In this document: piece by piece, positions 1-55,056 of the stretch
Layout of the letters: each line of letters begins with the position of its first letter
Position numbering within the stretch: position 1 is the stretch's first letter
IMG/VR virus record: IMGVR_UViG_3300020396_000292
Coordinates: 1-55,056 of that record
Reading direction: 5' to 3' (one strand)
Length of the DNA stretch: 55,056 bases
From: a virus
Taxonomy: Duplodnaviria > Caudoviricetes
Program-made: the position numbers and the translations under genes
Notes under the pieces: generated by a model
What the model was told of the DNA's origin: nothing
What the model saw: only the letters and a program-made list of their open reading frames with translations
The model's database searches: none

Positions 1-109
1 TCACCCTATTCCTAAAGCCTGTTACAGCTCTCTAGCTTGGCATCCTACTCGTTGATAGGCTTTGCTTAGATGGATAGGGCGCACTTGAGTTCACATGTGC
101 TGGTCGCTA

Positions 110-287
110 TAAGTACCTGGTTATCAGCGAGATAGGTAGCTTAAATTAGCTAACTGTCTGATTATCAGTGCGTTATATCTCAAAATGTCAAGGAGCGTTT
201 ATCTCTGGTTCAAAAATAGTCTAAATCAAACTACTGTGCAAGGGTAAAATGAAAATAATTTGTAACTGGCTGAGGTTCAGATACTTA
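110..287. promoter_or_regulatory. Three copies of a quasi-palindromic TAA-N4-TGA-N3-TCA-N4-TTA (IHF-like) motif
   Basis: taagtacctggttatcag (110-127), taactgtctgattatcagtgcgtta (151-175), taactggctgaggttcagatactta (263-287); half-sites resemble the IHF consensus YAANNNNTTGATW. Confidence 0.5.
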
Positions 288-479
288 TTTTTGATTTTTT
301 TTGTTGTTTATATTCATTCTAAATAAGAATTGTCTCAGATGGCGTGATTTCGCAGTCAAATTGCTTAGAGTCAGAGGCTTACGGGGATATTGCTCCCCAT
401 GGATTGTTTAAGCTCCGCCAGATGGCGCAGAGGTTAAGGCGTATCTCTACGCTCTTAAGGAGTATATACTACCTAGTAC

Positions 480-592
480 GGGGGATATGGGGGATGTATG
501 GGGCAGGAAGTCTGCAATGTGGGGGCAGGAGCAGGGGGCAGGAGCAGGGGCTCACACAGGGAGGGAGGGAGGGATAGGGCAGGGGGGAAGGG
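480..592 (+). repeat. G-rich tract with many GGG+ runs and tandem GGGGGCAGGAGCA and GGGA repeats
   Basis: Read directly; strongly strand-biased G runs in an otherwise AT-rich genome. Confidence 0.8.
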
Positions 593-756
593 CTATAATA
601 AAAAGCTAAAAAAACCAGAAAGAAAAAATCAAAATGATTAGGGGGGGTGCTAAAAAAAAATTGCTTTCCGCTGAGGGGTCAGTCGCGTAGAATGCTTTAG
701 AACCTAATGGTTATGGGTATCTAAAAAATTTTGTATCTTTACAAAAACTTTGAGAT

Positions 757-948
757 ATGGAATACGGTAACATGAATGATTATACTATAAAGGGTGGTAG
801 ATTAATAAACAATGCACCAGAGTGTGAGATGGGTATTACGAAAGCTGCTCGTATGAGAAAACAAATGAAGCGAGCTGAAAAGGTTCGCATGATAGCTGAG
901 GGTAACGAAATGGCCAGAGCTAACATAGACTTATTTAAGAAGCTATGA
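757..948 (+). CDS. Hypothetical protein (63 aa)
   Basis: ORF preceded by promoter-like tatcttta (734-741) and followed by a terminator. Confidence 0.65.
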   Translation: MEYGNMNDYTIKGGRLINNAPECEMGITKAARMRKQMKRAEKVRMIAEGNEMARANIDLFKKL

Positions 949-985
949 TTACATAGTGTTTGATGAATAGGCTAACGCCTAGAAG

Positions 986-1013
986 AAGGAGGGGTTGTGC
1001 CCTCTTTTTTTTT
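986..1013 (+). terminator. Rho-independent terminator
   Basis: gaggg-gttgtg-ccctc stem followed by a T run. Confidence 0.7.
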
Positions 1014-1020
1014 GCGATAG

Positions 1021-1192
1021 TGTTAAGGCGATGTTGAGTTTGTGTTGAGTTTGTGTTGAGTTTAATTAGTTAACTACTTGATTATCAGAACCAATGTTAA
1101 GAATGTTATAGAAAAAGTCAGAACGTCAAAAATTTTTAACGCTATTAAAATATAAATATATATATATATATAGAGAACAATAACTTCGACAT
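1021..1192. repeat. Origin-like locus A: 11-bp tandem repeats TGTTGAGTTTG, IHF-like site, (TA)n tract, inverted copy
   Basis: Repeats start at 1021 (degenerate), 1032, 1043, 1054; TAACTACTTGATT at 1071; TA tract about 1150-1172; inverted ttcgacat 1185-1192. Confidence 0.7.
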
Positions 1193-1338
1193 TATATATC
1201 TAGAGTAACTGTGGCAATAAGTAAGTATAACCTGAATGTGAAGTAGTCGTGTTTGTCATCGGGCTTGATAGCTTCCCATCCAAAAAGAAGTCTATCATGT
1301 GGGAAATGAAATTCAATTAAAAGTTGCCAGTCGCTCAT
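1192..1338 (-). CDS. Small hypothetical protein (48 aa, MSDWQLLIEFHFPHDRLLFGWE...)
   Basis: Hand-translated, below ORF-track cutoff; clean ATG to TAA, divergent from groEL. Confidence 0.6.
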   Translation of the reverse strand: MSDWQLLIEFHFPHDRLLFGWEAIKPDDKHDYFTFRLYLLIATVTLDI

Positions 1339-1354
1339 ATTAAATATTTTTTTA

Positions 1355-1362
1355 TACCTTTG
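1355..1362 (+). promoter_or_regulatory. Bacteroidota-type -7 promoter element (TACCTTTG) for groEL
   Basis: Matches TAnnTTTG, 25 nt before the groEL ATG. Confidence 0.65.
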
Positions 1363-1387
1363 CTAAAATAATAAAATTAAATCAAAT

Positions 1388-2989
1388 ATGCAAAATGGAT
1401 TTTCACCTAAGGAGCTTCGCTTCGGTAAGGATGGTAGGGATAAACTTATCTCAGGAATTACAAAATTATCAAACGCTGTTAAGAGCACTCTTGGTCCTCA
1501 AGGTAACACAGTGTTAATAGAATCAGAAGAACATGTTGGAGGCATTACTGTTACGAAAGATGGAGTAACTGTAGCTAGGTCTATTAACCTAATCGACCCT
1601 GTCGAGAACCTGGCGGTTCGTATGATGAAGGAGGCTGCTGATAAGACAGCTACTTCTGCTGGTGACGGAACTACAACTGCGATAGTATTAACTGAGGCTT
1701 TAGTTAAGATGGGTACGGAGCTTATAGGCGATGATGTAAACAGGACAGAGGTGCTTCGGCATATCAATGAAATTACGAAAGAGGTTGTACTTGGTCTGAA
1801 AGATGAATCTAAAAAATTATCAAAGAAGAAGATGAGGGACGTTGCTATTATATCAGCGAACAATGACAAGGACCTTGGTACTACAATAGCTAATGTATAT
1901 AAGCAGGTTGGTAAAGATGGTGTGGTTACTGTAGAGAAATCACAAACAAGTAAAACATATTATGAAACGACAGACGGAATAAAGATTGACAGAGGGTATT
2001 CGTCTCCGTTGTTTATTAACGACCAGAAAAAAGATGAGTGTGTGCTAGAGGATGTTTTTATTATGGTGTCTGATGCTGAGATAAGCAACATACTTCAGAT
2101 AGAAAATATACTAAAGCCAATCATCCAGAAGAACCAGAAGCTTCTTATCATAGCGCCAACATCTGTGAATGTAATAAACACATTGGCCGCTAATGTAATG
2201 AAGAACAATTTAAAGATATGTAATATCGCTCCACCAAACTTTGGATACAAGCAGCACGAGCTGATGCAGGACATTGCGTATACAGTAGGGGCAACATATT
2301 TTTCAGAGAAGACTGGGGATGACCTTAGCATTATAACCGCTGAGGATTTGGGTCATGCTGCCAAGGTGATAGTTGGTCGTGGCTCAACAGTTATCCTAAA
2401 GGATGATTCAGAAAAGAATAAAGACATAGACAAAAGAGTTAAAGAGCTTAGGGATGCATGTGATATAGCAAAAACAAAAAACGAAAAAGACTTTATCATG
2501 TCACGCATAGCTTCGCTAACTGGAGGTATAGGTGTCATATATGTAGGAGGAAACACAGACCTTGAACAGAAGGAGCTGTATGATAGAGTGGATGATGCGG
2601 TATGTGCGGTACGTTCAGCTCTAGAAGAGGGAATACTTCCTGGAGGTGGGATGACTCTTTGGACATTGGGATACGAAATATGTGAACCATGTTCACCGAC
2701 AGCCGATGAAAAGATTGCTGCCAATATAATGAAGTATGCTTTGCAAGCACCAGCTAGACAAATCATTGCTAACTCAGGAAAAGATTTTAAATCTATATAT
2801 CCTAAGCTACCATCCTCAGGAGAAGGTTATGATTTAAAGAATTCTAAATACGGAAACCTCATCGACATGGGAGTTATAGACCCGTTGAAAGTAACAAGGA
2901 CTGCACTTGAAAACGCAGTGTCGGTTGCGACTACTATACTTTCAACTAATGCTATTGTAACAATGGCACGTTCATACGAAACAAATTAA
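1388..2989 (+). CDS. groEL: Chaperonin GroEL (phage-encoded)
   Basis: TLGPQG, VTKDGVTVA, AGDGTTTA, ALEEGILPGGG and GVIDPLKV motifs; no C-terminal GGM tail. Confidence 0.97.
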   Translation: MQNGFSPKELRFGKDGRDKLISGITKLSNAVKSTLGPQGNTVLIESEEHVGGITVTKDGVTVARSINLIDPVENLAVRMMKEAADKTATSAGDGTTTAIVLTEALVKMGTELIGDDVNRTEVLRHINEITKEVVLGLKDESKKLSKKKMRDVAIISANNDKDLGTTIANVYKQVGKDGVVTVEKSQTSKTYYETTDGIKIDRGYSSPLFINDQKKDECVLEDVFIMVSDAEISNILQIENILKPIIQKNQKLLIIAPTSVNVINTLAANVMKNNLKICNIAPPNFGYKQHELMQDIAYTVGATYFSEKTGDDLSIITAEDLGHAAKVIVGRGSTVILKDDSEKNKDIDKRVKELRDACDIAKTKNEKDFIMSRIASLTGGIGVIYVGGNTDLEQKELYDRVDDAVCAVRSALEEGILPGGGMTLWTLGYEICEPCSPTADEKIAANIMKYALQAPARQIIANSGKDFKSIYPKLPSSGEGYDLKNSKYGNLIDMGVIDPLKVTRTALENAVSVATTILSTNAIVTMARSYETN

Positions 2990-2995
2990 ATCAAT

Positions 2996-3049
2996 GGGTG
3001 TAACTGTTAGCTTTTAAACTTGGTCGTTGCGGAGCGAGTCAGAGCACCC
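2996..3049 (+). ncRNA. Structured RNA hairpin, Flavo-1-like candidate
   Basis: gggtg/caccc closing stem, bulged inner stems (ctg/cag, gct/agc, aac/gtt) and TTGGTC loop, in an intergenic position. Confidence 0.5.
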
Positions 3050-3071
3050 TTTATAACTTAAAACAATAATT

Positions 3072-3221
3072 ATGGATAATGAAATATTTGACTATTACAG
3101 ACAGAATCAATTTAAAATAAAAGAAGCTATACGCCTATTAAAAAAGAATGGGTACAATGTATACAAAGCACATCAAAACCTAGGTATAAAAATTACAGAA
3201 GATGAATTGTCCGCGATGTAA
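3072..3221 (+). CDS. Small hypothetical protein (49 aa, MDNEIFDYYRQNQFKIKEAIRLLKKNGY...)
   Basis: Hand-translated; A-rich start context. Confidence 0.6.
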   Translation: MDNEIFDYYRQNQFKIKEAIRLLKKNGYNVYKAHQNLGIKITEDELSAM

Positions 3222-3354
3222 TAAAGAAGCAATATGGGGAGCAGACCATAGCTATGAGGATTATGGATTAGAAGGCGAAGGAATAGTATCAAACCTTTCA
3301 TGCCCTAACGATGACTGCTCAGTAGAAACAATTTTAATTTATGAAACATTATGA
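3202..3354 (+). CDS. Small zinc-ribbon protein (50 aa, MNCPRC...SCPNDDC)
   Basis: Hand-translated; CxxC...CxxxxC; stop overlaps the groES start (ATGA). Confidence 0.7.
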   Translation: MNCPRCNKEAIWGADHSYEDYGLEGEGIVSNLSCPNDDCSVETILIYETL

Positions 3355-3608
3355 AACTAATAGGAAGAAACTTATTAATAACAGAAATTAAGGAAGAGGT
3401 TAAGACATCGTCAGGATTATTACTATCCACTGAAGACGTATCTAAATTTAGATACAGTAAAGGTAGAGTAGATAGTGTCGGGTCTGATGTTAATATAATT
3501 AATGCTGGAGATGAAATCTATTACGACAAGTCTAATAGCCACAAGATGATTATAAATGACGAGAAGTATACTATAATTCAAGAGTCTTCGGTTGTTGTAG
3601 TCCTATAA
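3351..3608 (+). CDS. groES: Co-chaperonin GroES
   Basis: 85 aa, mobile loop KTSSGLLL, G-x-V-x-x-VG, GDEIYY; near groEL. Confidence 0.9.
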   Translation: MKLIGRNLLITEIKEEVKTSSGLLLSTEDVSKFRYSKGRVDSVGSDVNIINAGDEIYYDKSNSHKMIINDEKYTIIQESSVVVVL

Positions 3609-3986
3609 CTTTTCTGGATATAAAATATGTAATGAGTAGTTTAAAAACAGTTCTTCTCCTTTCAGTATTACTTGTGTTGCCTTTGCTACTAAGTCATTTG
3701 TTTCATTATATAAAAAACAAATATTGGGATAGTTAGAGTGGTTGGTGTATCTGCCTATGTATGTTTTATATTTATTATCTATAGAAGCCATTCCTATAAT
3801 TTCACCCTTAGCTATATCTTTCTTAGCGAACATACCGTATCCATGAACCTTTGATTGTTTACAGTAGACAGACTCGTAGTTTATTCTCACAACAGAACCA
3901 GTCTCTGATAATTCATCAAGTTCTTCTATTGTTATGTTCAGTGCATCAAGCGCAGGCTGAATGTCAAACTTATTTTTTTGATTCAC
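3603..3986 (-). CDS. SET-domain protein (putative lysine methyltransferase)
   Basis: SKVHGYGMFAKKDIAKGE, GRYTNHS-x-x-PN and ILKGEELFLNY are the SET signature motifs. Confidence 0.9.
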   Translation of the reverse strand: MNQKNKFDIQPALDALNITIEELDELSETGSVVRINYESVYCKQSKVHGYGMFAKKDIAKGEIIGMASIDNKYKTYIGRYTNHSNYPNICFLYNETNDLVAKATQVILKGEELFLNYSLHILYPEKL

Positions 3987-4401
3987 GAATTTCTTTATTA
4001 AGTTCTATTATAAAATTTCGATACACCTTGTCGGTGTATGATACGTTCTTGGCGAACATAGGATTAAAGGAAGTGCTTGTTGGAATTTCTTTTCCTTCTA
4101 GCTTATCGTATATACCGCTAATTATTCTTACGGTCTTATATGATAGCTGATAGATTCCTCTTTTGTTTTTAGAAGCTTTCCTAAATACTTCAATCCACTT
4201 ATCTCGAAGCAGCTTATCAAATCTATTAACGTCCCAAGACAGTAGTTCATCAAACTCTTCAAACCTGTCTTTAGAAAAATATTTTTCAGAGTAAAGAAAC
4301 AACAGCACATCTAAGTCTGCCTGTGTTAATCCATATTTAGCTTTTATAAAATATCGTATAACTCTCCAGTACTTTAGATAATTAGAATTAGAATTAGACA
4401 T
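3970..4401 (-). CDS. Putative winged-helix (MarR-like) DNA-binding protein; start re-called at 4401
   Basis: YGLTQADLDVLLFLY...FDKLLRDKWIEV...IYQLS; the longer ORF-track N-terminus is antisense to + strand genes. Confidence 0.65.
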   Translation of the reverse strand: MSNSNSNYLKYWRVIRYFIKAKYGLTQADLDVLLFLYSEKYFSKDRFEEFDELLSWDVNRFDKLLRDKWIEVFRKASKNKRGIYQLSYKTVRIISGIYDKLEGKEIPTSTSFNPMFAKNVSYTDKVYRNFIIELNKEIRESKK

Positions 4402-4414
4402 AAATAAAATTTTG

Positions 4415-4422
4415 TAACTTTG
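4415..4422 (+). promoter_or_regulatory. -7 promoter element TAACTTTG
   Basis: TAnnTTTG in the 40-nt divergent gap before 4442. Confidence 0.6.
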
Positions 4423-4441
4423 CAATAAAGATAATAAAACT

Positions 4442-4672
4442 ATGCCAGATAAACCAGAAAAAGAAACGGGAAAAGAAACGGGGATTAATAAAGAAGCACT
4501 AGACGCTTTAAATTTTAAGAACAATATTCTAGCCAAACTTCGAGCGACTAAGAATAAAAAGAAGACTAATACTAAAAGTACAAATAAGAAAACAACAGCT
4601 TCTATACGGGGACTAGGAAGATTAGGACAACACTCTAAGGCGTATAGAAAAAGAAATACTAGAACAGCATAA
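4442..4672 (+). CDS. Small basic (Lys/Arg-rich) protein
   Basis: 76 aa, follows a promoter motif, stop overlaps the next start. Confidence 0.65.
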   Translation: MPDKPEKETGKETGINKEALDALNFKNNILAKLRATKNKKKTNTKSTNKKTTASIRGLGRLGQHSKAYRKRNTRTA

Positions 4673-4830
4673 TGGGAACAGGTATAGGAAACGGAAATGG
4701 AATACCATTTCAAGAGAGGCGCAATGAAGATATTCCAGAGATATGCTTTATAATAACCGAGGATGATGATTTCTGTGAACAAGAAGTAGTGATTGGAGAT
4801 AGTAGAATGAAACCAGAGCTCTGTATATAA
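4672..4830 (+). CDS. Small protein MGTGIGNGNGIPF... (52 aa), possible head-spike or fibre anchor peptide
   Basis: Hand-translated; G-x-G-x-G N-terminus, acidic Cys-containing C-terminus. Confidence 0.6.
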   Translation: MGTGIGNGNGIPFQERRNEDIPEICFIITEDDDFCEQEVVIGDSRMKPELCI

Positions 4831-4851
4831 TAAAAAATAAAATAATTAAAG

Positions 4852-5592
4852 ATGGCGAATAAAAAATTTTCACAGTTTGTTGCAACAGTAAATCAAGATG
4901 ACGTAGATTTTCTAGTTGGATACAAAGACTTAGACAACATGCAGATACCTACAGATAGAGTGGGTGTCTTTTATACCTTAGATGCAAACGAAGTTGGAAC
5001 TAACGAGGTTGATATAGAACTAACAGGTTCTGATAATTCAATTAGTGACATTCAATTAAAAGGTGAGAACGGAATAGAAATCTCTGAGTCCGCAGGACAA
5101 ATAACAATCTCCAGAGAAAGAGGAGCATTGTTTTCTGTAGTAGGTATATGGAAGAATTTATTTGGTGGTGACCCAGGAATATTTGGAGATACGCTAGAGT
5201 TTGCAGCATCAGCATCTCCTGTAGCGGCAAACAGCTCTGTGTTTCAAGTACCTTTTGATTGTAAGCTTGTATCTGCTAGTATGAAGTGGATACACGACAC
5301 AGCTTTAAACAACATAGCAGCTGGAACATCATGGGATGTATCTGTTAGAACAATGATAAATAATCAAGCTTCTGCTACAGACACATCAAATTATAGCGCA
5401 GTATCAACATTGCTCCCAGGATTATCATTAACTCAGGTTGACACAGGGACCTTCCCTAATAAAACATTTACTGGTAATATATTATTATCAGCAGGAGACA
5501 TAATAAATATAAGTGGAACAATCAATGGTGGAACTATTCCAGCAGATGATGCAGAGATGGAAGCTTACTTAATTTTTGAACAAATATTATAA
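4852..5592 (+). CDS. Putative virion fibre or decoration protein
   Basis: 246 aa, beta-rich; MANKKFSQF...DFLVG N-terminus typical of fibre attachment segments. Confidence 0.55.
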   Translation: MANKKFSQFVATVNQDDVDFLVGYKDLDNMQIPTDRVGVFYTLDANEVGTNEVDIELTGSDNSISDIQLKGENGIEISESAGQITISRERGALFSVVGIWKNLFGGDPGIFGDTLEFAASASPVAANSSVFQVPFDCKLVSASMKWIHDTALNNIAAGTSWDVSVRTMINNQASATDTSNYSAVSTLLPGLSLTQVDTGTFPNKTFTGNILLSAGDIINISGTINGGTIPADDAEMEAYLIFEQIL

Positions 5593-5751
5593 ATGGCAAA
5601 GAAGGGAAGAACAAAAGGAAATAAAATTTGTGCAGCTGGAATTTCATGGGCAAAGAGAACCTTTGACACATACCCTTCAGCCTATGCGAATATGGCTGCG
5701 AGTAAGTACTGTAAAGACCCTAACTACGCTAAGAAATCTAAAAAGAAATAA
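5593..5751 (+). CDS. Small basic protein (52 aa, ...ICAAGISWAKRTFDTYPSAYANMAASKYCK...)
   Basis: Hand-translated; YPSAYAN motif recalled from small phage proteins (DUF5872-like). Confidence 0.75.
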   Translation: MAKKGRTKGNKICAAGISWAKRTFDTYPSAYANMAASKYCKDPNYAKKSKKK

Positions 5752-5752
5752 T

Positions 5753-5872
5753 ATGGCAAAGAAATTCAAAACACACATGATGTGCAAGAAAGACAAGTGT
5801 ATAAAGGTCACTTCTATGGCAGAACATTTTAAATTAAAAAAAGACGGATATACTCATACTAAAAAGAAATAA
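5753..5872 (+). CDS. Small basic protein (39 aa, MAKKFKTHMMCKKDKC...GYTH)
   Basis: Re-called start of ORF-track 5576..5872, 1 nt after the previous stop. Confidence 0.7.
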   Translation: MAKKFKTHMMCKKDKCIKVTSMAEHFKLKKDGYTHTKKK

Positions 5873-5874
5873 TT

Positions 5875-6036
5875 ATGCCAACAGTAAAATATAGTTGTCC
5901 AGATACTGGAAAGTCAATGAAAAAAAGTTTTCCTTACAATGCAGTAGGAAAAGCTCAAGCGCACACATTTGCAAAAACTATGGGTGGTTCTATGAAGAAT
6001 AATCCCAATACAAAAATGACAGAAGAAGGTTACTAA
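5875..6036 (+). CDS. Small basic protein (53 aa, MPTVKYSCPDTGK...FPYNAVGKAQA)
   Basis: Hand-translated; fills the gap exactly, TAATG overlap with next gene. Confidence 0.75.
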   Translation: MPTVKYSCPDTGKSMKKSFPYNAVGKAQAHTFAKTMGGSMKNNPNTKMTEEGY

Positions 6037-6281
6037 TGGGAGAGCTTAAGAAATGGAGAGATGAGAAGTGGGTGCGCATAGGACTTGATGGCTCTATCAA
6101 AGGAGCTTGTGGTACAAGTAAAGACACTAAGAATCCTGACCGTTGTTTACCAATAGCAAAAGCAAAAAGTATGACTAAAGCACAAAGAGCTAAGACAGCT
6201 CGTAAGAAGAAAGCCTCAAAAAAAACTGTTGTAGCTAATACACCTAGAGCAAGAGTAACTAAAAAATATACAAAAAGATGA
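6036..6281 (+). CDS. Small basic protein, DUF5872-like
   Basis: LKKWRDEKWV...CG...RCLP..KA...RKK pattern. Confidence 0.75.
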   Translation: MGELKKWRDEKWVRIGLDGSIKGACGTSKDTKNPDRCLPIAKAKSMTKAQRAKTARKKKASKKTVVANTPRARVTKKYTKR

Positions 6282-6649
6282 GTTGTAAAGGATTGACAGG
6301 AAGGGCATTAGCTAAATGTAAATTAAAAGCTGGAAAAATTAAAAGAGATTCTATTAGAACAAATAGAAGGTTTTCAAATTCTACAAACCCAGGTGTCTAT
6401 GCTAAGCCCGATAATACACCAGCTGGTATTGCAAGAGGAAGAAAGTTTGAAAAAGAAAACGACTATGAGGGTTGGAAATCAATGAAACGACTTGAGAAAA
6501 AACAAAACAGAATAAATAATATCGGAAGACCTACTCAAAGAACCTCAGCTCAAAAGAAAGAGTTGACTAAACTTTACAACTATACTGACATATATAATAA
6601 GAAGTATAAAGTAAGAGACTCTATACCTTTAAGTAAGACTCAGTTTTAA
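6278..6649 (+). CDS. Basic hypothetical protein (123 aa)
   Basis: MSC-x(10)-KC N-terminus, similar to 7352; ATGA overlap. Confidence 0.7.
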   Translation: MSCKGLTGRALAKCKLKAGKIKRDSIRTNRRFSNSTNPGVYAKPDNTPAGIARGRKFEKENDYEGWKSMKRLEKKQNRINNIGRPTQRTSAQKKELTKLYNYTDIYNKKYKVRDSIPLSKTQF

Positions 6650-6658
6650 TGAATAATT

Positions 6659-6913
6659 ATGGCAAAACCAAGAAGGGGAAAGGCAAAAGTAAAAATTACT
6701 TCAAGTGGTAAAAAAGTAAGCTACGGCCAAGCAGGTAAAGCCAAAGGTGGTGGTCCCAGAGTAAGACCTGGTACATCTAAGGGCGATAGCTATTGCGCAA
6801 GGAGCTTAGGAATAAAGAGGGGTTTGTCTAGAAAAAAAGCAAACGACCCCAACACTCCAAACAATTTATCTCGGAAGAGATGGAAGTGTGTTGGTGCAAA
6901 GTCTAAAAAATAA
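6659..6913 (+). CDS. Small basic protein, DUF6321-like
   Basis: KKVSYGQAG...SYCARS...DPNTPNNLSRKRWKC. Confidence 0.75.
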   Translation: MAKPRRGKAKVKITSSGKKVSYGQAGKAKGGGPRVRPGTSKGDSYCARSLGIKRGLSRKKANDPNTPNNLSRKRWKCVGAKSKK

Positions 6914-6916
6914 ATT

Positions 6917-7060
6917 ATGCTATTTAACAATTTTACAAAACAATTACCTCAAAACAATTTTAAAAAACGTGACGTATTTTTAGTAAATAAGCTTCAGAAA
7001 GGTTTAAGTAAAATTGGTAAGACAGCAAGTGTTTTATCTAAGATACGTGGAATAATTTAA
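6917..7060 (+). CDS. Small basic protein (47 aa)
   Basis: Hand-translated MLFNNFTKQLPQNNFKKRDV... Confidence 0.55.
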   Translation: MLFNNFTKQLPQNNFKKRDVFLVNKLQKGLSKIGKTASVLSKIRGII

Positions 7061-7088
7061 ATTGGAAAATACTAATAGAAAATATTAG

Positions 7089-7096
7089 TATCTTTG
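7089..7096 (+). promoter_or_regulatory. -7 promoter element TATCTTTG
   Basis: Intergenic, 32 nt before 7129. Confidence 0.65.
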
Positions 7097-7128
7097 TACA
7101 ATGAGTAACTTTAAAAAAAAATAAGAAA

Positions 7129-7347
7129 ATGAAACAAGGATATAATTCTAGACTAGATGAGTCTATGGCTGCAAAGAATGGAAAGAAATCTCAATCTATG
7201 AAATCTCGTAGAGACGAATCAAAGGCAATGTCTAAAAAAGATTATGGTCATTCTTACGGTGGAGACCATAGCATGAGCTATGAGCATCAGTGTATTGCTA
7301 AAGGAAAAGTAGGAGCTCACCTCTCATCTGTTATTAAGAAAAGATAA
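7129..7347 (+). CDS. Small basic protein (MKQGYNSRLDES...)
   Basis: 72 aa ORF with A-rich start context. Confidence 0.75.
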   Translation: MKQGYNSRLDESMAAKNGKKSQSMKSRRDESKAMSKKDYGHSYGGDHSMSYEHQCIAKGKVGAHLSSVIKKR

Positions 7348-7351
7348 ATAT

Positions 7352-7558
7352 ATGTCATGTAATTCTATTAAGGACCCGTACAAGAAATCAAAGTGTATGG
7401 AAGCCCAAAGGCTTCTAGATAAGCATGTAGCTACTGAAGCGTTAGGAGGTAAAGGAAATAACACAAAGAAGGTCACTATGCATTATGGTCACGGAAAGAC
7501 AAGAGACTCAATTACTTTTAACGACAAAACTGTTAACAGAGTACTGAAAAATAAATAA
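7352..7558 (+). CDS. Small basic protein (68 aa)
   Basis: Tightly packed ORF; MSC...KC start. Confidence 0.65.
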   Translation: MSCNSIKDPYKKSKCMEAQRLLDKHVATEALGGKGNNTKKVTMHYGHGKTRDSITFNDKTVNRVLKNK

Positions 7559-7683
7559 TGGGAAAAAGATTTTTACTTTTTTTAAAAAAAGAATGGAACT
7601 CATTAATGTATAAATTGATGTTTAAAAATTACGAACCATGTACTGTGTGCATGGGTGATAGTAAAAAATGCAACTGTAAATAA
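7558..7683 (+). CDS. Small Cys-rich protein (41 aa, ...PCTVCMGDSKKCNCK)
   Basis: Hand-translated; TAATG overlaps on both sides. Confidence 0.7.
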   Translation: MGKRFLLFLKKEWNSLMYKLMFKNYEPCTVCMGDSKKCNCK

Positions 7684-7862
7684 TGAAATCAACAGCAGTC
7701 AAACTTAAGTCTAGAGGACTCGGAGATACAATAGAAAGAGTAACAACGGCAACAGGAATTAAAAAAGTAGTTGATACTATAAGTAAGGCAACAGGAAAAC
7801 CTTGCGGATGTAGTGAGCGAAGAGATAGCTTAAATAGAGTTTTTCCTTACGGTAATAAATAA
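7683..7862 (+). CDS. Small phage protein (59 aa, SRGLGDTIE...TGIKK...CGC..RR..LN..FPY)
   Basis: Hand-translated; motif recalled from Bacteroidota phages. Confidence 0.8.
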   Translation: MKSTAVKLKSRGLGDTIERVTTATGIKKVVDTISKATGKPCGCSERRDSLNRVFPYGNK

Positions 7863-7880
7863 TAAGATAAAATAATAATA

Positions 7881-8483
7881 ATGGCAACACCAGGAAACGA
7901 ACAATTTATAGGATTTAATCCGTCAGTAGATTTAACCGAAAGAAACTCAAAATTAATAAACAGTAAAAGACAAATATATACCTACGAAGAAATGATGAGT
8001 GGAGCCATAGGAGCTACCACGTTAGATGTAGGTTCACAAGCACAATTAGCAGGAATCTCTAAGTTAGGCGCCACATATAATCTAGGTGGGATTGAATATG
8101 ATTCTTATAATTTAAAATGTGTTACATCTTTAACGCCCGAAGCAACAGCACATGTTGTTGCTATTGGTTCTATTGAGGTGGGTGCTGGTAATATATTTTT
8201 TATAAGCAATCGCTCTAACATTGAGTCTGTAGACTTCCTAGGCTCTGGTGGGTATACGAATAACCCATTAAACTTTGGAGCAATGGTTGACGATGCGACT
8301 GAAATAGCAAGACCCCTTGCAGGAGTATTTTATATTAATCAAGAGAACATACCAACATTCCCAATAGAGTTTAATGCAATGTACATTGTTGCAGCAGATG
8401 CTGCAAATTTTGAATGCGATGTATATGTGGACATGGACTTTATTGTTGAAAAAGGAACAACTGTAGAATTTACAATAGCTTAA
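7881..8483 (+). CDS. Hypothetical protein, possibly virion-associated
   Basis: 200 aa acidic beta-rich ORF. Confidence 0.6.
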   Translation: MATPGNEQFIGFNPSVDLTERNSKLINSKRQIYTYEEMMSGAIGATTLDVGSQAQLAGISKLGATYNLGGIEYDSYNLKCVTSLTPEATAHVVAIGSIEVGAGNIFFISNRSNIESVDFLGSGGYTNNPLNFGAMVDDATEIARPLAGVFYINQENIPTFPIEFNAMYIVAADAANFECDVYVDMDFIVEKGTTVEFTIA

Positions 8484-8486
8484 AAA

Positions 8487-8900
8487 ATGGAAGAAACACT
8501 AATAAAAGTAACAGACGTTAAAGGAACAGTCCTTAAACCAATAGATGCAACCTTTAAAGTAGAATACAAATACGAAGGGGAAGCTGCACCAGAAGAAGTA
8601 TTGGTGGGAGATGTAAAAAAAGGAGAAGTAAAGGGAGATGATTTTCCTGCACCCGATGCAGCAAAAGATTTAGAATATTCAGAGATTGTAATTGATGTTA
8701 AAGAAAAGCCTGGAAAATTACCCTATGCAAGTAAATCTATTAAATTTATAGGTGAAGTTCCTCCAATAGGTTTTCCTACAGGGCTTCCGTTTATAGGAAA
8801 AAAACCTGAAACAAAAGAAGAAAAACAATTGGCAATGCAAGCAAAACGTGAAAACCTTCTTAAAAAACTTCAAGAAATATATCCACCTAAAAAATCATAA
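8487..8900 (+). CDS. Hypothetical protein
   Basis: 137 aa ORF in operon. Confidence 0.65.
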   Translation: MEETLIKVTDVKGTVLKPIDATFKVEYKYEGEAAPEEVLVGDVKKGEVKGDDFPAPDAAKDLEYSEIVIDVKEKPGKLPYASKSIKFIGEVPPIGFPTGLPFIGKKPETKEEKQLAMQAKRENLLKKLQEIYPPKKS

Positions 8901-8902
8901 TT

Positions 8903-9166
8903 ATGGCATATCAAAAGTTAAACGCAAGTAGGGCGGCAGTAGTTACTCCTAGCGACACTGATTTAATTCCTAACATATCTAATCCTGATACACCAAATAA
9001 TGGGTGTGTTTTATATATAGGACTTCCAGGAGATGTTAGAGTTCAAACCGCTGGAGGTGATGACATAGTATTTGTTGGTTGTTATGCAGGTCAATTTTTT
9101 CCTGTAAACGTAATTCAAGTTTACGATACAGGAACAACAGCTGGAGAAATACGCGCACTATGGTAG
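8903..9166 (+). CDS. Head-spike base protein (RcGTA Rcc01079-like)
   Basis: VTPSD...LYIG..GDVRV...G.FFPV.V..V..TGTTA..I.ALW pattern. Confidence 0.7.
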   Translation: MAYQKLNASRAAVVTPSDTDLIPNISNPDTPNNGCVLYIGLPGDVRVQTAGGDDIVFVGCYAGQFFPVNVIQVYDTGTTAGEIRALW

Positions 9167-9230
9167 AGAGCAATCAAACAAATAGTATGGCGCTAGACCT
9201 TAATGTAGAGTATACACTTATAAAAGAATA

Positions 9231-9392
9231 ATGACTTTGCAGGATATTAAAATATATACGCTTAATTCATTAAGCTTGGTGGTCTCTTTTTCTAAAGTTG
9301 AAATGGTTTTAAAATTAATTCTATTGGCAGGTTCTATTATATATACAGCTCAAAGAATATGGATTAATCACAATGAAAAGAAAAATAAATAA
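9231..9392 (+). CDS. Small membrane protein, putative holin or lysis accessory (53 aa)
   Basis: Hand-translated; hydrophobic core, basic C-terminus, overlaps the amidase start. Confidence 0.65.
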   Translation: MTLQDIKIYTLNSLSLVVSFSKVEMVLKLILLAGSIIYTAQRIWINHNEKKNK

Positions 9393-9783
9393 AATAATTA
9401 TTCATTGCTCAGCAACTCCTCCCAACATGGATGTAGATGCAGACAGAGTTAATGAATGGCATTTAGAAAATGGGTGGTCAGGTATTGGCTACCATTTTTT
9501 TATTAAAAGAGATGGTCGGATAGAAATAGGAAGGCCATTAGAAAAATCTGGTGCTCATACAAAAGGACACAATAAATCTTCCGTAGGGATATGTTATGCT
9601 GGAGGTGTTGACAAGGACATGTGCTCTGAAGACAACAGAACAAGCGAACAAAAATCTTCCCTCTTAGTTCTACTGCTGTTACTTAAAAATATTTTCCCCG
9701 ATTCTGTTATACATGGACATCGGGATTTCTCAGATAAAGATTGTCCGAGCTTTGATGCAACTAATGAATATAAAGAATTATGA
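9373..9783 (+). CDS. Endolysin, N-acetylmuramoyl-L-alanine amidase (T7 lysozyme / Amidase_2 type)
   Basis: IIIHCSAT, GWSGIGYHF, GAHTKGHN, GICYAGG, GHRD, KDCPSF. Confidence 0.95.
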   Translation: MKRKINKIIIHCSATPPNMDVDADRVNEWHLENGWSGIGYHFFIKRDGRIEIGRPLEKSGAHTKGHNKSSVGICYAGGVDKDMCSEDNRTSEQKSSLLVLLLLLKNIFPDSVIHGHRDFSDKDCPSFDATNEYKEL

Positions 9784-10175
9784 AAAAGATAATAGACTGG
9801 TTTGGTGGAAGTGTAGTTAAAGACTTACTAGGAGGACTAGATAAGTTGTTCACCTCTAAAGAAGAAAAAATAAAAGCAGAGAATGTAATTAAGCAAATTC
9901 TTATTCAAAAAGAATTAGAGTTACAGAAAATGCAAACTGAAATCATAGTCGCAGAAGCTAAAGGCAATTGGCTACAAAGAAGCTGGAGACCTATACTTAT
10001 GTTGTCTTTTGGTTTTATAGTAATCTATGTAAAGTTTGTGGGTCCTTTATTTAATTTAAGAATCCCTGTGTTGGAGGATGAGTTTTGGACTTTGCTTCAA
10101 ATAGGAATAGGTGGATACGTAGTAGGAAGGACAGGAGAGAAGATGATGAAGAGTTATTCAGAGACAAAAAAATAA
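9780..10175 (+). CDS. Holin (GTA 3TM-holin type)
   Basis: WLQRSWRP motif, hydrophobic segments, GGYVVGRTGEK; follows the endolysin. Confidence 0.85.
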   Translation: MKKIIDWFGGSVVKDLLGGLDKLFTSKEEKIKAENVIKQILIQKELELQKMQTEIIVAEAKGNWLQRSWRPILMLSFGFIVIYVKFVGPLFNLRIPVLEDEFWTLLQIGIGGYVVGRTGEKMMKSYSETKK

Positions 10176-10179
10176 ATAG

Positions 10180-10187
10180 TATCTTTG
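10180..10187 (+). promoter_or_regulatory. -7 promoter element TATCTTTG
   Basis: Intergenic, before 10216. Confidence 0.65.
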
Positions 10188-10215
10188 TATAAATATTAAA
10201 ATTAAATTCAATAAA

Positions 10216-10452
10216 ATGGAAAGTAAAAAATTATCACAAGAAGAGTTAAGCAGTTTACAAGAATTAAATAAATCTTTTACGCAATCTAAAATCTCTATTG
10301 GAGATTTAGAGATTCAAAAAGAAGGTCTTATTTCAAAGGTAAAATTAATCAAGGCTCAGTTTGTAAAGCTTGAACAGGAACTAATAAAAAAATACGGAGA
10401 CCAGTCTGTGATTAATTTACAGACAGGAGAGGTCACCGAAAAAAAAGAATAA
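10216..10452 (+). CDS. Coiled-coil protein, possible fibre assembly chaperone
   Basis: Heptad pattern ending KYG...INLQTGE; adjacent to the fibre gene. Confidence 0.6.
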   Translation: MESKKLSQEELSSLQELNKSFTQSKISIGDLEIQKEGLISKVKLIKAQFVKLEQELIKKYGDQSVINLQTGEVTEKKE

Positions 10453-10455
10453 ACA

Positions 10456-13400
10456 ATGGCTAAAATTAGTAACACCTTATCGTACCCTAATCAATCTCCA
10501 ATAGAAAGTGGAGACTATTTAATTGGAACCTCTTCAAGTTCTAGTCCTGTTCCAAAGCAGACAAAAACTTTTACGCTAGGTGACATTGCTAATTTTACTG
10601 CAGAAACAATTTTAGATGGAGACCCATTTAGAATTGCAATGTTTAGTAGCTCAAACACATTAGTTAATTCACTGCTGTTTCAAGATTTTTCAGGTAATGT
10701 GTTAACACTTGACAACGGGACTGGTTCGGGAACATTGATTGTTTCTGAAGATGTTAAAGTAGGAGATGAATTACAGGTTACGGGAGAGTCTCTGTTTTTA
10801 GACGGGGTCGTGATGGAAGCATCCTTAACTGTACAAGGAAAATTTACCAGCTCAGGAGAAGCGGTATTGCTTGGTCAGGTTGCTGATGCGGCAGGTAACG
10901 TAGGTACAGGTGAACAGGTGTTAGTTTCACAAACTAATGGAACTGTAAGATGGGAGAACTATCAAGGGTCAGGATTAGAATTCCAAGGAGGCTGGAATGC
11001 TAGTACAAACTTCCCTATTTTAAGTAGCTCGTTATTAATACCTGCAAACACTGGATACTACTGGATAGTTTCTACAGCTGGTACTACTCCGCTTGACACT
11101 CAAGGAGGAGGAACAATAACAGACTGGGAAATTGGTGACTGGGCAATTATATCTGAAGACTTATTAGGTAATGTATTCTGGGATAAGATTGACAACTCAT
11201 CTGTTCTTACAGGTAGTGGAACAGCTGGTACTGTTGCAATATGGACGAGCTCAAATGAACTAGGAGATTCAAAAATAAAAAATGGAGTAGGAACAAACTC
11301 TTTAATATTCAATGACACCACTGGAAGTGGAGAGGCAGATGGAGAAGCAGCTAATTCTTTTGGACAAGACAGTAAAGCTGATGGAGACTTTTCTTTTGCA
11401 GTTGGAAGAGGGGCAGAGGCCAAGGCAGATTATTCATTTGCATTAGGCTCAGGAGCTATTGCTTCAGACGAGTCATCTATTGCTTTGATGGAGAACGCTA
11501 AAGCGCAAGGAACCGCTGCTTTCGCAGTAGGTTTCGGAGCAGAGACTGATGCGCAGTTTGCAATAGCTATAGGTAAAGCCGCTTTGTCTTCAGGCGATGG
11601 CTCTGTAGCTATAGGCTCAGGCACGATTTCTTCGGGGATTGGTTCTGTTGCTATAGGAGCAAGCACAGAGGCTTCAGCAGATGCTGCTGTAGCCCTTGGT
11701 GGTGGTAGTGTTGCATCGGGAGCCTGGTCATTTGCGGTAGGAAAAAGCTCTATAGCTTCAGGCGATTCGTCTATGGCGATGGGAAACAGCTCTGATGCTT
11801 ATGGAGGTAGTTCTGTTGCAGCAGGTTCTGATAGTAAATCAGAAGGAGCAAAATCTATAGCGATGGGAGAAGACGCTTATTCTTATGGAGAAGACAGTTT
11901 ATCTTTAGGACTCATGACTCTTTCTTATGGTAAGGCTTCGTTAGCTGCCAATGAAGAATCTTTCTCAGCTAACAATGCTGATGTTGCTCTTGGTAAATCA
12001 GTTTCAGGTGCGGTGCTTGCGACAGTTATAAGTCAACCAACCACAAGCTCAGTTGAAGCAACCATACTTAGCGGAACAATAACTGCAGGTGATGAAATTT
12101 TTATACCTTCTCAATCAGAGTATCCATTAACTCCAATTGTAGTTCTTTCAGCTATAGAAACTTCTACTAATGTTTGGGAGATAGTAGGTGATAGTGTTTT
12201 TACAGTTGCTGCTGGAACTATGTTAGCAATAAATGAAACATCTGTATTTGCAAAAGGATACGGGATTTCAGCAGGATATTTATCTAACGCAAGAGGTAAG
12301 TACTCTGTTGCCTTGGGAAATATAAGTGTTGCAGAAGGAGAAAACTCAACAGCATTGTCATCAGGTATATCAATAGGTAAAGCGTCATTTGCTGCTACTC
12401 CTTTATCAAGAGCAGAAGGTCAAGAGTCAGTAGCGATGGCAGGTGGATTGACCACAGGAAAACGCTCATTAGCAATTGGAGAAGGAAACAGTGCATTAGC
12501 TGTAGGTTCTGTTGCTTTGGGTATAAACTCAACAGCATCAGGTGAGGAGTCAGTAGCTATTGGTGGCTCCAATGTTTCATCAGGAACTTCCTCGTTTGCA
12601 CTTGGAACTGACAATGAAGCCTCTGGAAACTTTTCAATAGCTCTTGGAGCAGAAGACAATACAGCATCAGGTTCTTATTCAATATCTTTAGGAACTGGAA
12701 ATGAAACTACAGCAACTAAATCAAACGCATGGGGAGACGAGAATCAAGTTAATGCTCCACAAGGTTTTGGTATTGGTTCTGAAAACACAGTGGTTTTGAC
12801 AGCGTCAAAAGGTATGGCAATAGGAAGCGGTAGTAAAGTTTCTGGTGAACAAGGCCTTGCAATAGGTACAAACCTAGAGTCTACATCTTATCGTGAAACT
12901 GTTTTAGGTTCATTCAACCTAGTAGGAACTCCTGGAAGTGTAGACGCATGGGTTGCAACAGATAAGCTCTATGTTATAGGTAATGGAGAAACAGCAGGAA
13001 ATGAGTCTAACGCATTAGAGATAACTAAAGCAGGAATTGTTTCTTTACCTTCTTACGGAAGTGGAACTATTACAGGAACGGTAGCTAAAACATTAGGAGT
13101 TACTGCACAGGGTCAGGTTATAGAAACTGATGCAAGTCAGCCTTTATCATGGGTAGGTCAGATAGGTGTAGATTTTTTGGGTGTTCCAGAAATACAAAAA
13201 ACACAAACATCTACATTATTTGTAGGAGACCCAACAACTACTCCGACTACATTTAGAGGTATAACATTCACAAAGGATGCAGATGGAGAATATAGGCTTC
13301 GAGTAACTTACACCCCTTCAACCGTACCTACAGATAGAGACAAACTAGCGTTGCAGTTTGGGGACAATGTAGCTAGGGTTTACAGTTTCACGCTAGGAAG

Positions 13401-13533
13401 TCAAACTTCAGGAGGTATAACAACAGAGTTTAAAGAGTTTTTGTTTAGAACATATACTCCAGCAGGAGTAGTGGCAGCAGGACAGTTGCTTGGAAGTCAA
13501 GCGGCCAGCACAAGCGTTACGCTTTATGCTTAA
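10456..13533 (+). CDS. Tail fibre / receptor-binding protein with YadA-head (Hep_Hag)-like repeats
   Basis: Many 14-aa A-x-G-x-x-S-x-A-I-G repeats; FQGGWNAS...GYYWIVS...GDW module; LYVIGNG...SNALEI neck. Confidence 0.85.
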   Translation: MAKISNTLSYPNQSPIESGDYLIGTSSSSSPVPKQTKTFTLGDIANFTAETILDGDPFRIAMFSSSNTLVNSLLFQDFSGNVLTLDNGTGSGTLIVSEDVKVGDELQVTGESLFLDGVVMEASLTVQGKFTSSGEAVLLGQVADAAGNVGTGEQVLVSQTNGTVRWENYQGSGLEFQGGWNASTNFPILSSSLLIPANTGYYWIVSTAGTTPLDTQGGGTITDWEIGDWAIISEDLLGNVFWDKIDNSSVLTGSGTAGTVAIWTSSNELGDSKIKNGVGTNSLIFNDTTGSGEADGEAANSFGQDSKADGDFSFAVGRGAEAKADYSFALGSGAIASDESSIALMENAKAQGTAAFAVGFGAETDAQFAIAIGKAALSSGDGSVAIGSGTISSGIGSVAIGASTEASADAAVALGGGSVASGAWSFAVGKSSIASGDSSMAMGNSSDAYGGSSVAAGSDSKSEGAKSIAMGEDAYSYGEDSLSLGLMTLSYGKASLAANEESFSANNADVALGKSVSGAVLATVISQPTTSSVEATILSGTITAGDEIFIPSQSEYPLTPIVVLSAIETSTNVWEIVGDSVFTVAAGTMLAINETSVFAKGYGISAGYLSNARGKYSVALGNISVAEGENSTALSSGISIGKASFAATPLSRAEGQESVAMAGGLTTGKRSLAIGEGNSALAVGSVALGINSTASGEESVAIGGSNVSSGTSSFALGTDNEASGNFSIALGAEDNTASGSYSISLGTGNETTATKSNAWGDENQVNAPQGFGIGSENTVVLTASKGMAIGSGSKVSGEQGLAIGTNLESTSYRETVLGSFNLVGTPGSVDAWVATDKLYVIGNGETAGNESNALEITKAGIVSLPSYGSGTITGTVAKTLGVTAQGQVIETDASQPLSWVGQIGVDFLGVPEIQKTQTSTLFVGDPTTTPTTFRGITFTKDADGEYRLRVTYTPSTVPTDRDKLALQFGDNVARVYSFTLGSQTSGGITTEFKEFLFRTYTPAGVVAAGQLLGSQAASTSVTLYA

Positions 13534-13570
13534 CTGAATTTTATTTAATATAAATTTTTAATTTAATATA

Positions 13571-13795
13571 ATGGATATAAGAAAAATATCTGTCGGTCCA
13601 GATTATAAGTCTGGGGCTATGCATTACTTAGTAGGTCAGAACGTGTTGAATGGAGCATACAAGATTCATTTAATAAAGTACGACTCTTTATTACACTCCT
13701 ACAAGATTTACATAGAAGAAGACGATGTTGTTGTTCTTTGGAAAGAGTTTAGCTCTGCTATGCCTGTGTCCATTGAATACAACATAAACTTTTGA
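13571..13795 (+). CDS. Conserved hypothetical phage protein
   Basis: IRKISVGPDYK..AMHY.VGQ...LWKEF...MPVSIEYN. Confidence 0.75.
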   Translation: MDIRKISVGPDYKSGAMHYLVGQNVLNGAYKIHLIKYDSLLHSYKIYIEEDDVVVLWKEFSSAMPVSIEYNINF

Positions 13796-14355
13796 AATCA
13801 CCAACAGACTTTATAGTAACCCCCAGAGAAAATAAAAGATACTCCAATACTAAAAACATTGGAGGTATAGACTTTTTAGTTAGCTCTTCAGAGGAGGACG
13901 TAAGATATTCAAATAGGTATGCTGAAGTAAAGGCGTTACCTATAGATTATTCTGGTCCCATAAAAGAAGGAGACACCCTCCTTGTTCATCACAATGTTTT
14001 TAAATTCTACAATGACATCAGGGGTCAAAGGAGAAGTGGTAAAAGTTTTTTAAAAGACAACCTATTCTTAGTAGACCATGACCAGTACTTTGCTTACAAG
14101 CAAGATGATGTATGGTATGCTCATGACAGGTACTGCTATATTAAGCCAGTGAAAACAAAGGAGTCTGTTATATTTAAGAATACAAAAGAAGAACCCTTAG
14201 TTGGATTAGTTGAGATTCCAAATGAAAAATTAAGTAGTCAAGGAATTAAGAAAGGAGATTTAATTTCTTTTAAGCCTGATAGTGAGTATGAGTTTGAGGT
14301 TGATGGAGAAAAACTTTATCGTATGTTCGACCATCAAATAATAATGATACTATGA
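13792..14355 (+). CDS. Tandem GroES-like domain protein
   Basis: Two halves with GroES-like strands (IKEGDTLLVHH; IKKGDLISF...YEFEVDGEKLYRM); TTG start. Confidence 0.65.
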   Translation: MKSPTDFIVTPRENKRYSNTKNIGGIDFLVSSSEEDVRYSNRYAEVKALPIDYSGPIKEGDTLLVHHNVFKFYNDIRGQRRSGKSFLKDNLFLVDHDQYFAYKQDDVWYAHDRYCYIKPVKTKESVIFKNTKEEPLVGLVEIPNEKLSSQGIKKGDLISFKPDSEYEFEVDGEKLYRMFDHQIIMIL

Positions 14356-14633
14356 AATCAAACACAGAAATAAAACTAGATATTATATCCGCTGCCAGAA
14401 GCGCAGTAGAGCAGTTGATAAAAGTTGCTAGGGAGGATATAATAAAGCACGACCCCGAAGATGACCTGGCGGCAGACAGATTAAAGAACGCAGCGGCAAC
14501 TAAAAAGCTAGCAATCTTTGATGCATTTGAAATACTAAACAGAATAGACGCAGAGAAGGCAGCTTTAGATTTAGCTGAAGGAGATAATAAAGTAAATACA
14601 AAACAAGGATTTGCAGAAAGAAGGTCTAAATAA
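14352..14633 (+). CDS. Hypothetical protein, candidate terminase small subunit
   Basis: Helical 93 aa ORF immediately upstream of and overlapping terL. Confidence 0.5.
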   Translation: MKSNTEIKLDIISAARSAVEQLIKVAREDIIKHDPEDDLAADRLKNAAATKKLAIFDAFEILNRIDAEKAALDLAEGDNKVNTKQGFAERRSK

Positions 14634-16860
14634 TATACTGTATAAGTCTTTAGAGGACTACATACCTAAAGCGGTACTCACCAACAAGAACAGAAAAAAA
14701 AGTTGGGAGTATGGATACAATGAGAAGTATGATTTTATCTGCATATCTAAAAGCGGTGAGGTAGGAGATATATTAAATATTCAAGGGTTGATAATTGGTT
14801 TACCTAAGAGACCTAAGAAAATAAATTCTCGCTCTAAATCTAATCCCATGCAATACTGGGAACGAATTGATATACCTAAGCAGCTTAGTAGAATTCAATC
14901 TATATTCCAATGGAATGAAATGCCTAACGAGTTTAAAAATAATTGGGTAGATTATATAGAGAATGAATTTGACTGCAGAGAACTTGGCTATTGGTTCTAT
15001 AACAACGGAATACCTACGTACATAACTGGAGCTCATTACATGTACCTTCAATGGACTTCGATTGATGTTGGTTATCCAGATTACAGAGAGGCGAACAGGA
15101 TATTTTATATTTTTTGGGAAGCATGTAAAGCAGACAATAGGTCTTTTGGAATGACGTACCTTAAGATAAGGCGCTCTGGGTTTTCTTATATGGGCTCTTC
15201 AGAATGTGTAAACACAGGTACCTTAGCAAAAGATTCAAGGGTTGGCATATTGTCAAAGACAGGTTCTGATTCAAAGAAAATGTTTACAGATAAGGTTGTT
15301 CCTATAGCAAATAGATTACCTTTCTTTTTTAAACCTATCCAGGATGGTATGGACAAACCTAAAACTGAGTTAGCGTTTAGGATACCTGCATCTAAGATTA
15401 CAAAGAAGAATATGTATAATTCAGATGCAGAAGAGCTTTTAGGATTAGACACAACAATTGATTGGAAAAATACTGACGACAACTCTTATGATGGGGAGAA
15501 GCTATTGCTACTGGTGCATGATGAAAGTGGTAAGTGGATAAAACCTAACAATATACTTAATAACTGGAGAGTTACAAAAACTTGTTTGCGCTTAGGTAGT
15601 AAGGTTATTGGAAAATGTATGATGGGCTCTACGTCAAATGCCTTAAGTAAAGGAGGGGCTAACTTTAAAAAGTTATTTGAAGATTCTTCATTAAGTAAGC
15701 GTAATTCAAATGGTCAAACTAAAAGCGGACTATATTCACTTTTCATCCCTATGGAATGGAATATGGAAGGATTTATAGATAGGTATGGCATGCCTGTATT
15801 TAGAACACCTATAAAATCTATTGTAGGAGTAGACGGTGAAAGTATAAATCAGGGAGCAATTGATTATTGGGAGAATGAGGTAGACTCTTTAAAGAGTGAC
15901 CCTGATGCATTGAATGAATTTTACAGGCAATTTCCGAGAACTGAATCACATGCGTTTAGAGACGAGAGTAAGCAATCTTTATTTAACCTAACAAGAATAT
16001 ATCAACAGATAGACTATAACGATTCTGTTATTAGGGAGCACCATCTTACAAGGGGCTCGTTCTCGTGGAAGGATGGAATTAAAGATACAAAAGTAATATG
16101 GACTCCAAATAATAGAGGGAGGTTTCTAGTATCCTGGACTCCAAACAAAAATTTACAGAACCGAGTTATAAACAGAAATGGAAAAAAATTACCTGCTAAT
16201 GAACACCTTGGTGCGTTTGGATGTGACAGTTATGATATCTCTGGAACAGTAGGTGGCAGAGGTTCTAATGGAGCACTTCATGGGTTAACTAAATTTAATA
16301 TGGACGAAGCCCCTAGCAATGAGTTTTTTCTTGAGTATGTAGCACGACCTCAAACGGCAGAGATATTCTTTGAAGAAGTTTTAATGGCCTGTGTATTTTA
16401 CGGTATGCCTATACTGGTTGAGAACAATAAGCCACGTTTACTATATCACTTTAAGAATAGAGGTTATAGAGGGTTCTCTTTAAACAGGCCTGATAAATCA
16501 TATAATAAATTATCACGAACAGAAAAAGAGTTAGGTGGTATACCAAACTCAAGTGAAGATATAAAGCAAGCTCACGCTGCAGCAATAGAGTCATATATAG
16601 AAAAATATGTAGGCTTGGATATAGAAGAAACATTTAGAGATTCAGACCTAATGGGTACAATGGTTTTTACAAGGACTCTAGAGGACTGGGCAAGGTTTGA
16701 TATTAATAACAGAACTAATTTTGATGCGTCAATCAGTAGTGGTTTGTCTATAATGGCATGTCAAAAACATCTTTATATACCTGAAAAGAAAAGCTCGAAA
16801 ATTTCCATTAACTTTGCAAGGTATACTAATAAGGGATTAACAAGCGATTTAATAAGATAG
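14611..16860 (+). CDS. terL: Terminase large subunit
   Basis: Walker A-like LKIRRSGFS, Walker B LLVHDESGKW, MMGST coupling motif, nuclease FGCDSYD, ILVENNK, FDASISSG. Confidence 0.9.
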   Translation: MQKEGLNNILYKSLEDYIPKAVLTNKNRKKSWEYGYNEKYDFICISKSGEVGDILNIQGLIIGLPKRPKKINSRSKSNPMQYWERIDIPKQLSRIQSIFQWNEMPNEFKNNWVDYIENEFDCRELGYWFYNNGIPTYITGAHYMYLQWTSIDVGYPDYREANRIFYIFWEACKADNRSFGMTYLKIRRSGFSYMGSSECVNTGTLAKDSRVGILSKTGSDSKKMFTDKVVPIANRLPFFFKPIQDGMDKPKTELAFRIPASKITKKNMYNSDAEELLGLDTTIDWKNTDDNSYDGEKLLLLVHDESGKWIKPNNILNNWRVTKTCLRLGSKVIGKCMMGSTSNALSKGGANFKKLFEDSSLSKRNSNGQTKSGLYSLFIPMEWNMEGFIDRYGMPVFRTPIKSIVGVDGESINQGAIDYWENEVDSLKSDPDALNEFYRQFPRTESHAFRDESKQSLFNLTRIYQQIDYNDSVIREHHLTRGSFSWKDGIKDTKVIWTPNNRGRFLVSWTPNKNLQNRVINRNGKKLPANEHLGAFGCDSYDISGTVGGRGSNGALHGLTKFNMDEAPSNEFFLEYVARPQTAEIFFEEVLMACVFYGMPILVENNKPRLLYHFKNRGYRGFSLNRPDKSYNKLSRTEKELGGIPNSSEDIKQAHAAAIESYIEKYVGLDIEETFRDSDLMGTMVFTRTLEDWARFDINNRTNFDASISSGLSIMACQKHLYIPEKKSSKISINFARYTNKGLTSDLIR

Positions 16861-19296
16861 ATGAAAGAAGTTAAGATAGATATTTCATCTGTAGGATTCC
16901 CTAGTCAATTTGTATCAGATGCCGAAAAAGCCACTGATGAGTTTGGCTTACAGATAGGGCAAGCGATACAGTATGAGTGGTTTAAGAAAGATGGCAATGG
17001 AAGTAGATACTACGGACAGTGGAGAGATTTTCATAGACTTCGTTTATACGCAAGAGGAGAACAGTCTGTTGCAAAATATAAAAATGAACTAGCGGTAGAC
17101 GGAGATTTATCTTACCTAAATCTTGATTGGACGCCTGTTCCTATACTCCCTAAGTTTGTAGATATAGTTGTTAACGGAATGTCCGACAGACTTTTTAAAG
17201 TTAAAGCCTATGCTCAGGACGCTTTGTCTCAGGGAAAAAGAAGCAAGTATCAAGATGTAGTTGAAGCTCAAATGGCAGCTAAAGACCTTCTTCTTGATAT
17301 TCAGAAAGCAACAGGAGTAGACCCCTTTACCATGAATCCTGATACGGTCCCTGAGACTGACGAGGAACTTACTTTGTATATGACTCTTAATTATAAACCA
17401 GCTATCGAGATAGCAGAGGAAGAGGCAATTGATACAATGTTTTCGGAGAACCATTACAGTGATGTAAGAAAAAGAATAGACTACGACCTAACTGTTTTAG
17501 GTATTGGTTGTGCAAAGCATGAGTTTCTACCAGGTTCAGGAGTTAAGGTCTCGTATGTAGACCCTGCAAATATTGTATACAGCTATACGGAAGACCCACA
17601 CTTTAAAGATTGTTTTTATTGGGGAGAAGTAAAGGTTCTTCCAATTAATGAGCTTTTAAAAATAGATACAAGCCTTACAAATGAAGACTTAGAAAAAATA
17701 TCTAAGTACAGCCAAAGCTGGTATGACTATTACAATGTTGCCCAGATGCAGCAGAATGATATTTTTACCAGAGACACTGTGACATTGTTATACTTTAATT
17801 ATAAGACCACAAAAAAAATGGTTTATAAGAAAAAAGTTTCTGAAAACGGAAGTGTAAAAATGATTGAGAAGGACGACCAATTTAATCCTCCTGTAGACAT
17901 GATGGATGACGGCAAGTTTGAGAAGGTGTCTAAAACAATTGACGTGTGGTATGACGGTGTGATGGTGATGGGTACGGATATAATTTTAAAATGGGAGCTT
18001 GCTAAGAATATGGTAAGGCCTCAGTCTGCATCTCAGCACGCTATGCCTAATTATGTGGCTGTTGCCCCAAGAATGTATAAGGGTGTTATTGAATCTTTAG
18101 TTAGAAGAATGATTCCGTTTACAGATTTAATACAGCTTACACACCTAAAGTTACAGCAAGTAATTTCAAGAGTTGTTCCAGATGGTGTGTTTATTGATGC
18201 CGATGGGTTAAATGAAGTTGACCTAGGTACAGGAGCTGCATACAACCCTGAAGACGCATTAAGATTATATTTTCAAACTGGTAGTGTGGTGGGGAGAAGT
18301 TACACACAGGACGGAGACTTTAATCAAGCAAGAGTTCCTATACAGCAACTAACATCTAATAGTGGCGCTAGTAAGACTCAGATGCTTATATCTAACTATA
18401 ACCATTACTTAGAAATGATTCGCCAGGTAACAGGCTTAAACGAAGCCAGAGATGGTTCTACTCCTGACCCCAACTCTTTAGTGGGACTACAGAAGCTTGC
18501 GGCTTTAAATTCTAATACAGCAACTAGGCACATACTTCAAGGAAGTTTATACATATATAGAACATTAGCAGAGGCACTAACATATAGAATTGCAGATGTG
18601 TTAGAGTACTCAGATTTTAAAGATGACTTTATTAATAAGATTGGAAAATACAACGTAAGTATCTTAAATGATATTTCAGATTTATATATATACGACTTTG
18701 GAATATTTATAGAGGTAGCGCCTGATGAGGAAGAGAAATCTAAGCTAGAACAAAATATCCAAACAGCTTTATCTAAAGGAGATATTAATCTTGAGGATGC
18801 AATTGATATTAGAGAAATAAGAAACATAAAGCTTGCAAATCAATTATTAAAAGTAAAGAGAAAACAAAAGCAAGACGCAGACCAGAAAGCGGAGATGCTT
18901 TCGCAGCAGATGCAAGCGGCTTCACAATTAAAATCTCAACAGATGGCAGGCCAGATGGCAATGCAGAAATCTCAAGCGGAGATGCAGGCCAAAATGCAAA
19001 TGAAACAAGCGGAGATAGCTTTTGAAATAGAGAAGATGAAAAATCAGGCTGAGCTAAAAAGTATGCTGATGGCTGAAGAGTTTAGCTATAATCAACAGCT
19101 TAATGGAATGGAAGCAGAGGCATTAGCATCAAGAGAAACAAGAAGAGAGGACGCTAAGTCAGGCAGAATTAGTCAAGCTAATCAAGAACAATCAAGGTTA
19201 ATCAATCAAAGAAAAAACAATTTACCACCTCAAAGGTTTGAGTCTAATGAAGACAGCTTAGATGGTTTTGATTTAGCTGAATTCGACCCAAGATAA
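16861..19296 (+). CDS. Portal protein
   Basis: 811 aa directly after terL; PILPKFVDIVV, TGLNEARDG; Q/M-rich coiled C-terminus as in podovirus portals. Confidence 0.85.
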   Translation: MKEVKIDISSVGFPSQFVSDAEKATDEFGLQIGQAIQYEWFKKDGNGSRYYGQWRDFHRLRLYARGEQSVAKYKNELAVDGDLSYLNLDWTPVPILPKFVDIVVNGMSDRLFKVKAYAQDALSQGKRSKYQDVVEAQMAAKDLLLDIQKATGVDPFTMNPDTVPETDEELTLYMTLNYKPAIEIAEEEAIDTMFSENHYSDVRKRIDYDLTVLGIGCAKHEFLPGSGVKVSYVDPANIVYSYTEDPHFKDCFYWGEVKVLPINELLKIDTSLTNEDLEKISKYSQSWYDYYNVAQMQQNDIFTRDTVTLLYFNYKTTKKMVYKKKVSENGSVKMIEKDDQFNPPVDMMDDGKFEKVSKTIDVWYDGVMVMGTDIILKWELAKNMVRPQSASQHAMPNYVAVAPRMYKGVIESLVRRMIPFTDLIQLTHLKLQQVISRVVPDGVFIDADGLNEVDLGTGAAYNPEDALRLYFQTGSVVGRSYTQDGDFNQARVPIQQLTSNSGASKTQMLISNYNHYLEMIRQVTGLNEARDGSTPDPNSLVGLQKLAALNSNTATRHILQGSLYIYRTLAEALTYRIADVLEYSDFKDDFINKIGKYNVSILNDISDLYIYDFGIFIEVAPDEEEKSKLEQNIQTALSKGDINLEDAIDIREIRNIKLANQLLKVKRKQKQDADQKAEMLSQQMQAASQLKSQQMAGQMAMQKSQAEMQAKMQMKQAEIAFEIEKMKNQAELKSMLMAEEFSYNQQLNGMEAEALASRETRREDAKSGRISQANQEQSRLINQRKNNLPPQRFESNEDSLDGFDLAEFDPR

Positions 19297-19324
19297 GTAA
19301 ATAAAATGTAATAATTAATTGTAC

Positions 19325-19332
19325 TATATTTG
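19325..19332 (+). promoter_or_regulatory. -7 promoter element TATATTTG
   Basis: Intergenic before the scaffold and capsid genes. Confidence 0.65.
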
Positions 19333-19349
19333 TACTAAAATTTAATCAA

Positions 19350-20438
19350 ATGGAAATCAAAGTAAGAGAATTAGGTTCTGTAGAAGAAAAATCAGTTGCT
19401 CAAGTAGAGGAAGCTTTAATTGAAAAAGTTGAACAACAACACGAAGAACAAGTACAGCCAGAGGTTGTAGAGCAAGAGTCAGTTTCAGAAGAAGCGGAAC
19501 CTGCTAGATTAGAAGAAAGAGATGTTCTTGAATTTATAAAGAACAGGTATGATAAAGACATATCGTCTGTAGACCAATTGTTTACAGAGAAAGAAGGTAA
19601 TAAAGAGCTACCAGAAGATGTGTCCGCTTATTTTGAATATAAAAAGAAAACTGGTCGTGGTATTGAAGATTATGTTAAATTAAACAGAGACTTTGATTCC
19701 TTAGATGAAGACCAAATTTTAACTGAGTATCTTTTAGCTACCGAAGAAGGTATTGATAAAGAAGACGCTGAGCTTTTAATGGAGGATTATTCCTATGACG
19801 AGGATATAGATGATGAGTCTGATGTTAAAAGAGCTAAGTTAAAAAAGAAAAAGGCTATTGTAAAAGCTAAGAAGTTTTTCAATGAACAAAAAGAAATGTA
19901 TCACCAGCCGCTTGAGTCAAGTGCAACTGGTATTTCTGAGGACAATGAAGACTACAAGGCATACAAGCAATATGTTGAGAATGCAAAGACTCAGTCAGAA
20001 GAACAGTCTAGGAAAGTAGATTTCTTTGAAAAAGAAACTAACAAGGTGTTAAATCAAGACTTTAAAGGTTTTAAGGTTAATATTGATGAAGCTAATTTGT
20101 TATACAATCCAGGAGGTTCTGTGGAGGAAATTAAAAAATCTCAATCAAGCGTTATTAATTTTATTAATAATCATTTGAATGAAGATGGATTAGTTAAAAA
20201 CGCAGCTGAGTACCATAAAGCATTATCAGCAGCAATGAACCCTGATAAATTCGCAAGGTTTTTTTACGAGCAAGGTAAGGCTGCAGCTACGGATAACGTA
20301 ACCAGAAAGATGAAGAACATCGATATGACTACGCGTTCTGCTCCAGAGGTAACCGTAAAAGGTGGAACTAAATATCGTGCAGTAAATGCAAGTGAAGGCA
20401 GAGGGTTAAAGATTAAGAGTATTAAAAGAAAAAATTAA
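19350..20438 (+). CDS. Putative capsid scaffolding protein
   Basis: Very acidic, helical, between portal and capsid genes. Confidence 0.7.
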   Translation: MEIKVRELGSVEEKSVAQVEEALIEKVEQQHEEQVQPEVVEQESVSEEAEPARLEERDVLEFIKNRYDKDISSVDQLFTEKEGNKELPEDVSAYFEYKKKTGRGIEDYVKLNRDFDSLDEDQILTEYLLATEEGIDKEDAELLMEDYSYDEDIDDESDVKRAKLKKKKAIVKAKKFFNEQKEMYHQPLESSATGISEDNEDYKAYKQYVENAKTQSEEQSRKVDFFEKETNKVLNQDFKGFKVNIDEANLLYNPGGSVEEIKKSQSSVINFINNHLNEDGLVKNAAEYHKALSAAMNPDKFARFFYEQGKAAATDNVTRKMKNIDMTTRSAPEVTVKGGTKYRAVNASEGRGLKIKSIKRKN

Positions 20439-20457
20439 CCACATTAAAAATTAAAAA

Positions 20458-21930
20458 ATGGCAGGACAATTATTAGGACCGAATACTACACCAGTAGGAC
20501 CAGGTTTTCAACTACAGCCAGCACCACAACAGGTGCCATTGGCTACAAATTATATTACTGATTTCAACTTTTTGAATCAGTATTTACCAGACACTTATGA
20601 AAAAGAATTTGAGCGTTATGGTAATAGAACTATCTCTTCTTTCTTACGTTTAGTAGGGGCAGAGTTACCAAGTAACTCAGACTTAGTAAAGTGGGCAGAG
20701 CAAGGGAGATTACACACTAAATATACACAGTGTGGAACTGCAGCAGTTGTTGCTAATGACGTAGTAACATTTGATATTAACGATGCGTTAGTACCAGACA
20801 GAGCAGCAACAGGCTTAACAGCTGGAACTATTGCTATTCGTGTTGGACAAACTTTAGTTGTTACTAACAATGACGGTTCAGGAGAATTCAAAGGAATTGT
20901 AACAGCAGTAGGTGTTGCAGGTGGATTAAACGACAACCAAATAACTGTAGCGTTTTATAACGCACAAGGTTATACAGGTGGTACAGGTGCAGGTAATGCA
21001 GACGTAACTATCTTTATCTACGGTTCTGAATTCAAAAAAGGAAGTAACGGAATGCAAGGTTCTTTAGAGGCTGAAGATGAAATCTTCGACAACTCTCCAA
21101 TCATTATCAAAGATAAGTATGCAGTATCAGGTTCTGATATGGCACAAATCGGATGGATTGAAGTGACTACTGAGAACGGAGCTTCAGGATACCTATGGTA
21201 CTTGAAGTCTGAGCACGAAACTCGTTTACGTTTTGATGACTACCTTGAAACGGCTATGATTGAGGCGGTACCAGCAGAGGCAGGTTCTGGAGCAATTGCA
21301 GCAGGTGGAGATGTAGGAAACAAAGGTTCTGAAGGTATCTTCCACGCAGTGGAAACTAGAGGAAATGTATGGGCTGGTGGAAACCCAGTTGCTCTTCAAG
21401 ACTTTGACAATATAATATCTAGACTTGATAAGCAAGGTTCAATTGAAGAGAACGTACTTTTCTTAAACAGACAGTTTGGATTTGATATTGACGATATGTT
21501 AGCATCACAAAACTCTTATGGAGGAGGAGGTACTTCTTATGGTCTTTTTGACAACGATGAGGAGATGGCTCTTAACTTAGGATTTACAGGATTCCGTAGA
21601 GGTTACGACTTCTACAAGTCTGACTGGAAATACCTAAACGACCCAACTATGCGCGGTGGTCTAACTGGAACAGGAGCTGTAAACGGTTTGTTAGTACCAG
21701 CAGGTTCAACTACTGTTTATGACCAAATCCTTGGAAAGAATGCTAAGCGTCCTTTCTTACATGTACGTTACAGAGCTTCAGAAACTGAAGACAGAAAGTA
21801 CAAGACCTGGATTACAGGTTCAGCTGGTGGTGCAATGACATCTGATTTAGATGCGATGGAAGTAAACTTCCTATCTGAAAGATGTGTATGTACTATGGGT
21901 GCAAACAACTTTGTGATTTTCCAATCATAA
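20458..21930 (+). CDS. Major capsid protein
   Basis: Synteny, size, biased codon use (ttc, aac, cgt), strong hairpin downstream. Confidence 0.85.
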   Translation: MAGQLLGPNTTPVGPGFQLQPAPQQVPLATNYITDFNFLNQYLPDTYEKEFERYGNRTISSFLRLVGAELPSNSDLVKWAEQGRLHTKYTQCGTAAVVANDVVTFDINDALVPDRAATGLTAGTIAIRVGQTLVVTNNDGSGEFKGIVTAVGVAGGLNDNQITVAFYNAQGYTGGTGAGNADVTIFIYGSEFKKGSNGMQGSLEAEDEIFDNSPIIIKDKYAVSGSDMAQIGWIEVTTENGASGYLWYLKSEHETRLRFDDYLETAMIEAVPAEAGSGAIAAGGDVGNKGSEGIFHAVETRGNVWAGGNPVALQDFDNIISRLDKQGSIEENVLFLNRQFGFDIDDMLASQNSYGGGGTSYGLFDNDEEMALNLGFTGFRRGYDFYKSDWKYLNDPTMRGGLTGTGAVNGLLVPAGSTTVYDQILGKNAKRPFLHVRYRASETEDRKYKTWITGSAGGAMTSDLDAMEVNFLSERCVCTMGANNFVIFQS

Positions 21931-21939
21931 ATTAAATAT

Positions 21940-21984
21940 GTAATTACTACCCTTGTTATTGTGACGAGGGTAGTTATTACTTTT
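21940..21984 (+). terminator. Terminator or stabilising hairpin after the capsid gene
   Basis: gtaattactacccttgtta-ttg-tgacgagggtagttattac followed by tttt. Confidence 0.75.
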
Positions 21985-22006
21985 ATTAAATCTAAATTAT
22001 AATTAA

Positions 22007-22759
22007 ATGAAAAAAAATGTAATGGTCAATAAGACCTATAAACTTACCAAAGATGCGGCACCACTTTCTTTTATGCTGCCAACTAGAAACTCAAGAAGAT
22101 ATCCCTTAATGCACTTTGATGAAGACACAGGAACTAACAGAGCTTTACGCTATGCTAGAAACCAGAAGAGTCCTTTTGAAGATGAGCAAGACGGAAACGC
22201 TATTGTAGAGCCAATTGTTTTTGAAGACGGATTCTTATCTGTTCCAAGAAACAATCAGTCTCTTCAACAATTTCTTCATTACCACCCTATGAATGGTAGT
22301 AAATTTGTAGAAGTAGATGTAGAAAAAGATGCTAAGCAGGAGATGGATGTTTTAAATACCAGAGTAGACGCTCTAATAGAGGCTCGTCAGCTAGATATAG
22401 AACAGATTGAGGCTTTAGCTAGAGTTCTTTTTAATACAGATGTATCAAGAACAACGTCTGCAGAACTAAAAAGAGATATATTAATATATGCTGAGCAAGC
22501 ACCAGGAGATTTTTTACGAGCAGTTCAAGACCCAACTTTAAAATTAAATTCTAAAGTACAGGAGTTCTTTTCTCACAAGGTATTAATATTTAAAAATAAT
22601 AAGAAGGATGTATACTTTAATACATCTAAAAATAAGAAAAGAATGGTTAACATTCCTTATGGAGAAGACCCTTTCTACGTAGTAGCTGGGTATCTTCAAT
22701 CCGATGAAGGTATTGAGGTATTAAAATTCCTTGAAACTAACCTTGAAAATAAAAAATAA
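22007..22759 (+). CDS. Conserved hypothetical protein downstream of capsid gene
   Basis: 250 aa ORF in the structural operon. Confidence 0.7.
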   Translation: MKKNVMVNKTYKLTKDAAPLSFMLPTRNSRRYPLMHFDEDTGTNRALRYARNQKSPFEDEQDGNAIVEPIVFEDGFLSVPRNNQSLQQFLHYHPMNGSKFVEVDVEKDAKQEMDVLNTRVDALIEARQLDIEQIEALARVLFNTDVSRTTSAELKRDILIYAEQAPGDFLRAVQDPTLKLNSKVQEFFSHKVLIFKNNKKDVYFNTSKNKKRMVNIPYGEDPFYVVAGYLQSDEGIEVLKFLETNLENKK

Positions 22760-22813
22760 ATTATATATTTGTAAAGTTATTTATAAAGTTATTTGTTTTT
22801 ATTTTAAATTGGG

Positions 22814-22849
22814 AGAAGAGGTCGCTTAAATGCAGCCTCTTTTTTTTTT
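22814..22849 (+). terminator. Rho-independent terminator
   Basis: agaagagg...cctct stem followed by T10. Confidence 0.75.
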
Positions 22850-22852
22850 GCT

Positions 22853-22860
22853 TATCTTTG
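22853..22860 (+). promoter_or_regulatory. -7 promoter element TATCTTTG
   Basis: Immediately after the terminator, 18 nt before 22879. Confidence 0.65.
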
Positions 22861-22878
22861 TTGTAAATAAATAGACAA

Positions 22879-23913
22879 ATGAGTATAATAAATTCAGTGC
22901 GAGAAACAGTACTGTCGGTCCTTAATAAAAATAACTATGGGTATATTACCCCTAGTGATTTTAATTTATACGCTAAGCAGGCACAGCTAGATATTTTTGA
23001 AGATTATTTTTATCAGTACAACTATCAGCTAATGAAGGAGAACGCAAGAGCTTCGGGTGTTGGTTATGCTGATTTAAAGAAAGGTTACGAGGAGGCAATA
23101 GATATTTTTTCAGAACAAAACTTTCTTGTTCCTGTGTATGCGAATGGAGCATCTCAAACATTGGCCTTACCCTCAGCCTCTGCATCATATAGTGTTCCAT
23201 CTACAGCCACTACAGGCTCTGATTATTATTTAATAAACAAGATTTTACTTTTAACCAAGTACCTTGTTGTTCAAAGCACTAACACTGTGGGTTTAGCTAC
23301 TGTTCAATTTACAATGAAAGATTCAACCTTAAATTTCTCAACTGTTGGCGTAAAGCCTGGAGACGTTGTGGTTAACAAAACGACAAGTGAAGTTGCAAGC
23401 GTATTGTTTGTAGACCAAACAGACCCTAGCCTTTTGTATTTAGATGCAGGTATTTTTATAACCATAGGTGATAGCTACTGTATATTAAGTTTGTCAAATG
23501 GAGTAAACGAATGCGAGAAGGTTACTAATAGAAAGATAACTCAATTGAATATGTCTAACTTAACCAAGCCAACAGAGCTTTTTCCTGCATATTCAAATAG
23601 CTCTACTGTGATTCAGGTTTACCCACAGGACATACAAGTTGGTGTTAATGAAGGACAGACTTCTTTAGGAAGAGTTTTATGTCAGTATATAAGATATCCG
23701 AAAGACCCTAAGTGGACGTATGCATCTCTAGTTGGAGGCACACCTGCCTTTAATCCTTCTAGTTCTTTGTATCAGGATTTTGAATTACCCCTTGATGATG
23801 AGCCTAGTTTAGTAAACAAGATACTACAGTACGCAGGAATGTCTATTAGAGAAAATGAGATTGCTCAGTTTGGACAGGTTCTAGATACAACAGATAATCA
23901 AAACGAAAAATAA
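22879..23913 (+). CDS. Putative head-tail adaptor / tail ring protein
   Basis: NKNNYGYITPSDFN..AKQAQL..F, YIRYPKDPKW, DFELP; position in the tail module. Confidence 0.7.
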   Translation: MSIINSVRETVLSVLNKNNYGYITPSDFNLYAKQAQLDIFEDYFYQYNYQLMKENARASGVGYADLKKGYEEAIDIFSEQNFLVPVYANGASQTLALPSASASYSVPSTATTGSDYYLINKILLLTKYLVVQSTNTVGLATVQFTMKDSTLNFSTVGVKPGDVVVNKTTSEVASVLFVDQTDPSLLYLDAGIFITIGDSYCILSLSNGVNECEKVTNRKITQLNMSNLTKPTELFPAYSNSSTVIQVYPQDIQVGVNEGQTSLGRVLCQYIRYPKDPKWTYASLVGGTPAFNPSSSLYQDFELPLDDEPSLVNKILQYAGMSIRENEIAQFGQVLDTTDNQNEK

Positions 23914-24836
23914 TGTCATACCTAAGCGAATATCAGTACTATGAAAATAATGGAAACTCACCAGAAGATGCTAACTGGGGGTCATACCAATACGTAAGCC
24001 TGTATGATATAGTAAACAATTTTATGTTAATGTATGCAGGCAATCACAGTCTAGTAAACAATGAAGAAAGATACAGGGTATTGTTTCATGCTAAGAGAGC
24101 AATACAAGAACTTAACTATGATGCGTTTAAAGAATTAAAGGTTCTTGAGCTAGACGTTTGTGATACACTAAGATATGTTCTTCCTTCAGACTATGTAAAC
24201 TGGGTAAGAATATCTTTATATAAAGATGGTATTCTTAGGCCTTTAACAGAAAACATTCAGACTAACTGGAGTAATGCTTATTTACAGGACAATGATTGTA
24301 GAATACTGTTCGATGAGGATGGAAACATTTTAAAGCCATCTACATCCACGATAGACCTTCAAAGGATAGAAGGTACGAAAAAAAGTATTTACTTAAATGA
24401 GCGCAGTCCTTACAACAACAGAGAAGGGTACTGTATTGATGGGGCCTGGTATTTTGATTACGGTATTGGAGGTGCGTTTGGATTAAACACAGAGACGGCA
24501 AACTTTAATCCGACATTTAAAATAAATAAAAAAGCTGGAGTTATAAACTTTAGCTCTGATATGGCAGGCGAGCTTTGTATACTAGAGTATGTGTCAGACG
24601 GAATGGAGGGTGGAGATGATACCTTAATAAGTGTTAATAAACTATTTGAAGAATATGTTTATGCTTACATTCAGTTTGCTATACTAAACGGAAAGTTTGG
24701 AGTACAAGAATATATTGTAAGCAGAGCAAGAAAAAGAAGTTCAGCTTTATTACGTAACGCTAAATTACGAATTAGCAACATACACCCTGGTCGTTTATTA
24801 CAAAACATTAGAGGTATGGATAAGTGGATTAAATAA
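23913..24836 (+). CDS. Putative tail ring / tubular structural protein
   Basis: LPSDYVNWVRIS, ILEYVSDG; synteny. Confidence 0.7.
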   Translation: MSYLSEYQYYENNGNSPEDANWGSYQYVSLYDIVNNFMLMYAGNHSLVNNEERYRVLFHAKRAIQELNYDAFKELKVLELDVCDTLRYVLPSDYVNWVRISLYKDGILRPLTENIQTNWSNAYLQDNDCRILFDEDGNILKPSTSTIDLQRIEGTKKSIYLNERSPYNNREGYCIDGAWYFDYGIGGAFGLNTETANFNPTFKINKKAGVINFSSDMAGELCILEYVSDGMEGGDDTLISVNKLFEEYVYAYIQFAILNGKFGVQEYIVSRARKRSSALLRNAKLRISNIHPGRLLQNIRGMDKWIK

Positions 24837-24838
24837 AC

Positions 24839-27800
24839 ATGGCAGAAGTTACTAGAAATTTTATTACAGGGCGAATGAATAAAAGCGTTGATGAACGCTT
24901 ATTGCCTAATGGTGAGTACGTTGATGCCTTAAACGTAAGGCTTGGCTCTACAGAAGACTCAGAGATAGGCTCTGTTGAGAACGCAAAAGGGAATACTAGA
25001 TTGACTAGCTTAAGTATAAACGGGATTCCGTTAAGCGAACAGGCTAAGTGTATAGGTGCTTTTGAAGACGGACAAAGAGAAACTATATACTGGTTTATTC
25101 ATGACTCATCCTTTAATAGTGGGATAGCTGACCTAGTGGTATCTTTTAACGTAACACAAACACTGCTTACATATCATGTTGTAACAACTTCAAGTCCTTT
25201 AGTTCCAGACGATATATCAGTTCTTAATTTTAATTCTAGATTTTTAATTACAGGTGTAAATAGAGTTGAAGACTTATTGTTCTGGACTGACAACTATAAT
25301 CAGCCAAGGGTTATAAACATTAAAAGAAACTATGATTCATTTGCTGTTGACTTAGCTGAACAGTTATTAGTTATTAAAAAACCACCTACACAGGCACCAA
25401 CTTTCGAGCTGGTTAATGTTGGTGGTGAAGAGAATTTTCTAGAAGAAAGATTTATAACATTCGCATACAGGTACAGGTACGAGGACGGAGAGTACTCTGC
25501 GTTATCTCAGTTCAGCGAGCCAGCATTTGTCCCTAAGAACTTTGAGTATACTATAGACTCAGGATTAAATGAAGGAATGATAAACGCTTTTAATAGCGCC
25601 AATGTTGCATTCAATACTGGAGGGAGATTAGTTAAATCTGTAGAGGTTGTATTTAAAGAAACGACAAGCAATGTTATAAAGTCAATTGAATTATTTAATA
25701 AACAAAACTTAGGGTACGCAGACAATACTAATTATACTTTAAGTTTTAACAACAGTAAAATATACACAGTTCTTAATGCAACGCAGCTTGTTAGAATGTT
25801 TGATAATGTTCCGCTAAAAGCTCAGGCTCAAACAGTTATGGGCAACCGTTTAATATATGGAAACTATGTGGACGGGTACGACCTGGAGGACTTAAACCAG
25901 AACCCTATAAGACTAGAATATTTTACGGAACTTATTTCTGAAGAAATTGGTATTGGAGAATTTCCAGACGACAGCACTTCTTATCTTTACTCTATTGATG
26001 TTCAGAGAAACACTCCAGATGCAGTAGCGATTTTTGACCTTGCTGATGTTGAACTAAAGGCAGGCGCAACTTTGTTTTTTGAGATTAGATATGGTCATGA
26101 AGGCTTCAGTGGCGACCAGCCTCACCCAACTCAAACATCAAATAACTTAGAGCTAGACTTTTCTTTTAATCTTCCTGTTGATTTTAACAGTGTTTATGAT
26201 TTATCTATTGACCCATCGTTTGTTAATCTTTTAGGAACAGCGGCAAACATAAAACCTGTGTTTGATAATATACCAGGAAATGAAACCTCTTGTGATGGTA
26301 ACACCATAACAGATAATTTTAATTGTTTTATACCTAACAACCTGGACACGCTAACTAAATTTGCTAGTGGTATTAGTGGGGAATTGCAGCCAATAAGAAT
26401 AATAAGCTCTCCGTCAAGCACAGAGATAGGTATTGTTCCTATTGCTATGAGGTTTGTTGATGATGTAAACAATCCAACACAAGATGTATATGAGTACTAT
26501 AAAGTAAATTCATCAAGCGGTACTTTTTTAAGCACAGGAAACCCAAAAAGTCTTCATAGTGATAGAGACTATGAGGTAGGTATTGTATATATGGATGAGT
26601 TTAATCGTTCTAGTACAGCTCTAGTTAGCCCTCTGAACACAGTTCATGTGGGCTGCTCAAAATCTGCAACACAGAACACTGTGCAGGTTACTATTCCACA
26701 ATCACAGCTTGCGCCCTCTTGGGCTGATAGATATAAGTTTGTTATGAAGCCTGACTTTGAGGACTACAATACAGTGTTTACAAATCTTTTCATAGCTGAC
26801 TCCACAACGTCTGCGGTATTCTTTTTATTAGAAGGGGAGAACGCGAGAAAGGTTCAGGAAGGAGATAGGCTAAGGGTAAAGGCTGACACAAGCGGTGTAA
26901 CATCTAGATGTCAGTACGCTACTGTATTAACTAAGACTGCTGAGACTAGGGATTTTATAGAGCCAGCACCTGTAACATCAGGAGGTGAGGATATTCCAGT
27001 ACCTGCAGGGACTTACATGAAAATTATTCCTAATGACTTTACAGTAATAGAAGCTGATTTACCAGTTATACTAGAAGGAGCTAAAAGTAATTGCGCTAAA
27101 AGAGGAGGTCAGCATCCAAGGTTGCTGTATCCTGTAAGTATTCCAGACCCACTTAATCCTGGGTTCCATTTACAGTACGACATACCTCAGGGGTCTAGGG
27201 TAAATATAAATGTTACATTTAACAGGAACGGAACTAATGGGAAGTGTGAAAAAAGAGCGTATATTTTAGAGCTTAGATTAGTAGCCTCCCAGGACTACGA
27301 TAATTTTAAAGAATTTTTTGATGGAGACAATGTCGAGGCAAGGCTTGATGGCGGTAGGGTTGAGGTGGCTGGAGACCAGGATTGTCCTCCTCCTTACTTT
27401 GCTAATTTCTATAACAATCAACTTGGGCAACTCACACCGCAGATGCCTGAGGATAGATGTATTTATCAGTGGCAGTTTATAGAAGGTAACGAAAGTGGGA
27501 CTGTAGGAGACCCTACAAATTCATTGTTCTTAGGTCTTGTAGGAACAAATAGCTGTTCAGGTGCTGCTAGTAATCAGAAGAGACGCGCATGTATTGACGC
27601 TACAATTGAAGTATTCAGAGCTGAGACCACGCTAGTTTTTGAAACAGAGCCTCAGGATGCTACTCCTGATTTGTGGTATGAATCAGCTGATGTTTATAGT
27701 ATTGATAAAAGTACTGGAGCACATGAAGGTAATATACAGAATCAGACCGCGACTCAGCCAGCTATTATAAAAACTGATTTCTTTAATTGTTTTTCTTTTG

Positions 27801-29293
27801 GTAACGGAGTTGAGAGCTATAGGATTCGTGACTCTATTGTTGGTAAAGAATTTTCTTTAGGAGAAAGAACCACATCTACATCAGAGGTAGAGTTTAGACA
27901 GGCGCATCGTTTTGCGGACTTAACATATAGTGGTGTATACAATAACGAGAGCAATGTAAATAAGCTTAATGAGTTTAACTTAGGTTTACTAAACTTCAAA
28001 CCGCTTGAGGATGTATACGGACCTATTGAAAAATTAAGCGGTAGGGAAACCGATATACTTGTGCTTCAGGAGGATAAGATATCATATGTGTTAGCAGGTA
28101 AGAACCTGATTAGTGATTCAATTGGAGGAGGTACAGTTGCCTCTATACCTGAGGTACTAGGAACGCAGATAGCTAGGATTGAAGAGTACGGAATATCTAG
28201 AAACCCTGAGAGCTTCTGTTCGTGGGGATTTGATAAGTATTTTACTGATGCCAAAAGAGGAGCTGTTATAAAACTAACAGGTTCTTCAGGGTCTAACGAG
28301 CAGCTTACGGTTGTATCCGAATCAGGAATGAGGTCGTGGTTTAGAGACAGGTTTATATCAAGCATCAACTATCAAAAGATTGGAGGTTTTGACCCGTACA
28401 TGAACGAGTATGTTCTTAGTATGAACCCAATTGAATTACCTTCAGAAGAAGAATGTATTGCCTGTGGTATCAACAGAGAGTTTGCTTTTAATAACGACAA
28501 ATCTATTGAGTACTGCTTAGACCTAGGCGCATTAGTTGGAGACACAGCTTTAACCGCAACCGCACAAACACCAGCAGGTTCTGACCTTAGTTCTATTAGG
28601 GTTAGATACAACTCTGTTGATGTCGTACCCACTACATTGCTTTCCAACGGAACAACTGGATTTATTTTTGATAAGAATAGTGTTTCACAAACTACAGCAA
28701 CTGTGTTTATTGAGGGAAAAAAGAATTCCTCTTTGACAGTTAGGCTTGCTTGTCCAGCTCCAACAGGTATTAGAGTGCATCAAATATGTTTAACAAACGC
28801 TTCTGATTCTGGAAACAATATTCATAATGAGTACAGGTGGACAGACGGTTCGTTTATATCACCGCTTCATAGTGAGCAGGTTACGTTTTTAGATGATACA
28901 GGTGCTTTTATTATAAGTCAGTATACAGATATATTTGCTCCGCAAGGAGCAGGTGTTGTTCCTGCTAACGGTGCTGAAGTAAGCGTTATATCTAACAAGA
29001 GACCAACGGATAGTTTTGTGTTTGACCCATCTCAAGATTCTTTTTATTCATTGAGAACAAGTACAAATTACCCGTCAACAACTGCTGGGATAACAAGCTT
29101 ATTAAGTGCGGCAGGTGCTCCACTTCCTTTGAATATTAGTCAAGCACCTTTAATTTATTCAGGAGAATTTACAATGCCTGATGTCGGTGGCAACCTGTAT
29201 CTAGTGTATGACTACAGACAGTCAACACCTGCAAGCTTATGCTATTCAACATCAAGCCTTCAGAACGCCTGCTGCGATTGTCAAGAACCTTAA
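24839..29293 (+). CDS. Tail nozzle / stabilisation protein (main part)
   Basis: GRMNKSVDERLLPNGEYVDALN, LLFWTDNYNQPR.IN, GNRLIYGNYVDGY, YGISRNPESF, YFTDAKRGAV: beta-propeller nozzle-type motifs. Confidence 0.8.
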   Translation: MAEVTRNFITGRMNKSVDERLLPNGEYVDALNVRLGSTEDSEIGSVENAKGNTRLTSLSINGIPLSEQAKCIGAFEDGQRETIYWFIHDSSFNSGIADLVVSFNVTQTLLTYHVVTTSSPLVPDDISVLNFNSRFLITGVNRVEDLLFWTDNYNQPRVINIKRNYDSFAVDLAEQLLVIKKPPTQAPTFELVNVGGEENFLEERFITFAYRYRYEDGEYSALSQFSEPAFVPKNFEYTIDSGLNEGMINAFNSANVAFNTGGRLVKSVEVVFKETTSNVIKSIELFNKQNLGYADNTNYTLSFNNSKIYTVLNATQLVRMFDNVPLKAQAQTVMGNRLIYGNYVDGYDLEDLNQNPIRLEYFTELISEEIGIGEFPDDSTSYLYSIDVQRNTPDAVAIFDLADVELKAGATLFFEIRYGHEGFSGDQPHPTQTSNNLELDFSFNLPVDFNSVYDLSIDPSFVNLLGTAANIKPVFDNIPGNETSCDGNTITDNFNCFIPNNLDTLTKFASGISGELQPIRIISSPSSTEIGIVPIAMRFVDDVNNPTQDVYEYYKVNSSSGTFLSTGNPKSLHSDRDYEVGIVYMDEFNRSSTALVSPLNTVHVGCSKSATQNTVQVTIPQSQLAPSWADRYKFVMKPDFEDYNTVFTNLFIADSTTSAVFFLLEGENARKVQEGDRLRVKADTSGVTSRCQYATVLTKTAETRDFIEPAPVTSGGEDIPVPAGTYMKIIPNDFTVIEADLPVILEGAKSNCAKRGGQHPRLLYPVSIPDPLNPGFHLQYDIPQGSRVNINVTFNRNGTNGKCEKRAYILELRLVASQDYDNFKEFFDGDNVEARLDGGRVEVAGDQDCPPPYFANFYNNQLGQLTPQMPEDRCIYQWQFIEGNESGTVGDPTNSLFLGLVGTNSCSGAASNQKRRACIDATIEVFRAETTLVFETEPQDATPDLWYESADVYSIDKSTGAHEGNIQNQTATQPAIIKTDFFNCFSFGNGVESYRIRDSIVGKEFSLGERTTSTSEVEFRQAHRFADLTYSGVYNNESNVNKLNEFNLGLLNFKPLEDVYGPIEKLSGRETDILVLQEDKISYVLAGKNLISDSIGGGTVASIPEVLGTQIARIEEYGISRNPESFCSWGFDKYFTDAKRGAVIKLTGSSGSNEQLTVVSESGMRSWFRDRFISSINYQKIGGFDPYMNEYVLSMNPIELPSEEECIACGINREFAFNNDKSIEYCLDLGALVGDTALTATAQTPAGSDLSSIRVRYNSVDVVPTTLLSNGTTGFIFDKNSVSQTTATVFIEGKKNSSLTVRLACPAPTGIRVHQICLTNASDSGNNIHNEYRWTDGSFISPLHSEQVTFLDDTGAFIISQYTDIFAPQGAGVVPANGAEVSVISNKRPTDSFVFDPSQDSFYSLRTSTNYPSTTAGITSLLSAAGAPLPLNISQAPLIYSGEFTMPDVGGNLYLVYDYRQSTPASLCYSTSSLQNACCDCQEP

Positions 29294-29303
29294 AAAATAT
29301 ATA

Positions 29304-29780
29304 ATGCCACAACTTGAAACATATTACCTAAACGGACCTGACCTCGCGTCATCAACCGCCATCTTTACAGATATTGGAATGGATACCTGTGCCCCTGATG
29401 GATTTTATTCTGACGAGACTATTGCGCGTGAGCTGGTTAACTGTGTTTTACAGCCTGCTCAGAATTGTCCAGAGGAGTGTGTTGAGCCTAGCTTCTTTAG
29501 AGTTCTAAACCCACAGAGTATCTGTTCTACTTTTTGTCAGTTAGGTTCTTCTTTTGATATAGACGTAGAATTTACTACTGTATCTGGCAATAGCTATACT
29601 CAAATAATCATTACAGATGTAATAGCTGGGGCCTCGATTTCAGATGGTTTTTATGCTGTTTCGGAGTTCGAAACAACAACCAGCGACCCTGGAACTACCT
29701 TTAAGGTTTTAGAGATTGAGAGCCAGACGGTGATAGATATACTTGAATGTGGCATAGGTCAGGTATGTGACCAGCTTTAA
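29304..29780 (+). CDS. Cys-rich tail-associated protein; start re-called at 29304
   Basis: MPQLETYYLNG...APDGFYSD...ISDGFYA internal duplication; ATG 10 nt after the previous stop. Confidence 0.65.
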   Translation: MPQLETYYLNGPDLASSTAIFTDIGMDTCAPDGFYSDETIARELVNCVLQPAQNCPEECVEPSFFRVLNPQSICSTFCQLGSSFDIDVEFTTVSGNSYTQIIITDVIAGASISDGFYAVSEFETTTSDPGTTFKVLEIESQTVIDILECGIGQVCDQL

Positions 29781-29789
29781 TTTTAAAAT

Positions 29790-30596
29790 ATGGAAGAAAA
29801 CTTTTTATACACATTAACATACAGCACATCCTCTAAGGGGTGGCCTTCTTTTTATTCTTACTACCCTGAGATTATAAAAGGAATGAATCAGTTTATGTAC
29901 AGCTTTAAAGGAGGCAACCTTTACGAGCACAATACAAACGAGGTAAGAAATAATTTTTACGGAGAGCAGGGGGTTTCTACATTGACAAGTATATTTAATG
30001 ACAGTCCTCTGGAAAATAAAAAATTTAAAACAATTGCTCTAGAGGGGGATGACGCTTGGACTGGAACTTTTATAACAGATTTACAGACTACAGGAATTAT
30101 TGACTACTCTGAGTTTGAGAAGAAGGAAGGTGACTGGTTTTCTTACATTAGAAATGAAGGAAGTGTTCCAGCTAATTCAGACCAATATCCTTTACGTTCA
30201 TTAACAGGCGTTGGTGTGAGTGATAGTATACAGGTTGGACTTGTAGGTACAGAGATTACGTTTGTTCCTCCAACCATATTAGACTCAATGATTTCCATTG
30301 GCGATGCTTTTTATTTTGGAGTTGATATTTTAGGGGTGCTACAACCAAGCTTAGCAGGTGTAATTACGTCAGTTGTTCTCTCAAACAATGGAACATCTAA
30401 GGTTGTAATCAACACCTCTATTCCAGGAGCAGGACCTATACCATCAGATAATGAATATTTTTTATACATTAAAAATTCTATAGCAGAGTCTCAGGGCGTG
30501 ATGGGTCATTTTTGTGAGTTCACATTAACAAACGATAACACATCGGCCACAGAACTATTTGCTGTAAAAAGTCAAGTGTTTAAAAGTTTCCCATAA
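29790..30596 (+). CDS. Tail protein resembling the C-terminal part of the nozzle
   Basis: TLTYS....GWPSFYSY.P, NNFYG.Q, K.FKTI.LEG, KKEG.WF.YI, ELFAV. Confidence 0.7.
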   Translation: MEENFLYTLTYSTSSKGWPSFYSYYPEIIKGMNQFMYSFKGGNLYEHNTNEVRNNFYGEQGVSTLTSIFNDSPLENKKFKTIALEGDDAWTGTFITDLQTTGIIDYSEFEKKEGDWFSYIRNEGSVPANSDQYPLRSLTGVGVSDSIQVGLVGTEITFVPPTILDSMISIGDAFYFGVDILGVLQPSLAGVITSVVLSNNGTSKVVINTSIPGAGPIPSDNEYFLYIKNSIAESQGVMGHFCEFTLTNDNTSATELFAVKSQVFKSFP

Positions 30597-30602
30597 AATT
30601 CA

Positions 30603-30610
30603 TATCTTTG
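30603..30610 (+). promoter_or_regulatory. -7 promoter element TATCTTTG
   Basis: Intergenic, 8 nt before 30619 (nearly leaderless transcript if used). Confidence 0.6.
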
Positions 30611-30618
30611 TAAAAGCT

Positions 30619-31140
30619 ATGAGTATATTAAGTATCTTTAAGAAAAAGAAACCAGAAAGCATACTAGAATATGTTCATGATAATAGGGGTGTTCTTTGGG
30701 ATAATATTAAGTTGTTTAAAGAAAACCTTGTATTACACGATGATGCTGTTGCGCACCATACTCCAGAAATGAATGAGTTAATGCCAGTGAGTCATCATTT
30801 AAAAGACGGGCTGTACACCAGAGAAATATATATGCCTAAGGGCACGTTGGTGGTAAGCTTTATTCATAAGCAAAATCACCCTTCCTTTTTTTTAAAAGGA
30901 GAGATGTCAGTTTTACTAGATACAGGAGAGGTTAAAAAAATAAAAGCCCCTATGAAAGTAATGACTGAGATAGGGACACAAAGAGTTGCTTATATTCATG
31001 AGGATACAACTTGGGTTTGTGTTTACAGAACAGACGCGACAACAGTAGAAGAGGCTGAGAAAGAAGTTTATACAGAAGACTATAAAGAACTTCCTGAGCA
31101 CGTTATATTAAATAAAAAATTATTATGTCAGGAGCAATAG
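30619..31140 (+). CDS. Cupin-fold protein
   Basis: GLYTREIYMPKG..VV..IHKQNHP.F.LKG...IKAP.....G.QR.AY.HEDT.W. Confidence 0.7.
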   Translation: MSILSIFKKKKPESILEYVHDNRGVLWDNIKLFKENLVLHDDAVAHHTPEMNELMPVSHHLKDGLYTREIYMPKGTLVVSFIHKQNHPSFFLKGEMSVLLDTGEVKKIKAPMKVMTEIGTQRVAYIHEDTTWVCVYRTDATTVEEAEKEVYTEDYKELPEHVILNKKLLCQEQ

Positions 31141-32006
31141 CAGCATTAGCAATAACAGTAGGAACCACCACCATGGGGTTTATTAAGGCAGGTAAAGAAA
31201 AAAGAGCAGCAGAGGCAGCAGAACTGTCAGCGGATATTGCAATGGCAGAGGTTGAAAAAGCTTTAACTAAAAACGAAATGGACGCCCTGTCTCTTCAGAC
31301 AGAGGCTTATGATAGAGAGGCAGACAACATAAAGACAGCAACTAAAACTGAGATGGACGCTATTCGAGAAGGTGACCAGCGTGGAGTATTAGCTGGAAGC
31401 AGTAGGGTAAAAGCTGGTGTAACTGAAGCAGAAGCAGGCTCAAGAGTGGGTATGGCAGCAGAGTTGGGAGACCTTGAGAAACTTTCCGCTGATGAGGAAA
31501 CTAGAAAAAATGATATAGGAATTCAAATAAAACTTGGAGAAGCGGCAGGTGCTCAGCAAGCAGCCGCTGCTTTATCAGATTCTGCTTCTGCAGGTAATGC
31601 CGCAGCAATGCAGGGTGTTGCAAGTGCAGCAATGCAGGGTGCAAACATGGCTACAAAAAGTACCTACGGTAAGTCAGGCGAAGCCAAAAAAGCACAAAGA
31701 AAACAAAATAAATTTGTTAGACAGACACGAAGAGATTCTAATTTATCAAGAAAAGATTTTAACGCTCAGGTACTTCCAGGTTTGCAGGGTGATTATCAAA
31801 ACCAAATATCTGGCTTAACTCTAGGAGGAACACTTCCAAATAAAATGGTAAACACACAGGGTAAAGATGGAGTTGTTGTTTCAGAAGTTGCAAGAACAGA
31901 CCTGAGTGATATTAAAGATATGACTGAGATGGAGTTTAATGCTTTTATGATGGAGCTTACGCCTGAACAACGAAATTCAGTATATTCTCAAATGAATCAA
32001 AACTAA
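31125..32006 (+). CDS. Internal virion / ejection protein 1
   Basis: Hydrophobic N-terminus, Ala/Gly/Gln-rich helices, position after the tail genes. Confidence 0.65.
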   Translation: MSGAIAALAITVGTTTMGFIKAGKEKRAAEAAELSADIAMAEVEKALTKNEMDALSLQTEAYDREADNIKTATKTEMDAIREGDQRGVLAGSSRVKAGVTEAEAGSRVGMAAELGDLEKLSADEETRKNDIGIQIKLGEAAGAQQAAAALSDSASAGNAAAMQGVASAAMQGANMATKSTYGKSGEAKKAQRKQNKFVRQTRRDSNLSRKDFNAQVLPGLQGDYQNQISGLTLGGTLPNKMVNTQGKDGVVVSEVARTDLSDIKDMTEMEFNAFMMELTPEQRNSVYSQMNQN

Positions 32007-32009
32007 AGT

Positions 32010-33989
32010 ATGAGCTACTACGGATATATAGAAAGAGAAAACAATCAAGCCCTTGACTGGCAGACCATTGGTAAGAACCTTAGTGATAATCTTTTAAAAG
32101 CTGGTAAGGACAGACAGGATAGAAGAGACGAGTTTGAACAGGCCTCATTAGATTATCAGAAGGAGCTTGATGAAGTTCCATCTGGTGACTATAAAACCGC
32201 TAATACATTTGCACTCAATCACGCAACAGACGCATCAAGAGCTAGACTTATTCAGGATAGACTTTTTAAAAATGGTTTGATGACCGACAGACAGTATACT
32301 GCAGCGCGTCAGCAGCTAAGAGATGATACCAAAAGCCTGTTTGGTTTAAGTAAAGAATACCAGAAGGAGTACGATGAGAAAATGGTTAGGTTTAAAAATA
32401 ACGAAAGCATGGTACTTGAGTCTATGCTTATGGAAAATATAGAAGGACTTGCCAATCTTAGAGACGCAGGTACATTTATAAATATGGAAAGCGGTGCGGT
32501 AAGTATAGGTACGTACGATACTCTGAAAGATAGTGAGGGTAAATATTATAAAGGAATGACTGTCGATAGGCTTTCAGCTACTGAAGGCGATAAGATGACT
32601 GTTAATCAAATGAGAAACAGGTATAAGGAGAGGTATGATAAGTTTGATTTAGATGCAGCAAACTCAGTGATTGCTGAGCGTACTGGCAAGTTCGTAACGG
32701 CTATAAGAACAGCTGGTGGAGAAAACTATTCTGGAAACATAAGAACTATTCTTGACCCAACTCAGAGAGGAAAGGACGAAGACGGTCTTTTAACTGATGC
32801 TATATCTAATTTTGAGAAGTACGAAAAGGACGCGATTAATGGTTATCTAGGTAACGAATACAATAAGTTGTCGGTGCTTACAAATAGCATAGTGTTTGAT
32901 GAGAATAAAAACACATACTACCCAACTCTTGACTCAACTCTTAAAGGTGTGGTGAAGGATGGTAAAAACTACGTTCTAGTAAAGGATGATGGAAGCGGAA
33001 CAATAACAGTTGACTTTACTCCTGGCCAAACCAAAGCTGCGTTTAAAGGTGCACAAACAAACTTTAGAAATCAGCTAGACTACACAGAATCAGAAACTGT
33101 CTACACTGAAACAAGGGAGAGACTAGATAAAGAGAAACTAAATAAGACAGAAAAGTCTGAAGAACAAGTTATAAGCTCATGGAACACATTGTACCATGGG
33201 ACTAAAGAACAAAAGAAAACTGCTATAACTAACCTATTAAACTCTAAGATTGCTAAAGGAGTTAAGAGTGATGGTTCGGACAGTATACTAGCTATTGATA
33301 TAACTAAAGCTGGTGAAATCGAGGTGAGTTATAAAGACCCAACTCTTAACGAAGTAATTTCTTATGACCCAGAAAATATAACGCAAGAAGATTGGGCAAG
33401 GTTAGGTAACTTTGTGCATGGTGTAGATGATATAGATACTGTTATGACTCGTGCTGGAGGATTTAAAACAGGTGATGCAGGTACTAGAAGACTAGGTGCT
33501 GATGATATTGATAACGTGTTTGCTAACAGGCAGGGTGGGTCAGTGAAAGAAAGCCAGGGTAAAGCATTTAAAAGAATACTAAATAAAAAGTTTGATGATA
33601 CTCAAGAGGCTGCTATAAAGAACATGGTTAAAAAGGATGGTGATGCAGCCAACGATAACTTTGTAGGTAAGTATACTGACAGTATGCCAGCTGGATTTAA
33701 ACTTCAAGCACTCAGAAAAATAGGTGCTGATAGTGGGAAGTTCGTTAGGATTGCATACACAGACCCTAATGGTAAGAAAGTATTCTCTGAAGATATTAAT
33801 ATAGACGGTGGTGATTCTATGAAAAAGATAAGAGACTACATTACAAAGCAAAGCGGAACAGAGAAGGCTATGATTCAGCAGGCACTATACATTAAGAATA
33901 ACGGAGGAAGAATTTCAGGTGCGAAGCCGTATGAAACTAGAAAAGAAAGAAACGGAGTCGGTGGAGCGTACCCAGTTGATGATAACTAA
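32010..33989 (+). CDS. Internal virion / ejection protein 2
   Basis: 659 aa helical protein between ejection protein 1 and the giant gene. Confidence 0.65.
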   Translation: MSYYGYIERENNQALDWQTIGKNLSDNLLKAGKDRQDRRDEFEQASLDYQKELDEVPSGDYKTANTFALNHATDASRARLIQDRLFKNGLMTDRQYTAARQQLRDDTKSLFGLSKEYQKEYDEKMVRFKNNESMVLESMLMENIEGLANLRDAGTFINMESGAVSIGTYDTLKDSEGKYYKGMTVDRLSATEGDKMTVNQMRNRYKERYDKFDLDAANSVIAERTGKFVTAIRTAGGENYSGNIRTILDPTQRGKDEDGLLTDAISNFEKYEKDAINGYLGNEYNKLSVLTNSIVFDENKNTYYPTLDSTLKGVVKDGKNYVLVKDDGSGTITVDFTPGQTKAAFKGAQTNFRNQLDYTESETVYTETRERLDKEKLNKTEKSEEQVISSWNTLYHGTKEQKKTAITNLLNSKIAKGVKSDGSDSILAIDITKAGEIEVSYKDPTLNEVISYDPENITQEDWARLGNFVHGVDDIDTVMTRAGGFKTGDAGTRRLGADDIDNVFANRQGGSVKESQGKAFKRILNKKFDDTQEAAIKNMVKKDGDAANDNFVGKYTDSMPAGFKLQALRKIGADSGKFVRIAYTDPNGKKVFSEDINIDGGDSMKKIRDYITKQSGTEKAMIQQALYIKNNGGRISGAKPYETRKERNGVGGAYPVDDN

Positions 33990-34002
33990 TTACAATTAAA
34001 GC

Positions 34003-37000
34003 ATGTTGAATATAGATAAAGAGCAGTTAGAGCAGTCACACAGAATGTTTGTGGCCGAGGGTTACAAAGGAAGCCTGGAACAGTTTTCAGAACTAATGAA
34101 GAATAATCCTGCAGCATTAAACGACATGTTCGGTCTTTATGTACAGGCAGGCTATCGTGATTCAAAGGATTCTTATGCAGAGTTGATTGGAGCAAAGCCT
34201 CCAAAGACAGTAAAAAAAAAAGTTGTTACGGAATCCAATGTGGAAGATGGTTCTTTGGATTCGTCAGAAACTGATGGTTCACCAATACAAAACCCAACTG
34301 AAGCTGAGTTAGAAAATCTTCTTAAAGCTCCCCAAACACAAGCGCAGGAGCCTACAGGAATGTATCCTGATATTGATGAGGTGAACGCTTATCGGGAACA
34401 AGAAACTTCTACTGCAGGAGATACCTTTGACGTGCTAAAAGCACAAAATGAGATTTACCAGCAGCAGAGACCTGAGGACATGGCTATTTTCCTGGCCGAA
34501 GAACAAGAAAGAAAAAACCTTGAAGAACAGCAGAGGCAAGACAGCTTATCACTTCAACTAGAAGGCGATGCCTTTCTTCAGGACCTTTCAGTTATTAATA
34601 CTGAACTTATAAAGCAGGATGAAGAGACTGCAATTGCTTTACTAAGAAGCAAATTTCTAAAATACGGATTTACATTTGAGAAGACTGGCATGGGCGATGC
34701 TGTTATTGTTTCAAACTTTGATGGAACAGCTACCGAGACCATAGACCTACAACCATTTTTTTCATCGTCTGAAGTACTAGAGTCTAAGAAACTAAAAGAC
34801 TTTATAACCAACAACGCTAAGCAAGAGTATCAAGACAATGAGTTTGATGACCTTGCTTTTCAATCAGACAAGGCACAGAACCTACGTATAGCTCCAAGAA
34901 TAAATGAAGACGGAACTGAGTCTACAGTTCTTATGACAGACTACGAGGCCAACGGTAGATTTTATGCTATACCTACGCTGTTTCCTAAGAACCCTAGTTT
35001 TTATGGAAGTAAACCTAAAGACTGGCTTGAACTTGATTTTGAAGAAGCTAAAAAGTTAGCTGAAGAAAGAGGTGAGGTCTTTGAGTTTGAAACCGCAGAA
35101 CAAGCAGCTAAATTTGCTGAAGGTTCTTGGAAAGATACTCACGCAACAAACGTAATAGGTAAACAATTATATTCTGAAGCTGGTTTAAACTTTGCAGCAG
35201 AGGATGATAAGTACCAGCAGTACATTAAAGCTAGAGATACTAGAATATTTTTAAATGAACAGGTAGATGATTTAGGTAGAGATTTAATTAGCGAACTGAC
35301 ACCAGAGGAAAAAGAATTGTACGGTGGTTATTATGTAAACGGAGTACTCAGAGACGATGCTGCTCAGATTGCAAAAGAACAACGAGAAATAGAAAACAAT
35401 CTATACCTTGAGGTTAATAGCGAAGAAAAGATTAAGCTCAGAGAAGATTTTGATATTAAGACACACGAAAAATACGAAGCCTTATCTCAGAAAGCAGCTA
35501 AAGATAACAGACAATTACTGTTTGCTCAGGATGAGCTAGAGGTTTTATCTTTAAAAGAGTTTGGTGTTCCTGTCAAAGACCTAAACAATGTCGTACCTGC
35601 AAATGAAACACAAGCAAAGCTAATAGACGACCTTAGAATACAGACAAAATCTATAAATGTAGAGAGACAGCACGCTGCTGATTTATACGAAACAGCTAAG
35701 ACTTTTTACAGTGCTAAGTATGACAAATCAATAACCCAGGATATGGAGGATGGGGCGGCTGCCGTCTACAAAGAACTACGCGCTGGACTAAACGATGGAA
35801 ACGCATCTGAAGTTATACTTCAGCTAAGTACGGGGATGCCTTTTGATTTTCAGAACTTAGATATTAACAACGAAGAAGATGTTAAGAAAGCGGCTGAAAT
35901 GATATCTGCATTAAAAGGAAAAAATCAAGGCAGAAAGCAATCTAGACAGTTGTCAAGGTGGAACAGGGCTACAGGATTTAGAGAAAGTCTTGATGCCTTT
36001 AACGCCAACCCCCTTGAAACAGCTTTTGTTATGGCCATAAACTCTATAGGTATGATGCTTCCTTACGGAGCAGAACTTGTGGCGGCTGGTACGGTAACAG
36101 GTGCTGGTATTGGGGCAGGAGTAGGAGCTGCAGGTGGTGGTGTTGGAGCTGTTCCTGGAGCTATTTTTGGTATGAGACAGGGAATGAAGACAGGTATGGC
36201 AATGACATCTTTTGCTATGGAGTATACCAACGAGTTCTTTGCAGCTATGGAGGACAAAGGATTAGATGTTCTAAACCCACAGGATGTAGTTACTGCTGTA
36301 AACGACCCAGAGATTTGGGCAACAGCAAAAGAAAGAGGTATAGCACGAGGTGTTCCAATTGCTCTTGTAGATTTTATAACCGCAGGTGCTGCTGGTCGTG
36401 TATTTAAGGTTGGTAAAACAGCCTCAACAACAAGAAAGATTGTAACTCAGACGGCAGAGCGTCTTGTATTTGACCCTCTTGCAGAAATGACTGGAGAAGG
36501 ACTTGCTCAAATTAGTGTTGGTGATGAATTAGATTTTAAAGAAATAGCTGCAGAAGGTATTGGTGGTTTTGGAAACAACACATCAAGCATGATAGTCAAC
36601 AAGGTGATGGATATAAAAAAAATGAGTAAGATAGAGCTTGCCTCTAAGCTTACCGAGATGGATTTTATAGTTCAGGAATTGTCACAGGAAAGCGACACAA
36701 GGGTATCTGCGTGGACAAATAATATGCTTGAGCTTGGACAAATTAATGCAGACCAGGCGCAACGAATACAAAAAAACTTAGGACTTTCTAAGGACGCAGA
36801 CAACATGCTTGAGTTTGGCATAGATAAGAACAGCGAAAAAAATACACTTGTAAAGACCAGGCTTATGCAGCTGCTGTCCGCTAAAGAAGAGTACTCTGCA
36901 GACACTAACCGTAAAGAAGTATTCGGTCAGAAGATTAAAGATATTAATGCAGAGATTGCGTTTTTAATAGAGAATAAAAAACTAGCTCCCGAAAACATTA

Positions 37001-40000
37001 AAGCAAAAATAGAAGCTATATTTTCTCCAGGTGTTGAGACCACTGACACAAGGGCCGCGCTATCTCAGTATGTGATAGACGGAAAAACCTATAGCAGAAG
37101 TGAGTTTTTAAAGAAGCTTGGTAGAATGAATGCTCGTCAGCTTACTGAGTTTAATGGTAAGGTTGCCAATGATAAAGAAGTTACTAATATATTAAATGAA
37201 AAATTAGATGCCGTTCAAATCAAAGAAACAGAGAGCGTGGATGCACGCGAACAAACCGAAGATAGCACAGGAGTGGGAGAAGGAGTATCCATCGAAGAAA
37301 CCCCAGGGGTTGAGACCACCGAAACGAAACAGTTAGTATTCAAAACCCCTGACGAAGCTGCCATATCTCCAGAGCAAAGAGAAATTTTTGGAGACACACA
37401 CACAGACAAAAGACTTCCTGGTAAGGCAGCTATAAAAGAAATCACAGATGCTGATGACCAAGGAGTTGCTACAGCCACATACGTAAATCAGGACACAGGA
37501 ATTGTTGATGCTATAATTAGTAGCACAGACGAAAATAATTTTGTTGGATACGTTAGGGTATATGAAGATGGCAAGGCAACAAATATGTTCTCCGCTAAGA
37601 TGGAGTCTACTGGAACAGCGTTCAAGAATATGATTACATCTGCTGAGGCTACACTACCAGATAATTCAGAGGTTGTGGAAACCAGTTCAATATCTGTAGG
37701 AGGATTAAAGTCCTTCAACAAATCTAACATGGATACTAAAGTTGATTCAGATGGTAATGTTGTCACTAGAAAAACAGCATATAGTAATGCAACAAAAGAA
37801 TCTGTAGCTGAAAAAGGTCAAGAGGCTTACAATAATTATTCAACCACAGAACTTGTTGAGGCTGAGGCTGAACTTGCTAAGATTGAGGCTGCCTACCCAG
37901 GTATAACCGCAACGATAAAGAAAAAGAAATCACCTCCTTCTCCACCGCCTAGGCCTGGAGAAAAGAAAGTGCCAAGAAAACCTAATACTTATAGTATTGA
38001 TATTGATTTACCTGTTATGGTTAAATCAAAGGCAAGCACAAAGACAACAACAGATACAAAGACAAAGGCAGAAACCATAGTTGCTGTGGCTCCGTTCTTT
38101 GATACCACAATTAAAACAGTTGAGGACGCTGTTGCCTTAAGAAAAACTAAAGAGTACCAGGCTTACAAAGAAAACTTAACCGCTATTGGAGAGCAGCTTG
38201 GTGTTGAGGTTGAGATTGAAGAAGGTATAGGTGGATACAAGAACGATGCTGGAAAAGAGATAGTTGAGATATCAACAAGGGTAGTGCTTAAGGATGCTTC
38301 AATAGAGCAGGCTCAAGAGTACGCTGCAATCTCAGCTGCGTTAGCTCCTGAAACTCAGGAGAGTAGCATAGCCGCAGAGTACGTAGAGGAGGGCTCTAAG
38401 GAGCACAACGGGAACGAGTATGTTCTTACCGTATCAGATAGTCAGGGTGTTATAAATGCATTAGAAAAAGCAGGCATAACAGACTTCAGTATCAATGAAG
38501 ATACAGGGGAGGTAAGTTTCATAAATATATTTGAATTTGATAACCCAGAACTACAAGATAAAATTGGTATCTTTGTAGAAGAATTAGAAGCTAACAACAT
38601 TACTTATGATAAACAAAGCTACCGACCAGTCAACTCCATCTATGTCGACCAGGGAAAAAGGAAAGAAATTCTTAGAAAGTCTGCGAGCAAACGGTCCCAA
38701 GACAGACAAACTGGGGGAGACCTTTATAGCACGCTCCTCAAAGCAATAGAGAACGACTCTAAGTTTGAGGGTGTTACTACCGAAGAATACTATTCAGGGT
38801 TTGAAGAACTCAAAGCAAGCGAGACAGCTGCAGCTCAAGAGGTTGCAGACCTAGAGGCAGACTTAGAATCAGAGTTTGAGAACGATGCCAATGTTGACTT
38901 CAAGTTAAAGGAGGAGCAGAGTAAAGAAGGATTCGCAGACGTGAATGAAATTGTTGAGGCAATGTCCGAAGATACGGATGGTGCGGTTGTCGAGATAACC
39001 GAGACAAACCCTAATGCTCCTAAGATTGATGTACAAGAACTAAACGAAAGATTAAAGAAGGACGGAGGAAGACCACTGCCTATTGTTTCAATAGATGTCA
39101 TTGATGGTATACCTACCATGTTCAGTATATCAGACCAGCTTAGAACTGGTAACGTAGTTAACCCATCCACAGGAAAGGTTATAAAAAATTTAAAGGGTGG
39201 TCTAGGATTTAACGGTGTGAAGGGTCATGAGAATCTTGCATGGGCAAGCATCGATACGAACACAGTCAAAGGCCAAATTTCTACAGCCACTAAGATATAC
39301 AATAACAACAAAGAACTTTTTAAGAATTGGTGGGCAGCTAATCCTGAGTATAACGGATTAGTTCCTATGTCAATTGTTAAGATGGAGACAGACTCTATAC
39401 TTAGCAATGAAGCTGTTGTTCGTGTAATGGCTGACAACATATCCTCGTTCCCTAAGGCTCAGAGAGTAGAAGCTTTGAATGTTTTTAGAGAGAGATTAGA
39501 AACAAAAAAAACCAAGCTACAGCAAGCTATAAAAGATGGAGTGGGTTTATCTGGCAAGGCGGTAAAACCTAGTACACTTAAGCAGTACGCTGAGCAAATA
39601 AAATCTATTGAGGATGTACAGAAAATGGATAAAAAAGTTAAGGCGAAAACTATAGATGGTTTACTAACGCCCAAAGCTTTAAAAAATCTAAAAGCTATAA
39701 CATCGGTCAATATAATCACAGGTAATCTAGGATATGGTAAGCCCAACAGCCCTACTGGTAAAGCAGTAAAACCTGGTACCCCATCGAATCCTGTTGCTAA
39801 AGCATTGCTTGGTGAAAAACCTTCAGCAGAAAGTAAAGCTAAACTACACCTTGGTTCTATCACTGATGTTCTTACAGAGCCTCAGCTTAAAAATACTCCT
39901 GTGCGCTCAGTATTTACAATCACAGGTATTGATGTTCTGAATCCTGGTATTGAAAAAACTAACCACCCAAACTATCCTGTTGGTCCTAGAGGAAAAATAA

Positions 40001-43000
40001 TAGGTGTTATAGAGCAGCCTCAATCTGTTCTTGAATTGTTTCCTTCTGCATATAATAATGCCGTACTTGGTAAAGCTAAAGAAGATGCAGGACAAAACAG
40101 AAAAAGGTCAGATAAGAAAAGATTATCTGAGGTTGTGCCTGTTCAAATGGGTATGACTAACAGAGAGTTCCAAGGAACTATTGTTGGTGTGACTGAAGAG
40201 GCTAGGCTTTTAGATTTTATGAACCGAAGCTTTCCTTTTGTTAATATATCTACCGACCAGGCCACTATGAACCAGTTGTTAGAGAGCCCTGACGTAACAG
40301 CTTATCTAAGAGGAGATTCAGTTGTGTATGGTATGACTAAGGATGGCAACATCTTTATTAATAAAGAAGTTCACGACTCAAAGTCTGAGCTGTACAACAC
40401 AGCTATTCATGAGATGGGTCATGTGTGGGTAAAGCATCTATCATTAACACCTAAGGGTAAGAAAATATATCAGCGTGGTGCAGAGATTGTACAGCAGACT
40501 GAGCTGTATAAGAAATTACTCAAGCGTTTTGATGGTGATGTAAACAAGGCTACTGAAGAAGCAATGGCAACACTCATCGGTAACAGAGGTGAGAGCGTAG
40601 TGGATGCGAGTTTGCAGCAGAAGGTTAAGGATTGGATTACTGCGGTGTGGGATTATGTAAGACAGGAATTTAAACTGTCTAAGGACCTAACAACAGAGGA
40701 GATTCAAGACCTAACAATGGATGAATTCCTAGGTACTGCAATGGCAGATATCTTTAGCGGTAAACCTATTAAGCTAACTGATGCTCAGTTAAAAACTTTC
40801 TCGACAGAACTTAAGGAAGCTATGCTTAAGTCTGACCAGAGTATGGCTTCTATAATAGAAACTGGTAGAAGAAACGGATTCTCAGATGCATCTATTAAAG
40901 CGGTACTTAAAGAAAGAAAGTTTCCAGCAGCAGATATAGCTGCTGCTATGGAAGTTAAGGTAGATGTGTTTACACAATTACCCGAAGCGTTTGGTAGGGT
41001 TGAAGGTGGTGTCAGTGAGGGGATGAAATTATATAGTGAGGTTAGACAAGCGGTATCTGACTTTGCATCCAAAGGTAAGACAATGGCAGAGGTTAGACAG
41101 AAAGCCATGGACCTGATGAAAGCTAATCCTATATACCAGGCTCAGCAAGAGCAGGTTCAGATGGAGCTTATGGTAGACTTTGACAAGACTTTAAATAGTC
41201 GCGCTAATGTTTCGGTGCAGAAAGAAATATCAGCTATTAGGAATAGCCTAAACCAGCGTAAGATAAATGAGAAGAATCTTAGGGCTTCACAGACTCAGCT
41301 TAAAAACTTTATAAGAAAGCAATTACCAAAGTCTAAAACATATACTCAGGCTCAAATAAATAAACTTATATCTAGGGTTGGTAAATCTACAGTTGATACA
41401 TTTCAGGCAGACACTGAGTATGTTATGAAAATTGTAGATAAGCAGAAGGCTAATATGCAGAAGGCTTTAGTTAAGGATATACTCAAGCTTGTTAAGTCAA
41501 AAGCCATGACAGCATTTACCAAGTCACGTAAGCGTAGAGCTAAAGGACTAAGTAAAGAGGGGCAGAGTTATTTCAACGCTGTCAAGCAGGTGCTAACCGC
41601 TGATGCTGATACGCTGCTTGATATACAACAGAAGCTTCAGAAAGAATCTGTAGAAATAAGTAACCTTATACAGAAACAATTAGACTTAAAGGCTATATCC
41701 CTAGCGAAGCAGAAAACTCAAGCTGGTAAAGAGTTATTAAAAAAACTAACTCTTACACAAAAAGAGCAGGCTCTATTAAACTTAGCGTTAGCATTTGATA
41801 CCTTTGGAGACGTTTCTAATTTGAGTCTTGAAGAAACTCAAGCCTTAATGCAGCAACTAAAAGATACTAAGGCTGAGTCTATCGCTGTGTTTAAGTCCAG
41901 AAGACTAGCAAGAGCTGAGGCTAACAAGAAAATGAAGGAGGAGGCTGATGCTCAGATTAAGGATACAAATCCTTTGCTCTTTGATGAGGATGGCAATGTT
42001 ATTAATGATGAACAGCGTTTAGCTAGGAGAGATAAAATACTTTCTCACTTCAGAAACTTTGAACTAGGAAAAGGATTCTCTACATTAGCTCAAAGCATGA
42101 GGTTTTCTAATGCTAGTAGCTATATTAAAAACTTTAAGTTGATGCTTCAGCATCTTGGTACCCTAAGCAATACTCTTGATAGGGTAACCAAAGGAAGGGA
42201 CTTCTTTACTAAGAATGTTTATGACGCTCTCAATAGAATGGATGACATAAGTATTGGTGGAGTTTACCAAACAAGACAGAAGCTTGATGACATTGCAAAT
42301 ACAATCCCTGGTATTACCAAAGGGATGAAACAAATATACCGAAAACTAAACACTGGCACTCATGAGCTTGTGTTAAAGAGAGGTGATACAGGAACAGAGT
42401 ACACTGATATATTTAATTCAGACCAGCTGATGCGTATATACGCACTTAGTTTGAACGATGTTCAAAGACAGAAGCTTGAGGCTCAAGGCATAACCCCTGA
42501 AACTATAGAGAGTATTAAAAATATTATAGGTCCAGAGGCGGTAGAATTTGCGGAGAAATCTGTTGACTTTCTAAGTAATGAATACTATGAGAGCGTTAAC
42601 AATGTTTACTCCTACGTCAATGATGTAAACCTAGGGTATGTAAACAACTACTTCCCAACGGCTACCATGTCAGCGGATACTTCAGCTGACATGATAAAGG
42701 GTGGAGACTTTAGCGGTGTGTTTAATTCTGAGACCTCTCCTGCTTTTAAAGAAAGAAGCAATAAGACTTCCGATATTAAATTAAAGGAATATGACTTTAC
42801 ATCTGTTCTTAATAATCATATTGAGAGCATGGAGAAGTATAAGGCTTATGCTGTAGGAACGCAGAGGCTAAACAACTTATTTAAGATTGAATCTGTACGT
42901 CAATTACTTAAAGAGACAGGTGTTGATGGTGCTATGAGGAAGGCTGTAAACTTTGCTATTAATCCAGACTCTGGAAAGGATGCTTCAGGAAATTTAAAAC

Positions 43001-44352
43001 TAATAAGCAAACTACAATCTAAGTTCACAGGATTTGCCTTGGCATTTAAGACTATACAAATACTTAAGCAGGCTACTTCTTTTGTAAACGCCTTTGAAGA
43101 CTACAGTTATTTTCCTCCGAACTCTAAGGTTCCTCGTGTAATTAGGAAGGCTGTTGACTATCCAATGTTTATGATTGATGGCGCGGCTAACGTACTATCT
43201 TTAGCTAAAGATTTAGTTGGAATGAAAGGACCTGTGCGACAGGCTATGGAGATATCTCCTACATTCAGGAAGAGGATAGAGCAGGGTATAGAGGGTGATG
43301 TGTACGGGCTAGAGTCTGGAGGGAAAACATTTAAGAAGAAATCATTGACAGGAGGTAAGCGTAAAAGAGCACAGCAAGGATTTAAAACAGCGGCTGCTGC
43401 TCCTACTGTGATTGGAGATGTGCTTGGTGTTATGGGTTACATGATTAACTATAAGCGTAACATAAAAAATGGTATGAGTAAGGCTGATGCTTTAAAAGCA
43501 TTTAACAATTACAATCCTACTCAGCAATCAAGAAGAGGAACAGATAAGATTCCTTTACAGATGAACAGCACTGTTTTTCAAAGAGCTTTTACCATGTTCG
43601 GTAGTACATTGTACCTTCAGATTAACAAGGTTATGCAGAGCACAACTAACATATCAAGAAGTATATCTCAAGGAAAAATGCCGCGCTCAAAAGACACGAG
43701 AGGTTTAGCATTAAACATGGCTGTAGCCAACGTACTGTTTGTTGGCGTATCTAACATAGCTAAGTTTGTGAAGGGAGATGACGAGGATAAAGATGCGGCA
43801 CTTATGAAAATGGCAGAGGCTATGATGGGACTTAATCTTATATACCAAATCCCATTTGTTGGCGGTACTATAGAAGGATTTGATGTTGCTGGTAGAATAA
43901 TATCTGGTGTACAAGGAGAGGAGTACAAAGAAGAAGGCCTTAGGTTTAGCGGTGACGTTGTTGACCCTCTAGCCAGTGTGGTATCTAAGTACAGAAAGCT
44001 TACTAAGAAAGATATAGGAGAAGTAGAGGCCGCACTTAGGGTACTAACAGAGATAACTATAGGGGCACAGCTCGACCCTTTCATTGGGTTATACAATATG
44101 TTTGGCGGTGAAGAGGAAGACCTTGATGATGCTACGTATGATGTTATGGGTATCTCTCCGTCTTACAGACCGAAGAATGAAGGAGGAGGAACATACACAC
44201 CAATGAGTAAGACCAAATTGAAGTCAATGTTTCCTGACATTTATAAGGATAAGTATGGTCCTGGAGGAACAAATGAAGATGCGGAAGAAATAAAGTCAGA
44301 TATTAGAAAGATGAAAAGAGATTTGAAGAAAGAAATATATGACGACTTTTAA
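34003..44352 (+). CDS. Giant internal virion / ejection protein (3449 aa) with glycine-zipper TM segment and HExxH zincin-like motif
   Basis: AAGTVTGAGIGAGVGAAGGGVGAVPGAIFG; AIHEMGHVW (HEMGH at 40408-40422) with downstream EEAMA; last gene of the structural arm. Confidence 0.85.
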   Translation: MLNIDKEQLEQSHRMFVAEGYKGSLEQFSELMKNNPAALNDMFGLYVQAGYRDSKDSYAELIGAKPPKTVKKKVVTESNVEDGSLDSSETDGSPIQNPTEAELENLLKAPQTQAQEPTGMYPDIDEVNAYREQETSTAGDTFDVLKAQNEIYQQQRPEDMAIFLAEEQERKNLEEQQRQDSLSLQLEGDAFLQDLSVINTELIKQDEETAIALLRSKFLKYGFTFEKTGMGDAVIVSNFDGTATETIDLQPFFSSSEVLESKKLKDFITNNAKQEYQDNEFDDLAFQSDKAQNLRIAPRINEDGTESTVLMTDYEANGRFYAIPTLFPKNPSFYGSKPKDWLELDFEEAKKLAEERGEVFEFETAEQAAKFAEGSWKDTHATNVIGKQLYSEAGLNFAAEDDKYQQYIKARDTRIFLNEQVDDLGRDLISELTPEEKELYGGYYVNGVLRDDAAQIAKEQREIENNLYLEVNSEEKIKLREDFDIKTHEKYEALSQKAAKDNRQLLFAQDELEVLSLKEFGVPVKDLNNVVPANETQAKLIDDLRIQTKSINVERQHAADLYETAKTFYSAKYDKSITQDMEDGAAAVYKELRAGLNDGNASEVILQLSTGMPFDFQNLDINNEEDVKKAAEMISALKGKNQGRKQSRQLSRWNRATGFRESLDAFNANPLETAFVMAINSIGMMLPYGAELVAAGTVTGAGIGAGVGAAGGGVGAVPGAIFGMRQGMKTGMAMTSFAMEYTNEFFAAMEDKGLDVLNPQDVVTAVNDPEIWATAKERGIARGVPIALVDFITAGAAGRVFKVGKTASTTRKIVTQTAERLVFDPLAEMTGEGLAQISVGDELDFKEIAAEGIGGFGNNTSSMIVNKVMDIKKMSKIELASKLTEMDFIVQELSQESDTRVSAWTNNMLELGQINADQAQRIQKNLGLSKDADNMLEFGIDKNSEKNTLVKTRLMQLLSAKEEYSADTNRKEVFGQKIKDINAEIAFLIENKKLAPENIKAKIEAIFSPGVETTDTRAALSQYVIDGKTYSRSEFLKKLGRMNARQLTEFNGKVANDKEVTNILNEKLDAVQIKETESVDAREQTEDSTGVGEGVSIEETPGVETTETKQLVFKTPDEAAISPEQREIFGDTHTDKRLPGKAAIKEITDADDQGVATATYVNQDTGIVDAIISSTDENNFVGYVRVYEDGKATNMFSAKMESTGTAFKNMITSAEATLPDNSEVVETSSISVGGLKSFNKSNMDTKVDSDGNVVTRKTAYSNATKESVAEKGQEAYNNYSTTELVEAEAELAKIEAAYPGITATIKKKKSPPSPPPRPGEKKVPRKPNTYSIDIDLPVMVKSKASTKTTTDTKTKAETIVAVAPFFDTTIKTVEDAVALRKTKEYQAYKENLTAIGEQLGVEVEIEEGIGGYKNDAGKEIVEISTRVVLKDASIEQAQEYAAISAALAPETQESSIAAEYVEEGSKEHNGNEYVLTVSDSQGVINALEKAGITDFSINEDTGEVSFINIFEFDNPELQDKIGIFVEELEANNITYDKQSYRPVNSIYVDQGKRKEILRKSASKRSQDRQTGGDLYSTLLKAIENDSKFEGVTTEEYYSGFEELKASETAAAQEVADLEADLESEFENDANVDFKLKEEQSKEGFADVNEIVEAMSEDTDGAVVEITETNPNAPKIDVQELNERLKKDGGRPLPIVSIDVIDGIPTMFSISDQLRTGNVVNPSTGKVIKNLKGGLGFNGVKGHENLAWASIDTNTVKGQISTATKIYNNNKELFKNWWAANPEYNGLVPMSIVKMETDSILSNEAVVRVMADNISSFPKAQRVEALNVFRERLETKKTKLQQAIKDGVGLSGKAVKPSTLKQYAEQIKSIEDVQKMDKKVKAKTIDGLLTPKALKNLKAITSVNIITGNLGYGKPNSPTGKAVKPGTPSNPVAKALLGEKPSAESKAKLHLGSITDVLTEPQLKNTPVRSVFTITGIDVLNPGIEKTNHPNYPVGPRGKIIGVIEQPQSVLELFPSAYNNAVLGKAKEDAGQNRKRSDKKRLSEVVPVQMGMTNREFQGTIVGVTEEARLLDFMNRSFPFVNISTDQATMNQLLESPDVTAYLRGDSVVYGMTKDGNIFINKEVHDSKSELYNTAIHEMGHVWVKHLSLTPKGKKIYQRGAEIVQQTELYKKLLKRFDGDVNKATEEAMATLIGNRGESVVDASLQQKVKDWITAVWDYVRQEFKLSKDLTTEEIQDLTMDEFLGTAMADIFSGKPIKLTDAQLKTFSTELKEAMLKSDQSMASIIETGRRNGFSDASIKAVLKERKFPAADIAAAMEVKVDVFTQLPEAFGRVEGGVSEGMKLYSEVRQAVSDFASKGKTMAEVRQKAMDLMKANPIYQAQQEQVQMELMVDFDKTLNSRANVSVQKEISAIRNSLNQRKINEKNLRASQTQLKNFIRKQLPKSKTYTQAQINKLISRVGKSTVDTFQADTEYVMKIVDKQKANMQKALVKDILKLVKSKAMTAFTKSRKRRAKGLSKEGQSYFNAVKQVLTADADTLLDIQQKLQKESVEISNLIQKQLDLKAISLAKQKTQAGKELLKKLTLTQKEQALLNLALAFDTFGDVSNLSLEETQALMQQLKDTKAESIAVFKSRRLARAEANKKMKEEADAQIKDTNPLLFDEDGNVINDEQRLARRDKILSHFRNFELGKGFSTLAQSMRFSNASSYIKNFKLMLQHLGTLSNTLDRVTKGRDFFTKNVYDALNRMDDISIGGVYQTRQKLDDIANTIPGITKGMKQIYRKLNTGTHELVLKRGDTGTEYTDIFNSDQLMRIYALSLNDVQRQKLEAQGITPETIESIKNIIGPEAVEFAEKSVDFLSNEYYESVNNVYSYVNDVNLGYVNNYFPTATMSADTSADMIKGGDFSGVFNSETSPAFKERSNKTSDIKLKEYDFTSVLNNHIESMEKYKAYAVGTQRLNNLFKIESVRQLLKETGVDGAMRKAVNFAINPDSGKDASGNLKLISKLQSKFTGFALAFKTIQILKQATSFVNAFEDYSYFPPNSKVPRVIRKAVDYPMFMIDGAANVLSLAKDLVGMKGPVRQAMEISPTFRKRIEQGIEGDVYGLESGGKTFKKKSLTGGKRKRAQQGFKTAAAAPTVIGDVLGVMGYMINYKRNIKNGMSKADALKAFNNYNPTQQSRRGTDKIPLQMNSTVFQRAFTMFGSTLYLQINKVMQSTTNISRSISQGKMPRSKDTRGLALNMAVANVLFVGVSNIAKFVKGDDEDKDAALMKMAEAMMGLNLIYQIPFVGGTIEGFDVAGRIISGVQGEEYKEEGLRFSGDVVDPLASVVSKYRKLTKKDIGEVEAALRVLTEITIGAQLDPFIGLYNMFGGEEEDLDDATYDVMGISPSYRPKNEGGGTYTPMSKTKLKSMFPDIYKDKYGPGGTNEDAEEIKSDIRKMKRDLKKEIYDDF
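37208..37336 (+). CDS. Nested +1-frame micro-gene MPFKSKKQRAWMHANKPKIAQEWEKEYPSKKPQGLRPPKRNS (42 aa)
   Basis: Hand-translated; resembles the MPFKS.AQR.WM.AN.P..A..W small basic phage proteins; AT-rich upstream. Confidence 0.65.
   Translation: MPFKSKKQRAWMHANKPKIAQEWEKEYPSKKPQGLRPPKRNS
38606..38749 (+). CDS. Nested +1-frame micro-gene MINKATDQSTPSMSTREKGKKFLESLRANGPKTDKLGETFIARSSKQ (47 aa)
   Basis: Hand-translated; AAAATTggTATCTTTGTA promoter-like motif (octamer 38568-38575) 30 nt upstream. Confidence 0.45.
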   Translation: MINKATDQSTPSMSTREKGKKFLESLRANGPKTDKLGETFIARSSKQ

Positions 44353-44727
44353 CTAATAGTGTCTGGCATAATTAAATGTCTTTTGTTTTGGGTACATTAC
44401 AACAAGCTCTGAGCTTAGTTCTGATGTGCCCTGCCAAGACACTGTGCCTGATATAGAATTTATCTTTCCGTACATGATACCATCAAGGCACGCCCATATT
44501 ATGACGGGGTTTAATCTTTTAAGGGAAAGCTTTGATAGATTGTTTAAGCTAACCTGCAAGGGGTAGCAGGATTTAATTTCTTTTTCTATTGGTATTACCA
44601 AGGTGAATGCTATTAGGTTACCATTCTTATCGTATACCCTGTAGTCTACATCATTAGTTCCTAGAGTTTTATAAGAGCCACCAAATCTTTCTGTAAACTT
44701 TACAATAGCTTTTTCTTTTTCAGACAT
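44353..44727 (-). CDS. Hypothetical protein, possible degenerate PD-(D/E)xK fold
   Basis: DVDYRVYD...IAF...PVIIWACLDG. Confidence 0.55.
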   Translation of the reverse strand: MSEKEKAIVKFTERFGGSYKTLGTNDVDYRVYDKNGNLIAFTLVIPIEKEIKSCYPLQVSLNNLSKLSLKRLNPVIIWACLDGIMYGKINSISGTVSWQGTSELSSELVVMYPKQKTFNYARHY

Positions 44728-45761
44728 TAGAATATATGAGTTAGTCTTGCTATCTGACCATATAGTTTATGGTGTATGAATGCCTCAACCCCCTCAACCG
44801 CACCAGTATATCCTTTCTTATGATGCCATGTGTCTGCTGTACTAGGACTTCTTAGGCTTTCAACCGTACACCCTATGTAATCTTTACTTGTCTTGTGATG
44901 AACATGGTGTGTATAAAAATATCTTTTAGTACAGTCTGTCCAGTCTTTACTCTCGTGAGCCATGAGGCTTGGAAGGTCTGCTGCTTTAGCTCCATCACCA
45001 TGAGTGGTTCCAATTAAGTTGTTGTGATATCTAAAGTATTTTCTATGAGCCATGCTGTTATCAAACGTAATGTTTTTACAGTGCCTGAAATGACTTTCGA
45101 TTGTCTGAGCTAACATGAATCCGCTTATGTAGTCATGGTTGCTTGGGTTAAAGGTGAAGTGAATATCAGATATTGATAACAGCAATTCAATAACATCAAC
45201 GTAAAGTTTTTTAGCAACTAAAAAATTCTCGTACCACATACCATCGGTATCCTGAGGGGTGCCTCCAGTAGTCTGCCTCTTAGGTGTGTCAATATGGAGT
45301 ATGTCATTACCTCCTATAAAGTTTATCATATCTATATCAAAACCATTGGATGATTTTAATATACCATTGATGCCGTTCAACACTCTTCTTACTGCTATCT
45401 GTGAATTATATTCTTGACCTGTCTCTAGCCTTGAACACAGCTTACCTATGTGTATGTCTGCTGGGTCCAGCACCATCAGGTGTCCTGACTTAGATTTTTT
45501 TCTGGTAATTTTTTTATACTTAGGAGAGTGCTTATCAAGTTCCTTAATTAGATTCTCAACAAAATCTTTTTGTTTCTGTATTTGGAAGTTAGGATTCTTT
45601 ACGAACAAGCTTGCCTTGTCGTTCTTTAACCACGCGTGCTTCACTGTATCTACATCAATACCACTGGCCTCAGCCGCTTTCTTTAAGCCTCTGTACTCTT
45701 CTATTATATTTAACTCATCAATTTTTAACCTTAACCTATTGGTCTTTGCTTTTTTTTTCAT
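44727..45761 (-). CDS. Calcineurin-like metallophosphoesterase / nuclease; start probably 45761
   Basis: ADIHIGK, GGNDILH, PSNHD, THGDG, HHVHH motifs. Confidence 0.85.
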   Translation of the reverse strand: MKKKAKTNRLRLKIDELNIIEEYRGLKKAAEASGIDVDTVKHAWLKNDKASLFVKNPNFQIQKQKDFVENLIKELDKHSPKYKKITRKKSKSGHLMVLDPADIHIGKLCSRLETGQEYNSQIAVRRVLNGINGILKSSNGFDIDMINFIGGNDILHIDTPKRQTTGGTPQDTDGMWYENFLVAKKLYVDVIELLLSISDIHFTFNPSNHDYISGFMLAQTIESHFRHCKNITFDNSMAHRKYFRYHNNLIGTTHGDGAKAADLPSLMAHESKDWTDCTKRYFYTHHVHHKTSKDYIGCTVESLRSPSTADTWHHKKGYTGAVEGVEAFIHHKLYGQIARLTHIF

Positions 45762-45771
45762 GACTGCTTTT

Positions 45772-45963
45772 TTATAAATCATCTTCCATTGAATCAATCA
45801 TATCCTTTAGGGTTAGGATTAATTCTTTAGAAATTTTTTTACAGTGGTCATAGTCATGGTCTATTAAAGACTCGTAGATTTCATCGCATGAGTCGTGAAG
45901 ATGGTTCGTTAAATTATTAACGTGCTCTATCCTTCTTTTCTCAAGAGATGTGTTGTTGTTCAT
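45772..45963 (-). CDS. Hypothetical protein
   Basis: 63 aa helical ORF in operon. Confidence 0.65.
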   Translation of the reverse strand: MNNNTSLEKRRIEHVNNLTNHLHDSCDEIYESLIDHDYDHCKKISKELILTLKDMIDSMEDDL

Positions 45964-45998
45964 TAGTCTATATTCATTGTAAAAAAACTTTTATATAA

Positions 45999-46514
45999 TC
46001 AATTACGTAGTCCATTTAAGTAAGTGTTTAGTTTACGTGTAGCTTCTTTTACGTTATCCTTGTTTACTCTTTCATGTATTGTTTTGTATATTTCAGGGTA
46101 TTTCAATTGTCTTTTTTGAAACTCTTCATGCTCTAAATTTAAACCATGCATATCCAAAGTTAACTTTTTTATTTTATTTCGCAAAGAAAATATTAATTTT
46201 TTACACTCAATTAAACTTAATTCTTGTTCCATGGTCGTTGGCTCTATGAATAATCTTAAGCAACGAGAGTACATCTCCCACAGTTTTTCGTCTGCTTTTA
46301 TAATATAATTAAATTGTTTATTGTAGTGAATAATTGTAGCGTGATGTTTGTTTATGCTTTTCCCTATCGTTGATAAGTTTTTATACCCCTCATTCATAAG
46401 TATCTTAGCGTATACCATCCTGCCTTCTACCTCTTTATTCTTTCTCGTCTTTGACATAACATCTATATCAAATACTTCGTTTACTATTATTTTAAGCCTG
46501 GTTTCTTTATCCAT
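45999..46514 (-). CDS. DnaA domain IV-like HTH protein with coiled-coil tail
   Basis: KTRK...VEGRM...LSTIGKSINKHHATIIHY resembles DnaA SL..IG..F.RDHTTV.H. Confidence 0.75.
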   Translation of the reverse strand: MDKETRLKIIVNEVFDIDVMSKTRKNKEVEGRMVYAKILMNEGYKNLSTIGKSINKHHATIIHYNKQFNYIIKADEKLWEMYSRCLRLFIEPTTMEQELSLIECKKLIFSLRNKIKKLTLDMHGLNLEHEEFQKRQLKYPEIYKTIHERVNKDNVKEATRKLNTYLNGLRN

Positions 46515-46828
46515 TGTAGTGTTTTTTTAATTAAATATAAGTCTAAATATGTATCAGAATCTATAATATCTAAGTCGATGTATATAGTATTCTCTCCTTC
46601 TTCTTTCACATACTCAACAGAAAAAAAAACTGGAGGCTCTATCTCGTATGTTACACCAGCAACAATACCTGTGCTAAAAATAGTGATGGGAAGTGTGTCG
46701 GCATTAAGTTCTATCTGAGACGCTATGTCCATGGCCAACTCCTCAGGCATCTCTCTAAGAATCTCAACAAAATTCTCTTCAACCTCATACTCAATCTCAC
46801 CCTCTATAAACCTCAACCTGTACTCCAT
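46487..46828 (-). CDS. Acidic hypothetical protein
   Basis: 113 aa ORF overlapping both neighbours. Confidence 0.6.
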   Translation of the reverse strand: MEYRLRFIEGEIEYEVEENFVEILREMPEELAMDIASQIELNADTLPITIFSTGIVAGVTYEIEPPVFFSVEYVKEEGENTIYIDLDIIDSDTYLDLYLIKKTLQWIKKPGLK

Positions 46829-47036
46829 GCTTCTTTAGTTCTTTTAATCTATATTCCTGTAGTGCAGACACCTTTCCCTTAGCTGTTTTAACTTCGCTAA
46901 ATATAACACCGCAGTTAGGTGGTATAGCAACAAGGTCGGGTATCCCATTCTTGTTTGTTTTAATAAGCTTAATCACATAATAACCTTCAGCCTCAAGCTG
47001 TTTAATTCTCTTCGCCTGTATCTTCTGTTCTGTCAT
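46797..47036 (-). CDS. VRR-NUC domain nuclease (resolvase-like)
   Basis: EQKIQ...NKNGIPDL...FSEVK...GKVSALQ. Confidence 0.88.
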   Translation of the reverse strand: MTEQKIQAKRIKQLEAEGYYVIKLIKTNKNGIPDLVAIPPNCGVIFSEVKTAKGKVSALQEYRLKELKKHGVQVEVYRG

Positions 47037-47410
47037 TTATGTTTTATAAAGTTACTAATTTCTTTTATAGGAATCAGTACAGCCATGGATGTATTGTCGT
47101 CACCCATCGCCTTTACTTTCCCTTGCTTAAAGTATTCTCTAGATACTCTCTTAAGTAACTGCGTCTCAAATACATACATAACTTTGTCCTGATATTCTTT
47201 TGAGAATATTATTATCCAGTAGTCTGCCTGAGTTGTTGCTATCCCTGATGGCTTGCCTCTGCTCTCGTACTCTATAGCTATATTGCCTGACCTTCCAACC
47301 CAGCTATCTCTTTTAACCTCAACTAATTTATCTTTGAATAATGAATCAACAATTCTTTCTCCTTCCTTTCCTATCTCAAGGTCGTATCTAAAATCATTAT
47401 TGAAGTTCAT
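47033..47410 (-). CDS. PD-(D/E)xK-family nuclease-like protein
   Basis: VEVKRD....SGNIAIEYESRGKPSGIATTQADYW. Confidence 0.7.
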   Translation of the reverse strand: MNFNNDFRYDLEIGKEGERIVDSLFKDKLVEVKRDSWVGRSGNIAIEYESRGKPSGIATTQADYWIIIFSKEYQDKVMYVFETQLLKRVSREYFKQGKVKAMGDDNTSMAVLIPIKEISNFIKHK

Positions 47411-47612
47411 CTTTCTCTTTGTGTTCGGGGTGATGCTCAGGCCACAGCCTTCTTGTCATATCTTCCTGGCTTTCTTCTGAAGGCCATTCTTTTTTTCCCC
47501 TATCTTTTAAAACACCAGGCTCCCAATCTTCAGGCCATAGCCTTCTACCTATTGCTTTTCCTACTACCATTACTATCCAGGCTATAGTTAGCCAACCAAT
47601 TGCTTCTATCAT
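47397..47612 (-). CDS. Small membrane protein with repeated RRLWPE motif
   Basis: N-terminal hydrophobic helix; RRLWPE twice plus KKEWPS. Confidence 0.6.
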   Translation of the reverse strand: MIEAIGWLTIAWIVMVVGKAIGRRLWPEDWEPGVLKDRGKKEWPSEESQEDMTRRLWPEHHPEHKEKDELQ

Positions 47613-47617
47613 TGTAT

Positions 47618-48856
47618 TTAATTTAAAGTTAATAAATCTTTTTTAAAGTGACGCAAGGTGTAGTCCTTTTTCTTTGTCACCGCTTTGTATATCTGTTTCT
47701 CTATGCCACCTTTAGCAAACACCCAGAAAATTTTACTAAGCTTACTGTCCTTAGTGGTCATCCTATCTCGGCTTTGCCAGTAGCTTGTCGCACTAAAGTC
47801 TATGTTGTAGTACACCAGATACTCTGCGTTACGTAAACTAATTCCCTCCCTTCCACTCACTATCTGTAGTGCTATGGTCTTGTCTGTGGAATCAAACTCG
47901 TCTACCTCTGTGCAGAGCTGGTCGCCATACACTTCCTTCAAAGCGTTTAGTTCCTGCTTAAACTTATAGAATATTCCTACCTTCATTAAGCAAAAGTTAT
48001 CGTATATAAACTGAGCCTTGCTTAGGTCTAGTATCATAGAACTTCCACTTTCAAACTTTACAGTCCCACTATATATCTGATGAAGCTTCATCATAAGTTT
48101 CACTGGTGTGTCCGCAAGTATAACCTCATCCTTACCTTCAACAACTAAATTCTTTTGAAGCTTTGAAGTTATGTTATACGTTGACTCACTCATCTCCACC
48201 TCCAGCACCTCCTCTACAATATCATTCTCAAACCCTGCCTCCTTCTGTGTATAAGATATGGTGTATGGTTTCATCTTCTGAATTATAGAGTCGTGGCCTC
48301 TGGTGTAGTCCCTTATGTACATGCTGTTTATCTTCTTCTCTTTAACATCTACGTAGTCATGAGAGAACTTATAAAAACTAGAGTACTGTCTAAAAGGATT
48401 CTTTGGAATACCATACACCTGGTGGTACATCTGACTGTACGACTCAGGTGTTGGTGTTCCTGACAACAAACAGACGTCACAGCCTGTCTTACTTATAATA
48501 GTTCTAACATCCTTAGCTCTCTTGTTAGGCTTTGGAAACGCGCCCATGCCATGGGCTTCGTCAAGAATAATACAATCCCACTTTATGTTAGGTAGTTTAT
48601 GCATGCTCTCGTAGTTTATAACAAACAAAACAAAAGATGTTGGGCACATCATATCGTTGTCGTGTGTTATAGAACTAATAGCCTTCTTCTTTGTAAGGAA
48701 CAAAACATTTTCGTACCCCATCTTCTCTGCTATACCAAGGCTAGTCAAGGTCTTACCTGTCCTAACCTCCATGGCTAGATAAAGAAATCCTTTTTCAGAT
48801 ATTATCTTAACGCCATCATCAATAATCTTTTGTTGGTAGTCTCTAAACTGTATCAT
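47618..48856 (-). CDS. Superfamily 2 (SNF2-like) helicase
   Basis: FRDYQ, VRTGKT, IILDEAH, LSGTP, GREGISL, QSRDR. Confidence 0.9.
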   Translation of the reverse strand: MIQFRDYQQKIIDDGVKIISEKGFLYLAMEVRTGKTLTSLGIAEKMGYENVLFLTKKKAISSITHDNDMMCPTSFVLFVINYESMHKLPNIKWDCIILDEAHGMGAFPKPNKRAKDVRTIISKTGCDVCLLSGTPTPESYSQMYHQVYGIPKNPFRQYSSFYKFSHDYVDVKEKKINSMYIRDYTRGHDSIIQKMKPYTISYTQKEAGFENDIVEEVLEVEMSESTYNITSKLQKNLVVEGKDEVILADTPVKLMMKLHQIYSGTVKFESGSSMILDLSKAQFIYDNFCLMKVGIFYKFKQELNALKEVYGDQLCTEVDEFDSTDKTIALQIVSGREGISLRNAEYLVYYNIDFSATSYWQSRDRMTTKDSKLSKIFWVFAKGGIEKQIYKAVTKKKDYTLRHFKKDLLTLN

Positions 48857-51270
48857 AATAATGAGGTTTGAATGTTAACTTCGTCTGCTCTTTTTAATCT
48901 CATCCATCTACCTGTAGCATCTCTACCCTTTTCAGGTTGAGCTCCAGTTTTATACACTGCATAAGCGGTAAGCCACTTATTAAATTTAACCTGTGATATA
49001 GATAGTCTAGACTTTGGTCCGTAGTCTGGGTACTCTGATATAAAATCCTGATACAAAGTATTAGTGTGAATCCTTGAATCAATATATATGTTAGCACTCA
49101 TCTCGCTCCCTGCTATTAATCCTAGCCACTCAATAAAATCGTGTGAAGACTCAGCAGATAGCTGTCGTATCTTAAGGTTTACAAATTTACTCTTGACCAA
49201 CCCTGTCTCTAGGTATCCCATCATACAGCCTACCATATAGTTGTCAAACTTACACCAGTCATCATCGTTCCAGTCTCCAAACATTAGCTTACCGAACTCA
49301 TCAATAGGGGTATAGTTTTTGTTGTAGTGTTGATGTAGTTCAAGCTCCCACTTTCTTCTAGCAAAAGAATTACCTGCACCCTTGATAGCGTAGTTGGTTG
49401 TGATAGAAATCTTAGGCGACTTACTGAAAGGAATTTTAATTGCATCCTTGTTTTTCTTTTCAAGTGTAAGACCTTCAGTTACCACAGAAAACAATCTCTC
49501 AAAATCAAAACCTTTTTTTACATCATCGAACACAAGTATCTGAGTGTCAGCTGATACAAGCTGGTACGCAAAGGCTCTTTCAAAAGTAAAAGACTTTCCA
49601 TCTATAGTCACCACCTTCTTCATCTTCTGTAGGGCATTCATAAACAATCCCTTACCTGTTCCTCCCTCTGGGTTATCGCTTATAACCTCATCGTTTAGAA
49701 TTATTGCTGGGCAGTATGATAAATTCTTATACCCATGCAGAAGGAAACCTATAGTAGACTCCATTGATTTAATTCTACCATCATCAGAAGCACATATATT
49801 TTTTATAAACTGTTTGTAGTCGCAGTCACCTACCTCACACTTGTTAAACACCCTATCAATGACGTGGTCTTTCCAAACAAAACCATTTAGGTCTATGTAA
49901 TCTATAACCTCTACATCATCTTTTGTTACCTTGATAGCGCAGTTGCTATAGTAAAGGTATGAGGTGGTCTTGTTGTCCTCAACAAAGTAGATGTCAATCG
50001 TTGATAGAAGTGTCAGGAAATCCTCTCTAAAGTACCTCACCTGGTCTGCAAAGTGATTGTATATTGATGCATCGTCCAGCTCTATAACGCTGTTCAATAC
50101 AAAATCTTTTATATACTTCTCATCTGTATGGTCAACCAGGTTGTTGGTCACCTTAACAAACACATAGTTCTTACTACCCTCTGGGCTGTACTTATAAAAG
50201 CCATTGTCCTCAAGGAACTGCTTGAATAGTATATGCACTATCTTTATTACACCCTTGTCTGATTTAGTCCAGAATTGTTTCTGTTCGTTCTCCTCTTCAA
50301 CCCTGTTAAGTACAGCCTCTATTACCCTTGGCTCTATGTGGCTGTCCTCTAGCTGTGATTTGATTTTCTTTTTAGACTCACCCCTCCTAAGCTTTACTCT
50401 TATGTTGTTGACTCTCTCCTCATCCTCATAGTATTTTGTACCATGGTTTTGTGTCTGAGCATAGGCCGAACTTATCGTCTGGTTTATTTCTGTCTCTGTA
50501 AAGTCTGAAGTTCTATAGTTCTGTAGTACATATCCAGCTAAAGATTTATTAATACCGAAGTCGTTAAACGCTGAGGCTAATATAAAACAGTTGTTGTTTC
50601 TCTGCCCCTCAACCATTGGGTACTTCTTTACCCACCACTTCACAAGTATCTCTACTATTTTATTCTCATCTGTGATTGGTATTGTAGGCATATCTAACCT
50701 GCTGTTTACCTCAGTGTATTCCTTCTCCTTAATCTCTTCCCATACACTAGAGTTTTTATTTACATATATCAAAGGGTCGTAAGACTCGTAACAAACCCTT
50801 GAAATATTTTTACATGTAGTATCAAAGTGTGGGTTATTGAAGTGCATCTCAAGACTATTAAAATAGTTTACATGATTGTCAATGTCCTGAGGTATTTTAA
50901 CCAGAGCTTTTAATCCCTTACCCGAAGGAGATATAAACACTGAGTATATAAAATTACTTTTAGTTAGCTTCTCTTTGTCTGTTAGGAGTTCTTTGTTGTT
51001 CTCATACCCATCAAAATCTAGGCATATAAAACCTGAGTGCTGGATGATTGATGAGTCGTTACGCTTATTGAATGTGCCTGAGAAACATATTGCTGGTAGG
51101 TTTTTCTTTAGCTCGTTTCTCTGTGACTTGTCTTTCTCTGTGCGAATTCTTTTAACTAAGTCCTTTGAGGCTCCGCTTTTTATTCTATCAATAATAAACT
51201 CTAAGCTCCTAAAGAAAGGAGTTGAGGTCTCTTTAATGTTCTGAAAAATTGTGATTTCTTTTGCTGTCAT
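48853..51270 (-). CDS. Primase-helicase (BT4734/VirE-N primase domain, PriCT, P-loop NTPase)
   Basis: K..LPAICFSGTF, HSGFICLDFD, FISPSGKGLK, R.CYESYDP, EGQRNN, EGGTGKG, VFDDV, ITTNY. Confidence 0.9.
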   Translation of the reverse strand: MTAKEITIFQNIKETSTPFFRSLEFIIDRIKSGASKDLVKRIRTEKDKSQRNELKKNLPAICFSGTFNKRNDSSIIQHSGFICLDFDGYENNKELLTDKEKLTKSNFIYSVFISPSGKGLKALVKIPQDIDNHVNYFNSLEMHFNNPHFDTTCKNISRVCYESYDPLIYVNKNSSVWEEIKEKEYTEVNSRLDMPTIPITDENKIVEILVKWWVKKYPMVEGQRNNNCFILASAFNDFGINKSLAGYVLQNYRTSDFTETEINQTISSAYAQTQNHGTKYYEDEERVNNIRVKLRRGESKKKIKSQLEDSHIEPRVIEAVLNRVEEENEQKQFWTKSDKGVIKIVHILFKQFLEDNGFYKYSPEGSKNYVFVKVTNNLVDHTDEKYIKDFVLNSVIELDDASIYNHFADQVRYFREDFLTLLSTIDIYFVEDNKTTSYLYYSNCAIKVTKDDVEVIDYIDLNGFVWKDHVIDRVFNKCEVGDCDYKQFIKNICASDDGRIKSMESTIGFLLHGYKNLSYCPAIILNDEVISDNPEGGTGKGLFMNALQKMKKVVTIDGKSFTFERAFAYQLVSADTQILVFDDVKKGFDFERLFSVVTEGLTLEKKNKDAIKIPFSKSPKISITTNYAIKGAGNSFARRKWELELHQHYNKNYTPIDEFGKLMFGDWNDDDWCKFDNYMVGCMMGYLETGLVKSKFVNLKIRQLSAESSHDFIEWLGLIAGSEMSANIYIDSRIHTNTLYQDFISEYPDYGPKSRLSISQVKFNKWLTAYAVYKTGAQPEKGRDATGRWMRLKRADEVNIQTSLL

Positions 51271-51287
51271 GCTGTGTTTGATTTAAT

Positions 51288-51435
51288 TGTGTCGAGTTTG
51301 TGTCGAGTTTGTGTCGCTTAACTCACTGATAATCAGTAGCTATGTCGAAGATGTTATCTTTTCTGTCTCGTATAGGGAATAAAAATATAAAAAAGTATTT
51401 AATAATAAACCCAGTATAGAAAAAAATCTTGTCAT
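51288..51435. repeat. Origin-like locus B: 11-bp tandem repeats TGTCGAGTTTG, IHF-like palindrome, AT-rich tract
   Basis: Repeats at 51290, 51301, 51312 (partial); taactcactgataatcagtagcta 51319-51342; atgtcgaagatgttat; A-rich 51379-51427; lies between the SSB and primase genes. Confidence 0.7.
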
Positions 51436-51467
51436 AAAATATAGGGGGTGCTGTTACACACCCCCAG
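51436..51467 (-). terminator. Terminator after the SSB gene
   Basis: gggggtg/caccccc stem, T-rich tail on the minus strand. Confidence 0.65.
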
Positions 51468-51473
51468 TATTTA

Positions 51474-51746
51474 TTAGAACGGTACATCACTCTCATTGCT
51501 TTGAGTTTGTGTTGCCTGTGCCGTTTGCTTTGGCTCAAAGTTATCTACAAACATGTAAGGGTTACCTGCTTTGCTCTCCTTGATACCTACATTTACCCAC
51601 CCATTTTTTGAATTGGATTTTAGAAATGCTACTGCATCATCAACCTTGATACTTAAACTTCCTAGTACAAAATCTTTTTGATTAGGATGTTTCTTTCTGA
51701 ATTTGAAACCGTCTGCGAATACAATTTCGTCTGTGTTTACTGCCAT
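51474..51746 (-). CDS. Putative single-stranded DNA-binding protein
   Basis: Beta-rich core, Q/T linker, acidic tail ending ESDVPF. Confidence 0.7.
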   Translation of the reverse strand: MAVNTDEIVFADGFKFRKKHPNQKDFVLGSLSIKVDDAVAFLKSNSKNGWVNVGIKESKAGNPYMFVDNFEPKQTAQATQTQSNESDVPF

Positions 51747-51748
51747 AA

Positions 51749-51919
51749 TTAATTGTTTAAAATATTTATTTTATGTTCCAATGTTTCTATTGTGGCCATG
51801 ATAATATTATCCTTAGCCTTGCGTGTGTTACAGCTCATCGGAACTTCAAGCCACATCACACTCTTTTTATTATACAGTTTCTTATACTTGTTAAGAAGTA
51901 TCCAATTAAACCTCATCAT
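51749..51919 (-). CDS. Small hypothetical protein (56 aa, MMRFNWILLNKYKK...WLEVPMSC...)
   Basis: Hand-translated; fills the gap between the nuclease and SSB genes. Confidence 0.55.
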   Translation of the reverse strand: MMRFNWILLNKYKKLYNKKSVMWLEVPMSCNTRKAKDNIIMATIETLEHKINILNN

Positions 51920-52637
51920 AAAAATAGAATTGATTTATATCCTCGTCTGGGTTATCACCATAGAATTTTCTATACTGTTCAACAGCCTTTGCAACCTTCT
52001 GTTCTCCGCGTTCTAATGACTCATCACTTACAGAGTACATACCTATCATCTTCGTTGTCTTATCCACAACCAGAAAGACCAGGGGCTTACCAAAAAGTTG
52101 TTGATATATATAGGCTTGGCTATCGTAATTATAATCACGAACACTCCACTTAAATTTATCTATAGCACCTGTTGTTTTGATGTCAAAAATATATTGGGAG
52201 CCTACAATATCTGCTTTACCCTTCCACATTTCCCCATGTATTTCTTTTATCATAGGCACCTCATACTGCACGCCATCTTCCTGTATCAAAGCTCTGATGT
52301 CCTTCACGTTGAGCATACTTTCAACCAGGTCTTCCATCATTAACTTCTCCTTTGTAAGCAGGCCTATCTCTAGATTGTTTTCAGCAATGAATTCTTTGTA
52401 AGCCTTGCTGTTCCTGGAGGCCAGGTCTACATGAGGCGTAGCCTCTGCCTTCTCTGGCTCAAGTATTAACTGATGGAAGTATCTACCTACCAGAAAGTTT
52501 TTGTTGTCCTCTCTAGGTTTCCTAAAGTTCTTAGGGTTTTTAATAAGGTCACCTATATCTGAGTTAGAAAGATAGTTTCTACCCACCCCTGTGTAGTACT
52601 CCTTGTCGTCCTGTAATTGTTTGATGATGTCTTTCAT
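51906..52637 (-). CDS. RecE / exonuclease VIII-like PD-(D/E)xK nuclease (DUF3799-like)
   Basis: YLSNSDI, GRYFHQLILEP, WKGKADI...DIKTT, YDSQAYIY. Confidence 0.85.
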   Translation of the reverse strand: MKDIIKQLQDDKEYYTGVGRNYLSNSDIGDLIKNPKNFRKPREDNKNFLVGRYFHQLILEPEKAEATPHVDLASRNSKAYKEFIAENNLEIGLLTKEKLMMEDLVESMLNVKDIRALIQEDGVQYEVPMIKEIHGEMWKGKADIVGSQYIFDIKTTGAIDKFKWSVRDYNYDSQAYIYQQLFGKPLVFLVVDKTTKMIGMYSVSDESLERGEQKVAKAVEQYRKFYGDNPDEDINQFYFYDEV

Positions 52638-52639
52638 AT

Positions 52640-53275
52640 CTATATTGATTTAGCTATTTCTTTTTTAACTACCGTTGACATTTTGTATTTTGTAGAGAGC
52701 TGTTCCCCTATTGCCTTCAGTCCTTTTGATTTGTTAGCAATTACATACTTCATAACCTTCTCCCAATTATCATCTCCTATCTCTAGGTTTATATGAGTCT
52801 CAACCAATGAAGGCTTGGGGTTTGCTTTTGTTTTCACTGGTTTCTTAGGCACTGGTTTGCTTGCAACAGCACTCATCCCTGTGCTTGGTAAGTCCTCTCC
52901 AGCATACACATAAAGACCAAGTCCATGTCTTGCAATAGCCTTTGTTAAGCTACGCTGTATCGTTTTGTTTACATCAACAGACGATAGCTTATCCATTAAG
53001 ATGGAGTTATTTCTGAAGTCCATTATGGGTAGGTACTCAATGTGTTCTATACCCTCTATGGTTACACCTGTCTTTACCCACGCTGACCTGTTGTCTGTGT
53101 GATAGAACATCCCGTCTACATTCTCATAGATTGTGTACGTTGCGGTAGGGTAGTTCTTCTTTACCTCTGCCCATGCCCATGCCCATGATAGGTATGTTAG
53201 GTTGTTCTTCTTTTCTACCTTGTCGTTTACATTGATAGAGTTCAATGTTTCAAAAACTGATTTTGATTTACTCAT
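52640..53275 (-). CDS. Sak / Rad52-like single-strand annealing protein (DUF1071)
   Basis: LTYLSWAWAW, EYLPIMDFRN, VNKTIQRSLTKAIARHGLGLYVYAGEDLP. Confidence 0.92.
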   Translation of the reverse strand: MSKSKSVFETLNSINVNDKVEKKNNLTYLSWAWAWAEVKKNYPTATYTIYENVDGMFYHTDNRSAWVKTGVTIEGIEHIEYLPIMDFRNNSILMDKLSSVDVNKTIQRSLTKAIARHGLGLYVYAGEDLPSTGMSAVASKPVPKKPVKTKANPKPSLVETHINLEIGDDNWEKVMKYVIANKSKGLKAIGEQLSTKYKMSTVVKKEIAKSI

Positions 53276-53672
53276 GATTGTTTAGTTTTAAATTAATCTT
53301 GTTATATTTTTTTAGTATTCTTTCCCTATGATTTTTTAGGTGCTTTATTTTTTTAGGGTTTTGTTTGTTGTTCATCTCGTACTTAATCTTGTACTCAATA
53401 TCACCTAGTTTTTTTAAGTAAGTATTTATACATAGATTATATACGCCACGCCTCCACCCTTGATTAACAAAGACCATCCTCTCTTCATAAGAAATGTATT
53501 TGTAATAGTCTCCCCCAAGCGCCACGTTTTGAATAACAATATCGCCCAGCTCTTTGTCTTTAGTTATCTTGCAACCCAGGTACATCGTTGAGTCGTGCCC
53601 ATGCCCATCTAAACTAACAGCCATTTCGTCTGTTCTCGCCTCTTGAAAAACATTTTCTAAATTATTGCACAT
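53268..53672 (-). CDS. Hypothetical protein
   Basis: 134 aa ORF in operon. Confidence 0.65.
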   Translation of the reverse strand: MCNNLENVFQEARTDEMAVSLDGHGHDSTMYLGCKITKDKELGDIVIQNVALGGDYYKYISYEERMVFVNQGWRRGVYNLCINTYLKKLGDIEYKIKYEMNNKQNPKKIKHLKNHRERILKKYNKINLKLNNHE

Positions 53673-53959
53673 GATTGTATGGTATTTATTATAGTCGCTA
53701 GGTCTTCGTCATAAGAGAGCCTCTCTTTAACTAATTTTATTCCATGAATAATAGTAGAGTGCCCAACAGAATACCCGTTGTCATCCATGTACTGTTTTAT
53801 ATAACGTACACGCATAGGTCTTTCGGAGCATAGAAAATAAAGTAGATGTCTAGCGTCTACAATATCTCTTCGCTTACTTTTTCTAAACATTTCTTCTTCA
53901 TTGATGTCGAACAGTTCAGATACTTGAGACCTGTACTGTTTAAAAATTGGGTAGTGCAT
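53657..53959 (-). CDS. Second DnaA domain IV-like HTH protein; start probably 53959
   Basis: KSKRRDIVDARHLLYFLC...GHSTIIHGIK resembles DnaA R...I..ARQ.AMYL...DHTTV.H. Confidence 0.75.
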   Translation of the reverse strand: MHYPIFKQYRSQVSELFDINEEEMFRKSKRRDIVDARHLLYFLCSERPMRVRYIKQYMDDNGYSVGHSTIIHGIKLVKERLSYDEDLATIINTIQSCAII

Positions 53960-54167
53960 TTGATTTTTGATTTTTGATTTGTGCTTGAGCATACTCTATG
54001 CCCATAGGTAAACTCTCAAGAAATTTCTCAAGAGTTTGTGCTGTTTCTGTTAAAGATTTTTGATGTGAAGTAACACCAGATAACCAAGACTCGTAGCTTG
54101 AGTCGGCATCTATTCTGTCCACTTCTTCCTGTCGCATGTCCGCGAGAAGCTGTTTAGTTTTTCCCAT
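53940..54167 (-). CDS. Hypothetical protein
   Basis: 75 aa ORF after an intergenic gap. Confidence 0.6.
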   Translation of the reverse strand: MGKTKQLLADMRQEEVDRIDADSSYESWLSGVTSHQKSLTETAQTLEKFLESLPMGIEYAQAQIKNQKSNALPNF

Positions 54168-54240
54168 AATTTATTAGTGTTTAATGAATTGTAAATTTAC
54201 AAAATGTTTATCAATCGTACAACAAATTGATATTAATTTA

Positions 54241-54381
54241 TTATAACTCCAGATATATTTTAGCCCTTGTCCACCAATGGACTTGCTTAAACTCTTCTTC
54301 TGTGTATATGTGTATATTATTTTCTTGGTCTATAACTGCGTGTAACCCAGAGGGTAACACCTTGTGATGTTTTATTTTCAT
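54241..54381 (-). CDS. Small hypothetical protein (46 aa, MKIKHHKVLPSGLH...)
   Basis: Hand-translated; ATGA overlap with the upstream gene. Confidence 0.6.
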   Translation of the reverse strand: MKIKHHKVLPSGLHAVIDQENNIHIYTEEEFKQVHWWTRAKIYLEL

Positions 54382-54686
54382 AGGTGTCCCCCTTCCTGTA
54401 TATCTTCGCACTCATATCTCCACTCTTCCTCTAGGTGATTGTCGCACATGGCCGAGCCATAGTGTAGGTTGGCATCATAGTCTGTGCCAAAGCCGTAGTG
54501 AAAACGCGATGCCTGTAGCTTGTCATCAATCTCTGCTATGTATTTGTCTTGGTTTGTTATGAGGTAGTCTTGAAGGTTTCCATGTTTATTTGTTTTCAAG
54601 TAAGACTCATAGTCAACCTTGTCTACTTCTACTTCTATCTGTGCGTACTTATGGTACACTTGTCTGTGTTGGATTTTTACTTTCAT
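54378..54686 (-). CDS. Hypothetical protein
   Basis: 102 aa ending GGHL. Confidence 0.65.
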   Translation of the reverse strand: MKVKIQHRQVYHKYAQIEVEVDKVDYESYLKTNKHGNLQDYLITNQDKYIAEIDDKLQASRFHYGFGTDYDANLHYGSAMCDNHLEEEWRYECEDIQEGGHL

Positions 54687-54699
54687 AATCTCTAGGTGT

Positions 54700-54819
54700 T
54701 TAGTGGTTTAAATTTTCTATAGTCTCGTCCTGCTCTACCTTATTGTTTAATTGTCTTTGCAGCTCATTTATATATAATTGTGCCTCCCAAGGTAATTGAT
54801 GTATCTCTTCTTTTGTCAT
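54700..54819 (-). CDS. Small hypothetical protein (39 aa)
   Basis: Hand-translated MTKEEIHQLPWEAQLYINELQ... Confidence 0.5.
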   Translation of the reverse strand: MTKEEIHQLPWEAQLYINELQRQLNNKVEQDETIENLNH

Positions 54820-54829
54820 AATAAATAGT

Positions 54830-55056
54830 TTAAATAGTTTTATAAAGTTCTTGTAGTTCTTTTATCCTGTTGTCTGCAAATTTCATAGCATCCTCTCTAC
54901 GTTTTTTGGTGAGTCTCTTGATGCCGTTCTGCGCCTTGTAGTCTTCAAGGTGCATGTCTATCCTGTCCTTAAGCATGCCTTCAATAAGCAACTGCATGCA
55001 TGACCTAAACCTGTAAGACTCCCACGTCCTGTTGATGTATCTTACTTTTCTTTCTC
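54830..55056 (-). CDS. Hypothetical protein, 5-prime end outside the window
   Basis: Open frame ...KVRYINRTWESYRF...ELYKTI ending in TAA. Confidence 0.6.
   Translation of the reverse strand, partial: ERKVRYINRTWESYRFRSCMQLLIEGMLKDRIDMHLEDYKAQNGIKRLTKKRREDAMKFADNRIKELQELYKTI

What the first reader, a model, noticed from the sequence alone, without database searches (positions are those of the whole stretch)
37208..37336. A small basic phage gene hidden in the +1 frame of the giant ejection-protein gene
Seen: the acidic low-complexity linker DAVQIKETESVDAREQTEDSTGVGEG of the 3449-aa protein reads in +1 as a clean ATG-to-TAG ORF, MPFKSKKQRAWMHANKPKIAQEWEKEYPSKKPQGLRPPKRNS, behind an AT-rich stretch (aatatattaaatgaaaaattag). 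Recalled, not searched: MPFKS.AQR.WM.AN.P..A..W is a small basic phage protein that also occurs as a free-standing gene, and DAIQ/DAVQ...VGEG linkers recur in giant proteins of related phages. Inference: the linker is the out-of-frame shadow of a conserved overprinted gene in the same K/R-rich class as the 5.6-7.9 kb cluster, co-expressed with the ejection protein and missed by gene callers.
Basis: partly seen in the sequence, partly recalled or inferred. Interest (0 to 1): 0.85.

Follow-up and report, generated by a model that had tools for sequence, protein, structure and literature searches.

The report
Conserved small gene nested inside giant gene
A 42-residue, strongly basic phage protein gene is embedded out of frame inside the linker of a 3449-residue virion-module gene, is kept by selection across many related marine phages, and is missed by the annotation of the two named records checked.

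Summary
Window 37208..37336 (+) is an ATG-to-TAG ORF of 42 aa in the +1 frame of the 3449-aa ORF 34003..44352.

ORF length alone is unremarkable; homology makes the case. The peptide belongs to a very large family of small basic phage proteins (phrog_1375; 4454 cluster representatives). Members occur as free-standing genes in unrelated phages.

I sampled 60 giant-gene relatives by the giant protein alone. Fifty carry the ORF with ATG, always at +1. Four loci are cut short. Six have a different linker.

In the overlap the host gene's wobble position is the least variable. Selection is purifying on the small frame (dNN/dNS 0.27) and absent on the host frame's residues (dNN/dSN 1.75). The acidic DAVQ... 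linker is therefore the shadow of the small gene, not the reverse.

In related phages the same cassette sits at +1 inside a different gene, between the portal and capsid genes. Every record searched that holds the gene (ten, counting the window) holds exactly one copy. It is unannotated in GenBank records of a cultured Flavobacterium phage and of a spring-water phage.

Translation is not shown and the function is unknown. My guess of a virion- or nucleic-acid-associated protein is weakly supported.

The parts
37208..37336 (+). Nested gene: 42-aa basic protein (net charge +9), ATG to TAG, +1 frame of the giant gene; member of the phrog_1375 small-protein family
   Evidence: sequence; phrog_1375: window E=0.0022; 41 of 100 family members at E<=1e-3; homologues; purifying selection; AF2 pLDDT 85.8, helices 6-15 and 17-26, extended basic tail; charge
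37207..37335 (+). Host-frame reading of the same bases: acidic linker DAVQ...KQL (giant-protein codons 1069-1111, net charge -9), the out-of-frame shadow of the small gene
   Evidence: Host-frame residues are not under purifying selection (dNN/dSN 1.59, or 1.75 in the unbiased set). The host frame is nevertheless kept open in all nested copies, against 6 of 37 free-standing copies. Giant genes without the cassette carry unrelated linkers at this site
37186..37207 (+). A/T-rich, G-poor stretch upstream of the nested ATG: candidate Shine-Dalgarno-less initiation region of the type used by the window's other genes
   Evidence: 1 of 34 window genes has an SD-like motif, and upstream A frequency is mostly 0.4-0.7; a PWM built from those genes scores the nested ATG 2.3 (leave-one-out median of real genes 2.1), rank 4 of 225 ATG triplets in the giant gene; median 96th percentile in 50 giant-nested loci and 91st in 17 loci nested in the portal-capsid gap gene. 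Translation itself is not shown
34003..44352 (+). Host gene: 3449-aa ORF, last gene of the plus-strand structural module; HEMGH zincin-like motif at residue 2136; Gly/Ala-rich segment
   Evidence: Pfam gives only DUF6861 just above its cut-off (28.5 bits against 28) and PHROGs give nothing. Relatives 32-96% identical in the 450 aa before the cassette
19350..20438 (+). Gene between the portal and capsid-like genes (phrog_16786, 362 aa). It has no cassette here, but its homologues in related phages are the alternative host of the same nested gene
   Evidence: 0 of 73 of its closest relatives carry the cassette, whereas 24 more distant homologues (about 35% identity) do

Best explanation
Window 37208..37336 is a real protein-coding gene lodged in the +1 frame of a disordered acidic linker of the giant structural-module gene. 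SHOWN: the gene belongs to an old, very widespread family of about 40-aa basic phage proteins that elsewhere stand alone or form the N-terminal module of longer proteins. SHOWN: it is kept with its ATG, its open frame and its motif (MPFKS, Q8, P17, W23) in giant genes whose flanking domain has diverged to about 35% identity. SHOWN: substitutions in the overlap avoid changing the small protein but freely change the linker. SHOWN: each record searched that holds the gene holds exactly one copy, in the giant gene, in the gene between portal and capsid, or free-standing. INFERRED: it has no promoter of its own and is translated by internal initiation on the late mRNA of its host gene. Initiation would use an A-rich context without a Shine-Dalgarno motif, typical of Bacteroidota hosts; the nearest cultured relatives infect Flavobacteriia. 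The host gene only has to keep its frame open through the cassette, which a flexible acidic linker tolerates, so the linker sequence is dictated by the small gene. INFERRED, weak: the product is a two-helix hairpin with a Lys/Arg-rich tail, net charge +9. It may act with the virion or the packaged nucleic acid, for example in charge neutralisation or as a docking handle, because it travels with late structural genes. I put about 0.35 on that functional guess. The 0.85 below is for 'a functional, selected, separately initiated coding gene'.
For: Family: tblastn hits start at residue 1 of annotated or open small ORFs in FlowerPower, 023Pt_psg01, C75C1 and P-RSP2. Seven close proteins of 33-58 aa were found. 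A profile search finds 4454 representatives at E<=1e-3 and 779 at E<=1e-10, with the module at or near the N-terminus throughout the 150 listed (at residue 1-3 in 131 of them). Conservation without ascertainment: of 60 loci found with the 450 aa of giant protein upstream of the site, 50 have the ORF, all with ATG, all at +1, 41-55 aa. Four loci are cut before the site and 6 lack it. Selection, unbiased set only (37 unique sequences): nucleotide diversity by small-ORF codon position is 0.398/0.266/0.458. The host wobble position is thus the least variable, whereas a control block of the same genes gives 0.293/0.213/0.597 by host position. dNN/dNS is 0.27 and dNN/dSN is 1.75. Mean pairwise amino-acid identity is 0.56 in the small frame against 0.40 in the host frame. 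The 18 unique copies nested in the gene between portal and capsid show the same pattern (0.209/0.156/0.277; dNN/dNS 0.20). Separate initiation: the MPFKS ATG is the first in-frame ATG after the upstream stop in 71 of 72 unique nested copies, and the stop lies 0-12 codons upstream in 69 of 72. Start context resembles that of real genes. One copy per record: window, 5 of 5 records of which 4 are at least 90% complete, 2 of 2 named records, and G004 and G005. In G005 I confirmed that the copy is nested in the gene between portal and capsid. Control: another +1 ORF of similar length (39227) decays in relatives.
Against: No direct evidence of translation. RNA-library contigs covering 37213-37558 show presence only and may be DNA carry-over. 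The window peptide's own match to phrog_1375 is weak (E=0.0022). There is no Pfam family, no structural neighbour with a known function, and no consistent gene neighbourhood among free-standing copies, so the functional part is a guess. Six giant genes do without the cassette. In three of their records (36-56% complete) no family copy was found; G001 gave only a weak hit (E=0.006) to a different basic ORF. Essentiality is therefore not shown. Pairwise substitution counts are not phylogenetically independent, and the bootstrap resampled codons only. The start-context PWM rests on 34 genes, and three other ATG triplets in the giant gene score higher.
Confidence: 0.85

Rival explanations
1. Relic: a once free-standing small gene was swallowed when neighbouring coding sequence fused or extended across it. 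It is no longer expressed and survives only because the giant gene must stay open.
For: The small gene is older than the linker. Some giant genes have lost it without losing the ORF. No expression data separate it from its host.
Against: An unexpressed relic would lose its ATG and gain stops at the divergence seen, where the flanking domain is down to about 35% identity. Yet 50 of 56 uncut loci keep ATG, frame and motif. Constraint falls on the small frame's residues, not the host's. A comparable +1 ORF (39227) does decay. Keeping only the host frame open does not predict suppression of the host wobble position.
Confidence: 0.05
2. The conserved thing is a nucleotide or RNA element (a packaging, regulatory or structural signal), or a requirement of the giant protein for this particular linker. 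The +1 ORF would then be a by-product.
For: The overlap is more conserved at the host wobble position than ordinary coding sequence. That alone would also fit a nucleic-acid element.
Against: Variation peaks at the third position of the small frame (0.458) and is lowest at its second (0.266), which is the signature of a protein-coding frame. The same peptide is encoded by free-standing genes with stops in the host-equivalent frame in 31 of 37 unique copies. The cassette occurs in blastp-unrelated host genes. Giant genes lacking it have unrelated linkers. I ran no RNA-structure or covariation test.
Confidence: 0.04
3. The peptide is made not from its own ATG but as an alternative C-terminal end of a truncated giant protein, through +1 ribosomal frameshifting just upstream.
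For: Same strand, +1 relationship in every case. Programmed frameshifts are common in phage structural genes (general knowledge, recalled).
Against: In the window a TAG lies directly before the ATG in the small frame. In 20 of 72 unique nested copies the stop is immediately adjacent, and in 69 of 72 it lies within 12 codons. The first residue is invariantly Met, and the family's free-standing members start at the same Met.
Confidence: 0.02
4. Chance ORF in a purine-rich linker, with a fortuitous resemblance to a low-complexity basic peptide.
For: A 42-codon open +1 frame is not unusual in this gene, being third-longest. The window peptide's PHROG E-value is only 0.0022. Acidic GAA/GAG-rich linkers read as Lys-rich in +1.
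Against: Close homologues at E down to 5.8e-12 against 5.8 billion proteins. HMM E=3.7e-20 in the window, with the next hit at E=3.1. Invariant M1, S5, Q8 and near-invariant P2, F3, K4, P17, W23 across 100 sequences. Conserved position and frame in 50 loci.
Confidence: 0.01

Closest known systems
Rz/Rz1 spanin gene pairs of phages of Gram-negative hosts
   Same: A small gene wholly embedded in the +1 frame of a larger same-strand gene, with its own start codon. As I recall for Rz/Rz1, the family here also shows alternative architectures (embedded or separate) in different phages.
   Different: No lipoprotein signal or lipobox Cys in the window peptide (by inspection), no membrane segment, and no lysis-gene context in this phage. 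Here the embedded gene lodges in at least two unrelated kinds of host gene, and the host frame over it is an unconstrained linker. In Rz/Rz1, as I recall, both products work together.
Classical viral overprinting, such as the overlapping genes of phiX174 and of RNA viruses (reviews seen only as search listings: PMC8227390, PMC6195259)
   Same: Two proteins read from one stretch of DNA in different frames. One partner is compositionally biased or disordered.
   Different: The polarity is reversed. In overprinting the embedded frame is the young, taxonomically restricted one. Here the embedded gene is the ancient, widespread one (4454 representatives), and the novel reading is the host's linker.
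phrog_1375 (PHROGs v4, function unknown)
   Same: Sequence family of the nested protein: 41 of 100 aligned members match at E<=1e-3, best 6.6e-7. Same N-terminal motif and size as the free-standing members.
   Different: The family is catalogued from called, mostly free-standing genes. The nested state is not annotated in the two named records I checked.
Small basic core or internal proteins that accompany packaged viral DNA (functional analogy only, recalled)
   Same: Very small, strongly basic (net +7 to +18), and encoded among late structural genes.
   Different: No homology or structural match found. Virion association of this protein is untested.

Membership tests
phrog_1375 small basic phage protein family | Significant match to the family profile | tested here: met
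   Window peptide E=0.0022, 19.3 bits. 41 of 100 members of alignment A3 match at E<=1e-3. An HMM built from the session's homologues scores the window ORF at E=3.7e-20.
phrog_1375 small basic phage protein family | N-terminal motif MPFKS..Q...(aromatic)...N.P..A..W followed by a Lys/Arg-rich tail, about 33-73 aa in all | tested here: met
   M1, S5, Q8 invariant; P2, F3, K4, P17, W23 at 90% or more in 100 sequences.
phrog_1375 small basic phage protein family | Known molecular function | not testable with these tools
   PHROG annotated 'unknown function'. No Pfam family. No informative fold neighbour.
Embedded out-of-frame phage genes (Rz1-in-Rz type architecture) | Small ORF wholly inside a larger same-strand ORF in another frame, with its own start codon | tested here: met
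Embedded out-of-frame phage genes (Rz1-in-Rz type architecture) | Embedded frame under purifying selection | tested here: met
   dNN/dNS 0.26 (giant-nested), 0.20 (nested in the gene between portal and capsid), 0.27 (unbiased set).
Embedded out-of-frame phage genes (Rz1-in-Rz type architecture) | Embedded gene is translated | not testable with these tools
   Only start-context similarity and presence in RNA libraries.
o-spanin (Rz1) proteins | Lipoprotein signal with lipobox cysteine | tested here: not met
   The window peptide has no Cys and no hydrophobic signal segment. Not a spanin.
De novo overprinted genes | Embedded frame younger and more narrowly distributed than the host gene | tested here: not met
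   The embedded family is far wider than the host. Host genes lacking the cassette exist.
DUF3008 (PF11450) | Match to the Pfam profile | tested here: not met
   0 of 100 family members match at E<=0.1. The only link is a language-model neighbour at 0.84 in which 15% of members carry PF11450, which is a lead only.

The most novel reading that the evidence does not exclude
The MPFKS gene is a self-contained dual-coding cassette that lodges in disordered linkers of unrelated late virion genes. Hosts seen are giant structural-module genes of at least two blastp-unrelated kinds, the gene between portal and capsid, and four further large ORFs. It is always in the one frame relationship that keeps the host open, so the phage keeps exactly one copy while its address changes. 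Lodging inside a linker would give the gene late, promoter-free co-expression with virion proteins and would shield it from deletion. This would be a mode of gene organisation distinct from classical overprinting. The same 40-aa module heads hundreds of longer proteins, which suggests it is a portable handle, for example for docking to capsid interior or DNA.
Probability: 0.3. Interest if true: 0.85.

Novelty: new variant of a known kind. Interest (0 to 1): 0.72.

Why it matters
Embedded genes in tailed phages are treated as rare curiosities, and gene callers forbid them. Here one ancient small gene is hidden inside large structural genes in many marine phage genomes. It is nested in 40 of the 80 best family loci and in 50 of 60 giant-gene relatives. 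It is also nested, unannotated, in the record of a cultured Flavobacterium phage.

The case shows a reversed form of overprinting, in which a host protein's linker is written by the gene it contains. That bears on how disordered linkers arise and on how much small-protein coding capacity is missed in viromes.

It also gives a clean experimental handle. A start-codon knockout that is silent in the host frame is possible, and a cultured phage-host pair exists.

Tried and rejected
Searches that gave nothing:
- Megablast of the giant gene against named phages: no match.
- Pfam on the peptide and on 100 family members: no family. Scattered hits at E of 0.006 or worse look like noise.
- Fold search of the AF2 model against PDB and BFVD: only uncharacterised family members at E of 0.085 or worse.
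- PHROGs on the giant protein: none.

Shine-Dalgarno idea. Five nested copies in non-Bacteroidota-like contigs have GGAG-like strings upstream. Their neighbouring genes carry such motifs in only 0-3 of 5-9 cases, and GAAGGAGG can simply encode Glu-Gly. I left this as inconclusive.

Own promoter. The TAnnTTTG element is not enriched upstream of the nested ATG (4 of 71 unique loci against about 8% expected).

Recent hopping between host genes. The best nucleotide identity between a copy nested in the gene between portal and capsid and a giant-nested copy is 0.76 over 96 nt, and the flanks are unrelated. The 80 closest relatives of the window's gene in that position carry no cassette (0 of 73 with enough upstream sequence). 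That sample is biased towards the window's clade. Relocations are therefore old and few, not frequent.

Peptide tree (101 rows, 34 columns, quick method). It gave 16 changes of state (giant / gene between portal and capsid / free), against 40-46 in the five printed of 200 shuffles. Support is poor, so I do not use 16 as a count of events.

Records of three giant genes without the cassette (G001-G003, 36-56% complete). No convincing copy elsewhere; one E=0.006 hit was a different basic ORF.

RNA libraries. Short contigs at 99% identity or more cover 37213-37558 and 37633-37783 in four metatranscriptomic runs, and nothing was laid on 36700-37191. This shows neither transcription, nor a transcript start, nor translation.

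Literature. Four full-text searches listed nothing on this family or on a gene nested in giant or scaffold-position genes of Flavobacteriia phages. I read only the listings, opened no paper, and supplements are closed. The original description of the elemo phages, and any virion mass-spectrometry tables, were not in the library and may bear on whether the peptide was seen.

No complex prediction was run.
Full report
THE OBSERVATION. Window 37208..37336 (+) is an ATG-to-TAG ORF of 42 codons. It lies in the +1 frame of the 3449-codon ORF 34003..44352, since the offset of 3205 is 1 mod 3. The host frame over the same bases reads the acidic stretch DAVQIKETESVDAREQTEDSTGVGEG..., as reported. Length alone does not make the ORF significant. 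It is the third-longest ATG ORF in the alternative sense frames of the giant gene, after ORFs of 47 and 44 codons. The 44-codon ORF serves as a negative control because it is broken by stops in relatives.

THE SMALL PROTEIN BELONGS TO A REAL, LARGE FAMILY.
- tblastn of the 42-aa peptide against named phages hit 12 records. Ten of them start at query residue 1.
- The matches coincide with the starts of annotated small genes in Streptomyces phage FlowerPower (gene 48, 72 aa) and phage 023Pt_psg01 (39 aa). They also coincide with unannotated small ORFs in phage C75C1 and Prochlorococcus phage P-RSP2.
- The 5.8-billion-protein search returned seven proteins of 33-58 aa, with E down to 5.8e-12.
- PHROGs places the family in phrog_1375, function unknown. 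The window peptide scores E=0.0022, and 41 of 100 aligned members score at E<=1e-3. Pfam has nothing.
- A profile of 100 members finds 4454 representatives at E<=1e-3 and 779 at E<=1e-10 among 1.84 billion cluster representatives. In the 150 listed, the module is at or near the N-terminus, starting at residue 1-3 in 131 of them. Lengths run from 46 to 575 aa, so it also heads longer proteins.
- Across 100 sequences M1, S5 and Q8 are invariant. P2, F3, K4, P17 and W23 are 90% or more conserved.
- AlphaFold2 with that alignment gives two short helices (residues 6-15 and 17-26) and an extended basic tail, mean pLDDT 85.8. Fold searches found no informative neighbour.

CONSERVATION INSIDE GIANT GENES. 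All four close relatives of the giant gene (L005-L008, found with the whole giant protein) keep the +1 ORF. Two of them carry in-frame insertions in the tail.

To avoid ascertainment bias I searched IMG/VR with an alignment of the 450 residues of giant protein that end just before the cassette. That returned 60 loci at 32-96% identity:
- 50 have the ORF. All start with ATG, all are +1 of the giant frame, and all are 41-55 aa.
- 4 loci end before the site.
- 6 loci, from four lineages, have a continuous giant ORF with an unrelated linker there.

The giant protein therefore does not need this linker sequence. The ORF nevertheless persists across divergence at which an unconstrained frame would decay.

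WHICH FRAME IS SELECTED. All figures are for the 27 codons after the start codon.

Nucleotide diversity by small-ORF codon position (1/2/3):
- unbiased set, 37 unique sequences: 0.398/0.266/0.458
- all giant-nested copies, 47 unique: 0.401/0.273/0.470
- copies nested in the gene between portal and capsid, 18 unique: 0.209/0.156/0.277

Small-ORF position 2 is the host's wobble position, and it is the least variable. A control block of the same giant genes shows the normal pattern by host codon position: 0.293/0.213/0.597.

An OLGenie-style count used pairs under 30% divergence:
- For changes that alter the small protein versus those silent in it, the host frame being non-synonymous in both, dNN/dNS is 0.26, 0.20 and 0.27.
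- The converse ratio for the host frame, dNN/dSN, is 1.59, 1.48 and 1.75.
- Codon bootstraps over all pairs give dNN/dNS of 0.47 [0.34-0.61] and 0.32 [0.21-0.49].

Mean pairwise amino-acid identity is 0.56 in the small frame and 0.40 in the host frame. The pairs are not phylogenetically independent, so these are descriptive, but they are consistent across three samples.

Free-standing copies carry stops in the host-equivalent frame in 31 of 37 unique cases. Openness of the host frame in nested copies is therefore itself maintained. The product is strongly basic (net +7 to +18; +9 in the window), while the host-frame segment is acidic (0 to -16; -9 in the window).

THE SAME CASSETTE IN OTHER HOST GENES.
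- In 40 of the 80 loci the ORF is nested in a same-strand open frame of at least 351 codons, always at +1. Three apparent '+2' cases are not true nesting.
- One locus has a 248-aa fused form. The rest are free-standing, or near contig ends.
- By blastp the host ORFs fall into a giant-gene group (16 including the window), a group of 23 ORFs of about 350-430 codons, and four singletons.
- The group of 23 is the gene between portal and capsid in phages syntenic with the window. Terminase is 58-70% identical, portal 44-54%, and the capsid-like protein 37-59%. It belongs to phrog_16786, like window gene 19350..20438, which has no cassette.
- In every host the frame reads DA[VI]Q... followed by an acidic stretch, and the flanks are unrelated.

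Two relatives whose giant genes lack the cassette carry the gene elsewhere in the record. In one of them (G005) I confirmed that it is nested at +1 in the gene between portal and capsid.

Every record in which the gene was found has exactly one copy: the window, five IMG/VR records of which four are at least 90% complete, two named records, and G004 and G005.

The closest 80 relatives of the window's own gene in that position have no cassette: 0 of 73 with enough upstream sequence. Nucleotide identity between the two nested classes never exceeds 0.76. Changes of address are therefore old and probably few. A peptide tree is too weak to count them.

NAMED RECORDS. MW202828.1 has the ORF inside its giant gene, which is annotated 'reticulocyte binding/rhoptry protein'. 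Flavobacterium phage vB_FspP_elemoB_14-3B (MT497068.1) has it at 53458-53583, at +1 inside the 3694-aa 'structural protein' gene 49797-60881. In neither record is it annotated. That giant protein shows no blastp similarity to the window's, so it is a further host type.

The window phage's terminase is 46% identical to those of Flavobacterium elemo phages. The same search listed 87 records, which by organism name are 68 Flavobacterium, 15 Cellulophaga, 2 Tenacibaculum and 1 Maribacter phages plus one unnamed spring-water phage. A Bacteroidota host is therefore likely.

HOW IT IS PROBABLY EXPRESSED (INFERRED).
- Only 1 of 34 window genes has a Shine-Dalgarno-like motif. Their upstream regions are A-rich and G-poor.
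- A weight matrix from them scores the nested ATG like a typical gene: 2.3 against a leave-one-out median of 2.1. It ranks 4 of 225 ATG triplets in the giant gene.
- Across related loci the nested start sits at the median 96th percentile (giant-nested) and 91st percentile (nested in the gene between portal and capsid) of local scores.
- The Bacteroidota-type TAnnTTTG element is not enriched upstream: 4 of 71 loci against about 8% expected.

I therefore infer internal initiation on the host gene's late mRNA rather than a transcript of its own.

A frameshift product is unlikely. The small frame has a stop 0-12 codons before the ATG in 69 of 72 unique copies, and the ATG is the first in-frame ATG in 71 of 72.

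Metatranscriptome contigs cover part of the ORF, but they prove neither transcription nor translation.

FUNCTION. It is unknown. The evidence for a virion- or nucleic-acid-associated role is indirect:
- the gene's constant company with late structural genes;
- its charge;
- its use as an N-terminal module on varied longer proteins.

Neighbourhoods of free-standing copies are not consistent: next to a holin in FlowerPower, among head genes in 023Pt_psg01, and in the early region of P-RSP2. I give this guess about one chance in three.

COMPARISON WITH WHAT IS KNOWN. The architecture is that of an embedded +1 gene, as in Rz1 within Rz (recalled, not read). The protein is not a spanin, because it has no lipobox. 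It also differs from classical overprinting: the embedded partner is the ancient, widespread one, and the host's reading is the unconstrained derivative.

Four literature searches listed nothing on this family or arrangement. I saw listings only, and supplements are closed. I rate it a new variant of a known kind.

OTHER NOTES OF THE SCAN. A first-reader note on another genome (e1-6302660) describes a near-identical 3448-aa protein but not the nested gene. Notes on this genome flagged the island of basic genes and a second nested ORF.

Noticed in passing
window 38606..38749 (+), with TATCTTTG at 38568..38575: A second +1 ORF (47 aa, basic) lies inside the giant gene. ATG and stop are intact in all 15 loci (7 unique sequences) where the host segment aligns without gaps, at host identity 69-100%. 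Diversity by host codon position is 0.178/0.062/0.058, so the host wobble position is again suppressed. A Bacteroidota -7-like octamer lies 30 nt upstream; it occurs six times in the window, four of them in intergenic gaps. No free-standing homologue was found (1 hit, 98% identical) and no PHROG.
   Followed up: partly
window 5593..7558 (+): A cluster of small basic ORFs. 5593..5751 matches phrog_27331 (E=2.8e-22) and 6036..6281 matches phrog_23735 (E=9.3e-30), both of unknown function. 6659..6913 has weak hits to three PHROGs. None is related to the MPFKS family by HMM.
   Followed up: partly
window 34003..44352, residue 2136 of the product: HEMGH zincin-like motif and a Gly/Ala-rich segment near residues 680-730, which gives the only Pfam hit (DUF6861, E=1.2e-6, 28.5 bits against a cut-off of 28). 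About 225 residues just after the nested gene are present in the window, L005 and L007 but replaced in L006 and L008, so the cassette sits at a module boundary.
   Followed up: partly
L021:6001-6747; proteins P0013, P0014, P0083, P0142, P0152: The 40-aa module also heads longer proteins of 100-575 aa. C-terminal parts vary: a weak AAA-like match, DUF5661, and Gly/Ala-rich sequences. This suggests a portable N-terminal handle.
   Followed up: partly
L105, L110, L121, L127, L130; MW202828.1 9593-9724; MT497068.1 53458-53583: A subtype of the nested protein has an insertion in the core and two conserved Cys residues. It includes the copy in the cultured Flavobacterium phage.
   Followed up: no
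L069:969-2021: This locus encodes the same small protein as L070, L071 and L074. Its host frame, however, has a stop 12 codons before the nested ATG, so the gene between portal and capsid is interrupted or restarted there. This may be an intermediate between nested and free-standing states, or an assembly error.
   Followed up: no
window 1388..2989 and MT497068.1 32367-32909: The window phage encodes a GroEL-like chaperonin (phrog_5725, E=3e-135). The related elemo phage carries a cpn10 gene next to its terminase.
   Followed up: no
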